A stretch of DNA of 64,000 nucleotides from Candidatus Velthaea sp. (GCA_050012475.1 JBEKHC010000001.1:1-64000), one strand, 5' to 3'; shown: positions 1 to 64,000, counted from the first letter of the stretch. Program-made: numbers and translations. The notes: generated by a model not told the origin, from the sequence alone.

Positions 1-1455
1 ATCGGTCTGCCGCTGGATGCACGCGACACGCTGGCCCTCGACCTGGCGAACCAGTACGCCACCTACCAGATCCCGATTAACACGGATCCGACCGATCTCA
101 ACGCCGGCTCGGTGTCGCTGCTGAACCAGGACGACGTTCAGCGCGAGTACGACCGGTTCGCGGCGCTTTCGTTCACACGCAATGACGCCGATGGGAACGG
201 CTACTTTCGGATCGTTCCGTGGACGCGCTACAATCGCGTGGTCTACGACGGCGATCTGGCGGCGGACGTCCAGGGCTACTACCTCGGAACGGCAGCGACG
301 CCGCAAACGTGCCCGGTGCCGATCAACAACGGGTTCGACTGTCCGGCGAACGGTTTGTTCCAAGACCGGGCTGCAGCCTACGTCGGTCTGCGCGTCTCCA
401 AAGGACGCACGATCGGCAAGCACACCCTGAGCTACGGCGTCGACTTGCAGCAGGAAGACTTCGACTCCAATGTCGCGATCGCGTTCGCGCCCGACGAGAA
501 TCCCAACGGCCCGACGGCCGGGCCGTTTCGCGACGTCACCGCGCAGCGCGGCTCGAATACATCGGCGTATGTGGAGGACGTGTGGACGCCAAACGGGCGC
601 TTAGCGATCAAGCCCGGGCTGCGCTACGACCATAGCACCGGCTATGTTTCGGGCGGACAGCTCAGTCCGCGCTTTGAGGTCGACCAGACGATCGCACCCG
701 GAACGGTCGCGCACGCCTACATCGGGCGTTACTATGCCGCACCCGGCTTGGAAGATACCCGGCGTGCTGCGGTCATCACCCAAACTGCACCGACGGCAAA
801 TCCGGTCTACGACCTGTTGCCCGAGCGCGACACCTTGCTCGAGGTCGGCGTGGCTCACGATTTCGGTGCCGACCGGCGCGCGTACGTCAGCGCCTACGAT
901 CGCACCGTGGTCAACGTGCTCGACACGACGAACTTACTCAACACGCCGCTCTTCGCGGTATACAACAGCGCCATCGGCGTCACGCGCGGGATCGAGGGAC
1001 GCTACGAGCAATCGTCGCCGACGACCACCATCGGGGCGTCGTTCACGTACTCACTTTCGCTGGCAGGCGGCGTCTCGGGCGGAACGTTTCTGTTCCCTCC
1101 GCCGGACGTCACCGATTTAACGCTTCAACCTGAAGACCACGACGAGACCTACGTAGGCGATATCTACGGCACGCGTCACTTTGGCGCTGACCGCAAAACC
1201 TACGTCACGCTCGAGTCCCAGTACGGGTCAGGCTTTCCGGTTGCGTTCTTGAACGGGACCGGCGGTCGTCTCCCGGCTCACTTCCAAGAAAACGTTGCGT
1301 TAGGACGGTTGCCCGTCGGCCATCACGTCGGTTTCGAGTTCAGCGTCGATAATCTGCTCGACCACCGCTGGCTCATCAAGGTCGACAACGGCTTCAATAC
1401 CACGCAATGGAACGCGCCGCGGCGCGCGCTCTTGCGCTTGTTGCTGCCATGGTAA
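1..1455 (+). CDS. TonB-dependent outer membrane receptor, 5'-partial
   Basis: Frame is open from base 1. Beta-barrel TBDR motifs: YVEDVWTP, GLRYD, LSPRF, LLPER, SVDNLLD, and a C-terminal aromatic residue (W). Confidence 0.85.
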   Translation: MGLPLDARDTLALDLANQYATYQIPINTDPTDLNAGSVSLLNQDDVQREYDRFAALSFTRNDADGNGYFRIVPWTRYNRVVYDGDLAADVQGYYLGTAATPQTCPVPINNGFDCPANGLFQDRAAAYVGLRVSKGRTIGKHTLSYGVDLQQEDFDSNVAIAFAPDENPNGPTAGPFRDVTAQRGSNTSAYVEDVWTPNGRLAIKPGLRYDHSTGYVSGGQLSPRFEVDQTIAPGTVAHAYIGRYYAAPGLEDTRRAAVITQTAPTANPVYDLLPERDTLLEVGVAHDFGADRRAYVSAYDRTVVNVLDTTNLLNTPLFAVYNSAIGVTRGIEGRYEQSSPTTTIGASFTYSLSLAGGVSGGTFLFPPPDVTDLTLQPEDHDETYVGDIYGTRHFGADRKTYVTLESQYGSGFPVAFLNGTGGRLPAHFQENVALGRLPVGHHVGFEFSVDNLLDHRWLIKVDNGFNTTQWNAPRRALLRLLLPW

Positions 1456-1517
1456 AGGCCAGACTGGAGGACTTCACGACCACGACCGACTTGCCTTAGG
1501 GTTAGGCAGGTCTTCGG

Positions 1518-1889
1518 TCATCGCCGAGGGAGTCCACACAGGCTGCTTCCGGGCCAGAAGTATGCTCCCTTCGGCGTGCTCACCGTGTCCAGCCACGTGA
1601 TCGTCCGTCGGATTTTGCCCGCAATCGACTCGGATGGCGGCGCACTGGACGAGATCGAAGATCTGCCGGCCCGCGCCGGCGTCAAAAGGAAATCTTGGCG
1701 CTCCGCGGTCCGCGCGCTGACCGTATCGCCAAGGCGAGCGAGTCTCGCGACGTCGACCGTCGTTGGGTTCGGCACGCCCGTGCTGGGCGATTCCGCTAAG
1801 TGGCCAAGGTATGCGACGGCCACAACTGCGGCCAGTCCGAGCATCCAGAGTGTAAGACGAAACAGCCCGCTTATCGAAGACCGTGCCAT
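1518..1889 (-). CDS. Hypothetical membrane-anchored protein (~123 aa)
   Basis: ATG at 1889 (MARSSISG...) followed by a hydrophobic helix LWMLGLAAVVAVAYLG. No family recognised. Confidence 0.35.
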   Translation of the reverse strand: MARSSISGLFRLTLWMLGLAAVVAVAYLGHLAESPSTGVPNPTTVDVARLARLGDTVSARTAERQDFLLTPARAGRSSISSSAPPSESIAGKIRRTITWLDTVSTPKGAYFWPGSSLCGLPRR

Positions 1890-2238
1890 CGTACGTCTTG
1901 ACGAAATGTTATTGCAGGGCTTTGGCGCACGGGAGCGTTCTTTCCGATTTGAGTTGCCGATATAAACGGTCAGATCGCAGTCCCATCGTGCACTTTGGAG
2001 CGACGACCGTTCCTTCTGGTTAGACCGGCAATCAAGGTTATCGGCCAAAGGCGCCTTGACTCGAGCTTCGCCGGAATGCGCTCGCTGCTGCCTCGAGCTT
2101 ACCATCACGGCGTTCGGTTGTATAGTACGAGGCACCACGTGGTCGCCGCGCGATCTGACGTTCATTCGACGCGCTGCAATGCGACGAGACCCGCACGATC
2201 TTTGGTGGTATGCTTAAGGAGAAGACGGAACGACGTTC

Positions 2239-2619
2239 ATGTTTGAGTGCACGTGGATCGAGGGCACCCGCATATTTAATATCCTCTTCGGCGTCGTCAA
2301 TGCCGCCGTTTGTTTCTCCGTTGCGATCCCGATCTTATGGTGGGTCCTGCCCAAACACCGGACCTGGTTCTTCTCCCCCAAGGTCGATCGTAATCAGGGC
2401 GCACAACTTTTTTGCCCGTCAATGGCGTCCACCGATGCGCTCTGCCGGTTCATACCGCACGAACCATTGCCTTGGGTTCACCCAGCGTTCTTCCTGACGA
2501 CGTTGATCATCGCCGCAGCACTCGGCCCACGTGTGGCCTACATCGCTCTCCGGCGCAGACGAGTAGCCGCACGAACGACCTTCGCTTCAGGTGGAGCGAA
2601 AAGGCTGGCTTCCCCATGA
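2239..2619 (+). CDS. Hypothetical membrane protein with Cys-containing loop
   Basis: Extended -10 TGGTATGCT (~2206-2214) and AAGGAG upstream. Two TM segments. Stop overlaps the sco start (ATGA). Confidence 0.6.
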   Translation: MFECTWIEGTRIFNILFGVVNAAVCFSVAIPILWWVLPKHRTWFFSPKVDRNQGAQLFCPSMASTDALCRFIPHEPLPWVHPAFFLTTLIIAAALGPRVAYIALRRRRVAARTTFASGGAKRLASP

Positions 2620-3212
2620 CGGTCGATCCGCTAACAGCGCCACGATCGCGCGCGCGGGTGATGACGCTCGGCTTCATCGTGTTGTTCCTCGCATTGAGCG
2701 CCATCCCGATTGTCGTTCTCTGGCAAGCCAAGGTTATCGTGGCGCCGGACTTCGCGCTGACCGACCAGGACGCTCGGCCCTTCAAACTTTCGGGACTTCG
2801 CGGACATCCCGTAGTCGTGTTCTTCGGGTACACGCACTGCCCCGATGTCTGTCCAACGACGCTCGCGCATTTAGCCAAAGCCATACATGCACCGACTGTG
2901 CCGGGCGACGAACACGTCGTATTCATTACGGTCGACCCAGGCCGCGATTCTCCCGGTGTGCTCAAACGCTACGTCCGGCTCTTCGATCCCGAGTTCATCG
3001 GACTCACCGGCAGCCTAAAGAGTTTAGAGCCAGTCTATGCGGCCTATCACATGGCGCGTCAGGCCGTCCGCATCAATCATGGCCCGGACGATTATTCGAT
3101 CGTACACGGAACATCGCTTTACTACGTTGGCCGTGACGGACTCATGAAAGGCTTCGGAAGCTGGGAAAACGACACGCCGGAACTCACTCAAGATTTGAAG
3201 AGGTTTCAATGA
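2616..3212 (+). CDS. sco: SCO1/SenC family copper chaperone
   Basis: FFGYTHCPDVCP (CxxxC), ITVDPGRD, conserved His (IVHG), N-terminal TM helix. Confidence 0.93.
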   Translation: MTVDPLTAPRSRARVMTLGFIVLFLALSAIPIVVLWQAKVIVAPDFALTDQDARPFKLSGLRGHPVVVFFGYTHCPDVCPTTLAHLAKAIHAPTVPGDEHVVFITVDPGRDSPGVLKRYVRLFDPEFIGLTGSLKSLEPVYAAYHMARQAVRINHGPDDYSIVHGTSLYYVGRDGLMKGFGSWENDTPELTQDLKRFQ

Positions 3213-3676
3213 TGCGTCACGTCCTAGGCCTTTTGTTGTTCGTGGTTGGCCTTCCGTTTATGGCCGTCGCCGACACGCGGGCGGTCAGCGTAACGGACGC
3301 ATGGTCACGTCCGGCGACGGGTACCGGCGTCGTCTATGCGACGCTTCACAATAATGCGGCGGTGGCCGACCATCTCATCGGCGCGTCTTCGCCGCTGGCG
3401 CGCCACATCGGCCTGCACCAGACCTCGGAAATGAAGATGTCCGGCATGTCAACGTCGATGGGCAACATGCCGATGGCCGGCTCGATGACCTCGATGAAGT
3501 CCGTGCCGTCCATTCCCGTTCCAGCGCACGGCACTACGGCGCTGGCGCCAGGCGGCTATCATCTCATGCTCGATCTGCGGAGCGACCTCAAAGCGGGAGA
3601 GACGGTTCCGCTGCGGTTACACTTCGCACGAGCGGGCTGGGTGACTGCCAGTGCGCAGGTGAGGCCGATCCGCTGA
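3209..3676 (+). CDS. Copper chaperone PCu(A)C
   Basis: Signal peptide, DAWSR, H...M...LAPGGYHLM motif, Met-rich insert; coupled to sco. Confidence 0.92.
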   Translation: MMRHVLGLLLFVVGLPFMAVADTRAVSVTDAWSRPATGTGVVYATLHNNAAVADHLIGASSPLARHIGLHQTSEMKMSGMSTSMGNMPMAGSMTSMKSVPSIPVPAHGTTALAPGGYHLMLDLRSDLKAGETVPLRLHFARAGWVTASAQVRPIR

Positions 3677-3790
3677 GCTGCGGCGCGGCACCGCAGTGAA
3701 GAAGCGTGGGGGCTGGCAGGCATGCTTCATGATGGTGGCGTTCGCAATTCCATCCGGCCGAAACGCGAGCGGTCCGGCTTACGTACGGGG

Positions 3791-4330
3791 TCAAGCTCTA
3801 GAATGGTCATGGGTCAGGGCCGCTGCTTCCTCAGCTTGGCACGTGCAGACGTGACGCGTGACGAGCAGTCGCCTAAGGCGACGGAGTTCTGAACTACTGA
3901 TATCCGAAAGAGATACAACCACTGTTCTCTGCGGCAGTTCGATAACGAGCGCGCACGACGTGAAACACACCTGCTTGAGAGAAGACCAATCGACGTGGCC
4001 GCTACCCTCGCTATCTTGCACGTGCGCGCCCGTGGCTCGTATCGTAACAAAAGGTCGTCGCGATCTCGCGGCGGATGATGCCGCCAGTGCAGGAATATCA
4101 GTCGCGCTCATGTACAGCGCAAGGCCGATAACGAGCCCACTTCCGAAAATGATGAGATCGGTTCGACTCTCCAGGCCGACGATAAGACGGTAGAATGCGA
4201 CCGCCAGCACTCTTCGCCGATGCCAGAATACATGACGATGTGCATTTCGTAGGTCGACGAAACGAGTGCTGACCGGCAGTCGCAGCGTCGATCCGCGATG
4301 TTCTTCTTCAACATTCTTTTTGGGTGGCAT
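3791..4330 (-). CDS. Hypothetical membrane protein, YcxB-like C-terminus
   Basis: Two TM helices followed by a small beta domain with a VDWSSLKQV pattern. Confidence 0.4.
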   Translation of the reverse strand: MPPKKNVEEEHRGSTLRLPVSTRFVDLRNAHRHVFWHRRRVLAVAFYRLIVGLESRTDLIIFGSGLVIGLALYMSATDIPALAASSAARSRRPFVTIRATGAHVQDSEGSGHVDWSSLKQVCFTSCALVIELPQRTVVVSLSDISSSELRRLRRLLVTRHVCTCQAEEAAALTHDHSRA

Positions 4331-4584
4331 GGTGCGACTCCCCGCACACGGTGAAGCTGATTGTTTCTCAATTCTCGGAAACGGCTCACGAAGCTGCGTT
4401 CCAATGCAGACCCATCACAAGTTCGCCTTGTCCGGCGCACCCGCGCGTCTGTCTTTGCGCGTCTCTCTTGAGAGCCGACAAACCTTGTCGACTCAAGGCA
4501 TTTCCGTCACGAAGGATCACCGAAAGTCCGGCTCACACCGGCTCTTTCGGCTGCCCTTGTCGTACTACCGCATACACGTGAACG

Positions 4585-6969
4585 CTATCGACCGAATCGA
4601 AGACCGATATCGAACTCACGTGGGGGTGCAAAGTGATTTCCCTGCGCGTTGAGCAAGGTCACATAGTACCGATCGTTCAGGAGGTTCTGGATGCGGGCGG
4701 TCAGCGCGACGCTCTTGCCGACGGCGATCCCCTTCTCCACGGCAAAGATGATATGCGGCGTCTCTTTGCAATCATCGGTCGCGGGGACGCAGATTGCCGA
4801 GGACAAGCCGCTGCCATACTCGCCGCTGCCGGAGAACCATCCGCCCCGACGGTCGTTGACCAGAAAACCGCTGGTAACGCTCCAGCGCTGTTCGTGGTCG
4901 GCTGGGGTAAAAATCGTGGGCGCTCCGAAGCACGGCGCCAATAACTGCGTTTCGCAGCCGGAGTTGAGCGAGATCGTATGGTTCACGTTGGCGTAGAAGC
5001 GACCGCCGTTCGCGACGGGTTGGACATACGCCAACGTCTCGGCGGAAAGGCGCCCTAACGTATAATTGATGTCCTGATGCAGCGCCGTCACGCCGACTTG
5101 CGTATCGTCGATGAGGTTGTTGGCGTTCTTCTGCCAGATGCGAAAGCCGAGTTCACCGGGGCCGGCGGGGACGTGGCCGCCGAACTCGAGCTGCGTGTCG
5201 CGCTCGGGTTTTAAGTCGAATTGCGCCTCGGTTGGCTGCAGCGGCAGGTTAAGGAGCTGCGCCGCACGCGGATCGACGTTCTCGAACGAGAACGGCTCGA
5301 AGAAGCGCCCGATGTAGGCATAAATCGATGCCCGCTTGCCGAAGAAACGCGTGAGCTTGAAGCGAGGACTGAATCCGCCGAACCCCTGATAGAAAGCGGT
5401 CGACCGGATCGAGAAGGAGTCGTAGCGCATCCCGTAGTCGGCTTCATATTTGTCCGAGAGTTTCCAGCTGTCTTGAAGGTACGACGTGTAGGTGTTGCCG
5501 ATGTTGCGGTTGTCGTCGACGACCGACGTTGGCGCATCGGGGGTGCTGGGGGTCACGATCGGTGCCAGGAAGTTGTTTGGCTGCAGCGTGACATCATAGG
5601 TTTTGTCAACGCGGGTGAGATCGTACCCCACACCGGCGCGCAATTCGTGTGCGCCGAAGCGTTCGACCAGATCGCTGTTGAAGATATAGTCGATCGCCGT
5701 CTTATTATCGTTGAGCGAATAGGCGCAGGTCGTCGGGGCGAAGTTTCCGGTTGACAGCGCGTCGGCGCAGTCGCTCGACGTTCCGCCGTTGCCGAACGGC
5801 GGCGCGATGACGTTGAGGGCCTCACCGTAGGTCCAATCGTTCTGCGGATCGCCGAAGTCTTGGATATGTGAGACCTTGAGCGCCGGACCGAAGCTGAGCG
5901 AGCCGTTGTCACCCAGCGAGTGCCGGAATTGCGCGCTCAGAAACGTGTCGTCTTGCGTCTCGTTGTCGTTCGTCGTCGCCGGCTCGCCGTAGTTGATGTC
6001 GTTCGGGATCTGATACGTCCGCAAGCTGTGGATGAGGGTAATGTCGGTGAAGTCGTTTTTTCCGCTTGGCAGCGTCACGCGAAAGAACTGGTTGGCGTTG
6101 CTGCCTTGGTTGTGGGGTGAAGAAAAATCCGGCGGATCGAGCGCGCGATCCGTTTGCTGATTACGAATCGCGATGTCGAAGGCGCCGCCGTTGCCCAGCG
6201 GCGCATGATACCCCAGTGACTGGTCGATATCCCCGTAAGATCCATAGCGGACGCTGCCGTCGAATCCCGGCGGACCGGTTCCCGCGCGGGTCGTGATGTT
6301 GAGCACGGACCCGAACCGCAGGCCGTATTGAGCCGGATACGCCCCCTCGATCGCGTCGAGATACGAAATGTCGTTGGGATCGATTTCACTGCCGATTTCG
6401 CGATTAAGCGCCTGAGGGATCGGGATACCGTCGACGACGTAGTCGATCACGCCGTGGTCGCCGTTCATGTGCACGACGCCGTTGGCGCCCCGCGCCGTTC
6501 CCGGCAGCTGAATGAGCGCCTCAGGGAAACTATCGCTCGACGGCGCACGCGTGAGATCGCTGGCGTTGAGCTGGACGTCGGCGCCGCTGCCGCGGACGGG
6601 ATTCGCGCGGACGACTTTGACGCTGCCGATTTGCTTGATCGGCGTGAGTGCGAGCGTCACGTCTGCGCCGCCGCTGCCAAGATCGACGCTGAGTTCGCCC
6701 GAGATCCCGGCCGAACTGGCCGCTATGCGATACGTACCGAACGCCAAGGCGTTGAAGGAGAATCGGCCATGGTCATCCGTTGTCGTGCGGATGACCCGTT
6801 GATTTCCCGACAAGGTCACGGTGGCGTGGGAAATGCCCACGCCGTTTCTCGTCACCGTGCCGGCGAGATCTGCGCCGGCCGTCGCGGCCTGAACTGGAAG
6901 GGCGGTAAGGAACGCCAAAAAGAGGGTCAGAACCGCCGCGCTGATGCGACGGGCGGGGAAGAAAATCAT
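4585..6969 (-). CDS. TonB-dependent receptor, likely metal uptake
   Basis: Signal peptide, carboxypeptidase-regulatory-like N-domain, plug with HMNGDH and YVVDGIP, YLQDSWKL, LKPERD, IQNLLND. GAGG RBS before ATG 6969. Confidence 0.9.
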   Translation of the reverse strand: MIFFPARRISAAVLTLFLAFLTALPVQAATAGADLAGTVTRNGVGISHATVTLSGNQRVIRTTTDDHGRFSFNALAFGTYRIAASSAGISGELSVDLGSGGADVTLALTPIKQIGSVKVVRANPVRGSGADVQLNASDLTRAPSSDSFPEALIQLPGTARGANGVVHMNGDHGVIDYVVDGIPIPQALNREIGSEIDPNDISYLDAIEGAYPAQYGLRFGSVLNITTRAGTGPPGFDGSVRYGSYGDIDQSLGYHAPLGNGGAFDIAIRNQQTDRALDPPDFSSPHNQGSNANQFFRVTLPSGKNDFTDITLIHSLRTYQIPNDINYGEPATTNDNETQDDTFLSAQFRHSLGDNGSLSFGPALKVSHIQDFGDPQNDWTYGEALNVIAPPFGNGGTSSDCADALSTGNFAPTTCAYSLNDNKTAIDYIFNSDLVERFGAHELRAGVGYDLTRVDKTYDVTLQPNNFLAPIVTPSTPDAPTSVVDDNRNIGNTYTSYLQDSWKLSDKYEADYGMRYDSFSIRSTAFYQGFGGFSPRFKLTRFFGKRASIYAYIGRFFEPFSFENVDPRAAQLLNLPLQPTEAQFDLKPERDTQLEFGGHVPAGPGELGFRIWQKNANNLIDDTQVGVTALHQDINYTLGRLSAETLAYVQPVANGGRFYANVNHTISLNSGCETQLLAPCFGAPTIFTPADHEQRWSVTSGFLVNDRRGGWFSGSGEYGSGLSSAICVPATDDCKETPHIIFAVEKGIAVGKSVALTARIQNLLNDRYYVTLLNAQGNHFAPPREFDIGLRFGR

Positions 6970-7084
6970 CAGTTGTCCTCGAGGCGAATGCAGCAAATCC
7001 GCGATGCAAACGCATCGCGACGAAAGTCAAATCAACAGCATCGATAAAGGCGCGCAGAGTCGCCTTTGTGCCGTTAGAAGCTGA

Positions 7085-7711
7085 CTAGGCTGTGCTCGGC
7101 GGAGGACGGTAGCGGAACGAGAATGGCGAGCAGCGGACCGGGCGCGCGGGCGGCCGGGGGTAGGGTGCAACGCCGTTTTCGACTTGTGGCGATGCGCCAA
7201 ATCGAATCGTCCAGACGAGTGATAGAACGAACTCGAGCATCCGTCGTTTGCCGAATGCAACGACGAGCGCACCGCAAAAGGCCGTGAGCATCGCAGCCAG
7301 CACTGCTGCAACGACATCACCGCCATGTAAAGGGCATCCCTCACCAAGCTGCGAGATGACGAAGAAAGCAAACTGCGCGGCGAATGCCGCTGCGGTAAAC
7401 CCAGCACCCTCGCCCCCGAACGGCAGGGCCGAGATCAGCGACCTCCCCCGTGCACGGCAATCCTCAGGCGGCAGCAACGCCAGCGCGACGATCGCAGCGA
7501 CAACGCAACTCGCTGCAATGACCCCGAGATAGGCGTGACGGCCGGAGAACACCAGAGACAGGTCCAGGCGCCAGCCGAGACCGGCGAGCTCGGCCATGAG
7601 GTGCGTCACGATCCCGAACAGAGTCGTAACCGCGCCGAAGAGCAAGCCGGCAGCGAGACGGCGGCCAATCGGCAGTGTCAGCTTTCTGCGACAGCCCCGT
7701 ATCATTGCCAC
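7085..7711 (-). CDS. Multi-TM membrane protein with C-terminal RPPP (candidate regulatory uORF)
   Basis: About 4-5 TM helices, a GEGCPLHGGD loop, and a Pro-rich tail ending RYRPPPSTA. Start uncertain. Confidence 0.65.
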   Translation of the reverse strand: MAMIRGCRRKLTLPIGRRLAAGLLFGAVTTLFGIVTHLMAELAGLGWRLDLSLVFSGRHAYLGVIAASCVVAAIVALALLPPEDCRARGRSLISALPFGGEGAGFTAAAFAAQFAFFVISQLGEGCPLHGGDVVAAVLAAMLTAFCGALVVAFGKRRMLEFVLSLVWTIRFGASPQVENGVAPYPRPPARPVRCSPFSFRYRPPPSTA

Positions 7712-7866
7712 TGGCCGCCGTCTTAACGCTGGTCACGCGAGATCTCCTGCTGGTCCAAAACCGCACGACGGCAGCGGATGCGACATCGTATGCCTCGTGG
7801 CTCCGATTCGATTCGTCTTCATGAGAATGTCATGCGTCTGGGAATCGGCCGTGCCACGGTCACTGC

Positions 7867-8052
7867 ATGAAAAGCGCGCTAAAAACTGGGCCGAAACCAG
7901 CGCTTTCGCTCGTGCCGGGGAACCTCGTGCCGGCGAACCCTGGGCTTCCGATTCCGATTGACGACGCCGAGGCCGCGGCGCTCTACCTCGCGGAGATCAT
8001 GCCGCCGGCGATCCGGCGCGAGCTTGGACGACTGCTCGTCGCAAGTGCCTAG
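7867..8052 (+). CDS. Small hypothetical protein
   Basis: 61-aa ORF in an otherwise empty gap with a plausible amphipathic C-terminal helix. Confidence 0.35.
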   Translation: MKSALKTGPKPALSLVPGNLVPANPGLPIPIDDAEAAALYLAEIMPPAIRRELGRLLVASA

Positions 8053-8092
8053 CGCTCGTCTAGGACGCAGCTGCGCCGGATCTGTTGCTTTC

Positions 8093-8641
8093 TTACGTGA
8101 CGCCGGTGGTCAGGCCGCGCTGCATGTCGGCGATGTACTTGCGGTGTTGGCCGTTTTGAAAATCGCGGAAGCTGCGCCAGAGGGCGGCCTCGACCGCCGC
8201 CCATGACATCGGCCGGGCGCTCAAAGCGGGCATCGACAGCCCCCAATTCCGTATCCCGGCCTCGACCGGCTCCGCGTCAAAGACGATCTCGGCGCCGAGG
8301 TCGGCGGGATCGTACGTCGACCAGCGCATCGCGCCGGTCTGCGGATCGAAGGTTCGAAACACCGGGACGCTCCACGGGCGCGGATCGCTCGCTTGGCGCA
8401 CGCTGATGAGCGGCCATTCGCCGCTGCGCAGGCCGTGTTCGTCGCACACGCCGATGAGGTCGGCATCGCCCGGCGTCAGCGCGAGAACATCGGCACCCGA
8501 CGGCAGCCGCTCGAAAAACCGGGCGAAGAAATAGCCCAAGATCACGCCGCGGGCATCGACGGCTGCCGCGCGTCCGAGCGCAAACAAGCGGAACCGGAGC
8601 GGGACCGCGAACCAATCGCCGGCGGCATACGATTGCGCCAT
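8093..8641 (-). CDS. Imm26-like immunity protein
   Basis: GDWFAVPL...GR...ILGYFF...GL.SGEWPLI pattern typical of Imm26. ATG 8641 directly follows the GNAT stop. Confidence 0.65.
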   Translation of the reverse strand: MAQSYAAGDWFAVPLRFRLFALGRAAAVDARGVILGYFFARFFERLPSGADVLALTPGDADLIGVCDEHGLRSGEWPLISVRQASDPRPWSVPVFRTFDPQTGAMRWSTYDPADLGAEIVFDAEPVEAGIRNWGLSMPALSARPMSWAAVEAALWRSFRDFQNGQHRKYIADMQRGLTTGVT

Positions 8642-8643
8642 CG

Positions 8644-9606
8644 TCAGATGTGGTCGGTGCTCCAACACCGGTCGGCGTCGTCGGCGAGAATCGCCGGCGC
8701 TTGCGCGCGCCAGGCCGTGCGCGCGGATGCGGAGATCGGCGCGATCATCGCGACGCCGCTCTTGCGTTTCTTTACGGCTCCGCGCGGCAGCGCGGGGCGC
8801 GCAACGTCCGGCGGCAGCCAGCCGGTCACCTTGCGCAGGTCGCCTGCGGCACTGCGAACCAGCGAGGCGATCGCATCGAACCCATCGTCTCCGGTATAGC
8901 CGAATTCGTCGAGCACGAACGCGTCGAGCTTGGGGAGGCGCCGGCCCAGAACGTAGGCGGCAGCACTCCGCGCGCGGCGGTTGATCAGGGCGATGCGTTG
9001 CCCGTCGGAGGGGTGTCCGCGCGTCGCGGTGCGCAGCCATTCCCAGACCAGCGGCGTACGTTTGAACGCGATCGGCCGGCGGTTGTCGAGGGCGTCGAAA
9101 CAGCGGCGAATCGTGCTCCAATCCGAGTCGGTCACCGTCGCGATCTCCAGCCGCGCGGCGGGCAGCGTGTCGGCGCGCAAACTGATCGTTCGCGAAGGCA
9201 GCGCGACGAAGCCGAGCCGTTCGTAGAACGCCGGATGAATGTCGCTGAACAGATACGCGATATCGGTGCCGGCGACGCGCTCGTTGTCCAACAGGACGCC
9301 GATGAGCGCCGAGGCGTAGCCGCGGCCGCGCAATTCGGGCGGGGTGAACACCGCGCCGATGCCGACCGCTCGCAGGACGCGATCGCCGCAGCGGATCTCA
9401 CGCTCGTACCGCTTGCACGAGACGGCAATCGAGCCATCGATGCGCAGTCCGATCGTGCGGAACCGGCGCTTGCCGTACGCCGACGCCGCCACGGCGACAA
9501 AATCGCGGACGTATTCGTCGAACGATCGGCTCCCCGCCCAGATCGCGCGCGAGTGCGGCAGGATATCGCGCGCGTAGTCGGCGGTTGCGATCGTGGTCAG
9601 TTGCAC
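8644..9606 (-). CDS. GNAT family N-acetyltransferase (Eis-like N-terminus)
   Basis: Motif A GIGAVFTPPELRGRGYA and motif B AFYERLGF. Confidence 0.88.
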   Translation of the reverse strand: MQLTTIATADYARDILPHSRAIWAGSRSFDEYVRDFVAVAASAYGKRRFRTIGLRIDGSIAVSCKRYEREIRCGDRVLRAVGIGAVFTPPELRGRGYASALIGVLLDNERVAGTDIAYLFSDIHPAFYERLGFVALPSRTISLRADTLPAARLEIATVTDSDWSTIRRCFDALDNRRPIAFKRTPLVWEWLRTATRGHPSDGQRIALINRRARSAAAYVLGRRLPKLDAFVLDEFGYTGDDGFDAIASLVRSAAGDLRKVTGWLPPDVARPALPRGAVKKRKSGVAMIAPISASARTAWRAQAPAILADDADRCWSTDHI

Positions 9607-9677
9607 CCGTCAATTCTACAACAATCGATCGCTACGCAAACGATGCCGCCGCGAAACTCCTCGCCAAACGCAACGCG

Positions 9678-9726
9678 CGGCGCGGCGCGCAGCGCCGAAC
9701 GCCAAGGGTTCAGCGAAGCTGAACCC
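9678..9726. repeat. Dispersed palindromic element, copy 1
   Basis: CGGCGC-GCA-GCGCCG AACGC CAA GGGTTCAGC-GAA-GCTGAACCC; same linker as the other copies. Confidence 0.7.
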
Positions 9727-9728
9727 TC

Positions 9729-11291
9729 CTAGGTGGCGACGCGCAGACAGGCGCTCACCAGTGCGGCACGGCTCGACACGCCGAAGGCGCGGAAGACGTG
9801 CTTGGTGAGCATGTTCTTGATTGTCTGCTCGCCGACGTTGCGCGCTTGTGCGATTTCGCGGTTCGTCTTGCCGCGGCAGACGAGGACGACGACTTCGCGC
9901 TGCGCAGCCGGAAGCGACGCCACGATCGGATGACGTTCGAGCGCGGCAACCCGGTCCGTGACGTTGCGGTCCAGCGTTGCGGCGATGAAGTTCGACGTCC
10001 CGGCCACATGGGTCGTCACGTACGAGTGGACGTCCGCATCTTCGACGAGCCTCAGCAGCGCATGGCCGGCGATCGCCGCGCGCCGCACGTACCCGACGTC
10101 GCGCAACAACTCGAACGAGGTCCGATAACACATGCCGGCGCGCTCACGCTCGCCGCGGGCTTGCGCGATGACGCCGGAAATGAATGCTTCATCGGCCGTT
10201 TGGCGCACGTCGCCGCCCGAAGCCAGATAGACCTTCTCGACCGGCGCAAGGCCGTAGTAGCGCGCACAAAGTTCGACGGCCCGCGCGCTGTCGAAATGCG
10301 CGCAGGCCTCGGCTACCGACAGCAGGGCGAAGCGTTCTTCACCGACCAGCGAACCGAGATCGAGCGTCGACAGCAACGCATCCGCGCGTTTGGCGAACAT
10401 CGTCGCTGCATGGATCTCGCCAGCATTGCGCGCGATGGTCGAACTCAAGCTCCAAGCGAAAACCTCGAACGCGGCCGTCGGCACGTTTTCGCGCGCGAGC
10501 GCGGCGAGTTGATACGCCGTGAGCGTATTGCCGGCGAATTCGTTGTACATCGCCTGATGGGCCACCGTGAGGTACTGCTGGGCGGTTAGGCCGGAAGACC
10601 ATTCGATGCCGCCGGCACGCGCCTGAACGAAAGCCGCCATATCGCGATCGAAAAGCTCCGCTGCGTAGATCGAAAGCGTGGCGATCGCGGTCGCGGTGAT
10701 CGCGCGATCGTGCGCCTGACAATCATCGAGCCGCACGAGCGTCGCGCAGAACGCTTCGGCCGAGCGCCGATAGTCGCGCCGAGCCGCGTAGCAAAATGCT
10801 TGGAGTTCGAGCGATCGCGCATGGATGATGTCCGAACGCGGATCGACTTGGGCCAGATACGTTTCGGCGGTGCCCAGCTCGCGTTTGGCCCAGAATCCGA
10901 GTGCCGTCGCGAACGCGATCTCCGACCGCACGGCAAAGTGCGCGCCCTCGGAACGGCCGGCAGCCTCGAGCAGAATGGCGATCCCGGTGTCGGCATCATC
11001 CTGTCGGATGCGCGCGCTGGCTACCAGCATTTGGGCGGTGAGTGAGGCGTCGATGGTGGTGTGCGTTTGCAGCGTGTCGACAATCGCGCGCTGTGCTTCG
11101 TTCGGCCGTCCCGTGCGCAAATATGCACGCGCGGTTAAGAGGGCGATTTCGGAAGCGGTCGCGACCGAACCGACGCGCATGTCCGAACAGATCTCGAGAC
11201 AGCGCTCGAAATCACCCTCAAAGTACGCCAGCTTTGCGTCCGAAACGGAAGCACGCCGTCCGGCGAGGATCGGCTTTGGTGCCATCTCCAT
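9729..11291 (-). CDS. TPR-like domain protein with C-terminal LuxR-type HTH (transcriptional regulator)
   Basis: C-terminal LPAAQREVVVLVCRGKTNREIAQARNVGEQTIKN. Ala/Leu-rich helical repeats upstream. No Walker A and no receiver domain. Confidence 0.85.
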   Translation of the reverse strand: MEMAPKPILAGRRASVSDAKLAYFEGDFERCLEICSDMRVGSVATASEIALLTARAYLRTGRPNEAQRAIVDTLQTHTTIDASLTAQMLVASARIRQDDADTGIAILLEAAGRSEGAHFAVRSEIAFATALGFWAKRELGTAETYLAQVDPRSDIIHARSLELQAFCYAARRDYRRSAEAFCATLVRLDDCQAHDRAITATAIATLSIYAAELFDRDMAAFVQARAGGIEWSSGLTAQQYLTVAHQAMYNEFAGNTLTAYQLAALARENVPTAAFEVFAWSLSSTIARNAGEIHAATMFAKRADALLSTLDLGSLVGEERFALLSVAEACAHFDSARAVELCARYYGLAPVEKVYLASGGDVRQTADEAFISGVIAQARGERERAGMCYRTSFELLRDVGYVRRAAIAGHALLRLVEDADVHSYVTTHVAGTSNFIAATLDRNVTDRVAALERHPIVASLPAAQREVVVLVCRGKTNREIAQARNVGEQTIKNMLTKHVFRAFGVSSRAALVSACLRVAT

Positions 11292-11381
11292 CTGATGGCC
11301 GATATTCTACAGGTCTGCTAAAACCTTTACCTTTTGCATCCTCCCACTGCGAAATTTGATTCAGGACTTGCCTCGCAGTCC

Positions 11382-11450
11382 TTAGCTAGGCCAGCTCAAG
11401 TGGGCGCATACGGTGTGAGCGATGGTGACCAGGATCGTCAAGATTTGCAT
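11382..11450 (-). CDS. 22-aa hydrophobic peptide MQILTILVTIAHTVCAHLSWPS
   Basis: SD AAGGA 8 nt before the ATG. Hairpin AGGACT...AGTCCT (~11363-11382) right after the stop. Directly upstream of the TPR-LuxR gene. Confidence 0.6.
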   Translation of the reverse strand: MQILTILVTIAHTVCAHLSWPS

Positions 11451-11500
11451 GTCGTTTTTCCTTGCCTTTTCGGTTGAACCGGTGGGTAAAACAGTACAAA

Positions 11501-11524
11501 CGTACCATTCTCTACGACGGTACG
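11501..11524. promoter_or_regulatory. Inverted repeat, candidate operator upstream of peptide ORF
   Basis: CGTACCAT-N8-ACGGTACG (7/8 symmetric). Confidence 0.4.
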
Positions 11525-11696
11525 CTGCAATACAGTGACGAGCCTCGCTTGAGGCACCCGTCCTCACATAAAGACTCGTTCACAATCTAGGGAGCCCAGT
11601 AAGGGCTTGCAACGCGCAAGCCGATAATGCGTCCGGAAAATCGCGAAATGCCCGCCCTCGTTGCACGAAAGGACCGCCGCGGCGGGGCTTCGGCAG

Positions 11697-14555
11697 CTAG
11701 TGGTGCTGGTCGTGCAGACGGCAGAGTGGCGCGCGGGCGCCGCTCAAGACCTCGCTCGCGCGGTCGAGCAGCTCCCCGCCGGCGACGGGATGCGGTCCGG
11801 TAAAGACGCCGCCGGGCGTTTCGATGAAGAATGCGTCGGCTGCGACGTGCCCGGCGAAAGCTCGCGCAGCAAGTCCCGCGGCGACCGGGTTGTGCTGCGC
11901 GAAGGCGACATAGAGCTGCCCCCCGTGGCGCACGAGCGCGGAGATCGTCCCGTACACGATCGCCGGACCGAGCGCGAACGCAAAAGCGACGTCGCGCTCC
12001 TCAACCCGCTCGTCCCGGGCGGGAAGGCGGCCAGACAACAAGGTGAACGATGCCTCGACCACCGCGGGGATGGTTCGCCGCGGCGCGCAGCGGACGCAGG
12101 CGAGCATCTCGGCGACTCGCTCGAGCGCAACGACTGCGGCCGCTGCGGGCGCCTCGCTGCTGGGCGCCGGCAGCGCCGGCGCGGGCGGCCCGGCGGCCGG
12201 TTCGCCCGGCGCGGCCGCTGCCGCCGGCGTCGCCGGCGGCGGTTCGGCGCGCAGGAGCTGCGGGCGCAACGCTTGCAGTTCGACGAGCAGTTCGGGTGCG
12301 GCGACGCCGCGCGTTGGGCGTCCGGAGGCCGAGACCGTCACCGCGACGTCGGCCCGCCCCAGCGCGACCGCCAAAGCGCGGCGGTCTTCGCGCGAATAGT
12401 TTTCGCGCAACTTCGCTTGATGCGCGTACCAGGTGAATTTCGCCGTTCGCGCCGTCAGGGCGTCGCCGACGCTGTCCTTGGGGATCATCCCGTAGGTTGG
12501 GCTGAACAGGAACGCGTCGGGCACGTAGTATGGCGGAAACGAACCGGCGCGCACGTCGACGACGTACACGCGCTCGAACCGGCGCGCCTTGACCGCGTCG
12601 ATCGAGCCGACGACGACGGCGTCGGCGGCGTCATCGCTGAGGATGGGTCCGCTTTCACCGCGCGCGATGCGTTCGCAATACGCCAACGCGGCGGCGAGGC
12701 CGGTATCGCGATTGCGCGCAGCGTAGCGCGCGATAGTTGCGAGTAGAGCGCCGACCACCGCGCTGCGCCGGCGGGCGCGCGCGCCGGTCTCGTTGGGCCG
12801 GCGTTCGTGCATTCCGCCGTCGTTCACGATCGCAGCGGCCGCCTGAGCCACGCCCGCGGTTTGGGCGAGGCGCTGCCAGCTCGCGCGCCGGGTGCGAAAA
12901 GCGATCAACCGATCGCGCACCTCCGGTGCAAGATCGGCATCGCGGTCGCCCCGCACGACATTGGTTCCCAACCGCAGATCGCGCCGCCGGTCCCAGCGCC
13001 GGCTGCCATCGGTCTCGTCGGGCGGGAGGTCGAAAAGGAGCGCTTGCGCGCTGGCCGGCTCGCCGCACAGGATCGCCAGCGAGGCGTCGTTGAGGGCCAG
13101 CAAGGGGAGCTGAAGCACGCGCAGGATCCAGGCGTGCGCGAACGGATCGACCGTCGACCAGAGCAGGGCGAGCGCGTCGAGGGCGTCGTGCCGAACGAAC
13201 AGGGCCGCGTCGCCCTGCAACGCGATCGGGATGTCGCGGGCGACGAGCGCGTCCTCGTAGGCGGCAAGCGAGCGCAGCGAGCGGTGGACGACGGCCAGCC
13301 GGCCGGGCGGGGTTCCCGCGGCGATCTGCCCGGCGATGCTGTCGGCGACGAAAGCCGCTTCGTCGAGCGGCGTCGCGGCCCGATGCAGCTGCACCGCATC
13401 GCCGGACGGAACCGCTGGCGCGTGCTGCGGATCGAGCAGCACGTCGACGACCGCGGCGATTTGCGCGGGGACGCGGTAGTTTGCCTGCAACGCGAGCGTC
13501 ACGGCCGCGGCGCCGAAGACGCGCTCGGGGCGGGCGCCGGCGAACGTTTCGGTCGCCGCCTGCGGATCGCCGGCGACGGTGACGCCGGCGAGCGCGGTGC
13601 CGAAGATCGCCGTCAGCAGCCGGAACTCGCCGGTCGGCAGATCCTGCGCGTCGTCGACCAAGGCGATCCGAAAGTTGCGGCGGTACGTTCGCGCCAAAGC
13701 GGGATGCTCGTCGAGCAGCCGGGTTGCTTCGGCGACGGCATCGGCGGGTGTCAGGCAGCCGTGCAGCACGAGTTCGTCTAAATACGACCGGTAGACTTTG
13801 GTGATGATCTTCGCTAAATCGAGTTCGCGCCGCCGCTGCCGCTCGAGTTCCGAAGCGCCCACCGCGAGCGCGCCGCGGTGTTCGTCCTTGGTTGCGAACA
13901 GGAGCGCCGGAGCCGAAAGGTTCGGCGGGTTGGCATAAAATGCGGTTGCGCCGCGCAGCGCCGCGGCATAAAACGCATCGGGACCGATCTGCGCGGCGCG
14001 CAACTTGCGGATCAGTCGAAGCACCGCGGCGGCAAACCGGTCCGGCGCGCGCAAGCCGGGAATTTCGGGATCGATGTCGGGCCCCAGAAACTCGTTCCAA
14101 TCGGCCGAAAAGAGCGGTGCGATCGCGCGCTCGAAGATCTCCTCGGCATCGTACGGGTCGATCGCTTCGAGATCGTACGCCAAGTTGGTGAGGGTCGCGT
14201 GGTCGGCCAGGATGTCGAATGCCAAGCGGTCGAGCCCACAGCCGACGTAGCGGCCGTCGCGCTCGTATTCGCGCGCCCGGCCCGGCGGCAGCTGCGCGCC
14301 GATGCGCGCGGCGAGGATTGCGGCGGCTTTGCCGCGCGGAGCGGTGACGATCGTCGCGCCGATCGTCAGCGACGGATCGCGGCCCAGCAGGGCGACGTAG
14401 CGGCGAGCGAGCGTTTCGGTTTTTCCGCTTGCCGCGCGCCCGGTAATGGCCAACAGCGGCGCATCGGCGGGCGCATCGATCGCGCGGCGTGCCGTCACGT
14501 CGGCGATCTCGCCGCCGGCGCGGGCCGAACTCTGCGGGAATTCGCGCCCGTTCAC
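11697..14555 (-). CDS. UvrD/AddA-like SF1 helicase-family protein with degenerate motifs
   Basis: GRAASGKT, LVDDAQD, AGDPQAA, ANYR, EDRRALAVALGRA. Confidence 0.8.
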   Translation of the reverse strand: MNGREFPQSSARAGGEIADVTARRAIDAPADAPLLAITGRAASGKTETLARRYVALLGRDPSLTIGATIVTAPRGKAAAILAARIGAQLPPGRAREYERDGRYVGCGLDRLAFDILADHATLTNLAYDLEAIDPYDAEEIFERAIAPLFSADWNEFLGPDIDPEIPGLRAPDRFAAAVLRLIRKLRAAQIGPDAFYAAALRGATAFYANPPNLSAPALLFATKDEHRGALAVGASELERQRRRELDLAKIITKVYRSYLDELVLHGCLTPADAVAEATRLLDEHPALARTYRRNFRIALVDDAQDLPTGEFRLLTAIFGTALAGVTVAGDPQAATETFAGARPERVFGAAAVTLALQANYRVPAQIAAVVDVLLDPQHAPAVPSGDAVQLHRAATPLDEAAFVADSIAGQIAAGTPPGRLAVVHRSLRSLAAYEDALVARDIPIALQGDAALFVRHDALDALALLWSTVDPFAHAWILRVLQLPLLALNDASLAILCGEPASAQALLFDLPPDETDGSRRWDRRRDLRLGTNVVRGDRDADLAPEVRDRLIAFRTRRASWQRLAQTAGVAQAAAAIVNDGGMHERRPNETGARARRRSAVVGALLATIARYAARNRDTGLAAALAYCERIARGESGPILSDDAADAVVVGSIDAVKARRFERVYVVDVRAGSFPPYYVPDAFLFSPTYGMIPKDSVGDALTARTAKFTWYAHQAKLRENYSREDRRALAVALGRADVAVTVSASGRPTRGVAAPELLVELQALRPQLLRAEPPPATPAAAAAPGEPAAGPPAPALPAPSSEAPAAAAVVALERVAEMLACVRCAPRRTIPAVVEASFTLLSGRLPARDERVEERDVAFAFALGPAIVYGTISALVRHGGQLYVAFAQHNPVAAGLAARAFAGHVAADAFFIETPGGVFTGPHPVAGGELLDRASEVLSGARAPLCRLHDQHH

Positions 14556-16531
14556 TAGCGCCCGAACCGGTCGGCGGTTGCGAACGGCCGTTCGCGGCAG
14601 CCGTCTTTATAGGCGCAATAGCGGCACGCTTCGGGATCGTTCGTTGCCGGATATGATACCCGGGTCGAACTCGAAAGCAGCCGCGCGTATTCGATCATCT
14701 TGCCGCGCGCGCGCTCGAGTTCGCCCACCGAGATCGTGCCGGCGGGATTGTCGCCGCGCCGCGAGCCGCTGTCGGGCAGTTCGGTCAGCGTGATGTCCAG
14801 TTCGATCGGCGCGACGTCGAGCAGCGCGTCTTTGAGCGGAATCAGCGCGAGTTTGGTCACCCGGTCGCCGGCCGCCGTCCGCGCCCAATAATAGAACGGC
14901 AATTGAAATTCACGAAACGCGGCAACGTCCGCGCGATACTGGGCCGCGTTCGTTGCGATGCTGCCGGTTTTGTAGTCAATGACCATAACACTGCCGGTGC
15001 GATCGTCGCGGTCGAGCCGGTCGATGTACCCCACGAACGCATGGCCGTCGAGATCCAACTCCGTCGAAACCTCGCAGCCGATCACCTCGAAGGGCGCCCG
15101 CCGCGCTCGCTCGACCAGCCATTGGAAATAGCGTTTGGCGGTGCGGCGCGCGCGCCGGCGCTGCAATTCGTATTCCACCGGCGCGTCGAACCGGCCGCGA
15201 TAGCGCTCGAAGGCCGAATTGATGCATGCTTCGAGATACGCCGGCGCCGCGCTGTTCTCGAACTCCGCCGCGCGTGTGTAGCGGAGATGGAAGTCCTCGA
15301 GCGCGGCGTGAAAAGCCGTGCCGTAAAATGATGCGGATGAACCGCGGTCTTCGACCGCCGCGCACACGTAGCGGAAATACCACTTGCGCGCGCACTCGGC
15401 ATACGCGTTGAGCGACGACGCGCTGAAATGCATCCGTTTGACCGCGACCGGCCGCGGGGGTTCGCCGGCGGCCGCCGCTGCGGGCTGCGCGACGAAAGCC
15501 GGTGCGGGCGGAGGTTGCGCGCCGGCAAACTCGGCGGCGAACTCCGCGGTGAGCGCGGCGGCGTCCCACTGCGGTCCCAGCGTTCGGGCCCGATCGAAAT
15601 CGCGCGCGACCCGAATCAGTGCCGCGACGGTGGGATCGTGGTCGAGCGTGAAGGCCGCGCCGATCGCGGCCAGGACCGTCGAGGCTCCGGCGTCGGGTGC
15701 GCAGTAGGCGCGAGCGACGGAGCGCAGGCCGCGGGCGAAGGCGGCAGCATCGGCGCGCGCCGTTTCGCCCAGCGCGACTTTCCCCGCGTCGATGATGTCG
15801 AGCAGCGGCGCGCGGCCGGCGCTGGCCGTCAACAGCGCCTGCGCGTCGTCCAGACCGATGCCCGAGATCCGGCAGAGGATCGCGCGGCGTGCGGCGGCGT
15901 CGCTTTCGCTCGCCGCGTACTCCAGCATGGCGGCGACGTTGCCGACCAGCGCTGCGTCGATGACCGGCGGCGCGAGCGGACCCAAATCGACCGTATCGAG
16001 CGTCATCCCGGCGGCGGCGCACAGCCGCCGCCAGGCGAAGCCGCGGTCGTCGTCGGGGGTTAGCAGAACGGCGTCGATCCGCAGCGCGCCGGGTTCGATC
16101 GGCCGGCGCTCGCCGGCGAGCGCGCGATGCAGCGCGTCGGGCACGTCGAGGACGTTGGCAAACGCAAGCAGCGTGCGGTAGTGTTCGATGAGCGTTTCGA
16201 ACGGCGTACGTTCGCCTGTTTCGTCCAGCGCGGCGACCACCCGGGCGGCAAACGATGAACTGGCGCGGATTTGCGGCGGCAAGCCGATATCGTCGCGCGT
16301 CGCGGCGATCCGGCGCACGATCGCGCGCCGTTCGGCCTCACCGACCACGCGAACGCCGGTCAACCGTTCCAGAAACGCTGCCGGCGTGATGATTTCACCT
16401 GCCGCGCGCGCGAACATCATCGCAAGCGAGGCGTCGAGTCCGGCAGCGAGTCGCCGTTCGTCGACGAGGATCGGGATCACGGAAGATGAGGTTCGCGCTT
16501 CGGTTCGCTCAAACCCGTAACGCGTGAGCAC
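14555..16531 (-). CDS. AddB/RecB-like PD-(D/E)XK nuclease with 4-Cys (Fe-S staple) motif
   Basis: FSASSLNAYAEC, YGTAFH, GYIDRLD, IDYKTG, CRYCAYKDGC; coupled to the helicase gene. Confidence 0.85.
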   Translation of the reverse strand: MLTRYGFERTEARTSSSVIPILVDERRLAAGLDASLAMMFARAAGEIITPAAFLERLTGVRVVGEAERRAIVRRIAATRDDIGLPPQIRASSSFAARVVAALDETGERTPFETLIEHYRTLLAFANVLDVPDALHRALAGERRPIEPGALRIDAVLLTPDDDRGFAWRRLCAAAGMTLDTVDLGPLAPPVIDAALVGNVAAMLEYAASESDAAARRAILCRISGIGLDDAQALLTASAGRAPLLDIIDAGKVALGETARADAAAFARGLRSVARAYCAPDAGASTVLAAIGAAFTLDHDPTVAALIRVARDFDRARTLGPQWDAAALTAEFAAEFAGAQPPPAPAFVAQPAAAAAGEPPRPVAVKRMHFSASSLNAYAECARKWYFRYVCAAVEDRGSSASFYGTAFHAALEDFHLRYTRAAEFENSAAPAYLEACINSAFERYRGRFDAPVEYELQRRRARRTAKRYFQWLVERARRAPFEVIGCEVSTELDLDGHAFVGYIDRLDRDDRTGSVMVIDYKTGSIATNAAQYRADVAAFREFQLPFYYWARTAAGDRVTKLALIPLKDALLDVAPIELDITLTELPDSGSRRGDNPAGTISVGELERARGKMIEYARLLSSSTRVSYPATNDPEACRYCAYKDGCRERPFATADRFGR

Positions 16532-16570
16532 GGGCCGGAACCCCTGCGTGTTCGTGGAAGTCCTTCAATC

Positions 16571-17131
16571 GTGCGAAAGCTTATCGTCGGCGTGTCCGGA
16601 GCCAGCGGCAGCATCTACGCTCACGCCGCGTTGCGGGCGCTGCGGGCGGTTGGCGGCATCGAAATCCATCTCGTGCTGTCACAGCAAGCGCGCCAGACGA
16701 TCGAACTCGAAACGTCGCTGAGCGCCGCCGACTTCGAGGCGCTCGCCGATGTCGTCTACCGCGACGACAATCTCGCTGCGGCGATCTCGAGCGGCTCGTT
16801 CATCACCGACGGGATGCTGGTCGTGCCTTGTTCGATGAAGACCGCGTCGTCGATCGCGCATTCGCTCAACGGCAATCTGCTCGTGCGTGCGGCCGACGTC
16901 TGTTTGAAAGAGCGGCGGAAAGTCGTGCTGGTGGTGCGCGAAACGCCGCTGCACGTCGGCCACTTGCGAACGCTCACGCTGCTGGCCGAAATCGGTGCGA
17001 TCATCTTGCCGCCGATCCCCGGCATGTACGCGCGGCCGCGCACCGTCGAAGACATCGTCAATCACACGGTCGGCAAAGCCCTCGATCAGTTCGGAATCTC
17101 CAACGAATTATTTGCCCGCTGGCAGGGTTGA
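16571..17131 (+). CDS. ubiX: UbiX family flavin prenyltransferase
   Basis: VGVSGASG, ISSGSF, VPCSMKT, RAADVCLKERR, RETPL. Confidence 0.95.
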   Translation: MRKLIVGVSGASGSIYAHAALRALRAVGGIEIHLVLSQQARQTIELETSLSAADFEALADVVYRDDNLAAAISSGSFITDGMLVVPCSMKTASSIAHSLNGNLLVRAADVCLKERRKVVLVVRETPLHVGHLRTLTLLAEIGAIILPPIPGMYARPRTVEDIVNHTVGKALDQFGISNELFARWQG

Positions 17132-17430
17132 GCGAACGCTGCGCGGTTCGCTCAACCCGTGGCGTTCGGCCCCTGACGGGCCGAGCCGCGGGTCGTGGGT
17201 TTCCCAGGAACGTGTCGGGTTTCCCGACACGTGACGATAGGATGGGTGTCCTCGCCTTCGCCCGGTAAACCCTCCGGCTTGCGGCCAAGCCGCAAACGCG
17301 ACGGAACGACGAAGTCGTTCCACTACCTCTTCAAGGGTGCAGCGTTTGTAGGGATGCTCGAATTTCGTCCTGGCGAGGAGCATAGCGGCGAAGTTTGCTT
17401 TCAGCAAATGCGCCGCATAGCCACGAGGTC
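17125..17430. repeat. Highly structured intergenic element containing two inverted copies of the dispersed motif (17125-17188 and 17275-17321)
   Basis: At least six hairpins plus long-range pairs CGTGGC/GCCACG, TCCTCGCC/GGCGAGGA and AAACGC/GCGTTT. Homologous to 34623-34773. Confidence 0.75.
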
Positions 17431-17440
17431 CAGGGCGAAA

Positions 17441-18193
17441 TCAGAGCATTCCTAGCAGTGCTTCGGCGAGGGGGACGTCGCGCGGGCGGTCGACGTTGAC
17501 CGCGATTTCGGGGTGCGTGCAGCGGATGGCGCCGACCGGGACGCGCATGATCGCCGTGGCCCGGGCTTCCGCGTCGGCGATCGACAAGCGGCCCAAGGCA
17601 AACCGGATCACGACGTCCCAGCCGAATACCGCCGCCAGACGCAGCGGCGCTTTGCGCGCCGCGCCCAGCGCGTCGAGGAAGTCGCCCAGCCGGTCGAGCG
17701 CGCGCGGTTTGATCGCGCTGACGCCGCCGCCGCAGAACGGTCCTTCGCGCATCCGAGCCCAGGTGTGCGGGATCTGCGGATAGCGTTCGTCATGATAGCG
17801 GCGCGCGAGACAGGTGTAGGCCAAGTCGAGATCGCGTGCTGCCAGCGCATCGAAAACTTCGTCGATCGCCGGCGTGGTGAGGATCGGCAAATCCGACGCA
17901 ACGATCAGCAGCGGAACACCGGCAGGAAAGCCGGCCATGCCGCTGCGCAAGCTGTCGATCATGCGCGGTCCGTCGGAACGCACCTCGTCCGCCGCCGCCA
18001 GCGCCGGCAGTCCGTGGGTTCGCGGCGGGGCGACGACGACGATGCGGTCGACCCGCGGCACGGCGCGCAGCGCCAGCAGAACGCGCTCGACAAGCGCGGT
18101 TCCCGCGATGGGAACGAAGGCTTTGTTCGCCGCGCCGGGATGCAGCTCGGCCACCGCGTCGGACGGGCCGCCGGCGAGAACGATCGCGTTCAC
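17441..18193 (-). CDS. Nucleotidyltransferase (MobA-like NTP transferase) family protein
   Basis: AIVLAGG, NKAFVPIAG, ASDLP, VNVD. GTG start overlaps the ispE stop (alternative ATG at 18214). Confidence 0.85.
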   Translation of the reverse strand: MNAIVLAGGPSDAVAELHPGAANKAFVPIAGTALVERVLLALRAVPRVDRIVVVAPPRTHGLPALAAADEVRSDGPRMIDSLRSGMAGFPAGVPLLIVASDLPILTTPAIDEVFDALAARDLDLAYTCLARRYHDERYPQIPHTWARMREGPFCGGGVSAIKPRALDRLGDFLDALGAARKAPLRLAAVFGWDVVIRFALGRLSIADAEARATAIMRVPVGAIRCTHPEIAVNVDRPRDVPLAEALLGML

Positions 18194-19104
18194 ACCGGCG
18201 ACGGCGCGCGCCATGACGCGCTGGGAGCAAACGGCACGACGGCCAGCCGTGCGCCGTCGGGCGCTCGAACGCGTGCGGCCAACGCTTGTGCATGTTGAGT
18301 GTCGGGGCAAAGTGCGAAACAGGCGCCTCCGGAACCCGACAGCATCGCATGCTGCGCGCCGGCGGCGTGCAGCGCGTCGAGGGCGGCGTCGACTGCCGGG
18401 TAGACCGCGCGCACGATCGGCTCGAAGTCGTTGACCGCGGCGGCGATCGCGCTGGAATAGTCGCCGCGCTGCAGCGCCACCAGCGCGCGCAAGCTTGCGC
18501 TCCCGTTGCGCGGGCGCGACGGCGGGGGCGCGACGAGCCGCGCTTGCGCCAGCCGCTGGAACGCATCCGGCGTGGCGACGTGCACGTCCGGCACCAAGAG
18601 CACGATCGACCAGGGCGGCAACGCTCCCAGGGCGGTGACGCGTTCGCCGGTGCCCTCGACGAGCGCGCCGCCGTCGGCCAGAAAGACCGGGACGTCGGAA
18701 CCGAGCGCCCGTGCGTCGGCGATCCAATCGCGCGCCGGAACGGGACCGAACGCGCCGCTCATCGCGGCCTGCAGAATCGCCGCGGCATCGCTCGAACCGC
18801 CGCCTAGGCCGGCCCCGACGGGGATGCGTTTGCGCAGCGTTACGGAATACGGCGCGGCTGCGAGCCCGATGCGTTCGAGCGCGCGCACGACCAGATTGCC
18901 GGGCCCGAGTTCGCCCGGCTCGCAGGTGAAACCAAAGCGCTCGGCAGGTTCGATGACGATTTCGTCGGCCAGACCGATCGGCAGCATGATGCTCCGCAGT
19001 GCATGGTAGCCGTCCTCGCGGCGCGCTAGGATTTCCAGCGTGAGATTGATCTTGCCGTAAGCGAGCACGCTGGTCGGTGTTATGCGCCGCCCGGGAGGAT
19101 TCAT
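18190..19104 (-). CDS. ispE: 4-diphosphocytidyl-2-C-methyl-D-erythritol kinase
   Basis: GKINLTL, DGYH, KRIPVGAGLGGGSSDAA, LGSDVP, NDFE, LSGSG. Confidence 0.95.
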   Translation of the reverse strand: MNPPGRRITPTSVLAYGKINLTLEILARREDGYHALRSIMLPIGLADEIVIEPAERFGFTCEPGELGPGNLVVRALERIGLAAAPYSVTLRKRIPVGAGLGGGSSDAAAILQAAMSGAFGPVPARDWIADARALGSDVPVFLADGGALVEGTGERVTALGALPPWSIVLLVPDVHVATPDAFQRLAQARLVAPPPSRPRNGSASLRALVALQRGDYSSAIAAAVNDFEPIVRAVYPAVDAALDALHAAGAQHAMLSGSGGACFALCPDTQHAQALAARVRAPDGARLAVVPFAPSASWRAPSPV

Positions 19105-19130
19105 TCGCCGCCATAGCGCGAATGGTCGGC

Positions 19131-21563
19131 ATGGGACCCAGCTACGACGCGCAGCACAACGAGTACAGCGCGTATGTCTTGCCCGAGTCGCAGACGCCGT
19201 TCGGACTCACGCTGGGGAACTTCAAAACCTTCGCGACGTCAACGCCCAAAGGCGGCATCCGCGGGCTCTGGGACGCCGACACCGATCAGATCATTTTCGG
19301 AACGCATCAGATCGCCTACCGCATGGGCGACCGCCCGACATTGCTGCCGCATCAAATCACCCGCGATTTTACTTTCGTGCCGTACGCGCAGATCAGCGAA
19401 TTCAGCTTGTACGACGCGGTCAGCGTGACCGAGACGTTTTACGTTCCGCACGGCCCCAAGCACGACCGGGTGGTGAGCTTCGTCATCGACGTCAACCTCT
19501 ACAATCGCGATTCCAAGCTGCAGCACGTGCGGGTCTTTCCGTGGGCGCTGCTCATCGGTCAACGCTTTTACGGCGAACCCGAAAAACAGGTCCGCGCGTC
19601 GGTCGTCGGGCCGTACGTCCGCTCGTTCGGCGAGGAATCCGGCTATTCGCGCTGGTGGGGCGGTTCGCGCGCTCCCAGCGCGGTCGTCGTCTCGCCGCGC
19701 GAACAGGCTATCGTGCAGTCGATCGAAGCGGGCCGGCTGCGCGACGACGCCGGGCTCGATGAAGTGACGCCGCAATTGGCCGAATTCGTCAACCGGCGGA
19801 TCTTCGGTGCGCTCGAATATCGCATCGACGTAGCGCCGGGAGCGCGCGAGATGCTGCGCATCGCCGTGGTGTTTCACAAGGACGGCGACGCGCGCGCAAA
19901 ACCGGCCCTCGAACAACTGCTGCACGATGAAACCGCGCTGCACGAAACGCACCGCTACTACGCGGCGCGGCTCAACGACGCGCGCCTGATGACACCCTCG
20001 CCGCTCATCAATCGCGGCGTGGTTTGGGCGAAGTGCAACATGCTGCGCGTGATCAAAGAGTATCCGCAGGGCTGGGGCTCGACGAACTCGCCGCCGTCCG
20101 ATATCCTCGTGTCACGCGATACGTCGTGGTTCGTCCACGGCTACGATTATTTTTTGCCGCAGTTCAGCCGCGATGCAATCGACCTGTTCAACCGCTTCGT
20201 GGAGCCCAGCGGTCAAGTCGTCGAGTACGTGCGCGGCGTCAACGGCTTCAGGACGAGTTACGAACTCAACATCAACGACGACACGCCGCTGCACGTGATC
20301 GCGATCCTCCATCATTACAACGCGACGCTCGACGACGACTGGCTGCGCGGCGTATTTCCGCTGGTCGTCAAGATCACCGATTATTTGCTCTCGCAACGCG
20401 ATGCCAACGGATTGGTGTTTTGCAAGGCCGGCGGCGTGGACATGTTCGGCATCACCTCGTGGCGCAACATCATCCCGTACTACACGCTCGACGGGGCGGT
20501 GACCGAGATCAACGCCGAAGCCTATTTCGCGGTCGAAGCGGCGGCGATGCTGGCCGCGATCGTCGACGATCGCGTCGCTTGGGAACGCTTCTCGCGACAG
20601 GCGACCGCGCTGCGCGAAACGATGATGGCCAAGCTGTTCAACCACGATAGCGGCGCATTCGTGCTCAACTACGATGCCGAACAAAACTATCAGGACAACT
20701 TTACCGCCGACGAAATCTTCCCAGTCCTCTTCAACGTCGCCGACCCCGAACAGCGCAAATCGATCTTGCGCCGCCTGCTCCAAGCCGACTTCACGACGCC
20801 CGTGGGTCTGCGCACGATCTCGACGGCCGACTCGTGGTATTTTCCTTCGCACGGCTTCGGTTTGCTGGGCGGGATTTGGCCCGACCTCACGCTGTGGTTC
20901 GTCGTTGCGCTGGCGCGCAACGGCTTTTTGGCCGAAGGCGTACACTGGCTCGAAGCGATCTACGAAACGATGGAAGCGGGCGCCGCGCGCAACACCGTCC
21001 CCGGCCAGTTCGGCGAGTGGTTCGACGGCGGCTCGCTGACGAATCGCGGGATGTACCTCTCACCCTGGACGGGTGCGAAGTATCTGTGGGCCGTCGCCGA
21101 GACGGTGTGCGGACTCGACGGGTATCGCACCGGCGGCCGGCCGCACTTCGCGCCGCTACTGCCGCCCGACTGGAAATGGACCGCCGCGGCCCGCGTCCAC
21201 TGGGGCGGCCGCCGCCACACCTATGTCATCGACGCGGTCGCGCAGCGGATCGTCGGCGACCTCACGTTTGCCTCCGCCGACGAGCCGTACCGCGTTTTCT
21301 ATGCCGGCGTCGATGTCAGCGACGAAGCGACGACCTCGCCGGTCGACGTCGGCGCGATCGTGTTCGAGGATGCCGGCGGCGTGCGGGCGTTCTTGTGCAA
21401 TCAACAGGATAAGGCGCGCCACGTCTCGCTTGAATTCCGCGGCCGAACCGAACAACGTTCGCTTGCGCCGGGCGAACTCGCCGAGATCGTTTTGTTCGGA
21501 ACGCCCGGATTGGCCGACGCGATGGTCGTCGAGGAAGCGCCGCCTGCGGTCGCGGCGGTATGA
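19131..21563 (+). CDS. Six-hairpin glycoside hydrolase (amylo-alpha-1,6-glucosidase/GH63-like C-domain)
   Basis: SRDTSW, DDTPL, EINAEAY, GLRTIS, GGIWP, FGEWFDG...SPW. Start 19122 or 19131. Confidence 0.7.
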   Translation: MGPSYDAQHNEYSAYVLPESQTPFGLTLGNFKTFATSTPKGGIRGLWDADTDQIIFGTHQIAYRMGDRPTLLPHQITRDFTFVPYAQISEFSLYDAVSVTETFYVPHGPKHDRVVSFVIDVNLYNRDSKLQHVRVFPWALLIGQRFYGEPEKQVRASVVGPYVRSFGEESGYSRWWGGSRAPSAVVVSPREQAIVQSIEAGRLRDDAGLDEVTPQLAEFVNRRIFGALEYRIDVAPGAREMLRIAVVFHKDGDARAKPALEQLLHDETALHETHRYYAARLNDARLMTPSPLINRGVVWAKCNMLRVIKEYPQGWGSTNSPPSDILVSRDTSWFVHGYDYFLPQFSRDAIDLFNRFVEPSGQVVEYVRGVNGFRTSYELNINDDTPLHVIAILHHYNATLDDDWLRGVFPLVVKITDYLLSQRDANGLVFCKAGGVDMFGITSWRNIIPYYTLDGAVTEINAEAYFAVEAAAMLAAIVDDRVAWERFSRQATALRETMMAKLFNHDSGAFVLNYDAEQNYQDNFTADEIFPVLFNVADPEQRKSILRRLLQADFTTPVGLRTISTADSWYFPSHGFGLLGGIWPDLTLWFVVALARNGFLAEGVHWLEAIYETMEAGAARNTVPGQFGEWFDGGSLTNRGMYLSPWTGAKYLWAVAETVCGLDGYRTGGRPHFAPLLPPDWKWTAAARVHWGGRRHTYVIDAVAQRIVGDLTFASADEPYRVFYAGVDVSDEATTSPVDVGAIVFEDAGGVRAFLCNQQDKARHVSLEFRGRTEQRSLAPGELAEIVLFGTPGLADAMVVEEAPPAVAAV

Positions 21564-22468
21564 CCGCCGACGGCCGGATCCGGGCGGACCTCGTGCGCGC
21601 AACCGAGTCGCTGTACGGCCCCAATCGCAGCTCGCGCCCCAGCGACTATCAAGCCGCGGGCGTCGTCTGTCCGTTCTGTCCGGGCAACGAGCATCTCACC
21701 GGGGCCTTGCAGACCGCCGATCCCGGGCCAAATTGGACCAGCCGGGTGATCGCGAACATCTACCCCGCGGTCGTGGCGCCTGACGGCCGCCACGAAGTCA
21801 TCGTCGAGATGCGGGCGCACGAGGCGCACTGGAGCCGGCTCGCCGACGCCGAGATCGAGCGGATCCTGGGCGTGTACCGGGATCGCGAGCGAGCCGGGTA
21901 TGCCGACGGCTACGCGTTCGTCGCGATCTTCAAGAATTCGGGTCGGGCTGCGGGCGCGTCGCTGCGGCACCCGCATGCCCAGGTCGTCGCCCTGCGCGCG
22001 GTGCCGCGCTCGATCGCGGCCCGCCTCGAACGCTTGAATGCTCGGTGCGCAACGTGCGAAGTTGCGCGCGGCGGCGCCGGCAACGTCATCTTTCGCTCGG
22101 CTGGGGTCGTTGCGTACGTGCCCGACGGGTCGCGCACGGCCTTCGAGGTTCGCATCGCGCCGGTCGCGCACGCGGCGCGCTTTTCCGAAGCCCCGGAGGC
22201 CGAGCTGCCGAACGTGGCCCGGGCGGTGGCCGGGGCCTTGAAGCGGCTTGCCGCAACGCTCGGCGAAGAGGTGCCGTTCAACATCATCGTGCAGTCGGCT
22301 CCGCGCGATTCGCGGGCCCTAGCGCTGCTGCACTGGGAGATCGAAGTTGTCCCACGGTTGGAAAATTTTGGCGGATTCGAGATCGGGACCGGAGGCTTCT
22401 TGGTAAGCCGCACCCCCGAGGATGCCGCCGGCATCCTGCGCGCCGCGGAACTCGCCGTCCGTGCGTAG
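21560..22468 (+). CDS. GalT-like (HIT superfamily) sugar-1-phosphate nucleotidyltransferase
   Basis: CPFCPGNE, NIYP, HEVIVE, FKNSGRAAGASLRHPHAQ, HWEIE, GGFEIGTG. Confidence 0.85.
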   Translation: MTADGRIRADLVRATESLYGPNRSSRPSDYQAAGVVCPFCPGNEHLTGALQTADPGPNWTSRVIANIYPAVVAPDGRHEVIVEMRAHEAHWSRLADAEIERILGVYRDRERAGYADGYAFVAIFKNSGRAAGASLRHPHAQVVALRAVPRSIAARLERLNARCATCEVARGGAGNVIFRSAGVVAYVPDGSRTAFEVRIAPVAHAARFSEAPEAELPNVARAVAGALKRLAATLGEEVPFNIIVQSAPRDSRALALLHWEIEVVPRLENFGGFEIGTGGFLVSRTPEDAAGILRAAELAVRA

Positions 22469-22952
22469 CCGCCGGCCGGGCACCTCGTTCGTCTTGATCG
22501 GCGGCGCCATCATTCTGCTGATCTCGATCGCGGTCGGCCAGCGGCTGGGCGACAGCGTGCTGCGCCAAGTCACCGAGCAGCGCAACACGCAAGCGACCGC
22601 GATCCTCACGCCGGTGCCGCCGGCGCCGCAGCCGACCGACATGGGTCCGGTCCGCAACTGGAAACACGAGCAGGTCGTCAGCGTCGCGACCGACCCGGCC
22701 TTTCCCGACCCGCGCGCAACTCCGAAACCTACGCCGACGCCGGCCCCGACCCCAATTCCGACCGTCCCGCCGCCCACGCAGCCGCCCGACGAAGATCTCG
22801 CGCCGGTCAAACCCGTCTACACGTCGCCGCCGCTGCCGATGCCGATTGCGTCGCATGCTCCCGAGGATGTCGACACCGAGCCGCCCGACGCGAACGGTTA
22901 CCCGCAAGGCATTCCGCCGGTCACCCCCGAGCCGACGCCGCACGGGCCGTAG
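22461..22952 (+). CDS. Pro-rich single-pass membrane protein
   Basis: N-terminal TM helix and a PTPTPAPTP linker; GTG start near the galT stop. Confidence 0.65.
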   Translation: MRSRRPGTSFVLIGGAIILLISIAVGQRLGDSVLRQVTEQRNTQATAILTPVPPAPQPTDMGPVRNWKHEQVVSVATDPAFPDPRATPKPTPTPAPTPIPTVPPPTQPPDEDLAPVKPVYTSPPLPMPIASHAPEDVDTEPPDANGYPQGIPPVTPEPTPHGP

Positions 22953-23069
22953 GGGCGCCGGCTGTCCGTCACCCGGCCGGGCGGAGGAGGGACGCTTGCC
23001 GGTGGCGACGTGTTCTTAATGTTCGCATAGGTTGGACGCGATATGATAGGAACACTAGGGTGCCAGGGG

Positions 23070-23103
23070 AGCCGCCCGGAGGCTGCGGGGCGCGGCCTTT
23101 TTT
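23070..23103 (+). terminator. Intrinsic terminator-like hairpin with U-tract upstream of pdxS
   Basis: GCCGC...GCGGC followed by CTTTTTT. Confidence 0.5.
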
Positions 23104-23146
23104 ACCGATATCGTATTTGGACGAGAGCCAATAGAGCGAGGGATGC

Positions 23147-24043
23147 GTGGATAAACAGATCGGAACCGTTACCGTCAAGCGCGGGCTGGCGCAGATGCTC
23201 AAGGGCGGCGTCATCATGGACGTCGTGACCCCCGAGCAAGCCGTCGTGGCCCAGGAAGCCGGAGCGGTTGCCGTGATGGCGCTCGAGAAGATCCCCGCCG
23301 ATATTCGGCGCGAGGGCGGCGTCGCGCGTATGAGTCATCCGGCGCTCATCAAGCGCGTGATGCAGGCCGTGACGATCCCGGTGATGGCCAAGGTGCGCAT
23401 CGGGCACTTGGGCGAAGCGCGCCAGCTCGAAGCGCTGGGCGTGGACTACATCGATGAGTCCGAAGTGCTGACGCCGGCCGACGACAAATATCATCTCGAC
23501 AAGCACGCATACAACGTGCCGTTCGTGAACGGCGCGAAAGATTTGGGCGAAGCGCTGCGGCGCATCGCCGAAGGCGCGGCGATGATTCGCAGCAAGGGCG
23601 AAGCGGGCAGCGGCAATATCGTCGAGGCGGTCCGCCACATGCGGTCGATCCGCGACGCGATCGGGGAGCTGTCGGCCGTGCCCAAAGAAGAACTCGTGAC
23701 CCGCGCGCGCGACTTGGGCGCACCGCTGGATCTCGTCCAGTATGTCGCCGAGCATCGCAAGCTTCCGGTGGTCCTGTTTTGCGCCGGCGGTGTTGCCACG
23801 CCCGCCGATGCCGCGCTGATGATGGCGCTGGGCGCCGAGGGCATCTTCGTGGGCAGCGGCATCTTCAAATCGACGGATCCCAAAGCGTTCGCCAAAGCGA
23901 TCGTGGACGCGACGACGCATTGGAACGATTCGGCGGTCGTGCTTGCGGCGCACAGCTCGATTCCCGAAGAGGCCAAGGCGATGGACGGGCTCGACATTCG
24001 CCAGCTGGCCGATCATCAGTTGCTCGCCCAGCGCGGCAGTTAA
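23147..24043 (+). CDS. pdxS: Pyridoxal 5'-phosphate synthase lyase subunit
   Basis: [48 protein letters not shown]. Confidence 0.97.
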
Positions 24044-24051
24044 CTTTGACG

Positions 24052-24657
24052 ATGGCGAGTCCCGTCGTCGGGGTCCTTGCGCTGCAGGGCGATGTCGTTG
24101 AGCATATGCGCGCGCTCGAAGCGGGCGGCACCCGCGCGCGCGAAGTGAAGACCGAGCGCGACCTGCGTGCGGTCGACGCGCTCATCATTCCGGGCGGCGA
24201 GTCGACGACGGTCATCAAGCTGCTCAACCGGTTTGGGCTAGTCGCGCCGATCAAGGCGCGGGTGCATGCGGGGATGCCGCTCTGGGGAACGTGCATGGGC
24301 ATGATCGTCGCGGCTCACGACGTCGCGGACCTCGATCAGCAAACGCTCGATCTCATCGACATCACCGTGCGCCGCAATGCGTTCGGGCGGCAGATCGCAT
24401 CGGCCGAAGTCGCGTTGCCGATTCCGATCCTGGGTGCGGCGCCGTTTCCCGCCATCTTCATTCGCGCGCCGTGGATCGAGCGCGCCGGGCCGGGCGTCGA
24501 CGTGCTTGCGCAGCATGAAGGCCACGGAGTCTTCGTGCGCCAGGGCAATGTGATGGGCACGTCGTTCCACCCGGAACTCACCAACGATGCCCGCGTCCAC
24601 GCTTATTTCGCGCGGATGATCGAAGCCGCCGCTGCCAGGGTCGCGAAAGCATCGTAA
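24052..24657 (+). CDS. pdxT: PLP synthase glutaminase subunit
   Basis: GVLALQGDV, PGGEST, GTCMG, RNAFGRQ, FIRAP, SFHPE. Confidence 0.97.
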   Translation: MASPVVGVLALQGDVVEHMRALEAGGTRAREVKTERDLRAVDALIIPGGESTTVIKLLNRFGLVAPIKARVHAGMPLWGTCMGMIVAAHDVADLDQQTLDLIDITVRRNAFGRQIASAEVALPIPILGAAPFPAIFIRAPWIERAGPGVDVLAQHEGHGVFVRQGNVMGTSFHPELTNDARVHAYFARMIEAAAARVAKAS

Positions 24658-24659
24658 CG

Positions 24660-25918
24660 AGCGAGCTCGAGCGCTAACGGTCGAACGCGATCGACCTCGC
24701 GCGGCCGCACACATGACGGAGTGTTCGTAGCGGCGGCTGCCCAGCGCGATTCCAATGCTGACGGTGGCGTTGACCGACTGCGTCCCAATCGTTATGGGAA
24801 TGCGCATCTCGGCGCTGATCCGATCGGCAGCATCGCTCGCGTCCCTCGAATCCTCGATCCCCGTCAGAAGAATGCCGAACTCGTCGCCGCCGAGCCGGGC
24901 GACGACGTCTTCGGTCCGCACGCAGCGTTCGAGACGACGCGCGGTAACTTCGAGTAAGCGGTCTCCCGCGACGTGTCCGTAGGTATCGTTGATGTCTTTG
25001 AAATGATCGAGATCGATGAACAACACGGCGAATAGGCGGGCCGAGCGGCGTTTCATGAGCGAGATCGCCCGGGTCAGGTGTTCGTCGAAGACGCTCCGGT
25101 TGGGCAAGCGGGTGACATGGTCGATCGACAGCTTTTGCCGCAATTCGTTTAGGTAGACAATGCGTTCGCTCAGATCGTGGGCGACGTGAACGAAACCGCC
25201 GTCGGCGCGCTCGGGCCTTGCGCGCAGCGACGTCACCGTTTCGTTGCCGATGAAGCGCGAGCCGTCTTTGCGCACGAACCAACGATCCTCTCCGATCGTG
25301 CCGAGCGCGGCAGCTTTGGTGAGGATCATGGCGGGGACACCGTTTTCGATGTCCTCCGGCGCAAACAACTCGACGAAGCGTTTTCCGACGATCTCGTGGT
25401 CGCTGTATCCCAAAACCTTCCGGGCTGCGGCGTTCGACGTCGTTATGATACCGTCGGGCGACAGAGAGAAGATCAAGCATTCCGGCACCGTCTCGATCAG
25501 AACGCGAAAGCGCTCTTCGCGCCGTGCGAGCGCTTCACGATCCAGATAGGCCTCGCTGCGGTCGGCGACGAGCTTGGCGAACCCGATCAGCGCGCCGCGC
25601 GAGTCGCGGATCGGCGCGACGCTCGAGGTCGTGCGCACGATCGTCCCATCTTTACGCAGATGGTGGCGATCGTAGTAGGTTCGTTTCTCACTGCGGGCTT
25701 CACGCAATTCCGTTTCCAGCAGCCCGACGGCGATGTCTTCAGGCGTGAACAGCATCTCGAGCGATCGTCCAAGCGCTTCTCGAGCGGTATAGCCGAACAC
25801 GTGCCGGGCACCGGAATTCCAAGTCTCGATCACGCCTTCAATGGAAACGGCGAACACGGCGTATTCGGTCAGGCTTTCAACCAATAAGCGGCAATGACGG
25901 CTCGCTCGAGCGCTTCAT
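24660..25918 (-). pseudogene. PAS-PAS-GGDEF diguanylate cyclase, apparently disrupted
   Basis: Two PAS domains, DHVTRLPN, FIDLDHFKDIND, ARLGGDEF. Natural 5' end is out of frame, the final helix is shortened, and there is no stop until deep inside antisense pdxT (24238). Confidence 0.65.
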
Positions 25919-26077
25919 CTCATCTCGTTTCGCGCGCAGAAGCAGAATCTGAGCAGGCCTACGACTCTGTTTCAGTATGAAACCGGGCGAGCGGCCGCGG
26001 CAATACCATGTCATGACAAAACTGTTTACACCGCGGATCGCCGGTGCAGCCGAGGTTGCCCTCATGGTCCGTAGTAA

Positions 26078-26098
26078 ATGATAAGTAAGGTTTATCAT
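26078..26098. promoter_or_regulatory. LysR-type binding site (T-N11-A)
   Basis: ATGATAA-N7-TTATCAT perfect inverted repeat upstream of the yeiH promoter. Confidence 0.7.
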
Positions 26099-26117
26099 AA
26101 CCTAAAGAAACGCTATT

Positions 26118-26146
26118 TTGACTTATTGAAGCGCGGGCGGTAGCAT
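26118..26146 (+). promoter_or_regulatory. Sigma70-type promoter of yeiH, probably leaderless mRNA
   Basis: TTGACT-N17-TAGCAT, 6 nt before ATG 26153. Confidence 0.7.
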
Positions 26147-26152
26147 GAGTCG

Positions 26153-27235
26153 ATGAACTCGGTTGCCACGCAGCGCCTATCGGAGAAACGCCCTCTTCGC
26201 CTTATCCCGCTCATCGCAAAAAACGACTCCCCGATTCCCGGTTTGGCGCTCGTGCTTGCCGTTGCCGTCGTCGCCCGACTGCTCTCGCGATGCACCGGCG
26301 CATTCCCGGATGTCGCGATCGCACTCGTCGCTGGAATGCTGCTGCGCAATCTCGTTGGACTTCCCGCCGGGATCAACCCGGGAATCGCCTTCACCCTGCG
26401 GTATCTCTTGCGCGCCGCGATCATTTTGTTCGGCGCCGGTCTCACGTTTGCGGCGATCGCTCACGCCGGCGCGGCGACGCTCGCGCTGGTCGGGCTATGC
26501 TTCATCATGGCGATGGGCCTAGGACTCGCGCTGGCGCGCGCGTTTCGGCTGCCCGGCGTGGTTGGACTGCTCATCGGCGCGGGTACCGCGATCTGCGGCG
26601 GGTCGGCGATCCTTGCGCTGGGGCCGCTGGTGCGGGCCAAGGATGAGGAGATCGCCTATGCGATCAGCACGATCTTCACGTTCAACGTCATTGCGCTGCT
26701 GCTCTATCCGCCGCTGGGCCATCTCTTTCACTTTTCACAAATCGCGTTCGGAAGCTGGAGCGGCACGGCGGTCAACGACACCTCGGTCGTCGTGGCGACC
26801 GGATACATCTACGGCGCCAAGGCCGGCGCGGTGGCGACGATCGTGAAGCTGACCCGCACGATGCTGCTCGTTCCGCTCGCGATCGTGGTCGGGCTGCGCG
26901 GCGACGCGCAGGCGAGCAACGGCGCACGTGCCGGCGCACCGCTGGCCGATGCCGGCATATGGCGACGGGTGACGCGCACCATTCCCTGGTTCATCTTCGG
27001 TTTCGTCGCGATGGCTGCGCTCAACAGCGTTGGAGCATTTTCGGTGGACACCGCGCGCGTGCTCACGGCGACTGCCGCGTTCTTCATCGTGATGGTGCTC
27101 GCCGGCGTCGGGTTGAACGTCGATGTCGCGCAAATAGGCCGCCTGGGGCTGCGTCCGCTCGCCGTCGGGATCCTGCTCGCGACGGTCATGGCCGGCGTGA
27201 GCATCGGGCTCATCCGCGCCTTGCGCATCGGCTGA
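26153..27235 (+). CDS. yeiH: YeiH family membrane transporter (putative sulfate/sulfite exporter)
   Basis: LLRAAIILFG, GTAICGGSAI, SGTAVNDTSVV, IVKLTR, PWFIFGF; about 10 TM helices. Confidence 0.88.
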   Translation: MNSVATQRLSEKRPLRLIPLIAKNDSPIPGLALVLAVAVVARLLSRCTGAFPDVAIALVAGMLLRNLVGLPAGINPGIAFTLRYLLRAAIILFGAGLTFAAIAHAGAATLALVGLCFIMAMGLGLALARAFRLPGVVGLLIGAGTAICGGSAILALGPLVRAKDEEIAYAISTIFTFNVIALLLYPPLGHLFHFSQIAFGSWSGTAVNDTSVVVATGYIYGAKAGAVATIVKLTRTMLLVPLAIVVGLRGDAQASNGARAGAPLADAGIWRRVTRTIPWFIFGFVAMAALNSVGAFSVDTARVLTATAAFFIVMVLAGVGLNVDVAQIGRLGLRPLAVGILLATVMAGVSIGLIRALRIG

Positions 27236-27261
27236 GGCGTGCCCCGCTGCCGGGGTTCGGG

Positions 27262-27684
27262 CTAAAGGCGCAGCGCCGCGAGCATTTCGCGGCCCATCGT
27301 AGTATCGGATTTGTAGACGATCCCCGTGCCGTACTGCGAACGCGCGACGGTCGTGCCGTCCGTTTCGATCGATACGCCGCCCACCCAGTGCTGCTTCTCG
27401 AAGAAACCGATGCCGTAGGCGCACGTTATCGGCCCGCCGGTGCCGAAACGGGATTGCGCGTTCGCCGACCACCCGTCGCGATAGCGATCCATGATCGCGA
27501 CCAGTCGCGAAATCGTGTTCGCGTCCCGCACGGTCAGGGGGTGATACGCGCCGCGCGCGTTGTTCACGATGACCGCGGTCGTGCCCGGAAACGGCGAAAA
27601 AGCGAGCGGCTCGGGACGGCTGCAGCCGGCGCAAAGCGCAACTGCAAACGTCGCTGCAAACAACACGCGCCCAGGTTTGAACAT
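27262..27684 (-). CDS. Putative lipoprotein
   Basis: GGAG RBS and a signal peptide ending in the lipobox-like LCAGC. Confidence 0.6.
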   Translation of the reverse strand: MFKPGRVLFAATFAVALCAGCSRPEPLAFSPFPGTTAVIVNNARGAYHPLTVRDANTISRLVAIMDRYRDGWSANAQSRFGTGGPITCAYGIGFFEKQHWVGGVSIETDGTTVARSQYGTGIVYKSDTTMGREMLAALRL

Positions 27685-27833
27685 CGACAGGTCTCCAGGC
27701 CGCATCTCGTCCGAGTATACGGCTTGCAGCGCCTTCACCTTGCGACTTTACCACCACGCCGGCAGCACCGACGGCTTCAACCGCGCTATCGGCGGCTTGG
27801 ACGCAGCCCAAACGCGAACCGCGACGAATCCAT

Positions 27834-28730
27834 TTAGCCCAGCCAGCTCGGGTTCTGGAACGTGCTGTCGAAGAAGCGCGACGTTTTATACCGCTCGTAC
27901 GAACCGTCGCAAGCGAGCGCGGCGGTCTTGGCGAGGATGGCGTCGACTTGCGCCGGGGTCAGCGGCGTGAACGACGTCGCGGCGGCGATTGCCTGATCGA
28001 GAACTTCGGGCTTGTCGATGCCGGTAATGACGACGCTCGTCGGCAGATTCATTCCGTAGTGCAGCATTTCGATCGGATCGACCAGGCTCGTATCGAGCAG
28101 ATTATGGTCGCCGAACGTTTTCATCGCGAGAATCCCCATGTCGAGCTTCTGCGCAACCGGAATGACGTTTTTCTCGAAGCTATTGTAGTGCGCGTCGAAT
28201 ACGTTGAGCGGCATTTGCACGGTGTCGAACGTGAAGCCGTGCTTCGCGGCCAGCTCGATCATGTGCAAATGATAGTCGGGATGCTTGTGGCCGGTGAACC
28301 CGATGTAGCGCACCTTTCCGGCTTCTCTGGCCGCCAGTGCAGCCTCGAATGCGCCGCCCGCGGCGAAGATCCGGTCGGCATCGTCGGCCCGAATGTTCTC
28401 GTGGAACTGGACCAGATCGAGCCGGTCCGTCAGCAGCCGCGCCAGCGACTGTTCGAGCTGGTCGTTGAAGGCCGCCTTGGTGCGGCCGTCGAGCTTGGTC
28501 ATGAGAAAGACGCGGTCGCGGTAGCCGCCCACGCTCAGCGCACGGCCCATGCGCAGCTCGCTCGTTCCGCTGTTGTAATCCCACGAATTGTCGAGAAACG
28601 TAATGCCGCGATCGATGCCGGCATGCATGAGTTCGATCATGTCCGCGTCAGGGATCGAAACGTATTCGTTGGTGCGGCCGAGCCGCCGCTTGGGAATCGT
28701 CGCTTGGCTTGGAGTCGAAGCAGGAGTCAT
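27834..28730 (-). CDS. Aldo/keto reductase with apparent in-frame N-terminal deletion
   Basis: RRLGRT, FLDNSWDY, FLMTK, DLVQFH, GKVRYIGFTGH. The usual GLGG segment is absent. Confidence 0.85.
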   Translation of the reverse strand: MTPASTPSQATIPKRRLGRTNEYVSIPDADMIELMHAGIDRGITFLDNSWDYNSGTSELRMGRALSVGGYRDRVFLMTKLDGRTKAAFNDQLEQSLARLLTDRLDLVQFHENIRADDADRIFAAGGAFEAALAAREAGKVRYIGFTGHKHPDYHLHMIELAAKHGFTFDTVQMPLNVFDAHYNSFEKNVIPVAQKLDMGILAMKTFGDHNLLDTSLVDPIEMLHYGMNLPTSVVITGIDKPEVLDQAIAAATSFTPLTPAQVDAILAKTAALACDGSYERYKTSRFFDSTFQNPSWLG

Positions 28731-29128
28731 ACGTTGGGTCGCTCCCCCGCAATAGGAAGCCTACGCCGCTTGCACCCGTCGCTGAGGCCGGTTCAAAAGC
28801 GCGTGTTCGCGTTCGCCTTGCGGCAGCTTGCCGATGCGACGCGGCGCGTTTGACGCAAAACGGCTTTGTCGCGCGCGGTTTGCGCATGGTTATTAAGAAC
28901 GCCTATACCGCCGCATCGGTACGGCGCGTCGTTCGTGTCCCGTTCGGGTGCGCCACGCTCTTGTTTTCGATTCAAGCCGCACGCCGAACGGTACCGGAGG
29001 ACTCAACATGGCTAACGATAATGTGACGAGCGAGTTTGAGCCGTTGTCATACGTGATGTGGCGGCCGGTTCTGTCTCGTGCGTACCGCACCGGGACGCGT
29101 CCAGTCCACCGTCCGAAAGGATCAGCGC

Positions 29129-31117
29129 ATGAGATTTCCCTCGGTACGATCGACCGTCGCCGGTGCCGCGTTTTGCGCCGCAGCGGGCTCGTTTGCGGCG
29201 CCGGCTTCCGCCGCGGCTCCGGCCGGCCTCGCGGCCGTGCCGTTCACGGCGATCGCCGGCAGCGCGAGGGTCCCAACCGGCGTGCCGACCGGGGCATTGA
29301 ATCGAGCGAAAATGTCGATCGAGGTCGTGCTCGCCCCGCGCAGCACAGCGCAGCTTTCCGCACTGCTTGCTAACGTCTCCAACCCGAACAGCGCAAACTA
29401 CAAGCATTGGCTGCAGAAGGGTCAATTCAAGACCTTGTTCGCTCCCAGTGCCGCTCAAATCGCGGCGGTCGCCGGTTATCTGCAAGCGGCCGGATTGACC
29501 GTTGGGCAGTCGTCGTCGCCGTTCTTGGTCCGAGCCAGCGGCTCGAGCAGCGCAGTCGCGGCCGCGTTCCGCACGAACCTTCGCACCTACCGCGACGCTC
29601 GCGGCGTCGCCTATTTCTCAAACGACTCGGCAGTGCAAGTGCCGGCAGCGTTTGCTGCCGGGGTGTACGGCGTGCTTGGACTTTCGAGCACCGCTCGCAA
29701 CCAACCGCAACTCGTGATGGCCGGGAGGCATTCCGCGTCACAGAGCACCAGCTGCGAAGCGCCGTATCCGACGGCCGCTCAGATCATTGGATTGTTCATC
29801 GATGGGATAAACGTTCCGTTTGGTTACGGCGGCGGCCCGGGGTGCACCGGACTTACACCGTCGCAGGTCAACTCGATCTACGGCGCGCCCAATGTGGGCC
29901 GACGCGGCAAGGGCGCGGGCGTCACGCTGGGGGTCTTCGAGCAGTCCGCTTATCAGCATTCGGATATCGCGACATGGGCGCACACCTTTTTGGGGCCGAA
30001 ATTTACGCCGCCGCTCGTCGACATCACCGTGGACGGCGGGCCGCTCGCCCCGGTCTGCCCGACGCTCGACCTTTGTCCGCCGCAATACAACGGGTATTGG
30101 GCGGACGCGGAAGTCGATCTCGATATCGAAGAGCAGCTTGCCGTTGCACCGGCGGCGAGCCACGTCCTCGTCTACAATGCGCCGACCGACATAACCGGTC
30201 AAACGACGTTGGATAATTACCTGCGAATCGCCGACGACGATCTTGCCGACGTCGTCAGTTCGAGCTACGGCAACTGCGAGAACGTACTGCCCCCCGCGCT
30301 GGTCCAGGCGGAAAACGTGTTCTTCGAGCAGATGGCCCTACAGGGGCAAAGCATGTTTGCCGCAGCGGGTGACAACGGGGCCTTCAGTTGTCTGGAAAAC
30401 AACGGCTCAACGATTCTCAATGCGCTCGACCCTTCGGCCCAACCGTGGGTAACGAGCGTGGGCGGGACGTCCTTGGAATCGTTCAATCCCGGCACCGCGC
30501 CGCATCCGGCCTACCCGGCGGGCGTCGAAACGGTCTGGAACCCCGGCGATCTTTGTAATTCCCGTGCAAATGAAGGCGGCGAGTCCGGGTTCTTCTGGTG
30601 CGTAGCCGTCGGTTCAGGCGGCGGCGGGAATAGCCAGTATTGGGCTCGTCCTTTCTTTCAGTTCGGCCCGGGAATCGCCAACCGGTATAGCACGCAGTGC
30701 GCGCTCGCCTCGGGCGCGGCGCCGTGCCGAGAAACACCCGACGTGTCCGCCAACGCCGACGCGTTTACGCCCTATGCCGTGTATTGCACGGGCTCAGCTG
30801 CCCTGCCGTTTAGTCAATGCGCGAGCTTCGGCGGCGGCGGCTGGCTTGCGGTCGGCGGCACCAGCGCCTCATCGCCGGTGTTGTCGGCGATCATCGCCGA
30901 CCGCGATGGTTTTCAGGCAACGAGGACCGGCCCCGCCAGCGCTCTGCTGTACTGGCTCTATAACTTCGATCCGCACGGATATTTCAACGACATCACCGGC
31001 ATCGGCCAAACCACGAACAACAATGGGTTTTTCCCGACCGTCCCCGGCTATGACTTAGCGACCGGCGTCGGTACGCCCAAAATGGCCCCGATCATTACCG
31101 GTTTCCCGCGCAAATAA
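29129..31117 (+). CDS. Secreted S53 (sedolisin-like) peptidase with prodomain
   Basis: Signal peptide, EVDLD (Glu/Asp), AAGDNG oxyanion Asp, GGTSASSP, FNDIT...GYDLATG; AAAGGA RBS. Confidence 0.92.
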   Translation: MRFPSVRSTVAGAAFCAAAGSFAAPASAAAPAGLAAVPFTAIAGSARVPTGVPTGALNRAKMSIEVVLAPRSTAQLSALLANVSNPNSANYKHWLQKGQFKTLFAPSAAQIAAVAGYLQAAGLTVGQSSSPFLVRASGSSSAVAAAFRTNLRTYRDARGVAYFSNDSAVQVPAAFAAGVYGVLGLSSTARNQPQLVMAGRHSASQSTSCEAPYPTAAQIIGLFIDGINVPFGYGGGPGCTGLTPSQVNSIYGAPNVGRRGKGAGVTLGVFEQSAYQHSDIATWAHTFLGPKFTPPLVDITVDGGPLAPVCPTLDLCPPQYNGYWADAEVDLDIEEQLAVAPAASHVLVYNAPTDITGQTTLDNYLRIADDDLADVVSSSYGNCENVLPPALVQAENVFFEQMALQGQSMFAAAGDNGAFSCLENNGSTILNALDPSAQPWVTSVGGTSLESFNPGTAPHPAYPAGVETVWNPGDLCNSRANEGGESGFFWCVAVGSGGGGNSQYWARPFFQFGPGIANRYSTQCALASGAAPCRETPDVSANADAFTPYAVYCTGSAALPFSQCASFGGGGWLAVGGTSASSPVLSAIIADRDGFQATRTGPASALLYWLYNFDPHGYFNDITGIGQTTNNNGFFPTVPGYDLATGVGTPKMAPIITGFPRK

Positions 31118-31156
31118 CGTAGGGCGCACGCGGATGCGGTCAAACACATCCGAGCC

Positions 31157-32521
31157 TTGAACGCCCAGGCCCGTCTCAGCCCGCCGCCCGGCCCGCAGGG
31201 CCTCGACGTGCTGCGCTTCTTCGGCGGCGGCTCGTTCGCCAAAACGCTCGCCTATTTTGAGGACGTGACGCGGACCTATGGGCCGATCGCTTCGTTTCGC
31301 GTGCTCGGCCGGCGGCTCCACTTGGTGACCGGGCCCGAACTCGTGCGCGAGGTGCTCGTCGTCCAGCAGGTTCGCTTCACCCGCGCGAACGGCGCCGCAG
31401 TGCTGCGCGATTTGCTTGGCAAGAGCATGCTCACGGTCGACGAACCGCGCCATCGGGAGCAGCGGCGCGTCTTGCAGCCGGCGTTTCACGCTGCGCGGAT
31501 CGCGAGTTACGGTGCAGCGATGCTCGACGAAACGTACCGCACCGTCGCGGCTTGGCAGCCCGGTGAGCCGATCGACGTCAACGCCGAGATGACGCAACTC
31601 GCGCTGGCGATCGTCGGGCGCGCGCTGTTCGGTGCCGACATGCGCGGCAATGCCGGCGCGCTCGAGGCGTCGCTTTCGCGCGCCATGCGGACGGTCTCGT
31701 GGCTCGGACCGATCCTCGAAGCGTTGCCGCAGCGGGCCAATCGGCTGCGCTTATCCCTGCCTCTGCCTGCGAATGCCCGGCTTGCGCAGGCTCGGCATGA
31801 CATGACCGAGGTGGTCGAGCGTCTCATCGCCGTGCGCCGCGCGAGCGGCGCGAAAGGCGAGGACCTTCTCTCGCTGTTATTGGAAGCGCGCGACGCCGAC
31901 GGCGAACCGCTGAGCCCGCAATTGGTCGCGGATGAACTCGTCACGTTGTTCCTTGCCGGTCACGAGACTACCGCGAACGCGCTTGCGTGGGCGTGGTACT
32001 TGCTCGCCCGTCATCCGGAGATCGAAGCGCGCCTCCACGCCGAAGTGGCCGGGGCGATCGGGGGTCGCGACAGCCTCACCGTCGAGGATCTGCCTCGTTT
32101 GCGGTATGCCGCGCACGTCTTTGCCGAGGTGTTGCGGCTCTATCCGCCGGCGTCGGCGTTCGGCCGGCGAGCGCTCGAAGCGTGCGCACTCGGCGGTTTC
32201 GCGATCCGTCCCGGCGACGGTATTCTGCTCAGTCCGTATGTCAGTCACCGCAACCCGGCCGTCTTCAGCGAACCCGAGGCATTTGTGCCCGATCGTTGGG
32301 CCGGTGCCGCGCCGCCGCCGTTCGCGTACTTTCCCTTCGGCGGCGGCGCGCGAACCTGCATCGGCGAAGCGTTCGCGCGCATGGAAGGCACGCTGGTGCT
32401 CAGTGCCGTCAGCGCGCGCTTTTCCTTGCAGGCAGCGACGGCGGAACCGATCGGCATCGCCGGCTACGCCACGTTGCGGCCCGGCCGTCCGATCGTGCTG
32501 TGTCCGCGGCGCCGCGCGTGA
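31157..32521 (+). CDS. Cytochrome P450
   Basis: [22 protein letters not shown] heme motif. Confidence 0.95.
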
Positions 32522-32543
32522 TTCGTGCTAAGAACGGGCCGCG

Positions 32544-34358
32544 TCAGGGATTCGAGGGTGTTTGCGGGTCGCCGGCCAGCGGAAGTTGGGGAAAGCCCAG
32601 AAAATTGCGCGCGTACGGCGTGCCGACGCCGATGATCGGATTATAACCGCGGGTCCCGGCGGGAACCGTGACGACGCCGTTGTTGCCGGGGATGCCCTGG
32701 TGGAAGAAGCGGAACGGAAAGTTTCGCGGCAGCGCGTCGTTCGCCGCCGCCAACTCGTAGATGTAGGCGTTGGCGTTGCCCATGCGGGTGCGCGTCGCAC
32801 CTATTTCGAGTGCCAGCAATCCGGCGAATTCCGGCGCGGACAGACTCGTCCCGATCGCCCCGGCAAAGGAGCCACCGAAGGCAACGATCGACGAACTATC
32901 GCCAACGTTGCACGAAAGCGCACCAAACGGACAGCCACCCATCTGCATCGAGATATCCGGCACGGTGCGTCGATTGGAATGTGTGTCGACCAGGAACTGG
33001 TACCACGGTTTGCGCCAGATCGCGCTCGCACCGCTGCCGGAGCCCCAATAACCGCCCGGCACGGCTGTCGGTATCGACGAATCCCCGATGGCTGGGGCGA
33101 GCGGATCGCCGAACGCGTTTTCCGCGACGTATTGCGAGCGCAGCGGTCTGCCTGGCGTGGCCGTCGTCGTTTGGAGATTGGTGCCGCCGACGGCTGTGAC
33201 GGCAGGGTCCGACGCCGGAAAGTTGACCGACGGAACGTATTGTGCGTTGGGATCGCCGTTGAAGAACGAGGGGCTCAGACATGCCAAACCGCCCGAATCC
33301 CCGGATGATGCGACGAACGAAATCCCTTGTGCGTTGCCCTGCTCGAAGATCTCATGGAAGGCCCGGAGGATATCGGTTTCGTCGCCGAAGTACGCCGCGG
33401 TATAGTACAGTTCGCAACTCTCGAACGAACTGCTCAACACGTCGACGTAATTCTCTTCGACGACGTCGATATAGGCGCCGATCGTCGAGTCGTCGCCGAG
33501 ATCCGGAATGTTGTAGAGCGAGATTTCAGCACCCGGCGCGCTCCCGATGGCCGTTTGCACGTCGACGCTGGCCTCGAATGACGTATTGCTCAGCGGATCG
33601 AACGGTGCGCCGCCGAAGAGCACGACCCGCCGCAGCGGTTTGAGCGCCTTGCCCGAGATCTGATGAAATCGTTCGTGGTCGAATATGGCCTGCGTGTCTG
33701 AATCGAGCACGTCCGACGCCATGAGAACGCCGATCTTCGCGCCTTTGCCGTCGAGGCTGCGATCCGAGGGGTACGTGTAGGCTTCCTTGAGATCGTCGAA
33801 CCAATATTCCCCGTAGGGCCCATTGCGGCTTTGCGGCGCGCGGTGCGCATCGACGTGAAAGTGAACGCGCGGCTCGAGCCCGGTCACCGCGGCACCCAGC
33901 GCAGTCAATTCCGGCGGCACGGTAAGCGGCACCATGCCGCCGACGTGCGGAACTCCGCGCGCGTCGCGCCTGATGCCGAGTTGGGTTTGAAAGGTCCGCT
34001 CAACCGCCGCGGCCGGCCCGCTCACTTCCAAGCTCAGCGAGGTCTGGCGAACCACCTGCAGACCCCGCGCGCGCAGCGCCGCAGCGGCGCGAGCGAACAT
34101 GGCGGGCGTGGGGCCGAATGCGGCGCGAAATTGCGCCACGCTCAGGAAGTGCCGATAGAGTGGAGAATGCGGATCGCCTTGCTCGCCGATGAGCGATTCG
34201 AGCTGAGCTTCGTCGCGCAACGGCAGGTGAACGCTGAACGTCACGCTCTGCGTCGCTTGGGGATGCTGCACCATGGGGACGGCGGTTGCGCTTGCCGGCA
34301 GCGTCGTGATGAAGAGCGTCGCGATCAGTGCGGCTGCGGCAACAAACGGCGTTCCCAT
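32544..34358 (-). CDS. Secreted S53 peptidase (paralog A)
   Basis: EASVD, SSGDSG, AVGGT, VPDIS, GTSLSAP; GAGG RBS before ATG 34358. Confidence 0.9.
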   Translation of the reverse strand: MGTPFVAAAALIATLFITTLPASATAVPMVQHPQATQSVTFSVHLPLRDEAQLESLIGEQGDPHSPLYRHFLSVAQFRAAFGPTPAMFARAAAALRARGLQVVRQTSLSLEVSGPAAAVERTFQTQLGIRRDARGVPHVGGMVPLTVPPELTALGAAVTGLEPRVHFHVDAHRAPQSRNGPYGEYWFDDLKEAYTYPSDRSLDGKGAKIGVLMASDVLDSDTQAIFDHERFHQISGKALKPLRRVVLFGGAPFDPLSNTSFEASVDVQTAIGSAPGAEISLYNIPDLGDDSTIGAYIDVVEENYVDVLSSSFESCELYYTAAYFGDETDILRAFHEIFEQGNAQGISFVASSGDSGGLACLSPSFFNGDPNAQYVPSVNFPASDPAVTAVGGTNLQTTTATPGRPLRSQYVAENAFGDPLAPAIGDSSIPTAVPGGYWGSGSGASAIWRKPWYQFLVDTHSNRRTVPDISMQMGGCPFGALSCNVGDSSSIVAFGGSFAGAIGTSLSAPEFAGLLALEIGATRTRMGNANAYIYELAAANDALPRNFPFRFFHQGIPGNNGVVTVPAGTRGYNPIIGVGTPYARNFLGFPQLPLAGDPQTPSNP

Positions 34359-34519
34359 GCAAGTGCCTCTCGACCGGCGGCGTGACGTGCGCAATCGAAT
34401 CCGCGCGCGCCGGCTACTTCAAGGCTTTGCCGCCGGCCCGCCCGCAAGCCTTGTCGAGCGCACGAGCTCGAACAAAGCTTTACAGCGCAAACGTGACAGC
34501 GCGCATTTCGAAACGAAAA

Positions 34520-34796
34520 ACGCGCCATCTCGGATTCGGGCTTCGCGTCTTGCGTCCTTGGCAAGCGAACCTAGCCTTCGGGTAGCAGCCTGTGCCGTGC
34601 CGGCACTCGGGGTTCCGGCACCAGTGGATTGCGCTACGCGCAATCCTTCGCGTTTGGGCTTATGGGTTCGTCTCGGCTTCGCTCGACGAAACCCCAATCC
34701 GGAGCGTGTGGGCGTACCGAGCGCAGCCGAGGGCGCCCATCCGAGCGAAGCCGAGGGCACCCATCCGGTCGTCGCTTGTCCGACAAGCCGGACAAA
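34520..34796. repeat. Structured intergenic element homologous to 17125-17430; includes a 24-bp tandem duplication (34717-34764)
   Basis: GGATTGCGC-TAC-GCGCAATCC TTC GCGTT motif. 34741-34773 matches 17233-17265 (reverse complement) at 28/33 nt. Confidence 0.75.
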
Positions 34797-34799
34797 CTG

Positions 34800-36641
34800 C
34801 TAAGGGTTCGAGATGGTCTGCGGATCGCCGGCGAGCGAAAACTGCGGGACGCCGATGAAGTTCTGCGCATACGGCGTTCCGACGCCGACGATCGGATTGT
34901 AACCGCGCGTGCCGGCCGGCACGTGAACGATGCCGTTGTAGCCCGGAATTCCCTGATGGTAGAAGTGCGTCGGGAAGCTGGGGGGAAGAGCATCGTTGGC
35001 TTGCGCGAGTTCGTAAATGTAGCCGTTCACGTTGCCCAGCCGCTGATGCGTCGCGCCGATCTTGACAGCGAGCAAACCGGCGAATTCGGGCGATGAAAGG
35101 CTCGTGCCGACCACCCCGGTAACGCTGCCGTCGAAATAGAATACTCCGTAACTGTCGCTCGAACGGCAACTGGCATCAAGCGAGATGTTCGGACAGCCGC
35201 CCATGTGCATCGAGATATCCGGCACGGCGCGGCGGGTCGTGCCGGTCTTGACCAGATACTGGTACCACGGCTTCTGCCAGTAGGCGCTGGTGCCGCTGCC
35301 CGAGCCAAAGTATCCGCCCGACACAATGGGACCCAGACCGAATGGATCGTATTTGACTTCCGCATTCGCGAATTCGGACTCCGCCACGTAGCGCGATCGC
35401 AAGATCGGAGGGTTCGGCTGCGGGCTCGGCGGCGTCGTTGTTTTGAGATTCGTGCCGCCGACGCCGGTGACGTCCGGGTCGCTGGCCGGCGTTTCGACAC
35501 CGGGGAGGAACGTGGCCGTCGGACCGCCGGTTAGGTACGAAACAGACACCGCGCCAAGCCCCGCGCTATCGCCTGACGATGCGAGAAAGGTGATGCCCTG
35601 GGCGTTACCCTGCTGGAAGAGTTGATGGTACACCTTCAGAATGCCGGAAACGTCGATCCCGCCGTTATATGGCGCCGTGTAATCCAACTCGAACTCCCCG
35701 AAGGACATGCTCAACACATCGACCGCATTGCTTTCGACGACTTGAACGAGACCGGCAATGATCGACGCATCGCTGAGATCCGGGATATTGTAGAGATCGA
35801 TCTGGGCGCCTGGCGCGCTACCCTGCGAAGACTGCACGTCGATGCTGGCTTCGAGTGAGCCGGTGCTGTTGGGGTCAAACGGTGCTCCGCCAAAAACCGG
35901 GAAGCGTTGCAAGGGCAGCGGTGTCTTGCCGGAAATCGCCGTGTACTTTTCTTGATCGAAGGTGGCCCGCGTATCGGAGTCGAGGACGTCGGAACTGATC
36001 AAAACGCCGACCGTCGCGCCTTTGCCGTCCAATGCCCGATCGGACGGGTAGGTGTAGGCCTGCTTGAGATCGTCGAACCAGTACGGTCCGACAGCCGAGT
36101 AGCGATTGAGCGGCACCGCTCGCGAGTCGACGTGCATGCGCACGCGCGAATCGAGGCCGGTGACGACGGCACCGAGCGCGGTCAATTCCGCCGGCATGCT
36201 CAGCGGCGCGACGCTGGCGACGCGCCGAAAACCGGCGGCATCCCGCACGATGCCCAACCGGGTGCCGAAGGTTTTTTCGACGTTCGCACTGGTGCCGCTC
36301 ACCCGCAAGCTCGCCGTGGTTTGACCGGCGATCGTCAGTCCGCGCGCGCGAAGCGCCGCAGCGGCCCGCGCTGCGGTCTGCGGCAACGGACCGAAACTGG
36401 CGCGAAATTGCGCGGGGCTGAGGAAGTGGTGGTAGAGCGGCGAGGTCCGGTCGCCCTGCAATTGGACGAGCTGTTCGAGCTGCGCTTCGTTGCGCAGCGG
36501 AAAGTGGACGCTGAAGCTCACGTTTTGCGCCGGGGCGGGAACGCCCACCACGGCTGTCTGCGCCGCCGATGTCAGCAGCGGTGCGGTCAACAACACAGCA
36601 CCGAACGCCGCTCCGCTGAGAAACGAGCTTGTCATCCCCAC
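34800..36641 (-). CDS. Secreted S53 peptidase (paralog B)
   Basis: EASID, SSGDSAG, GTSLSSP; close paralog of 32544-34358. Start 36641 or 36635. Confidence 0.9.
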   Translation of the reverse strand: MGMTSSFLSGAAFGAVLLTAPLLTSAAQTAVVGVPAPAQNVSFSVHFPLRNEAQLEQLVQLQGDRTSPLYHHFLSPAQFRASFGPLPQTAARAAAALRARGLTIAGQTTASLRVSGTSANVEKTFGTRLGIVRDAAGFRRVASVAPLSMPAELTALGAVVTGLDSRVRMHVDSRAVPLNRYSAVGPYWFDDLKQAYTYPSDRALDGKGATVGVLISSDVLDSDTRATFDQEKYTAISGKTPLPLQRFPVFGGAPFDPNSTGSLEASIDVQSSQGSAPGAQIDLYNIPDLSDASIIAGLVQVVESNAVDVLSMSFGEFELDYTAPYNGGIDVSGILKVYHQLFQQGNAQGITFLASSGDSAGLGAVSVSYLTGGPTATFLPGVETPASDPDVTGVGGTNLKTTTPPSPQPNPPILRSRYVAESEFANAEVKYDPFGLGPIVSGGYFGSGSGTSAYWQKPWYQYLVKTGTTRRAVPDISMHMGGCPNISLDASCRSSDSYGVFYFDGSVTGVVGTSLSSPEFAGLLAVKIGATHQRLGNVNGYIYELAQANDALPPSFPTHFYHQGIPGYNGIVHVPAGTRGYNPIVGVGTPYAQNFIGVPQFSLAGDPQTISNP

Positions 36642-36836
36642 TGCCTTTCAAAAGAACGAGACCAAACGCCCGACCGATCGACGACCGCGCGCGCTGGCGT
36701 CCCATTCGTTCTCGCCGCGCCGGCTTCCTAACCGAAATTTGGCTTTTTTGCGCTTTTGCTACTGCCGGCTCACGCGCGTCGTCCAGGCAAAATGGCATGC
36801 GCCGCACCGCCTCTCGTCCTTCGTCCGAGAGAAGCA

Positions 36837-36904
36837 ACCCCTGCCCGGGTCAGCCCGGGGACGGAGGAAACGCCACACCCGGCGGATCGCGGGATCCGCC
36901 GGAT
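36837..36904. repeat. Possible degenerate copy of the dispersed motif, or TBDR terminator
   Basis: On the minus strand: CCGGCGGATC-CCGC-GATCCGCCGG GT GTG GCGTT then a CCCGGG-CTGA-CCCGGG hairpin. Confidence 0.45.
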
Positions 36905-36914
36905 GGGCGTGCGT

Positions 36915-39797
36915 TCAGCGCCCGGTGTGAAGCCGGATCTGGACGCGAACCGTGCGTGCCGGTGCTGAAACGAGCGTGGGAACGTATGACGTCTGGCTGC
37001 CCGTCGACGTATTTGCGACCAGCGGCGCGCCCGCGTTGGGCGACGCGAGATACGACGCGTTGCTGTAGACGTTGGTGTTGAGCAGGTTCTCGACGCCCAC
37101 GAGCATCTCGACCGAGGACGTCACGGGAGCACGGAAGGTGAAGTCGACCAGCGCGAACGGCGGCTGAAAATAACTGTTGTTCTTGCCTTCGTACTCGACG
37201 CCCAGGCCCAGGAACGACCCGCCGCGCGTCGTGTAGTTGATCTGACCGTAACCTTTGAGATAGGGCAGACAGGTCGCGATGCCGGGCGCCGCCACGCCGT
37301 TGCCGCAGATCTGGACGCCGTTGGCGGGAACGTTCGCTACGAACGGCCCGATGCCCAGCGGCACGCCGTCGAGGATCGAGCGGTTTGCTGCGACGGCAGC
37401 ATTGAGGCCGAAACCGGTGCGCGGCGCATACGAATACCGCAACGTGGCGAGTTCGGTGCGCAGCCGCCCAACGTTGATCGGGGTGAAGATGCCCTCGAGG
37501 CCGCCGCCGGCGATCGTCGCGCTGCTCGTGAGCTGTTCAAACACGTTGTGAATGACGCCGTCCTGCAGATCGAGGCTGAGCACGGAGCTGTTCCCGAAAC
37601 GCTTATCGGCGCCGATATTGTACGACGTGCTCACCTCGGGTTCGAGGTTCGGATTCTTCTGTGTCAGCGTTCCGCCCGAAGCGAAGGGCGGTCCGAGCGA
37701 CGCCGCCGGCTGTTCGTACGTTGCCAGACCGCTGACTTGGCCGACGAACGGGAACGTCGCCGAGCTGCCGACCGCAGCGCGGTACGAAACATCGCCCGTC
37801 GGACGGAACGTCAACGCGAAATGGGGATCGAAACGCGAAACGCTGCGGTCGAGTCCCGTCAAGCTGGTATCGGTCGGCGAGTTCGGATGCAGGCGCTGCA
37901 CGCCGGCGACTTTCCAGAGTGTATCGTACAGGCCGATGTTCACCCCGACGTTCTTGAACGGCGCCAGCGCGCTGGTCAGCGAGAACGTCGAGAAGCGATC
38001 GGTCGAGAATGGGACGGAGATGTCGGCCGGCGAGTTGATGTAGGCGAACGTGCTTTCGCCGTGATAGTCGTACGAGAGATTGACTAAGTTGTTGCCGAAC
38101 GGATGCAGAATCGAAAACGTGGTGCCGTAGAGTTTATCCTGCTCGTACGTTTGATACGCCGAGTTGAAGCATTCGATTTGCCCGTTCTTGATGACCGTGG
38201 CCCCCGAGGGACTCGTCAAGTTTCCGAAGATATCGTTGCAGGCCGTGGTGAACGCGGCGAGCGCCGCGGGATTGGTCGCCGCCCCGACCGGCGAGAAGAA
38301 GGCCGGATACGATGCTTGCGTATCGCCGCCGGTGATGACCTCCGGTTCGATGTCGCCGATATACGGCCGGATCAGCAGCGTGTTGTTGCCCAGCGTCGTG
38401 CGCAGCTGCGCATCGTACAGCCATTGGTTGTTGTAGACCGACGATCCGGTATACCAGCCGTAGGCGTTGATGGTCTTGCCGATCAGACTCGCGTTGGTGG
38501 GGTTGGTGCACTTATTGGGACTGTCGGCGTCCGTTGCGCTCGATGCGGGAAGACACGGCAGGATCGTCGTCGCGCCCAGATACGTGCCCCAGGCAGTGCC
38601 CTGCGGCTGATAGCCGCCCCACGCGCCGGTAAAACCGACGTCGAACGACGTTGCCGCCGAAAAGTTATAACGCGCTTTGAGCAATTCGCCTTTGCTGAAG
38701 AACGAGCCGCTCGCATCGCCGCAATACTGGATGACGCCGGTGTTGCCGGGGACGTTGTCGTTGGCGCCCCCGAAGCTCGGCGTGACGACGCACTTGTTCG
38801 TTTGGTAGTACGGTCCGTTGATGCTGCTGACACCGGCTCCGGCGACGACTTGCAGCTTGGCCGCTGAGCCGGTCACCAGAAAATTCGAATACTGCGACTG
38901 ATAGTTGTCGATGCCGTAGGTGATCTCGGCCGTTGGACGCGTGGTGAAGTTCGGGGTGAGGATGTTGACGGTGCCGCCGACGGCGATGTTGGCGAACGGC
39001 GTGGTGTTACCCGGACCGGACTGCGTCTCGAGCCCGCCGATGAGATACGACGGAAAATACTGGCTCGTCCAGACGCCGTACTGCCCCAGCGCGAGCGGGT
39101 GGCCGTCGATGAGCACCTGCGTCTCGTAGGGCTGAACGCCGCCGAGCACGATCGACACGTCCGGTTGACTGCCCATGTGCTGCAAGGTGACGTCGGGGAC
39201 GCGCTCGAGCACGTTGTTGATCTGCGGGTTGGCGACGTTGGCGAAGGCCTGCGCCGGCACGAACGACGACGATGCGGCGCCGGTGTTGATCGCGCTTCCG
39301 CCGCCGCGCGACGTCGCCGAAACCGAGCCGATCGTCCGCAGCGACGAAAGGTTGAGGACGTTGAGCGTCACGGCAACCGGCACGGTCGTGCCGCCGACCG
39401 CGACGATGTTCGACAGGACCGCGGGATTGTAGCCTGATTGCCGCACGGTGAGCGTGTAGATGCCTTGCGGGACGGTCAGCGTGAACGCACCGTTCGCATC
39501 GGTCGTCGCGCTCGACGTCGCCGGTCCGCTGAGCCTCACGCTGGCGCCGGAGACCGGAAGCCCGGTTCCGCTGCGGACCGAGCCCTGCAGCACGGTGTTG
39601 GTGGCTTCGGCAGCGGCGGCCGGAGCCGGAGGCGCACTTTGGGCTGGTGCCGGTGCCGTCGGCACGGGAGCTGTCTGAGCGGCCGCGCCGCTCGTCACCG
39701 ATGCGGCACTAAGAAGTGCAAAGGCGGCTCTACGCAAGCCGTCCCGGAGACCCAAGAACCCCATAGAACTCCTACTCGCGGATTGCCGGCGCTCCAT
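36915..39797 (-). CDS. TonB-dependent receptor with N-terminal carboxypeptidase-regulatory-like domain
   Basis: Signal peptide, QVLIDGHP plug motif, GGTVNILT, NPNLEPE, GVENLLN. Confidence 0.88.
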   Translation of the reverse strand: MERRQSASRSSMGFLGLRDGLRRAAFALLSAASVTSGAAAQTAPVPTAPAPAQSAPPAPAAAAEATNTVLQGSVRSGTGLPVSGASVRLSGPATSSATTDANGAFTLTVPQGIYTLTVRQSGYNPAVLSNIVAVGGTTVPVAVTLNVLNLSSLRTIGSVSATSRGGGSAINTGAASSSFVPAQAFANVANPQINNVLERVPDVTLQHMGSQPDVSIVLGGVQPYETQVLIDGHPLALGQYGVWTSQYFPSYLIGGLETQSGPGNTTPFANIAVGGTVNILTPNFTTRPTAEITYGIDNYQSQYSNFLVTGSAAKLQVVAGAGVSSINGPYYQTNKCVVTPSFGGANDNVPGNTGVIQYCGDASGSFFSKGELLKARYNFSAATSFDVGFTGAWGGYQPQGTAWGTYLGATTILPCLPASSATDADSPNKCTNPTNASLIGKTINAYGWYTGSSVYNNQWLYDAQLRTTLGNNTLLIRPYIGDIEPEVITGGDTQASYPAFFSPVGAATNPAALAAFTTACNDIFGNLTSPSGATVIKNGQIECFNSAYQTYEQDKLYGTTFSILHPFGNNLVNLSYDYHGESTFAYINSPADISVPFSTDRFSTFSLTSALAPFKNVGVNIGLYDTLWKVAGVQRLHPNSPTDTSLTGLDRSVSRFDPHFALTFRPTGDVSYRAAVGSSATFPFVGQVSGLATYEQPAASLGPPFASGGTLTQKNPNLEPEVSTSYNIGADKRFGNSSVLSLDLQDGVIHNVFEQLTSSATIAGGGLEGIFTPINVGRLRTELATLRYSYAPRTGFGLNAAVAANRSILDGVPLGIGPFVANVPANGVQICGNGVAAPGIATCLPYLKGYGQINYTTRGGSFLGLGVEYEGKNNSYFQPPFALVDFTFRAPVTSSVEMLVGVENLLNTNVYSNASYLASPNAGAPLVANTSTGSQTSYVPTLVSAPARTVRVQIRLHTGR

Positions 39798-39963
39798 ACC
39801 GTCACGGCGAACGTGCGACTGCGCGCCGGCTACGTGGCGTCGTTAAGCATACGCGAGCGATCTTCTTTGGACAAACAGTGAACCGCCGGGAGAGCGGCGA
39901 GTCGCCTTGGTCGGCACCGGGCATTCGGTGGGTGATTGCTGGCGGACCTGCGAACATAGGGAT

Positions 39964-40230
39964 ATGTCGACGAGTCAAGAACAGCTCGCGGCCCCGCCGA
40001 TCGACGACCTGCTGGGCGAAACGGTCGCCACGTTGCTGTACGCCGCGGCGGCGTACCTCGAACCGCGCGATGCCGCGCAGGCGCCCGACCTCGGCTCCGC
40101 TGAATTGGCGGTCGACGTCGCCGGGCTCGCATTCGACCGAATAGCTCCCCGCCTCAGGCCAGATGCGCGCGGCGCGTTAACGGTGATGCTCACCGAGATG
40201 CGCCTGGCGATCGTTCGTAAGCGAGGTTGA
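39964..40230 (+). CDS. Small helical protein, DUF1844-like
   Basis: DL..A..AVD...L...L..L.EMRLAIV pattern. Confidence 0.55.
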   Translation: MSTSQEQLAAPPIDDLLGETVATLLYAAAAYLEPRDAAQAPDLGSAELAVDVAGLAFDRIAPRLRPDARGALTVMLTEMRLAIVRKRG

Positions 40231-40296
40231 TATGCCTCGCTTTTTTGCACCCCGCCTCCGTCCCGAGAACCTCGAAACCGCGACAGAAAGGGAAAC

Positions 40297-40830
40297 GTGT
40301 CTGACGTCCTCGTTCTGAACTTCACCTATGAAGCGTTGAACATCACCAGTTTTCAACGCGCGGTCAAGTTGATATTCTCCGGCAAGGCCGAGATCGTGCA
40401 CGGCCGCGAGCATATGCTGTCCTCGGCCCGCTTCGAGATGCGCATGCCCTCGATCATCCGGATGCTGTACTATATCCGGCGCCCGATGCAGAAGGTCGCG
40501 CTGACCAAGAAAAACATCTTGCTGCGCGACGACTACACCTGTCAGTACTGCGGCGTCAAAGGCGAGCGCATGATGACCGTCGATCACGTGCATCCGCGCA
40601 GCAAAGGCGGTCCGTCGACGTGGGAAAACCTCGTTTGCGCCTGCATGCGCTGCAACAACCGCAAGAACAACCGAACGCCCGAACACGCCAACATGGCGCT
40701 CAAGCGCAAACCGAAAACGCCCAAATACATCCCTTGGATCCGCGTCAAGCGCAACACGCTGCCGGGCGAGTGGCACAAGTTTCTGTTCCTCTACAACGTA
40801 AGCATCGACGACCGGGTGGAAGCCGGTTAG
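40297..40830 (+). CDS. HNH endonuclease (McrA-like standalone family)
   Basis: VLVLNFTYE, RDDYTCQYC, TVDHVHPRSKGG, NLVCACMRCNNRK. Confidence 0.92.
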   Translation: MSDVLVLNFTYEALNITSFQRAVKLIFSGKAEIVHGREHMLSSARFEMRMPSIIRMLYYIRRPMQKVALTKKNILLRDDYTCQYCGVKGERMMTVDHVHPRSKGGPSTWENLVCACMRCNNRKNNRTPEHANMALKRKPKTPKYIPWIRVKRNTLPGEWHKFLFLYNVSIDDRVEAG

Positions 40831-40888
40831 CCCCTCCGGTCCGCTTCGGCCGGCTTACTTGGTTGCCCGAAGTGCCGATATTGCTCTC

Positions 40889-41074
40889 ATGGACGCTTTC
40901 ATCACGGTGTCGGATGCCGCCGGACGGACCCTGTTCCGCCGGCCGGCGACCGCCGAAGAGGTCCACAACGCCGTTCTCGCGGCCCAAGCCGCCGAGATCG
41001 AAGCGCGGGCTGCGATGGAACGGATCGCGCGCGAGCGTGCGGCATGGGAACGCGATGAGGCCAAAACCACGTGA
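40889..41074 (+). CDS. Small hypothetical protein
   Basis: 61-aa helical ORF; stop overlaps the next start (GTGA). Confidence 0.5.
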   Translation: MDAFITVSDAAGRTLFRRPATAEEVHNAVLAAQAAEIEARAAMERIARERAAWERDEAKTT

Positions 41075-41433
41075 TGCCGCGCATCGAGCGGCACAGTGCG
41101 CCGCTCAGACGCGTCGCCCTCACGCGCCGCCGCAGAATTCTCACCTCGCTCGAGGACCGGCGCGATCCGGAACTCGCGCTGGCCTACTCAAACGGGTTCG
41201 TGACGGTCGAGATCTCGCAGGCGGCCCTCGACGCGTTCATCGAGCTGACCGGCGATGTACCGCTGCCGGTGGTATGCGATCCGCAGACCGGCGACCGCCG
41301 GGCCTACGACCCGCAGAATAAGGTCCGCGTCGTGTACGATGCCGCCGCAAACCTGCGCGAGATCTCGACGCGCGGCCGGGACGGAATATACGTCCGGATC
41401 AACTTCACCGGCGACGGCACCCGGGTCGCTTAG
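41071..41433 (+). CDS. Hypothetical protein
   Basis: 120-aa ORF with GC3-biased codons, convergent with bioY. Confidence 0.6.
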   Translation: MMPRIERHSAPLRRVALTRRRRILTSLEDRRDPELALAYSNGFVTVEISQAALDAFIELTGDVPLPVVCDPQTGDRRAYDPQNKVRVVYDAAANLREISTRGRDGIYVRINFTGDGTRVA

Positions 41434-41981
41434 AGGAGGCCGAGCCTCGCCGCGATTTTCGGCCAAACGGGCGCGAGGCCGGCGGCCAGCGCACACTTCA
41501 GCCCGTCGCCGATCATGAAGGGGAGGACGCCCACCGCGATCGCGTTCTGCGGCGTGAGATGAAAGATCGCCACGAGCCAGGCCACGCCGCCGGCAAACAC
41601 CAGCGACGTCCCGGCGAAGATGGCGACGAAGCGTGTGAGGTAGTTGCGGTCGAGGCCGCGCTCGAACAGCAGACCGATCGCGAAGGCCGCGACCGGGAAC
41701 GCCAACAGATAGCCGCCCGTGGCGCTCATGAGCGCGCCCGGGGCGAAAACGGGCAGGCCCAGTGCGCCTTCGGCGAGGTAGGTGAGGATCGCGAAGGTGG
41801 CAACGTTGCGCCCCAGCAGCGCAACCAGCAGCGGGATCGCCAAGGTTTGTCCCGTGATCGGGACCGGATACATCGGGAGGCTGAGCTTGGCGGCGAGCGC
41901 CATGAGCAGCGAGCCGCACAAAACCAGCAGTACCCGAATGCCGAGCGCGCGCGGAACCGGGGATGTCCGGGTGTACAACAT
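41430..41981 (-). CDS. bioY: Biotin transporter BioY
   Basis: PVPITGQT, YLAEGALGLPVF, TGGYLLAF, PFMIGDGLK. Confidence 0.92.
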   Translation of the reverse strand: MLYTRTSPVPRALGIRVLLVLCGSLLMALAAKLSLPMYPVPITGQTLAIPLLVALLGRNVATFAILTYLAEGALGLPVFAPGALMSATGGYLLAFPVAAFAIGLLFERGLDRNYLTRFVAIFAGTSLVFAGGVAWLVAIFHLTPQNAIAVGVLPFMIGDGLKCALAAGLAPVWPKIAARLGLL

Positions 41982-42030
41982 AACCGTCGGGGCTTCCGGT
42001 TTTCGAGTGCATCCCCTGCGCACCGTTCCG

Positions 42031-42039
42031 TGCTATAAT
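42031..42039 (+). promoter_or_regulatory. Extended -10 promoter
   Basis: TGCTATAAT, 10 nt before GTG 42050; no SD. Confidence 0.75.
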
Positions 42040-42049
42040 CGCGCCCGTT

Positions 42050-43570
42050 GTGATCGTTCGCGAACCGGTCATCGTCCCGGGCTACAAGCTCGATCAGACG
42101 CGCACACCGTACTTCCAGGTCCTGCTCGACTACGTGGACGCGGGCGTCATCCCGTTCCACACCCCTGGTCACAAGCAGGGCATCGGGATGGATCGTGCGT
42201 TTCGCGACTTCGTCGGCGACAACGTGCTTGCCATCGATCTCACCCAGATCCGCGGACTCGACGACCTGCTGCAGCCGGAGGGGCCGCTGGTCGAGGCGCA
42301 GGAGCTGGCTGCGGAGTGTTTCGGCGCCGAACACACCTTCTTTTTGATCAACGGCTCGACCAGCGGCAACCAGTGCATGATGATGGCGGCGCTCAACCCG
42401 GGCGACCGCATCCTGCTGCCGCGCAACTCGCACAAGTCGGCGATGGGCGGACTCATCATGAGCGGCGCCTATCCGGTTTGGATGCAGCCCGAAGTCGATG
42501 AGTCGCTGCACATGGATCATACCGTCACGCCGCAATGCGTGCGTGCCGCACTCGAAGAGCATGCCGGCATCGCTTGCGTGTACATCGTTTCGCCGACGTA
42601 CTACGGCGTCGCCGCCGATATCGCCGGGATCGCCGACGTCGCCCACGAGTATGGCATTCCGCTGCTCGTCGACGAGGCCTGGGGGCCGCATTTCCACTTT
42701 CATCCGGCGCTGCCCAAGTCCGCGATGCAAGCGGGAGCCGACATGTGCATCAACTCGACGCACAAGATGCTCGGGTCGCTCTCGCAAACCGCGATGCTGC
42801 ACGTTCAAGGCGAGCGGATCAAGCTCGATCGGCTCAAGGCCGTCTACAAACTGTTCCTGTCGACCTCGCCGAACCTGGTGCTCGTCGCTTCGCTCGACGT
42901 TGCCCGCCGCCAGATGGCGCTCGAAGGCCCGGCGCTGCTGTCGCGGACGATCGAGATCTCGAACGATACGCGCCGGCGGCTCAACGCGATCCCCGGCATC
43001 TACTGCTTCGGCGACGAGCTCGAAGGACGTCCGGGCGTGTTCGATCTCGACCCCACCAAGGTCACGATCACGGTCAAGAATCTCGGCTACACCGGGTACG
43101 AGGCCGAAGAGATTCTCCGCCGGCGCTACAACGTCCAGTGCGAGCTGGCCGATCTGTTCAATACGCTGGCGCTCTTCACGATCGGGACCACGGTCGACGC
43201 CGCCGACGAGCTGGTGTACGCGGTGCGTGAGCTCGCCCGCGAAGACCGTCCCGTCGACATCTTCTCGCCGTCGGGCGTCTTGGAACGCCGGGTCAAAACC
43301 GGAACGTACCACCTGCCGCGGATTCCGCCGATCCGGCTGCTGCCGCGCGAAGCGTTCCTCTCGCCGACCGAATTCGTGCCGTTCAAGAAAAGCGCCGGCC
43401 GCATCTGCGCCGAGGTGATCACGCCGTATCCGCCCGGCATTCCGGTCATCTCGCCGGGCGAAGAGATCACGCGCGAGATCATCGACTATCTCGATTTGGA
43501 AAAAAAAGCCGGCGTCAAGATGCAGGGCCCCTACGATTCCGACCTGCGCAAGATTCGCGTCGTCCTGTAG
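42050..43570 (+). CDS. Orn/Lys/Arg decarboxylase (fold type I PLP; B. subtilis SpeA-like)
   Basis: FHTPGHK, NGSTSG, RNSHKS, SPTYYG, VDEAWG, STHK, PYPPGIP. Confidence 0.92.
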   Translation: MIVREPVIVPGYKLDQTRTPYFQVLLDYVDAGVIPFHTPGHKQGIGMDRAFRDFVGDNVLAIDLTQIRGLDDLLQPEGPLVEAQELAAECFGAEHTFFLINGSTSGNQCMMMAALNPGDRILLPRNSHKSAMGGLIMSGAYPVWMQPEVDESLHMDHTVTPQCVRAALEEHAGIACVYIVSPTYYGVAADIAGIADVAHEYGIPLLVDEAWGPHFHFHPALPKSAMQAGADMCINSTHKMLGSLSQTAMLHVQGERIKLDRLKAVYKLFLSTSPNLVLVASLDVARRQMALEGPALLSRTIEISNDTRRRLNAIPGIYCFGDELEGRPGVFDLDPTKVTITVKNLGYTGYEAEEILRRRYNVQCELADLFNTLALFTIGTTVDAADELVYAVRELAREDRPVDIFSPSGVLERRVKTGTYHLPRIPPIRLLPREAFLSPTEFVPFKKSAGRICAEVITPYPPGIPVISPGEEITREIIDYLDLEKKAGVKMQGPYDSDLRKIRVVL

Positions 43571-43585
43571 CAAACGAGTGCAACG

Positions 43586-43628
43586 AAAAAGAGACGAGCC
43601 GCCGGTTTCCCGGCGGCTCGTCTCTTTG
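43586..43628. terminator. Bidirectional intrinsic terminator
   Basis: AAAGAGACGAGCCGCCGG-TTTC-CCGGCGGCTCGTCTCTTT between convergent genes. Confidence 0.9.
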
Positions 43629-43646
43629 TGAAGAACGTGACGAACG

Positions 43647-45041
43647 TTAACGAGCTTCGGTTGTGATCCGAGTCCCGTTCGCATTGGGAATGACGAGCGG
43701 CATTGGATCGATCCCGTGGATCGCAAGGTCGCCGCCTTCGACATCGCCGTCGCTGGCACGCAGCGGGACGATGAACGAAACGATTTTCAGAACGATGAAG
43801 GTGGCGATCGCATCGTAGATGATGATGAACGCCGCCGCGACGAGCTGGAAGCCGAGCTGTTTGAAGCCTTGGCCGTACATCAGCCCGCCCACCGAGAATG
43901 CCGGAGTCTTCTTTTCGTTCGTGCTGAGATACTCGATCATCGCGGGATTGCCCATCACGCCGACCATCAGGCCGCCGATCAGACCGGCAACGCCGTGAGT
44001 GTGCAGCACGCCGAACGTATCGTCAACCTTGCGCAGCAGTGCGGTATTGCCGATGATGTTCAAGCTGAACCAAGCGATGCCGCCGGCGACGAGGCCGACC
44101 ACGATCGCACCAAAGCCGTCGACGAAGCCGGCGCCCGGCGTGATCGCGACGAGCCCGACGATCATGCCGTTGATCATCGAAACCGCGTTGACTTTCTTGG
44201 TGACGAACATATCGAGGATGAGCCAGACGAGCAGCGACATCGCCGTGCAGACGTTGGTATTGAGCACGGCTGCGCCCGCGTCGGCGTTGGCAGTATACGG
44301 ATCGCCGCCGTTGAAGCCGTTCCAGCCCAGCCACAGGATGCCGGCGCCGGCGAGCGCCATGATCAAGTTATTCGGCTCGAAATCTTTGCGGTCCGAAAGC
44401 GAACGCGCACCGACCATCGCCGCCGAGACGAAGCCCGAAACACCGGCTGCCAGATGGATGACGTACCCACCCGAATAGTCGACCGCGCCCAATTGCGCGA
44501 GCCAGCCGCCGCCCCAAATCGAGAAGCAGCCGACGGAGTAAACGCAGAGGCTCCACAACGGAACGAAGATCATCCACGCTTTAAAGTTCATCCGCCCGAG
44601 CACAGAGCCCGCGATCAAAATCGGCGTGATCGCCGCAAAGACGAACTGAAAGTAAATCATCGCCGCGCCGGGCATGCGAAGATCCGGCAGCGATGCTGCT
44701 GCTGCGGGAATGTTCGCCTGACCGATCAGCGCATCAGGAGTAAGCGCCCAGTGGGGAAGACCCAAGAATTGGTTTCCGGCAATTGCTAACCACGGATTGC
44801 CGAACGACATGTTATAGCCTAACAGAACCCACGCCAGCAACACGATCGAAAATGCGTAGAAGCACATTACGGCCGAGTTGAGCGCCCACTTTTTCTTTAC
44901 GAGCCCCGCATACAGAATAGCGAGACCCGGGATGCTTTGCAGCCCGACAAACGTTCCGGCGGTTAATTGCCACGCCGTGTCCCCCGAATTTAGAAACGGC
45001 GGCGCCGGTATGAGCGGATTAACATCCGCGAGAAAAAACAA
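43647..45041 (-). CDS. amtB: Ammonium transporter
   Basis: GDTAWQL, FQFVFAAIT, DYSGGYVIH, WLGWNGFNGG, GLVAITP, DDTFGVLHTH. TTG start after GAGGGGG. Confidence 0.95.
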   Translation of the reverse strand: MFFLADVNPLIPAPPFLNSGDTAWQLTAGTFVGLQSIPGLAILYAGLVKKKWALNSAVMCFYAFSIVLLAWVLLGYNMSFGNPWLAIAGNQFLGLPHWALTPDALIGQANIPAAAASLPDLRMPGAAMIYFQFVFAAITPILIAGSVLGRMNFKAWMIFVPLWSLCVYSVGCFSIWGGGWLAQLGAVDYSGGYVIHLAAGVSGFVSAAMVGARSLSDRKDFEPNNLIMALAGAGILWLGWNGFNGGDPYTANADAGAAVLNTNVCTAMSLLVWLILDMFVTKKVNAVSMINGMIVGLVAITPGAGFVDGFGAIVVGLVAGGIAWFSLNIIGNTALLRKVDDTFGVLHTHGVAGLIGGLMVGVMGNPAMIEYLSTNEKKTPAFSVGGLMYGQGFKQLGFQLVAAAFIIIYDAIATFIVLKIVSFIVPLRASDGDVEGGDLAIHGIDPMPLVIPNANGTRITTEAR

Positions 45042-45382
45042 GAGATAGACCCCCTCGCAAAGCCACGTGAGGCCTCTAGGATAGCCCTTCCCCGCCAAGC
45101 ATAGCATTCGACAAGCGCGTAACGAATCGGCGAAAGCCCGTTCTATACGTATATATTACGAATGTACGAACAGGGTAATTCGCGCGGTAGCGCAAGCGTG
45201 CTGGATTTCCTGCTTCCCCAATAGTCCTGAAATTGTTTCCCAATTATACCCGATTTTCACCGCTTTTGATCCAACCGCCGTCCACGGCGCGAAAAGGGCT
45301 GCCACATTGGGCTAAGGAAGGCTGTGTTCCGTCGCAGAACCGCGACGGTGTCTGCGAACAACAGACAAAAAGAGGATGGAGA

Positions 45383-46966
45383 TTGGCTGTCAACGCCGAG
45401 TCCTTCGCACCGAACCGGGAGCTGACGCAGCTCCTCGACATTTTCCCCCTCCCGTTGCGCCAGGCGCTGGTTCGCCTGCCGAATATCGTGAGCGTCATCG
45501 AAGTGATCCTCGACCTGGGCCGGCCGCCCGAGGCGCGGTTCGAAGACGACTTCGTGTTTCTCTCCGATCACCCGGTCACGCACGAGGATATCGCGCACGT
45601 CGTCTCCCGGCTGTCGCCCTTCGGCGCCGATAACCGGGCCGGCATCGAAAAAACGCTGCATCGCATCAGCGCGATCAAGAACCGGACCGGGAAGATCGTC
45701 GGACTGACGTGCCGCGTGGGCCGGGCCGTCTACGGTACGATCGATATCATCCTCGACGTCATCCGCAGCGGGAAGTCGATTTGCCTGCTCGGACGTCCGG
45801 GCGTGGGCAAGACGACGATGCTGCGCGAGTGCGCGCGCGTGCTCAGCGAAGATCGCAAACGCGTCGTCATCGTCGACACGTCGAACGAAATCGCCGGCGA
45901 CGGCGACGTGCCGCACCCCGGCATCGGGCATGCGCGGCGCATGCCGGTCGCGGATCCGGCGCTGCAGCACAACGTGATGATCGAAGCGGTCGAAAACCAC
46001 ATGCCGCAGGTCATCGTCATCGACGAAATCGGCACCGAAGCCGAAGCGTTGGCGGCGCGGACGATCGCCGAGCGCGGCGTTCAGCTCATCGGCACCGCGC
46101 ACGGCCAAACCCTCGAGAATCTGCTGATGAACCCGACGCTGTCGGACCTCATGGGGGGCATCAGCGCGGTCACGCTTTCCGATGAAGAAGCGCGCCGCCG
46201 CGGCACGCGCAAGACGGTGCTCGAGCGCAAGGCGCCGCCGACGTTCGACGTGCTGATCGAGATCCAGGATCGCGACCGGCTGGCCATCCACACCAACGTC
46301 GGGGACGTGGTCGACGCACTGTTGCGCGGCTATACCCCGCAGCCCGAAGTTCGCCAGCGCATGCCCGGCGGCGCGGTGTCGGTCGTTCAGGAGGCGAATG
46401 CCGAAGCGCTGGCGATCAGCAAGCCGCGCGATACGCGGCCGCAGCAACAGCGCGAAGACGAACTGCTCTTCGGCACCAACGCCGCCACCGGCGACGATCA
46501 CGACAAGCCGTTGCTCATCTTTCCCTACGGCGTTTCACGCAACAAGATCGAACGCGCCGTCCACAATCTGCGCGTCAACGCGTCGATCGCGCGCAAATGG
46601 GACGATGCCGATGTGGTGCTGACCCTCAAGACGCTGGAACGCAAGGAATCGGAGCGGCTCAAAACCATCGCCGCCGAGAACATTCCGATCTATTCGATCA
46701 AGACCAATACCACGACCCAGATTCAAACCGCGCTCAAAGACGTCTTCGATCTGCCGACGATCGACAACGAAGAGATCGCGATGCGCGAAGCCGAAGAAGC
46801 GGTCTACCAAGTCTTGCTCGACAGCCACGCGATCGAGCTGACGCCGCAATCGTCGTACATCCGGCGCATGCAGCACCAAGTCGCGGAAAAATACCGCCTG
46901 CAATCGCGCAGCACCGGCTTGGAACCCAATCGGCGCGTCCAGATCTTCCGCGGCGCCGAAGTTTAG
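45383..46966 (+). CDS. Ycf45/SpoIIIAA-like AAA ATPase with C-terminal R3H domain
   Basis: GRPGVGKTT, VDTSNEIAGDGD, EAVENHMP, IDEIG, RRMQH. Confidence 0.9.
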   Translation: MAVNAESFAPNRELTQLLDIFPLPLRQALVRLPNIVSVIEVILDLGRPPEARFEDDFVFLSDHPVTHEDIAHVVSRLSPFGADNRAGIEKTLHRISAIKNRTGKIVGLTCRVGRAVYGTIDIILDVIRSGKSICLLGRPGVGKTTMLRECARVLSEDRKRVVIVDTSNEIAGDGDVPHPGIGHARRMPVADPALQHNVMIEAVENHMPQVIVIDEIGTEAEALAARTIAERGVQLIGTAHGQTLENLLMNPTLSDLMGGISAVTLSDEEARRRGTRKTVLERKAPPTFDVLIEIQDRDRLAIHTNVGDVVDALLRGYTPQPEVRQRMPGGAVSVVQEANAEALAISKPRDTRPQQQREDELLFGTNAATGDDHDKPLLIFPYGVSRNKIERAVHNLRVNASIARKWDDADVVLTLKTLERKESERLKTIAAENIPIYSIKTNTTTQIQTALKDVFDLPTIDNEEIAMREAEEAVYQVLLDSHAIELTPQSSYIRRMQHQVAEKYRLQSRSTGLEPNRRVQIFRGAEV

Positions 46967-46971
46967 CGAGG

Positions 46972-47589
46972 GTGTTCATTACCTTCGAGGGGATCGAAGG
47001 CTCCGGCAAAACGTCGCTGATCGCCGGGCTGGCACTCGAACTGCGTTCGATCGGCGCGGACGTCTTCGTCACGCGCGAACCGGGCGGCACCGCGTTCGGC
47101 GACGCCGTGCGCAAGATCTTCGTCGATCCCGGGGCGCGCATCGAGCCGCTCGCCGAGGCGTTTCTCATGAACGCCTCGCGCGCGCAGCTCGTCGCCGAGC
47201 GCATTGCGCCGATGCTCAAAACCGGAGCGATCATTTTGTGCGACCGCTTCTTCGACGCGACCGTCGCTTATCAAGGCTACGGGCGCGGACTCGATATCGA
47301 GATGCTCATCCGGTTGTCGCTGGTGGCGAGTCAGTCGATTGCCCCGGATATGACGTTTCTGATCGACGTCGAGCCGCGGGTATCGCGCGCGCGCGTCGAT
47401 GCGCGGGGCGTGGCCGACCGGCTCGAACGCGAAGACGACGGTTTCCACGAGCGCGTTCGTCAGGGCTACCTCGAACTGGCCCGGCGCTTCGACCGGATCG
47501 TCATCCTCAACGGCAGCGAATCGCCCGAGCACCTCATCGCGCAAGCCCTGCAGATCATCGTTCGGCGCCGGTACACGATCGCACTATGA
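46972..47589 (+). CDS. tmk: Thymidylate kinase
   Basis: FITFEGIEGSGKTS, TREPGG, CDRF, AYQGYGRG. Confidence 0.95.
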   Translation: MFITFEGIEGSGKTSLIAGLALELRSIGADVFVTREPGGTAFGDAVRKIFVDPGARIEPLAEAFLMNASRAQLVAERIAPMLKTGAIILCDRFFDATVAYQGYGRGLDIEMLIRLSLVASQSIAPDMTFLIDVEPRVSRARVDARGVADRLEREDDGFHERVRQGYLELARRFDRIVILNGSESPEHLIAQALQIIVRRRYTIAL

Positions 47590-48587
47590 TCGAAGGCCAA
47601 TTCGACGTCGTCGGCGCCGCCGGACCGCTGACGTTCTTCGGTCATCTGTCCCCGGCCGCGCTCTCGCACGGATACTTGTTTGCCGGTCCCGCCGGAATCG
47701 GCAAGAAAACGTTCGCGCTGCGGCTCGCGCAGTCGCTCTTGTGCGTCACGCCGAAATCGACGCTGCTGGGATACTGCGGCCACTGCACGGGCTGCACGCG
47801 CGTCGTCGCCAAGTCGCATCCTGACTTGTACGTTGCCGAAGGCCAGCTCAAAATCGGCGATCGCGAAAGCGGCAGCGGTTTTCACGAAAGCGACGAAGCG
47901 ACGGCGCGCGACATCGTCCGCCAACTTTCGCTGCACTCGTACGCCGGCGGGAAGCGCGTGTTCATCCTGGGCGACGCCGATTTCACTCGCGAGGCGGCCA
48001 ACGCGCTGCTCAAGTTTTTCGAGGAGCCGCCGCCCGACGTCGTCCTGCTGCTGACGACGGCACAGCCCGGCCGGCTGCTGGCGACGATTCGCTCGCGACT
48101 CATCGAGGTGACCTTCGGACGGTTGACCGCTGCTGAGATCGCGGCTGTGCTGCAGCGCGAAGGCATCGACGCCGACGATGCGCTCAGTGCAGCGGAGATC
48201 GGCAACGGCAGCCTGGCGCGCGCCAAAGCGTATTTGGACGCCGGCGAAGGTGCGACGCGCGACGCTGCGGTCAGCTGGTTCTTTGCGGCGGTCGCCGGCA
48301 ACGAAGCCGATCATTCGCAGTGGGCGACGCGCGCGACGCTCGAAGACGGCCTCGATACGATCAAGACGCTCACGCGTGACTGGCTCGTCCTCGCGCTCGC
48401 GGGCCCCCAAGCGCCGCTCTTGGCCCGCGATCAAACGGCCCACCTCGAGCGTTTGCCCAAGCGCGAGCCGCTGGCGCTCACCCGCACGCTGGCCGCGATC
48501 GGCGACGCGGAACGCATCGCGCGCACGAACGTCACGCCGGCCCTCGTCGCCGGTCTGGTGCGGATGGCGTTGGCGCCGAGCCGCTAA
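47586..48587 (+). CDS. holB: DNA polymerase III subunit delta'
   Basis: HGYLFAGPAGIGK, Cys cluster with HPD, AANALLKFFEEP, TIRSR; follows tmk. Confidence 0.92.
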   Translation: MIEGQFDVVGAAGPLTFFGHLSPAALSHGYLFAGPAGIGKKTFALRLAQSLLCVTPKSTLLGYCGHCTGCTRVVAKSHPDLYVAEGQLKIGDRESGSGFHESDEATARDIVRQLSLHSYAGGKRVFILGDADFTREAANALLKFFEEPPPDVVLLLTTAQPGRLLATIRSRLIEVTFGRLTAAEIAAVLQREGIDADDALSAAEIGNGSLARAKAYLDAGEGATRDAAVSWFFAAVAGNEADHSQWATRATLEDGLDTIKTLTRDWLVLALAGPQAPLLARDQTAHLERLPKREPLALTRTLAAIGDAERIARTNVTPALVAGLVRMALAPSR

Positions 48588-48635
48588 AGCTCCGTAATCT
48601 TACCGACTCGTGGCCCGGCCTCGCGCCGTAGGTTC

Positions 48636-49385
48636 TCAGCGCCGGCCGAAACTGATGTCCGAATAGGTCTTGGTGACGATGAGCGCGATGTAACTGAGCG
48701 CAATGGCCTGGACGAGCGCGCCCAACAGCGCCCGCAGCAAGGATGAAGAGGCGAACGCGAGCGGCGCGAGCAGAATGTCGATGAACGGCGCCAGCAGCAC
48801 GCCCAAGAACAGGTAGAGCGCGACCGAGACGATGGCCACCACGATCGTGGGCAGCGGATTGGCGCGCGCGCGTTCGATCGAGACGTTCAGTGCCGCACCG
48901 CCCGGCACGCCGCCGATGGACGCCGCGGGGATGGTGTAGATCAAGAAGTAGATCGCGATGGCGGCCAGGATGAGCGAGATATTGCCGATGAGCGTTCCGG
49001 CGAACAACGCCAGGTAGAGGACGAACGTGAAGCCCATCGCTGCGGTGAGGATCTCGCCGCCCTTGCGCCGCGCCTCGTTCCATCCCTCGTCGAATGAAGC
49101 GCGGCCGCGGCGCCAGGCCATGTCGGCGATGATGCACGCGGCGCCGAACCCAAACATGTTGAGCAGCACGAGCAGGAAGGACATGAGGCCGTTGGTCAAA
49201 CTGCCTACGCCGCTTGCCACCCCGCCCAAGACGCCGCCCCCGCCGCCGGCGGCGCCGCTGACCTGCGAAACGAGAACGCCGACGATGGCCATGAGCAGCG
49301 GCACCACGATGATCGACGGATTGCGCACGAACAGACCGAGCGCGCGCACGTACATCATCGGGTCGAGGTTGCGCAGCTGCTGCAT
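48636..49385 (-). CDS. Hypothetical multi-pass membrane protein
   Basis: About 6 TM helices. Confidence 0.75.
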   Translation of the reverse strand: MQQLRNLDPMMYVRALGLFVRNPSIIVVPLLMAIVGVLVSQVSGAAGGGGGVLGGVASGVGSLTNGLMSFLLVLLNMFGFGAACIIADMAWRRGRASFDEGWNEARRKGGEILTAAMGFTFVLYLALFAGTLIGNISLILAAIAIYFLIYTIPAASIGGVPGGAALNVSIERARANPLPTIVVAIVSVALYLFLGVLLAPFIDILLAPLAFASSSLLRALLGALVQAIALSYIALIVTKTYSDISFGRR

Positions 49386-49391
49386 GCTAAT

Positions 49392-50195
49392 TCAACCGCG
49401 CGCGCCGGACAGCGCGCTGCCGCACCCGCAGGTACGCTCGGCCGGAATGTTTTCGATGATCTTGAAAATCGCGTTTTTCACCCGCTCGTTGTTGCTGGCG
49501 AAGATCTTCATGACTTCGGCGTGGGAGACGGGTTCGACGCCGTGTTGGCCCTCCAGGCCGACATCGTAGTCGGTGATGAGCGAGATGTTGACGTAACACA
49601 TCTCGAGTTCGCGGGCCAGATAGGACTCGGGATAGTTGGTCATGTTGATGACCTCCCAGCCTAGCGACGAGAACCACTTGGATTCGGCGCGAGTCGAGAA
49701 GCGCGGACCCTGGATCACGACAATCGTCCCTTTATCGTGGGTGGTGATCCCCAAACCGCGGAGCTGTTCGACGGCGATTGGGCGCAGTTGCGCGCAGTAC
49801 GGATCGGCGAAGCTCACGTGCGTGGTGATCGGGCCATCGTAGAAGGTGTCGATGCGGCCGCTGGTGCGGTCGACGATTTGGTCGGCGACGACCATTTCGC
49901 CGGGCTTGACCTCCGCCTTGAGCGACCCGCACGCCGTCGGCCCGATGATCCGCGTGACGCCCAACGATTTCATCGCCCAAGCGTTGGCGCGGTAGTTGAT
50001 CGATTGGGGCGGAAAGCGATGATCTTTGCCGTGCCGCGGAAGAAATGCCACGTTCTTTCCCGCGATGACGCCCAGCGCCACCTTGTCGGACGGCAGCCCA
50101 TACGGCGTTTCGATCCACGCTTCGCGCGGATTTTCGATCAGGCTATAAAAACCTGATCCGCCAAAAACACCGATTTCGGCCTGTTCTCCTGCCAA
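49392..50195 (-). CDS. mtnP: S-methyl-5'-thioadenosine phosphorylase
   Basis: GGSG, FLPRHG, NYRAN, GPRFSTRAES, NMT, TDYD. TTG start after GAGG. Confidence 0.93.
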   Translation of the reverse strand: MAGEQAEIGVFGGSGFYSLIENPREAWIETPYGLPSDKVALGVIAGKNVAFLPRHGKDHRFPPQSINYRANAWAMKSLGVTRIIGPTACGSLKAEVKPGEMVVADQIVDRTSGRIDTFYDGPITTHVSFADPYCAQLRPIAVEQLRGLGITTHDKGTIVVIQGPRFSTRAESKWFSSLGWEVINMTNYPESYLARELEMCYVNISLITDYDVGLEGQHGVEPVSHAEVMKIFASNNERVKNAIFKIIENIPAERTCGCGSALSGARG

Positions 50196-50336
50196 CTTCC
50201 TCAACTCCGATCGACTCACAGCTCGGGCACATCGCTCCGGCACCCCGCGCCTTACGCGCGAAAAAGGCAACGCCCGGCGTTCTCAACCGTTCGTTCTACT
50301 CCCTTGCCTGCGACCGGTTTCAGCCCGCTGGGCGGT

Positions 50337-50810
50337 TTATTCGGTGAAGTCGCTGGGTTTGAGCTCTTCGAGGAACTTCTTGAATTTTTGCGTTTCCTCG
50401 ACTTCGGCTTTTTTGTCGGGGACCGTTTCCTCGAGCGCGATCTTGTCGGTCACGAAAATGGGCGCTTGCATCCGCAGCGCCAGCGCGATCCCGTCGGACG
50501 GCCGCGCGTCGATTTCCGTGGTATCCCCGTTTTGGCGCACGATCAGCTTGGCGAAGAACGTCGAGTCCTTGATGTCGTGGATGATGATCTGCTCGAGCTT
50601 GCCCTGCAGCGATTCCAGGATCGTGCGCATGAGATCGTGCGACAACGGCCGCGGAACGGCGGTTCCTTCGAGCGCTAGGGCAATAGCGGTCGCCTCGAAA
50701 GGGCCGATCAAGATGGGAAGATAGCGCTTGCCTTCGAGGTCTTTGAGGATCACAACCGGGTCGTGCGTCAGCAAATCGATTCCGAGCTTGTCGACCTTCA
50801 TCTGCCGCAT
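50337..50810 (-). CDS. Bifunctional nuclease family (DUF151)
   Basis: LPILIGPFEA, RPLSHDL, IDARPSDGIALA. Confidence 0.93.
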   Translation of the reverse strand: MRQMKVDKLGIDLLTHDPVVILKDLEGKRYLPILIGPFEATAIALALEGTAVPRPLSHDLMRTILESLQGKLEQIIIHDIKDSTFFAKLIVRQNGDTTEIDARPSDGIALALRMQAPIFVTDKIALEETVPDKKAEVEETQKFKKFLEELKPSDFTE

Positions 50811-50957
50811 GTATTCGCTAATCCTACGGCCCCAGGGCGAATCCTGTAGCGCGGCATATCACGCAGCATGCTCTTATCGTGCCGCTATTCATGCTGCTCT
50901 CGCCCGCGCCCGGCGGCGGGCCGCCGGCTCCCCGCGCAATCGGTAGACGCCTGACCG

Positions 50958-52052
50958 ATGGCCCTTTCATGCGGGATCGTGGGACTGCCCAACGTCGGAA
51001 AGTCGACGATCTTCAACGCGCTCACGCGGTCGGCTCAGGCGCTGGCCGCAAACTATCCGTTTGCCACCATCGAACCCAACGTGGGCGAGGTCCCGGTGCC
51101 CGACCCGCGCATCCGGACGCTCGCGGAGATCAGCGGCACGGACAAGCTCGTCTACGCCACGATGCGCTTCGTCGACATCGCCGGCTTAGTGCGCGGCGCG
51201 TCCGGCGGTCAAGGCTTGGGCAACGCGTTCCTGTCGCACATCCGCGAAACCGATGCGGTCGTGATGGTCGTGCGCTGCTTCGAAGACGACAACGTGACGC
51301 ATGTCGAGGGCGGCCCGGACCCGCTGCGCGACATCGACATCATCAACATTGAAATGTCGCTGGCCGATCTGGCGACGCTGCAAAAGCGCCGCGACAAGCT
51401 GGCGCGCGAAGCTCGCTCGAATCCGAAGCTGGCGCCGCGGCTCGAGGCGCTCTTGCGCCTCACCGCCGCCCTCGAGGGGGGCACGCCGGCGCGGAGTTTT
51501 CCGCCTGGCTCGCTCGAGGCCGAGATCGCGCGCGAAGTCTTTCTGCTGACCGCCAAACCGATTCTTTACGTTGCGAACGTCGACGAGGGGCAGATCGGCA
51601 AGCTCGGTCCGCTCGCCCAAGCCGTCTTCGGCGTCGCGCTGGCCGAAAACAGCCGTGCCATCGCCTTTTCGGGCAAGATCGAAGCCGAATTCGCCGGACT
51701 CAGCGATGAGGAGGCCGACGAATTCCGGCGCGACTTCGGCATCCTCGTCGGCGGCCTCGACCAGCTCATCGTCCAAGCGTACGACCTCTTGGGACTCATG
51801 ACGTTTCTGACGACCGGCGAGAAAGAAACGCGGGCCTGGATGATCGAGAAGAACACGAAAGCGCCGGCCGCGGCGGGCAAGATTCACTCGGACATCGAGC
51901 GCGGCTTCATCCGGGCCGAGATCTGCACGTTCGACGATTTCGTCGCCTACAAATCGCGCGACGCGCTCCGCACCGCCGGCCTGCTCCGTTCCGAGGGCAA
52001 GGACTACATCATGCAGGAAGGCGACATCGTCGAGTTCCGCTTCAACGTCTGA
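50958..52052 (+). CDS. ychF: Ribosome-binding ATPase YchF
   Basis: GIVGLPNVGKST, NYPFATIEPN, DIAGLV, IHSDIERGFIRAE. Confidence 0.97.
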   Translation: MALSCGIVGLPNVGKSTIFNALTRSAQALAANYPFATIEPNVGEVPVPDPRIRTLAEISGTDKLVYATMRFVDIAGLVRGASGGQGLGNAFLSHIRETDAVVMVVRCFEDDNVTHVEGGPDPLRDIDIINIEMSLADLATLQKRRDKLAREARSNPKLAPRLEALLRLTAALEGGTPARSFPPGSLEAEIAREVFLLTAKPILYVANVDEGQIGKLGPLAQAVFGVALAENSRAIAFSGKIEAEFAGLSDEEADEFRRDFGILVGGLDQLIVQAYDLLGLMTFLTTGEKETRAWMIEKNTKAPAAAGKIHSDIERGFIRAEICTFDDFVAYKSRDALRTAGLLRSEGKDYIMQEGDIVEFRFNV

Positions 52053-52267
52053 TGGCAGCTAAGCTCAAACGCGGCCGCCCTGAGCGTTCCAAGACTTCGA
52101 TGCTACTGCGTGGTGACGTTTGGAGGGTGCATTTTCGCCAGTGCGTGAGGGGTCGAAAGTCCGAGCGCACGTGTATCGCTTTGTGCGACAATTGTCGAAG
52201 AAAAAGGTAGGACATTTGTGTTTTTGTCCCACCACGAAACAATGGATTGCCCGGAGGCCAGACTTGT

Positions 52268-53530
52268 ATGACGACGGCGGCAGGACGCGAGATCTCGGTA
52301 TTCGGGTCGGCGATCGAGTCATTCGACGAAGCCGCAGCCCTGGTCAACCTGGATCCTGGGATGCGCGCGATCTTGACCCACCCCTCGCGGCAGATCATCT
52401 TCGCGATTCCTTTCCAGCGTGACTCGGGCCTCATCGAGGTCTACACCGGGTACCGCGTCCAGTACAATTTCGCCAAAGGGCCCGCCAAAGGCGGTATCCG
52501 CTACCACCCCGGCGTCACGCTCGACGAAGTGACGGCACTGGCATTCTGGATGACCTGGAAGTGTGCCGCGATCGATCTTCCGTTTGGCGGCGCCAAGGGC
52601 GGCGTGACCTGCGACCCGTCGACCCTGTCGCAAAGCGAGCTCGAGCGGATCACCCGCCGCTATGCCGCCGAACTGGTCGAGGTGGTGGGGCCCGACAAGG
52701 ACGTGCCAGCGCCCGACGTCGGCACCACCCCGCAAACGATGGCGTGGTTCATGGACACGTATTCCATGCACATGCGCTGCAGCGTCCCGGGCGTGGTGAC
52801 CGGCAAGCCGCTGGAGATCGGCGGGTCGCGCGGACGCGTCGAAGCCACCGGCCGCGGCGTGTCGTTGTGCGCGCTGGACCAGATGGAGCGCATGCGGATG
52901 GCGCCGGCCAAGAGCCGCGTCATCGTTCAGGGTTTCGGCAACGTCGGCGGGGTTGCGGCGCGCATGTTCGCCGACGCCGGCTGCAAGGTCGTCGGCATCT
53001 CCGACGTTACCGGCGCTTACTACAATCCACGCGGTATCGACGTTGCCGCGGCGGTCGCTTACGCTCAAGAACATACGTCACTCGACGGCTACCAGGGCGG
53101 CGAGCGCGGCTCAAACGCGGCGCTGCTCGAGCAGGACTGCGACGTGCTCGTCCCCGCTGCGCTCGAGAAAGTGCTGACGGCAGAAAACGCGTTGCGGATC
53201 AAAGCCCGGCTGATCGTCGAAGGTGCCAATGGTCCGACCACGCCCGAAGCCGATCGCATTTTCCGCGCCAGCGGCACGATCGTCATTCCCGATATCATCG
53301 CCAACGCGGGCGGCGTGACGGTCTCGTACTTCGAGTGGGTCCAAGACCGCCAAGGCTATTTCTGGACCGAGGCCGAGGTCAACGCGCGCCTCAAAGATCT
53401 ACTGCTCACGAATTTTCACATCATTCGCGAGCTTGCGTTAGCGCGTCACGTTACGCTGCGAACCGCCGCCTACATGATCGCGATCGAACGCGTCGTGAAA
53501 TCGATGAAAATCCGCGGCGTGTACGCATAG
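52268..53530 (+). CDS. gdhA: Glu/Leu/Phe/Val dehydrogenase (glutamate dehydrogenase)
   Basis: KGGIRYH, MTWKC, GGAKGG, DVPAPD, QGFGNVG, EGANGP, SYFEW; GGAGG RBS. Confidence 0.93.
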   Translation: MTTAAGREISVFGSAIESFDEAAALVNLDPGMRAILTHPSRQIIFAIPFQRDSGLIEVYTGYRVQYNFAKGPAKGGIRYHPGVTLDEVTALAFWMTWKCAAIDLPFGGAKGGVTCDPSTLSQSELERITRRYAAELVEVVGPDKDVPAPDVGTTPQTMAWFMDTYSMHMRCSVPGVVTGKPLEIGGSRGRVEATGRGVSLCALDQMERMRMAPAKSRVIVQGFGNVGGVAARMFADAGCKVVGISDVTGAYYNPRGIDVAAAVAYAQEHTSLDGYQGGERGSNAALLEQDCDVLVPAALEKVLTAENALRIKARLIVEGANGPTTPEADRIFRASGTIVIPDIIANAGGVTVSYFEWVQDRQGYFWTEAEVNARLKDLLLTNFHIIRELALARHVTLRTAAYMIAIERVVKSMKIRGVYA

Positions 53531-53532
53531 CA

Positions 53533-53581
53533 GGACTCGGCTGCGCCGAGTCCGTGGCGTTTGCGGCTGCGCCGCAAGCCG
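53533..53581. repeat. Dispersed palindromic element copy
   Basis: GGACTCGGC-TGC-GCCGAGTCC GTG GCGTT TGCGGC-TGC-GCCGCA AGCCG; near-identical scaffold to the reverse of 17275-17321. Confidence 0.8.
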
Positions 53582-53591
53582 CGTCAACGGG

Positions 53592-53969
53592 CTACAGGCG
53601 GCGGTCGAGCGCCTGAACTTCCGTCGGCTTCGTCGGCGGAACGATTTGCTCGGTGGATGCTTCTTGCGTGGGAGCGTGGGCTGCGTCGGCGGCGGCGAAG
53701 CCGCCGTCGAGGATGCGCACGTCGGGGTAGCCGTTGGCGCGCAGCTTTTCGGCGATCTCATCCAGCTGTTCTCCGCTGCCGCGCTCGTCGTAGAGCACGA
53801 CCGGCCGATCCGTCGCAATCGGCAGCGCGAGGTGGGAGGCGGTCAAGAGGTCGTTCGGGCGATACCGGATTGCACCGCGAATTTCTTGCGAGCCGGAGTG
53901 CGCACCAGCGTTGATGATCGTCGCGCCGTTGGGCCCGAGGGCTTCAAGTTCTTCGATCGAGATGTTCAT
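53592..53969 (-). CDS. Rhodanese-like domain protein (catalytic Cys replaced by Asp)
   Basis: IRGA, VVLYDERG, ILDGGF. Confidence 0.8.
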   Translation of the reverse strand: MNISIEELEALGPNGATIINAGAHSGSQEIRGAIRYRPNDLLTASHLALPIATDRPVVLYDERGSGEQLDEIAEKLRANGYPDVRILDGGFAAADAAHAPTQEASTEQIVPPTKPTEVQALDRRL

Positions 53970-54100
53970 TCGTTATTTTTACCCGCTGCATTCGTGCCCA
54001 ATCCGCGAGAGGGGCGGTTGTTTGAGCCTCCCGAAAGAGAGCTTTCGCCCGTCGGATCGATCCAGCGGAGCCGCTCCGAGTTCGGAGGAACGAGGCACGA

Positions 54101-54781
54101 TTGCCGTCTACGTCAACACGGTTGCCTGTTTCTCGCGCGTCGGCGGCCGGTCTGATTCTCGCGCTGGGCTCGGGGCCCGTCCTCTCGCTTTTGCCCGGTC
54201 AAGCGCATCAACGCATTACCGACGTTCCGCAAGACATCGTCATTGTCGTTTTCGAGTGGGTCGTCGCGCTCGCGCTCGTCGCGATCGTCGTTTGGTGGGA
54301 ACGGCAGCCGCTGAGTTCGATCGGATTCCGTGCTCCGTCGCTGCGAGATTGCGTCGCATTCGTGGTCATCGGTGTCGGGATGTACGCCGTGCTGGCGGTG
54401 AGCTCGATCCGAGCGCATGCTCCCGACGCCGTACCGCCGGCCGAGATTGCCGCCGTTCCTCTCGCACTGCGTATCGTCATGTTCCTGACCGCCGGATTTT
54501 GTGAAGAAGTGATGCTGCGCGCGTATCCGATCGAACGGCTGACGCCGTTAACTGGGCAACGCTGGATCAACGGTGCGATCGTCGTCGTTTTCTTTACGCT
54601 CGTGCATCTTCCGCGTTATGGAATATCTCCATCGCTTCTGGCCGTCGCCATCATCGCTACGTTTCTGACCGCGCTGTACTTGTGGACGCGGAATTTCTGG
54701 ATGTGCGCAACGCTGCATGCATTCGTCGACTGTCTCGGTCTCGTTGTGGGACCCGCCCTCGCCGCGCGCGGACTTCTCTAA
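54101..54781 (+). CDS. CPBP (Abi/CAAX) intramembrane glutamic endopeptidase
   Basis: EEVMLR, FTLVH, HAFVD. Confidence 0.88.
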   Translation: MPSTSTRLPVSRASAAGLILALGSGPVLSLLPGQAHQRITDVPQDIVIVVFEWVVALALVAIVVWWERQPLSSIGFRAPSLRDCVAFVVIGVGMYAVLAVSSIRAHAPDAVPPAEIAAVPLALRIVMFLTAGFCEEVMLRAYPIERLTPLTGQRWINGAIVVVFFTLVHLPRYGISPSLLAVAIIATFLTALYLWTRNFWMCATLHAFVDCLGLVVGPALAARGLL

Positions 54782-54882
54782 GCTGCGCTGAGGAGTGCAG
54801 GCACCCTCGAAGCGGTTACCGGCGCGCACCCGCCCGGCGGTGCGCGTGCAGTTCGCGCGTGCACTCGGTCCGGGACCGGAAC

Positions 54883-55266
54883 CTACAGCGTGACGACCTC
54901 GATGGCTTCGGCCTCCAGTTTCCTGGCGAAGCGACGGTCGGCTGTCATCAGTTTCGCGCGCTCCCGTTTTGCGACGACCGCATACAAACAGTCATAAACC
55001 GAATGATCGAGCAGCTGCGCGAACGTCGCCGCCTCTGCTGCGTAGGCGATGCTTGCGACGAGGCGGATGCGGTCGAAGAAACCCAGCACGTTTTCGAGCG
55101 CGGGCGCGGCGGCTCCCGACCGCACGATCTTCCAACGGGCGTTGAGCAGCTCGGCGACGATGAGGTCCGGGGCCAGGATGTCCGTTGCGCCGGCGAACAA
55201 CGGCGCGGCTCGTTCCGGCGTCGCCAGCATGACGAAAGCGAAGCTGGCGTCGACGACGGCTCTCAC
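54883..55266 (-). CDS. vapC: VapC/FitB-like PIN-domain toxin
   Basis: VVDAS, AELLN, YDCLY, TADRRF; GTGA overlap with the antitoxin. Confidence 0.88.
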   Translation of the reverse strand: MRAVVDASFAFVMLATPERAAPLFAGATDILAPDLIVAELLNARWKIVRSGAAAPALENVLGFFDRIRLVASIAYAAEAATFAQLLDHSVYDCLYAVVAKRERAKLMTADRRFARKLEAEAIEVVTL

Positions 55267-55487
55267 CGCTCGTCGCGGGTCGCTCGGATGGCCTTGAGGC
55301 CGGCTTCGACGTCGATTCCCGGGTCGGCGACCCGCTTGAGCCACTCGAAGAGCGAATCGCCCATCGGCTGAATGCCGATGGCCAACGCTTCGAGTGCTTC
55401 CGCCTGAACCGACCTTCCGCGTTCACGGGCGCGAGCGCGCAGCGCTCCGAGAATCGCGGCGGGGATATTGCGGATGAGTAGGTCCAT
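55263..55487 (-). CDS. FitA-like ribbon-helix-helix antitoxin
   Basis: LLIRNIP....LRARARERGRSVQAE. Confidence 0.85.
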   Translation of the reverse strand: MDLLIRNIPAAILGALRARARERGRSVQAEALEALAIGIQPMGDSLFEWLKRVADPGIDVEAGLKAIRATRDER

Positions 55488-55520
55488 CGACTGATATCAT
55501 TTCATGATATCAGTCGATGG
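55484..55520. promoter_or_regulatory. TA operator, perfect 17-bp inverted repeat overlapping the promoter and start codon
   Basis: CCATCGACTGATATCAT-TTC-ATGATATCAGTCGATGG; minus-strand TTGACC-N17-AATGAT. Confidence 0.85.
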
Positions 55521-55555
55521 TCAACCCCGGAGCGGCAACACTGTCACGCCGGCCT

Positions 55556-57382
55556 TCAGCTCCGCGCGGCCGCCCGCACCAGTGACAGTAACTCGCGCGT
55601 GCAGGTCTCGATACCGGTGTGCGTCGTGTCGATGAGCAGGTCGGGTGACGCCGGCTCTTCGTAGGGGGCCGAGATGCCGGTGAAGTTTTCGATCGCGCCG
55701 TCACGGGCACGCCGGTATTGCCCCTTGGTGTCGCGCGCTTCGCACGTCGCGAGATCGGCGCGCACGTAGATTTCGAGAAAGGCTTGCGGCGCGGCGGCGC
55801 GCGCGAGCGCGCGTCCTTCGCGCAGCGGCGAGACTTGCGCGACGAGCGCGATGCTGCCGGCGTCGGCGAACAGCGCCGCCACTTCGCCGGTGCGCCGCGC
55901 GGCCTCCACCCGATCGGGCGGCAAGAAGCCGAGATCGCCGTTGAGCCCGCCGCGCAGCGTGTCGCCGTCGAGCACGTAGGTCGACCAGCCGTCGGCGAAG
56001 AGCGCAGCTTCGACGTGCGCAGCGATGGTCGATTTGCCGGCGCCGGGCAGGCCGGTAAGCCAGACGACGAGTCCGCGATGGTGATTGCGCCGCACGCGGT
56101 CGGCCGCGCGCACCCCCGGCGCCCGGCTTTCGACTTCGGGCGAAGAGCGCCGGTGCACGTCGCGCTCGGTAACGACCGTCCGCACGATACCGCCGCCACC
56201 AACCGCGTCGCCGCGGTACAGCGCGAAGCGCGCCAGCTTTGCCGGATGCGTGTCGACCACCAGCGGCTGCAAGCCGCGCAGCGTCACGCGGGCAATGTCG
56301 TTGCGCTGGAGCGTCACCGTCGCCGACTCGGCGAACGTTTCGATGTCGATGACGCCGTGGATCGCGTCGAGTACGACGGTCACGTCGCGCGTGCCGCAGC
56401 GCATCCGCACGTTCTCGCCCAACTCCAGCGGTGCGCGATCGAGCCAAAAGATCGTGGCCTCGAGCGATTCCGCGATATGCGGCGGCTCAGCCAGCTCGCT
56501 CGCGACGTCGCCGGGACCGACGAAGATCGGATGGTCTAACGTGAAACCGAACGCTTCGCCGGCTTGCGCGGGTTGACCCGATTCGGGGAAGCGCACGATG
56601 CGGCTCACCCGCGCGCGGTCGCGGGTGGGTGAGAAGCAGAGCGTCATCCCCGCGGCGACGCGGCCGCCGTCGAGATTGCCGACCAGAATCCGTTCTTCTT
56701 CACGGCGGTACACGTCGTGCACCGGGAAGCGCAGCGGCGCGTGCACCGCGGCTCGTTCGTCGAGCGCTTCGAGCGCTTCGAGCAGCGACGGGCCGGAATA
56801 CCAGTCCATGCGCTGCGAACCCTTGGCGACATTGTCGCCGTCGCGCGCGACGGTGGGCACCGCTGCCGCCAACTCCAACCCGGTTTGAGCGAACACGGCG
56901 CGCACGTCGTCCGCGATTTCACGGTAGCGCTGCGGATCGAAACCGATCGCGTCCATCTTATTGATCGCGACGACCGCCCGCGTCACGCCGACGAGCGGGA
57001 GCAGCAAGGCGTGTCGGCGCGTCTGCTCGCCGACGCCTTCGACGGCATCGACGACGACCACCGCGGCCAGCGCGTCGGCGGCGCCGCTGACCATGTGGCG
57101 GACGAACTCACGGTGGCCCGGCGCGTCGATGATCGCATATTGCCGCGTGGCGCTGCTGAACCAGATGCGTGTGGCGTCGATGGTGACGGCTTGATCGCGT
57201 TCGACTTGAAACGCGTCGAGTAAAAATGAGATCTCCAGCGGTACGCCGCGTCGAGCGGCGGCAGCTTCGAGCTCGGCCAATTTCCCGTCGGGGAAATAGC
57301 CGGTGTCGAGCAACAGCCGCGCGACGAGCGTCGACTTGCCGTGATCGACGTGGCCGGTGAAGACGACGGGGAACGTCTTCAC
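55556..57382 (-). CDS. cysNC: Bifunctional sulfate adenylyltransferase subunit 1 / APS kinase
   Basis: GHVDHGKST, DAPGH, NKMD, then WLTGLPGAGKST, LDGD, FTGISAPYE. Confidence 0.93.
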   Translation of the reverse strand: MKTFPVVFTGHVDHGKSTLVARLLLDTGYFPDGKLAELEAAAARRGVPLEISFLLDAFQVERDQAVTIDATRIWFSSATRQYAIIDAPGHREFVRHMVSGAADALAAVVVVDAVEGVGEQTRRHALLLPLVGVTRAVVAINKMDAIGFDPQRYREIADDVRAVFAQTGLELAAAVPTVARDGDNVAKGSQRMDWYSGPSLLEALEALDERAAVHAPLRFPVHDVYRREEERILVGNLDGGRVAAGMTLCFSPTRDRARVSRIVRFPESGQPAQAGEAFGFTLDHPIFVGPGDVASELAEPPHIAESLEATIFWLDRAPLELGENVRMRCGTRDVTVVLDAIHGVIDIETFAESATVTLQRNDIARVTLRGLQPLVVDTHPAKLARFALYRGDAVGGGGIVRTVVTERDVHRRSSPEVESRAPGVRAADRVRRNHHRGLVVWLTGLPGAGKSTIAAHVEAALFADGWSTYVLDGDTLRGGLNGDLGFLPPDRVEAARRTGEVAALFADAGSIALVAQVSPLREGRALARAAAPQAFLEIYVRADLATCEARDTKGQYRRARDGAIENFTGISAPYEEPASPDLLIDTTHTGIETCTRELLSLVRAAARS

Positions 57383-58173
57383 ATGTAGCCTCCCTGACGC
57401 AGACGCTCGAAGGCGTCTTCCGACTCGTGATCCATCGTGCGCCCGGCACGCTCGGGGGCACTCGTCGCAGCGAGTTCGGCGATGATGGCGTCGAGCGTCG
57501 CGGCGTCGCTGGGCACCGGCAGCGTGATGTTCTTTTCGCCCAGCGAGCGGTAGCGCATCCCGTCCTTGGCCAGGTACAAGGAGCAGTACGGGATGTTCTC
57601 GCGCTGCGTGTAGCGCCAGATGTCGATCTCGGTCCAGTGCAGCAGCGGGTGGATGCGCAAGTGCGCGCCGTCGGGCACGTCCGTTTGGTAGTAGTCCCAA
57701 AACTCAGGCGGCTGATCGGCAAAATTCCAGCTGCCGTCGGCTGCGCGCGGGCTGAAGATGCGGTCTTTGGCGCGCGTCGCTTGTTCGTCGCGGCGAATTC
57801 CTAAAATAACGCCGCGCCACTTCTCGCGCGCGATGAGCGCTTTGAGGCCTTCGGTCTTGCGCGCCGCGGCGCGGCCTGCCGGCGCCAGCGTTTGATCGAC
57901 TTCCGATTCCGGCGGGCAGAGCGCGTTGCGATAATCCAGGCCCCACGCCGCGATCAGATCGTCGCGAAACGCGTACACTTCGGGGAACTCCATCTCGGTG
58001 TCGAGCAGCGATACCGGAAACGGGATGCGGCCGACAAAGGCTTTGCGCGCCAGCCAGAGCAGCGCCGTGCTGTCCTTGCCGATCGACCACAACATGCCCA
58101 GCGGCCGGATGCGGCGATACGCTTCACGCAAAATAAAGATCGAGCGCGCTTCGAGAACGTCGAGTTGGTCCAT
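57379..58173 (-). CDS. cysD: Sulfate adenylyltransferase subunit 2
   Basis: SIGKDS, GIRRDE, RIHPLLHWTE, RYRSLG, ERAGR. Confidence 0.93.
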   Translation of the reverse strand: MDQLDVLEARSIFILREAYRRIRPLGMLWSIGKDSTALLWLARKAFVGRIPFPVSLLDTEMEFPEVYAFRDDLIAAWGLDYRNALCPPESEVDQTLAPAGRAAARKTEGLKALIAREKWRGVILGIRRDEQATRAKDRIFSPRAADGSWNFADQPPEFWDYYQTDVPDGAHLRIHPLLHWTEIDIWRYTQRENIPYCSLYLAKDGMRYRSLGEKNITLPVPSDAATLDAIIAELAATSAPERAGRTMDHESEDAFERLRQGGYM

Positions 58174-59540
58174 CAATGGGCTCCGGCGGCGGCGGAGCGG
58201 CGCGCGGTCAGTAACCGCAAGCCGCTGGCGAGCATGGCGAGCGTCGCGCAGCCGGCAGCCAGCCACAGCGCGATCGGCGTCGCGCTGCGCACGACGGTTT
58301 CCATATGTTCGGCGCCCGCCGCGACGGCGGCGCCGAGCGTGCCGAACATGATGGCGACAAGCGCGGCGCCGACGGTTTGGCCCGTCAGGCGAACCGCAGC
58401 GAGCACGCCGGCCGCGCTGCCGACTTTCTCGCGCGGCGCGCTGCCGACGAGTTCGCGGTTATTGGGCGCCTGAAAAAATCCGAAACCGATGCCGCAGATC
58501 ATCCCGTGCAGCACGATTTCGATCGCTTGCGGATGGGCCGGCAGCGTGGCGTAGAGCGCTAAACCCAGCGCCATGACCGCGAGCCCCACTGTCGACAGGA
58601 TGCCGGCCGAGTGCCGGTCCGAGAGCCGGCCGGCGATCGGCGCGGCCAGTGCGACCGACAGCGGCCACGAGGTGAGCAGCAGACCCGATTCGAATGGCGT
58701 GCGGCCCAGCACGGCTTGAAACAGAAACGGCAGCGACACGAAGGCCAAACCTTGTGCGGTGTACGTGAGCGTCGAGGTAATGCTGGCCAGCGCAAATGCC
58801 GGCTTGGCAAACAGATCGACGGCCAGCATCGGCGCCGGCAAGCGCAGCTGACGACGGACGAAGAACAGTCCGCTGGCCAATCCGAGGGCGATCTCGAGCG
58901 CGATTGCCGGCCCGGAGTCGTGGCGCGCAAAACCGTCGATGCCGTAAATCAGAGAACCAAACCCGAGCGCACTCACGAAAACACTCGGTACGTCGAGCGG
59001 CTTGCCGGTCCCCCTTTCGTTGGGCAACATACGCAGCGAATACAGCGTGTCGAACAAACCCAGCGGAACGTTGACGGCAAACAGCCACGGCCACGGTGCG
59101 ATCGCCAAAATCGAACCGCCGATCGTCGGGCCTGCGGCTGCGCTCGTCGCGACGATCACCGCGCTGATCCCCAGCGCCTTGCCCAGCTCCTGCGGCGGAA
59201 AGATTTGCCGGTACAGCGCCGGTCCGACGGCCATGAGCGCCGCCGCGCCGAAGCCTTGAAAGATGCGCGAAACGACCAGCACCGGAAGTGAGCGCGAGAT
59301 CGCGCACGCCAGCGATCCCAGCGTGAACAAGACGATGCCCAAGCGATATACGAAACTCGTGCCGCGCGAGTCGCCCAAACTGGCATAGGTGAGAATCGTC
59401 ATCGTGACCGCGAGTTGGAAGCCGTTGACGACCCAAATCGATTGGGCGGCCGTGGTGTGCAGTTCGCGCGCGATCGTGGGCAGCGCGGTGTTGGCGATCG
59501 AGCCGTCGAGCACGGCCATGATGGTTCCGACGGCGACCAC
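58173..59540 (-). CDS. MFS transporter (DHA2-like, 14 TM); true start uncertain
   Basis: LDGSIANTALP, SRIFQGFG, GPTIGG, WLFAVNVP, FQAPNN. Confidence 0.9.
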   Translation of the reverse strand: MVAVGTIMAVLDGSIANTALPTIARELHTTAAQSIWVVNGFQLAVTMTILTYASLGDSRGTSFVYRLGIVLFTLGSLACAISRSLPVLVVSRIFQGFGAAALMAVGPALYRQIFPPQELGKALGISAVIVATSAAAGPTIGGSILAIAPWPWLFAVNVPLGLFDTLYSLRMLPNERGTGKPLDVPSVFVSALGFGSLIYGIDGFARHDSGPAIALEIALGLASGLFFVRRQLRLPAPMLAVDLFAKPAFALASITSTLTYTAQGLAFVSLPFLFQAVLGRTPFESGLLLTSWPLSVALAAPIAGRLSDRHSAGILSTVGLAVMALGLALYATLPAHPQAIEIVLHGMICGIGFGFFQAPNNRELVGSAPREKVGSAAGVLAAVRLTGQTVGAALVAIMFGTLGAAVAAGAEHMETVVRSATPIALWLAAGCATLAMLASGLRLLTARRSAAAGAH

Positions 59541-59597
59541 GACGACGGCCAGCCAGCGCTTTGCCGGCGGAAGGCCCGGGTGCGGCTGTTCGATCGG

Positions 59598-59864
59598 TTA
59601 CGCGATCCGGTCTTCGAGCCGCGTCACGCGCGTTTCGAGTGTGTCGAACCGCCCGTCGACGTCGTCGAACCGGCGCAGCATGCGCGTTTCGAGGCGCGCC
59701 ACATCGTTGCGAACGTCGAGAATTTTTTGTTCCAGGCCCCCGAGACGGGCATCGACTCCGGTAAAGCGCCGCTCGATCCGGTCGAAGCCCTCGGTCAGCG
59801 CTTGATGGAGTGATGCAAAACCCGAAAGAATGTCTTCGTCTTTCACCTTATCATCGAACGGCAT
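59598..59864 (-). CDS. Small coiled-coil protein
   Basis: Heptad repeats FDRIERRF / FDDVDGRFDTLETRV. Confidence 0.65.
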   Translation of the reverse strand: MPFDDKVKDEDILSGFASLHQALTEGFDRIERRFTGVDARLGGLEQKILDVRNDVARLETRMLRRFDDVDGRFDTLETRVTRLEDRIA

Positions 59865-59921
59865 CGCTATTTCTCGCCCGTTTCTGCGAGGCTTCCCCAA
59901 TGCTTCGTCATCGATGCTGCA

Positions 59922-60806
59922 TCACGCGAAGGCTTGCTCCGCGTGGTACGAACTGCGCGACAGCGGGCTCGCGACCACCTGGCGGAAACCTTTGCTCTCG
60001 CCCAGCACGCGCAGTCGATCGAACTTCTCGGGCGTCACGAATTCGCGCACCGGCAAATGGCGCTTGGTGGGCTGCAGATATTGGCCCATCGTGAAGATGT
60101 CGACGCCGACCGCGCGCGCGTCGTCCATCGTTTGCGCGACTTCGGGTTCGGTTTCGCCCAAACCGAGCATCAGCGACGTTTTGGTGAAACGCGTTTTGCC
60201 GCTCTCTTTGGCTCGGGCCAAGACCGCGAGCGATTGACGGTAGCATGCCCGCCGGTCGCGCACGCTGGCCTGGAGACGTTCGACGGTCTCGAGGTTGTGC
60301 GCCAACACTTCGGGCTGCGCGGCGAGCACGATGTCGAGCGCGTCCAAATCGCCGGCGAAATCGCCGGTCAGACATTCGACTTTGGCGTCCGGCGATTGTT
60401 GGTGAATCATGCGCACGGTATTGGCGAAGATCGCGGCGCCGCCGTCGGCGAGGTCGTCGCGGTCGACGGCGGTGAGAACCAAGTAGCGCCAGCCCAGCTC
60501 GGCGACCGCCGCGGCGACGCGCTTGGGTTCGAGCCAGTCGACCTCGCCGTGCGGCGAGCCGGTTTTTACGTTGCAGAAGTGACAGCCGCGGGTGCACGTG
60601 TCGCCCAGGATCATGATCGTGGCGGTGCCGGCGCCCCAGCACTCACCCAGGTTCGGGCACATGGCCTCCTGGCAAACCGTGTGCAGGTCGAGCCGCTTGA
60701 CCTCCGCGCGGACGTATTCGTAGGCCGTGCCGCGCGGCAGCGTGACCTTCAGCCAGGGCGGCTTGCGAAGGACGGGCTGCGGGTTGATGAGGTCGATCGC
60801 GTCCAT
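59922..60806 (-). CDS. lipA: Lipoyl synthase
   Basis: CQEAMCPNLGEC, CTRGCHFC, HNLETV, GQYL, RSSY. Confidence 0.97.
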   Translation of the reverse strand: MDAIDLINPQPVLRKPPWLKVTLPRGTAYEYVRAEVKRLDLHTVCQEAMCPNLGECWGAGTATIMILGDTCTRGCHFCNVKTGSPHGEVDWLEPKRVAAAVAELGWRYLVLTAVDRDDLADGGAAIFANTVRMIHQQSPDAKVECLTGDFAGDLDALDIVLAAQPEVLAHNLETVERLQASVRDRRACYRQSLAVLARAKESGKTRFTKTSLMLGLGETEPEVAQTMDDARAVGVDIFTMGQYLQPTKRHLPVREFVTPEKFDRLRVLGESKGFRQVVASPLSRSSYHAEQAFA

Positions 60807-60947
60807 TGTCTTCCTAAAAGCAGCGTACTTGCGGATCCACGGCTTTGGGCGTCACCGCTCGGCGGTCGCCCGCCCGATCGATCCGGTACAGCCGGCCTGA
60901 GCCAATGTCGTTCGGCCAGGACCGCGCGGCGCACTTCCGGGCGGCCG

Positions 60948-61652
60948 CTATGCGGACTTTTCCCAGGACCGCGCTGCGGCCCAATCCGTTGCGCTGTCCG
61001 CCCGCTCGAACCGCACGTCGAACGCGCGCTCGAGTGCGGCCAGCAGCGCATCCCGGCCCGCTGCCCACGCCACGGGTCGTCCGGTTTCGCGGGCGATCGA
61101 GGTGATACCGAATTCGGGCGTCCCGCAGGGGGTGATCAGGCGGTCGTAGTCCAACAGCGGATCGACGTTGAGCGCGATGCCGTGCAGCGTGGTCATCCGC
61201 TGGACCGCCAAGCCGACGGCGCAGATCGCGTTTTCCCCGACGTACACGCCCCGATGTTCGGGGCGGCCGCCGGCGAGGATGCCGAAGCCGGCCAGGGCGT
61301 CGGCGACGGCGCCCTCGAGCTTGCCGACCAGCGGCACGATCTCGCGAAACCGTTCGAGCTTGACGATCGGATAGACGACGACCTGACCCGGCCCGTGATA
61401 GGTGACGTCGCCGCCGCGCTCAACTTGGCAGACGTCGATGCCGCGGGCGGCGAGCAGTTCGCGCGGCAGCAGCACGTTGGCGGCGTTCGCTTTGCGGCCC
61501 AGCGTGATGACCGGATCGTGTTCGACGACGATCCAGGTATCGCGCTCGCGGCCGGCGGCGACCGCCGCGTGGAGGGCTTTCTGCAGCTCGTGCACGCCGG
61601 GGTAGCGCGCGCGCCCCAGATCGAGCAGCCGAACCGGCCGCGGGTCGCTCAC
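60948..61652 (-). CDS. lipB: Octanoyltransferase
   Basis: EHDPVITLG, RGGDVTYHGPGQ, HGIALN, PCG. Confidence 0.95.
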   Translation of the reverse strand: MSDPRPVRLLDLGRARYPGVHELQKALHAAVAAGRERDTWIVVEHDPVITLGRKANAANVLLPRELLAARGIDVCQVERGGDVTYHGPGQVVVYPIVKLERFREIVPLVGKLEGAVADALAGFGILAGGRPEHRGVYVGENAICAVGLAVQRMTTLHGIALNVDPLLDYDRLITPCGTPEFGITSIARETGRPVAWAAGRDALLAALERAFDVRFERADSATDWAAARSWEKSA

Positions 61653-61654
61653 CG

Positions 61655-63106
61655 TCAAACGGCGGCCGGGGTTTTGGGCTTGGGCTTGGGATTCAGCACG
61701 TGAATGGCCTTGCCGTGAATGAGTTCGGCGGCATCCATGATCGATTCGGTCAGCGTCGGGTGGGGATGAATCGAGAGGCCAATGTCTTCGATCGTGGCGC
61801 CCATCTCGAGCGCGATCACGCCTTCGCCGATGAGGGATTCGGCCTGCGGTGCGACGATGTGCATACCCAGCAGCAAGTCGGTCTTGGCGTCGCCCACGAG
61901 TTTGATGAGCCCGTCGGATTCGTTCATCGTGCGCGCGCGGCCCGAGGCGATGAGCGGGAACTTGCCGACCGTGATCTCGTAGCCTTTGGCTTTGGCCTCT
62001 TCCTCTGACAGCCCGACGGTTGCGACTTCGGGATCGGTATACACGCAGTTCGGAACCGCGACCGGATCGTAGGCCGACGCCTTGTCGCCCGCGATGACTT
62101 CGGCCGCGACCACGCCCTGTTTCATCGCGCGATGGGCGAGCAGCGGCTGACCGGTGACGTCGCCGATCGCGTAAATGCCGCTTGCTGCGGTGCGCATCTG
62201 CGGATCGACGGCCAAAAAGCCGCGCTCGTCGGTGCTCAGGCCGGCGGCCGCGAGATCGAGCGTGTCGGTGACCGGCCGCCGGCCGACCGCGACGAGCACC
62301 ATGTCGAATTCGCGCGTCTCGGGTTTCTTGTTCGTATACTCGCCGTTGATCGTGGCCTTGACGTTGCCGTCGGCGACTTTTTCCAGGCTTTCGACCGTGG
62401 TGTTGAGGGCGATCTCGATGCCTTGCTTTTTGAGGATGCGCGCGAGGGTCTTGGAGATCTCGAGATCGGTGCCGGTGAGGATGGTGGGGAGCGCCTCGAC
62501 GACCAACACTTTGGCGCCCATGCGCGTGTAGACGGTCGCGAACTCGAGTCCGATCACGCCGCCGCCGACGACGAGCAAGTTGTTCGGGATCCGTCCCAAA
62601 CCCACGGCATCGTCGGAGTTGATGATCGTTTCGCGGTCGCGCGGCCAGGCCTTCACGTCGATCGGTGCCGAGCCGGTCGCGATGACGATCGCCGGAGCGG
62701 TGTACTCGTCGGTTGTGCCGTCGCGCTTCTTGAGGCTGACCGTGTTCTTGCCGGTGAACGTCGCGTCGCCGTACGCGAAGGTGACTTTGTTGGCTTTGAA
62801 CAGCGACTGCACGCCGCCCACGTTGGCTTTCACCACCGAGTCTTTGAACTTGAGGACGCCGGCGCGATCGATCTGGGCCTGCGGCACGGTGATCCCGATT
62901 TCGGCGGCATGATTGATGTGACGCGTCACCTCGCCGACGTGCAGCAGCGCTTTGGTCGGGATGCAACCCCAGTTGAGACAAACGCCGCCGACCTCGTCAC
63001 GGTCGAAACAGACGACGTTCTTGCCGAGTTGACCAAGGCGGATCGCGGCGTGATACCCGCCGGGACCCGCGCCGATGACGATGGCGTCGACGCTGATGGT
63101 TGCCAA
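61655..63106 (-). CDS. lpdA: Dihydrolipoyl dehydrogenase
   Basis: GAGPGG, GGVCLNWGCIPTK, IATGS, GGGVIGLE, HPHPTLTE. Confidence 0.97.
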   Translation of the reverse strand: MATISVDAIVIGAGPGGYHAAIRLGQLGKNVVCFDRDEVGGVCLNWGCIPTKALLHVGEVTRHINHAAEIGITVPQAQIDRAGVLKFKDSVVKANVGGVQSLFKANKVTFAYGDATFTGKNTVSLKKRDGTTDEYTAPAIVIATGSAPIDVKAWPRDRETIINSDDAVGLGRIPNNLLVVGGGVIGLEFATVYTRMGAKVLVVEALPTILTGTDLEISKTLARILKKQGIEIALNTTVESLEKVADGNVKATINGEYTNKKPETREFDMVLVAVGRRPVTDTLDLAAAGLSTDERGFLAVDPQMRTAASGIYAIGDVTGQPLLAHRAMKQGVVAAEVIAGDKASAYDPVAVPNCVYTDPEVATVGLSEEEAKAKGYEITVGKFPLIASGRARTMNESDGLIKLVGDAKTDLLLGMHIVAPQAESLIGEGVIALEMGATIEDIGLSIHPHPTLTESIMDAAELIHGKAIHVLNPKPKPKTPAAV

Positions 63107-63190
63107 AATAGTTCCTTTCGAGCCGGTATGAACGCTCGGGGTTTCGCCGCGGATGCGCTCGGGCGCTCCTTCTGCCGGCCGCCGACTTGC

Positions 63191-63607
63191 TTAGTGCGGA
63201 CCGGTCACAAGTGCTGCCAGCTTCGCCGGCGCGACCGTCCGGTACGCTTCGGTAATGAAGGCGGCTACCTGCCGCCAATCGGGCTGACGGTCGAGCCGAA
63301 CGCCGATCCAGCCGCGATGGCCGACGTATGCCGGCCGAAAGAAGCGCTCGCCATCACTCGCAATGAGATCGTGCTGCATGCCGTCGGGCGCCGCACACCA
63401 AATCGCGAGCCGCCCGTCGCCGTGATGGTTGTCGAGGAACATGACGAACGTTGCTTTGCCGCGGACGAAAAACGATGGCTGCCCGTGGCTGAGGCGTTCG
63501 CTGGTCTCCGGCAACGCTAGGCACCGCTTGCGGACGCGTGCGAGAGCCGCGGCGTTCGTCATCCGGTGGTGTCGCGTCGAATCGGCCGACGCATCGAACG
63601 CGTTCAT
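63191..63607 (-). CDS. MmcQ/YjbR family DNA-binding protein
   Basis: CLALPET, HGQPSF, FFRPAYVGHRGWIGV, EAYRTVA. Start 63607 or 63562. Confidence 0.85.
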   Translation of the reverse strand: MNAFDASADSTRHHRMTNAAALARVRKRCLALPETSERLSHGQPSFFVRGKATFVMFLDNHHGDGRLAIWCAAPDGMQHDLIASDGERFFRPAYVGHRGWIGVRLDRQPDWRQVAAFITEAYRTVAPAKLAALVTGPH

Positions 63608-63734
63608 GCTGTCTACGTAGCCGACGAGCAACGTTCGCGTCAAGAGCCGAGCGTACTGCGCAGGCGCTGCGTGCAAATCACGACGAATGGGAATAGACGG
63701 CGTCGGAAACTCGCTGTCGGCCACTGGTGGGGAG

Positions 63735-64000
63735 ATGCAACACATGCCAAAAGCGACGGTCGTACATGCGGGAGACGCGGTGAGCGCTACGCTGACGTTT
63801 ACGCTGGCGGCCGGGGAAGAAGCGTCGCGCGTGACGCTGCTCATGACGCGGACGCAAGCGCACAGCGAACACTCGGCGGTCGGACGGGCGCGCTGCATCA
63901 TCCTCGAATCAAGCCGCGAGCCGGCGGGACGTTCCCAGAGCGCGATCCGGGCGGCGGGGATCGGCGATGCTCCCCGTGCGCGCTTTCAGACCGAACTGCG
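63735..64000 (+). CDS. Hypothetical protein, 3'-partial
   Basis: GGGGAG before MQHMPKATV...; frame is open to the window end. Confidence 0.35.
   Translation, partial: MQHMPKATVVHAGDAVSATLTFTLAAGEEASRVTLLMTRTQAHSEHSAVGRARCIILESSREPAGRSQSAIRAAGIGDAPRARFQTEL

Follow-up and report, generated by a model that had tools for sequence, protein, structure and literature searches.

Peptide pheromones that a cell encodes itself and senses with a cytoplasmic receptor are regarded as a trait of the Bacillota. A locus of Candidatus Velthaea sp. raises the question of whether a comparable circuit might operate in a diderm. In the 64,000-nucleotide stretch of DNA analysed (GCA_050012475.1 JBEKHC010000001.1:1-64000; the window), a small gene for a hydrophobic peptide stands in tandem, on the minus strand, ahead of a gene for a regulator that ends in a LuxR-type DNA-binding domain. 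The first-pass annotation took the two to be a candidate peptide-signalling cassette. The features concerned, in window coordinates, are these:

11501-11524, no strand: inverted repeat of the first-pass annotation, made of half of the palindrome below and an upstream GTACC half-site; 7/8 pairs
11493-11506, no strand: palindrome GGTAC-GTTT-GTACT, predicted operator, centred 49 nt 5' of the peptide ATG (alignment, pattern counts)
11466-11486, minus: 5' leader hairpin, GCCGG-loop-CCGGC in homologs (alignment), partly broken and weakly folding in the window
11459-11463, minus: Shine-Dalgarno (SD) AAGGA, 8 nt 5' of the peptide ATG
11382-11450, minus: peptide gene, an ORF of 22 codons, hydrophobic propeptide MQILTILVTIAHTVCAHLSWPS
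11363-11382, minus: hairpin at the peptide stop, terminator-like, likely leaky; a T-rich tract often lies downstream in homologs
11304-11330, minus: conserved GTAAAG...TAGAAT block, just 5' of the receptor ATG (alignment of close loci)
9729-11291, minus: receptor gene, whole, 520-aa TPR-LuxR protein, single copy in the assembly
9951-11246, minus: TPR-like superhelix, receptor residues ~16-447, predicted peptide-binding domain (AlphaFold, Foldseek, VIA)
9753-9908, minus: LuxR/GerE helix-turn-helix (HTH), receptor residues 462-513 (Pfam GerE, E 1.7e-5, over cut-off)

The 22-codon ORF, its AAGGA SD, the hairpin after its stop and the 520-aa ORF all lie on the minus strand as first described, with 90 nt from the peptide stop to the receptor ATG. 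ATG 11450 is taken as the start because both the SD and the homologs indicate it; longer starts, including a 61-aa GTG frame, were dropped. A 22-25-codon ORF is kept at the peptide position in all ten aligned close loci, at 14-36% peptide identity, and most close homologs have an SD-like purine-rich stretch. The GTAAAG...TAGAAT block is likely to be the promoter of the receptor gene, and the 5' leader hairpin may have a role of its own. For the post-stop hairpin the terminator scan gave no call; Rfam gave no match of note, and the fold z is -1.0. RNA libraries from two studies yielded contigs identical to the peptide gene (11271-11497 and 11298-11492; three RNA runs), which cross both the post-stop hairpin and the gap to the receptor; with thin cover and possible DNA carry-over, they are weak support for transcription. 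Contig ends (11492, 11497, 11325-11327) were considered as transcription starts and rejected, since breaks at 11487 and 11325 are seen in DNA contigs as well.

This layout invites one alternative at once: that the small ORF is a cis-acting leader peptide, tuning read-through into the regulator gene. It lies on the same strand, 90 nt upstream, with a hairpin after its stop and RNA contigs across the gap. Against this, homologous precursors can exceed 200 aa and carry lipoprotein signals and repeats of the core, and a conserved promoter-like block stands before the receptor gene itself; the leader-peptide reading is extremely improbable. A link to mobile elements was also considered and rejected: the UvrD-like helicase gene upstream of the cassette is found upstream in close relatives too (the downstream neighbour is a GNAT gene), there is no plasmid match, and five viral loci match the C-terminal region only.

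The regulator, as modelled, is confirmed to be a TPR superhelix with a C-terminal LuxR HTH. Pfam matches GerE/LuxR at residues 462-513 and TPR_16 weakly, with no ATPase and no receiver domain; the AlphaFold model (pLDDT 91, pTM 0.82) consists of helical repeats plus the HTH; Pfam, model and fold searches thus agree with the domain order, free of ATPase or receiver, that was first proposed. A 954-aa homolog was tried as an ATPase-fused form and discarded, as Pfam shows no ATPase match in it. Fold searches with the receptor returned LGN/Pins (Z 20.1), OGT (18.0), PlcR (17.1), NprR (16.6), Rap (16.5), AimR (16.0) and domain III of MalT (14.7). The RRNPP receptors overall score 15.6-17.1, eukaryotic TPR proteins as high or higher, and Foldseek returned generic TPR proteins; because RRNPP scores do not rise above those of generic TPR proteins, the fold matches confirm TPR and name no family. 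In sequence, many members of the receptor family have Pfam TPR matches, and one matches TPR_MalT; in the structural atlas, TPR_MalT clusters are among the receptor's feature matches at 0.88-0.91. The family profile matches the C-terminal domains of DesR, VraR, GerE and NarL. Pfam and NCBIfam matches to LuxR/LuxI (AHL) and NarL-type families cover the C-terminal end only; neither an autoinducer-binding nor a receiver domain was found at the N-terminus with these libraries, and no NCBIfam model matches the receptor over cut-off. RRNPP receptors are absent from the best 60 of 61 PDB sequence matches to the profile, with remote homology still possible.

A TPR-like sensor followed by a C-terminal LuxR HTH is also the plan of MalT and other LAL (STAND) regulators, as the match to MalT domain III reflects. 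Their N-terminal AAA+/NOD ATPase, however, is absent from the window's receptor (by Pfam, and in a model that is all helical repeats and HTH), and the known ligand of MalT is a sugar. Descent of the receptor from a LAL protein is a plausible lead.

The family has a narrow host range. Records with homologs at 60-70% identity bear the titles Vulcanimicrobiota bacterium and Candidatus Velthaea sp., and the two nearest structural clusters in the atlas are mostly Vulcanimicrobiota. Receptor matches (E 1e-10) occur in 155 of 301 genomes of a phylum sample, in which at most four candidates per genome were scored and the tallies include two unpublished genomes, G246 and G276, on which no other result depends. 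The window's own family accounts for 152/206, two other families for 1/3 and 1/22, and the rest for 0/69: the receptor family is nearly confined to one family of the Vulcanimicrobiota (Eremiobacterota). It is not universal there, as genome G011 (99% complete) has no receptor match at E 1e-25. The window's receptor gene is single-copy in its assembly (94% complete). A broader profile gives 28 (genome G232, many with their own core), 31, 5, 2 and 0 matches in five genomes, fragments counted. The same broader profile finds 832 clusters (50% identity, E <=1e-30) in a taxonomy-free library, a few of them long HTH-repeat proteins. Soil, peat, wetland and plain metagenome are the labels of the sequencing runs that contain the locus.

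Is the peptide gene, then, a property of this one locus or of the family? A receptor was scored as having a partner when an ORF of 18-260 aa, on the same strand and led by an SD, had a hydrophobic N-terminus and ended a short way upstream of it. Receptor loci came from the homology-search sets together with 117 more among the matches listed (three listed matches, duplicates or at contig edges, were left out; 206 further matches lie outside the sample). Of the 161 receptor frames so gathered, 146 were tested; the 15 set aside were 4 duplicate or non-family frames and 11 that had <600 nt upstream. Absence of a small ORF beside homologous regulators had been set beforehand as the refuting outcome; such an ORF was found at 112/146, compared with 189/2138 long ORFs of the window's genome. 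A GG/P-type core accompanies it at 97/146 receptors and at 35/2138 control ORFs. The other LuxR-HTH genes of the same genome, long LAL-like ones included, have an upstream ORF in 5/28 cases and the core in 0/28, so that no cognate peptide gene was found beside them. Because the core pattern was chosen after the data had been seen, the rules were applied unchanged to 40 held-out paralogs from four genomes (not counting 9 rows seen before, 4 duplicates, 4 that were split and 2 with short flanks), with the ORF at 27/40 and the core at 23/40. As the genomes are kin, these counts are not independent trials.

The pairing has structure as well as frequency. Precursor type tracks receptor clade in the receptor tree, and pairing stays one-to-one across deep clades. 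No peptide is detectable at 34/146 receptors, or at 13/40 of the held-out ones, and whole clades go without; these clades resemble orphan Raps, by analogy. Covariation of the small ORF with its receptor had been proposed as a check. Receptor and core similarity do correlate (Mantel rho 0.41), but linkage alone predicts as much.

The 116 pairs comprise 9 precursors of <=26 aa, 48 with a basic N-region and a lipobox-like Cys, and 59 of intermediate length with a hydrophobic leader; 85/116 are <=100 aa, and the other 31/116 are longer. Peptides of the window's clade are 22-25 aa long, and most of them end in GGPS or something close to it; its sister group has peptides of 38-92 aa with D-x(1-4)-GG(G)P cores; a further clade carries an internal DTPGG, and in its 22 peptides the core columns are ~90% conserved, the tails ~20-40%; in one large clade the precursors are of lipoprotein type and repeat a DSVGGGP-like core as many as 10 times. 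Of the 116 peptides, 78 contain a D/E-x(1-4)-G-x(0-2)-P motif, compared with 34.7 in shuffled ones. Across eight close loci the core draws on all four Gly codons and all four Pro codons, and each of the three stops is found; such variety around a kept core is a coding signature. The Gly-Gly-Pro core is conserved, under selection, and leaders and tails are free. The core often follows Asp or Glu and has no aromatic residue: the earlier expectation of an aromatic in the active C-terminal fragment does not carry over to the family, the Trp of the window's SWPS being the exception. No NCBIfam model matches the precursors over cut-off (there is one sub-threshold AimP match, on the signal region), and an atlas search for one precursor gave only leads under 0.9.

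A leader with repeated cores is also the make-up of multi-core RiPP precursors. A rival reading makes the small protein the regulator's output (a secreted effector, a surface peptide or the multi-core precursor of a modified peptide), with the TPR domain sensing something else. That a palindrome stands before the peptide gene would suit such an output, as would the many conserved TPR residues that peptide-less receptors keep. On the other hand, neither a modifying enzyme nor a dedicated exporter recurs among the 30 largest of 118 neighbour clusters (7 of them without a Pfam match), and deep receptor clades preserve the pairing one to one; we judge the output reading distinctly unlikely. Neighbouring genes differ by clade, and polysaccharide-export genes follow the receptor in a cluster of 21 loci. 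The CPBP/Rce1 protease, three S53-type proteases and three TonB-dependent receptors of the window, earlier put forward as candidates for processing or importing the signal, are indeed present, but nothing ties them to the cassette, and they are not among the annotated recurrent neighbours of the homologs.

The window's own peptide departs from the family. It ends SWPS, and that of its sister locus L036 (79% receptor identity) ends GSVS, both without the GGP core; peptides of the other eight close loci end GP, GPS or GPT. SWPS is separated from GGPS by two non-synonymous changes, and receptor residue 166, Trp in most of the family, is Phe. With core and Trp both missing, the copy could be decaying: the family would signal, while this peptide would be a relic and its receptor on the way to becoming an orphan. 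That no other GGP-type propeptide was found in the window's genome (none of eight candidates was convincing) fits such a fate. Against this, SD, start, length, hydrophobic pattern, stop and palindrome are all intact; L036, too, keeps the ORF with a divergent end of its own, and the covering contigs of three DNA runs hold no variant of the peptide gene. Decay is very unlikely in our estimate. Since SD, length, hydrophobicity and operator site are intact, a specificity variant of the ancestral GGPS signal is the most likely reading of the SWPS end, and the C-terminal part of the peptide is the likely signal, in a form diverged from that GGPS end.

Upstream of the peptide gene, the first-pass annotation had pointed to the inverted repeat at 11501-11524 as a binding site. 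The repeat exists, with 7/8 pairs, but it recurs in only 3/10 close loci (spacers 8, 8 and 3; 7 in one strain contig), whereas the overlapping palindrome at 11493-11506 is found, as GGTAC-N4-GTAC(C/T) with its 4-nt spacer, in 9/10; the palindrome is the conserved element and replaces the repeat as predicted operator. The upstream GTACC half-site overlaps a -10-like hexamer, TACCGT (11522-11517), which may have a promoter role; the extra half-site may itself matter, because one clade has three half-sites.

Across the 116 pairs, the pattern RGTAY-N4-RTACY, set after seeing the data, is exact in 65, against a shuffle mean of 0.25 and maximum of 3, with sites centred 35-80 nt before the peptide start. 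A pattern-free test agrees: 5-N6-5 palindromes occur in 59/97 de-duplicated upstream regions and in 8.3 after shuffling. At some loci the site recurs between the peptide and receptor genes, and in a clade whose recognition helix differs, several loci show RGTMA-N4-TKACY-like sites. The narrower, GTAC-only pattern is found at 0/40 held-out receptors; in other clades, therefore, the site is probably a different one or is missing. The palindrome's position relative to TANNNT hexamers, either over them or immediately 3', suggests repression. A genome-wide regulon was considered and set aside: in the window's genome GTAC-N4-GTAC has 21 sites, other spacers 14-55, and the exact pattern 13; in five relatives there are 27 palindrome sites compared with 36 for the reversed pattern, and no shared target was found. 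As the site is not enriched, the regulon is likely to be small. Taken together, family-wide pairing, conserved core, agreement with the receptor tree and palindrome support the cassette reading.

The probable use of such a cassette is a peptide-pheromone circuit, in which a peptide is exported, clipped, re-imported and sensed by the TPR-LuxR regulator. Long precursors would leave by the Sec/lipoprotein route; those of 22-25 aa would be clipped in the membrane by an M50/RseP-type protease, as streptococcal SHPs are. The mature signal would be the C-terminal few residues, returning through an oligopeptide ABC transporter; the core would bind the TPR groove and thereby change the receptor's binding to the palindrome 5' of the peptide gene. 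In the simplest model, which follows from where the palindrome sits relative to the -10-like hexamers, over them or immediately 3', the receptor is a repressor that the peptide releases, with positive feedback on peptide synthesis. Activation, instead of release of a repressor, would be the alternative. The window's genome encodes 13 family-5 peptide-binding proteins and has M50 proteases at three places; controls show both Opp-type transporters and M50 proteases to be widespread among bacteria. Two points on transport count against the circuit in this form. A basic residue is found among the first six in 48/48 lipobox-type precursors, 1/59 of the intermediate ones and 0/9 of the short ones, which tells against a settled export route for the last; and the outer membrane of a diderm is an extra barrier to action from cell to cell.

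That barrier gives weight to a loop within one cell, in which the peptide is still the receptor's ligand but reports secretion, periplasmic proteolysis or the state of the envelope instead of cell density; the signal would be precursor that was never exported, or fragments that come back into the cytoplasm from the periplasm. The diderm host (PMC9758169; TonB-dependent receptors in the window) speaks for it, as do the 48/116 precursors that would be lipid-anchored and the polysaccharide-export genes after the receptor at 21 loci. Dozens of paralogous pairs in a single genome, with differing cores, and peptides that diverge faster (14-36% identity to the window's) than the TPR domain (56-76%), are better suited to specificity channels. 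A loop of this kind seems unlikely, and the pheromone circuit is the preferred reading.

Known systems supply parallels of two kinds, in logic and in parts. Like the RRNPP quorum-sensing systems (Rap-Phr, PlcR-PapR, NprR-NprX, AimR-AimP, PrgX), the cassette sets a cytoplasmic TPR protein beside a small propeptide with a hydrophobic leader (PMC10075063), in genes that adjoin, here 90 nt apart; like Rap-Phr, it shows paralog expansion, orphan receptors and repeated cores (PMC10075063, PMC5199041), which Phr precursors can carry (PMC5199041). The window's 22-aa peptide and 85/116 of the family fall within the 10-100 aa of RRNPP propeptides; the receptor's 520 aa is marginally over the RRNPP range of ~250-500 aa, a soft criterion. 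RRNPP propeptides have a basic N-region and a hydrophobic core and leave by Sec (PptAB for SHP); here a hydrophobic core is present, while a basic residue among the first six is, with one exception, confined to the lipobox-type precursors. The differences go deeper. TPR is N-terminal (~16-447) and the LuxR/GerE HTH C-terminal, whereas RRNPP receptors have a C-terminal TPR (PMC10075063); the host is a diderm; and many precursors are lipoproteins of >100 aa. The cultured member of the Vulcanimicrobiota is described as having an outer membrane (PMC9758169). The cassette likely works like RRNPP, by analogy, but with reversed domain order, a LuxR-type HTH and a diderm host it is not a member. The RRNPP_detector study, as described, discarded N-terminal-TPR clusters and covered Gram-positive Bacillota (PMC10075063).

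Rgg-SHP systems come near in the peptide. SHPs are made as hydrophobic precursors of 22-26 aa, the mature C-terminal part starting with Asp or Glu and Gly-rich at its end, and an shp gene is itself among the targets of its regulator (PMC3679016); in size the cassette's short peptides are close to SHPs, and many longer cores read D/E-hydrophobic-GG. In contrast, SHPs have basic N-termini, and gene order is divergent in groups I and II (PMC3679016), whereas here it is tandem and the short peptides have no basic N-region; the cores here have Pro after the glycines, and domain order is reversed with another class of HTH. The LuxR solos PipR and OryR of Proteobacteria are, as here, LuxR-HTH regulators of diderms, and respond to peptides imported by an ABC transporter (PMC4981722). 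PipR differs as a homolog of AHL receptors that responds to plant or dietary peptides instead of a self-encoded propeptide, and is not described as having a TPR domain (PMC4981722).

The full-text literature searched, with most subscription journals and supplements outside its scope, yielded no description of such a cassette; in the main text of the Vulcanimicrobium paper, the words LuxR, quorum and peptide do not occur (PMC9758169). The cassette is real, and an entry to a large, apparently undescribed peptide-receptor family. Its widest interpretation, in which our confidence is slightly better than even, is of an independently evolved TPR-LuxR pheromone family in a diderm soil phylum, convergent with RRNPP and probably derived from the sensor-HTH half of a MalT/LAL regulator. 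It would have three precursor designs (22-25-aa hydrophobic peptides, Sec peptides and lipoproteins of up to 10 tandem cores) and as many as ~25 parallel channels in one genome; its peptide code would be readable, and recognition helix and operator would covary in a code of their own.

The family points to RRNPP-like logic in a phylum of Gram-negative type that inhabits oligotrophic soils and peat. It offers defined peptides, a predicted operator and >100 natural receptor-peptide pairs as test material, could supply orthogonal peptide-inducible switches, and shows which filters to drop when other phyla are screened: the exclusion of N-terminal TPR and the limit to Gram-positives. It could also show how peptide signals cross two membranes and how their specificity diversifies.

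The receptor family is expanded within single genomes: 28 receptor-profile matches lie in genome G232 (loci L191-L232) and 31 in G274, both counts including fragments. Many of these receptors have their own distinct propeptide 5′ of the gene; a few of the paralogs are interrupted, either split or with a stop codon inside the frame. Two longer homologs (P0178, 954 aa; P0065, 837 aa) each contain two matched stretches with one HTH, possibly as doubled TPR domains; a Pfam search for an ATPase domain in the two proteins gave no match. One locus, L034, from a record titled Bryobacterales, has a receptor match and upstream sequence identical to those of L033, from a Vulcanimicrobiota record; here a binning error is likely, rather than transfer.

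The window also holds these gene groups:

112-7711: a pair of TonB-dependent receptors alongside the copper chaperones SCO1/SenC and PCuAC
11697-16531, minus strand: UvrD-like helicase and PD-(D/E)XK nuclease genes in tandem, 5′ of the cassette
29078-39797: a cluster in which three pro-kumamolisin (S53-type) protease genes are grouped with one TonB-dependent receptor and one cytochrome P450

The first group probably serves the uptake of copper or another metal. The helicase-nuclease pair, which we take to be AddAB/AdnAB-like, keeps its place 5′ of the cassette in close relatives, where the order is syntenic.

The family palindrome, predicted operator of the regulator, is also found at other positions. 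At locus L183, a 511-aa TPR-LuxR-like gene (1116-2651, minus strand), a more distant relative of the receptor, has a perfect copy close to its start (2511); a peptide gene for it was looked for at the locus, and none was found. This arrangement may reflect cross-regulation, or a subfamily that has no peptide. At L172 a palindrome (1501) lies just 3′ of the receptor gene and 5′ of a 186-aa gene of unknown function, possibly a direct target. A near-match (G000, contig C47, 24329) lies between divergent genes, one encoding a LuxR-HTH regulator, with apparent polysaccharide genes nearby.

Genes 3′ of the receptor differ between its clades. At L027 and 16 other loci the downstream gene belongs to a cluster represented by an adenylate/guanylate cyclase-NB-ARC-type ATPase fusion; most of these receptors fall in the lipoprotein clade. 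At 21 loci (L014, L025, L032, L134 and 17 others), nearly all of the DTPGG clade, the gene directly 3′ of the receptor is a Wza-like one for polysaccharide export, a candidate capsule or EPS output.
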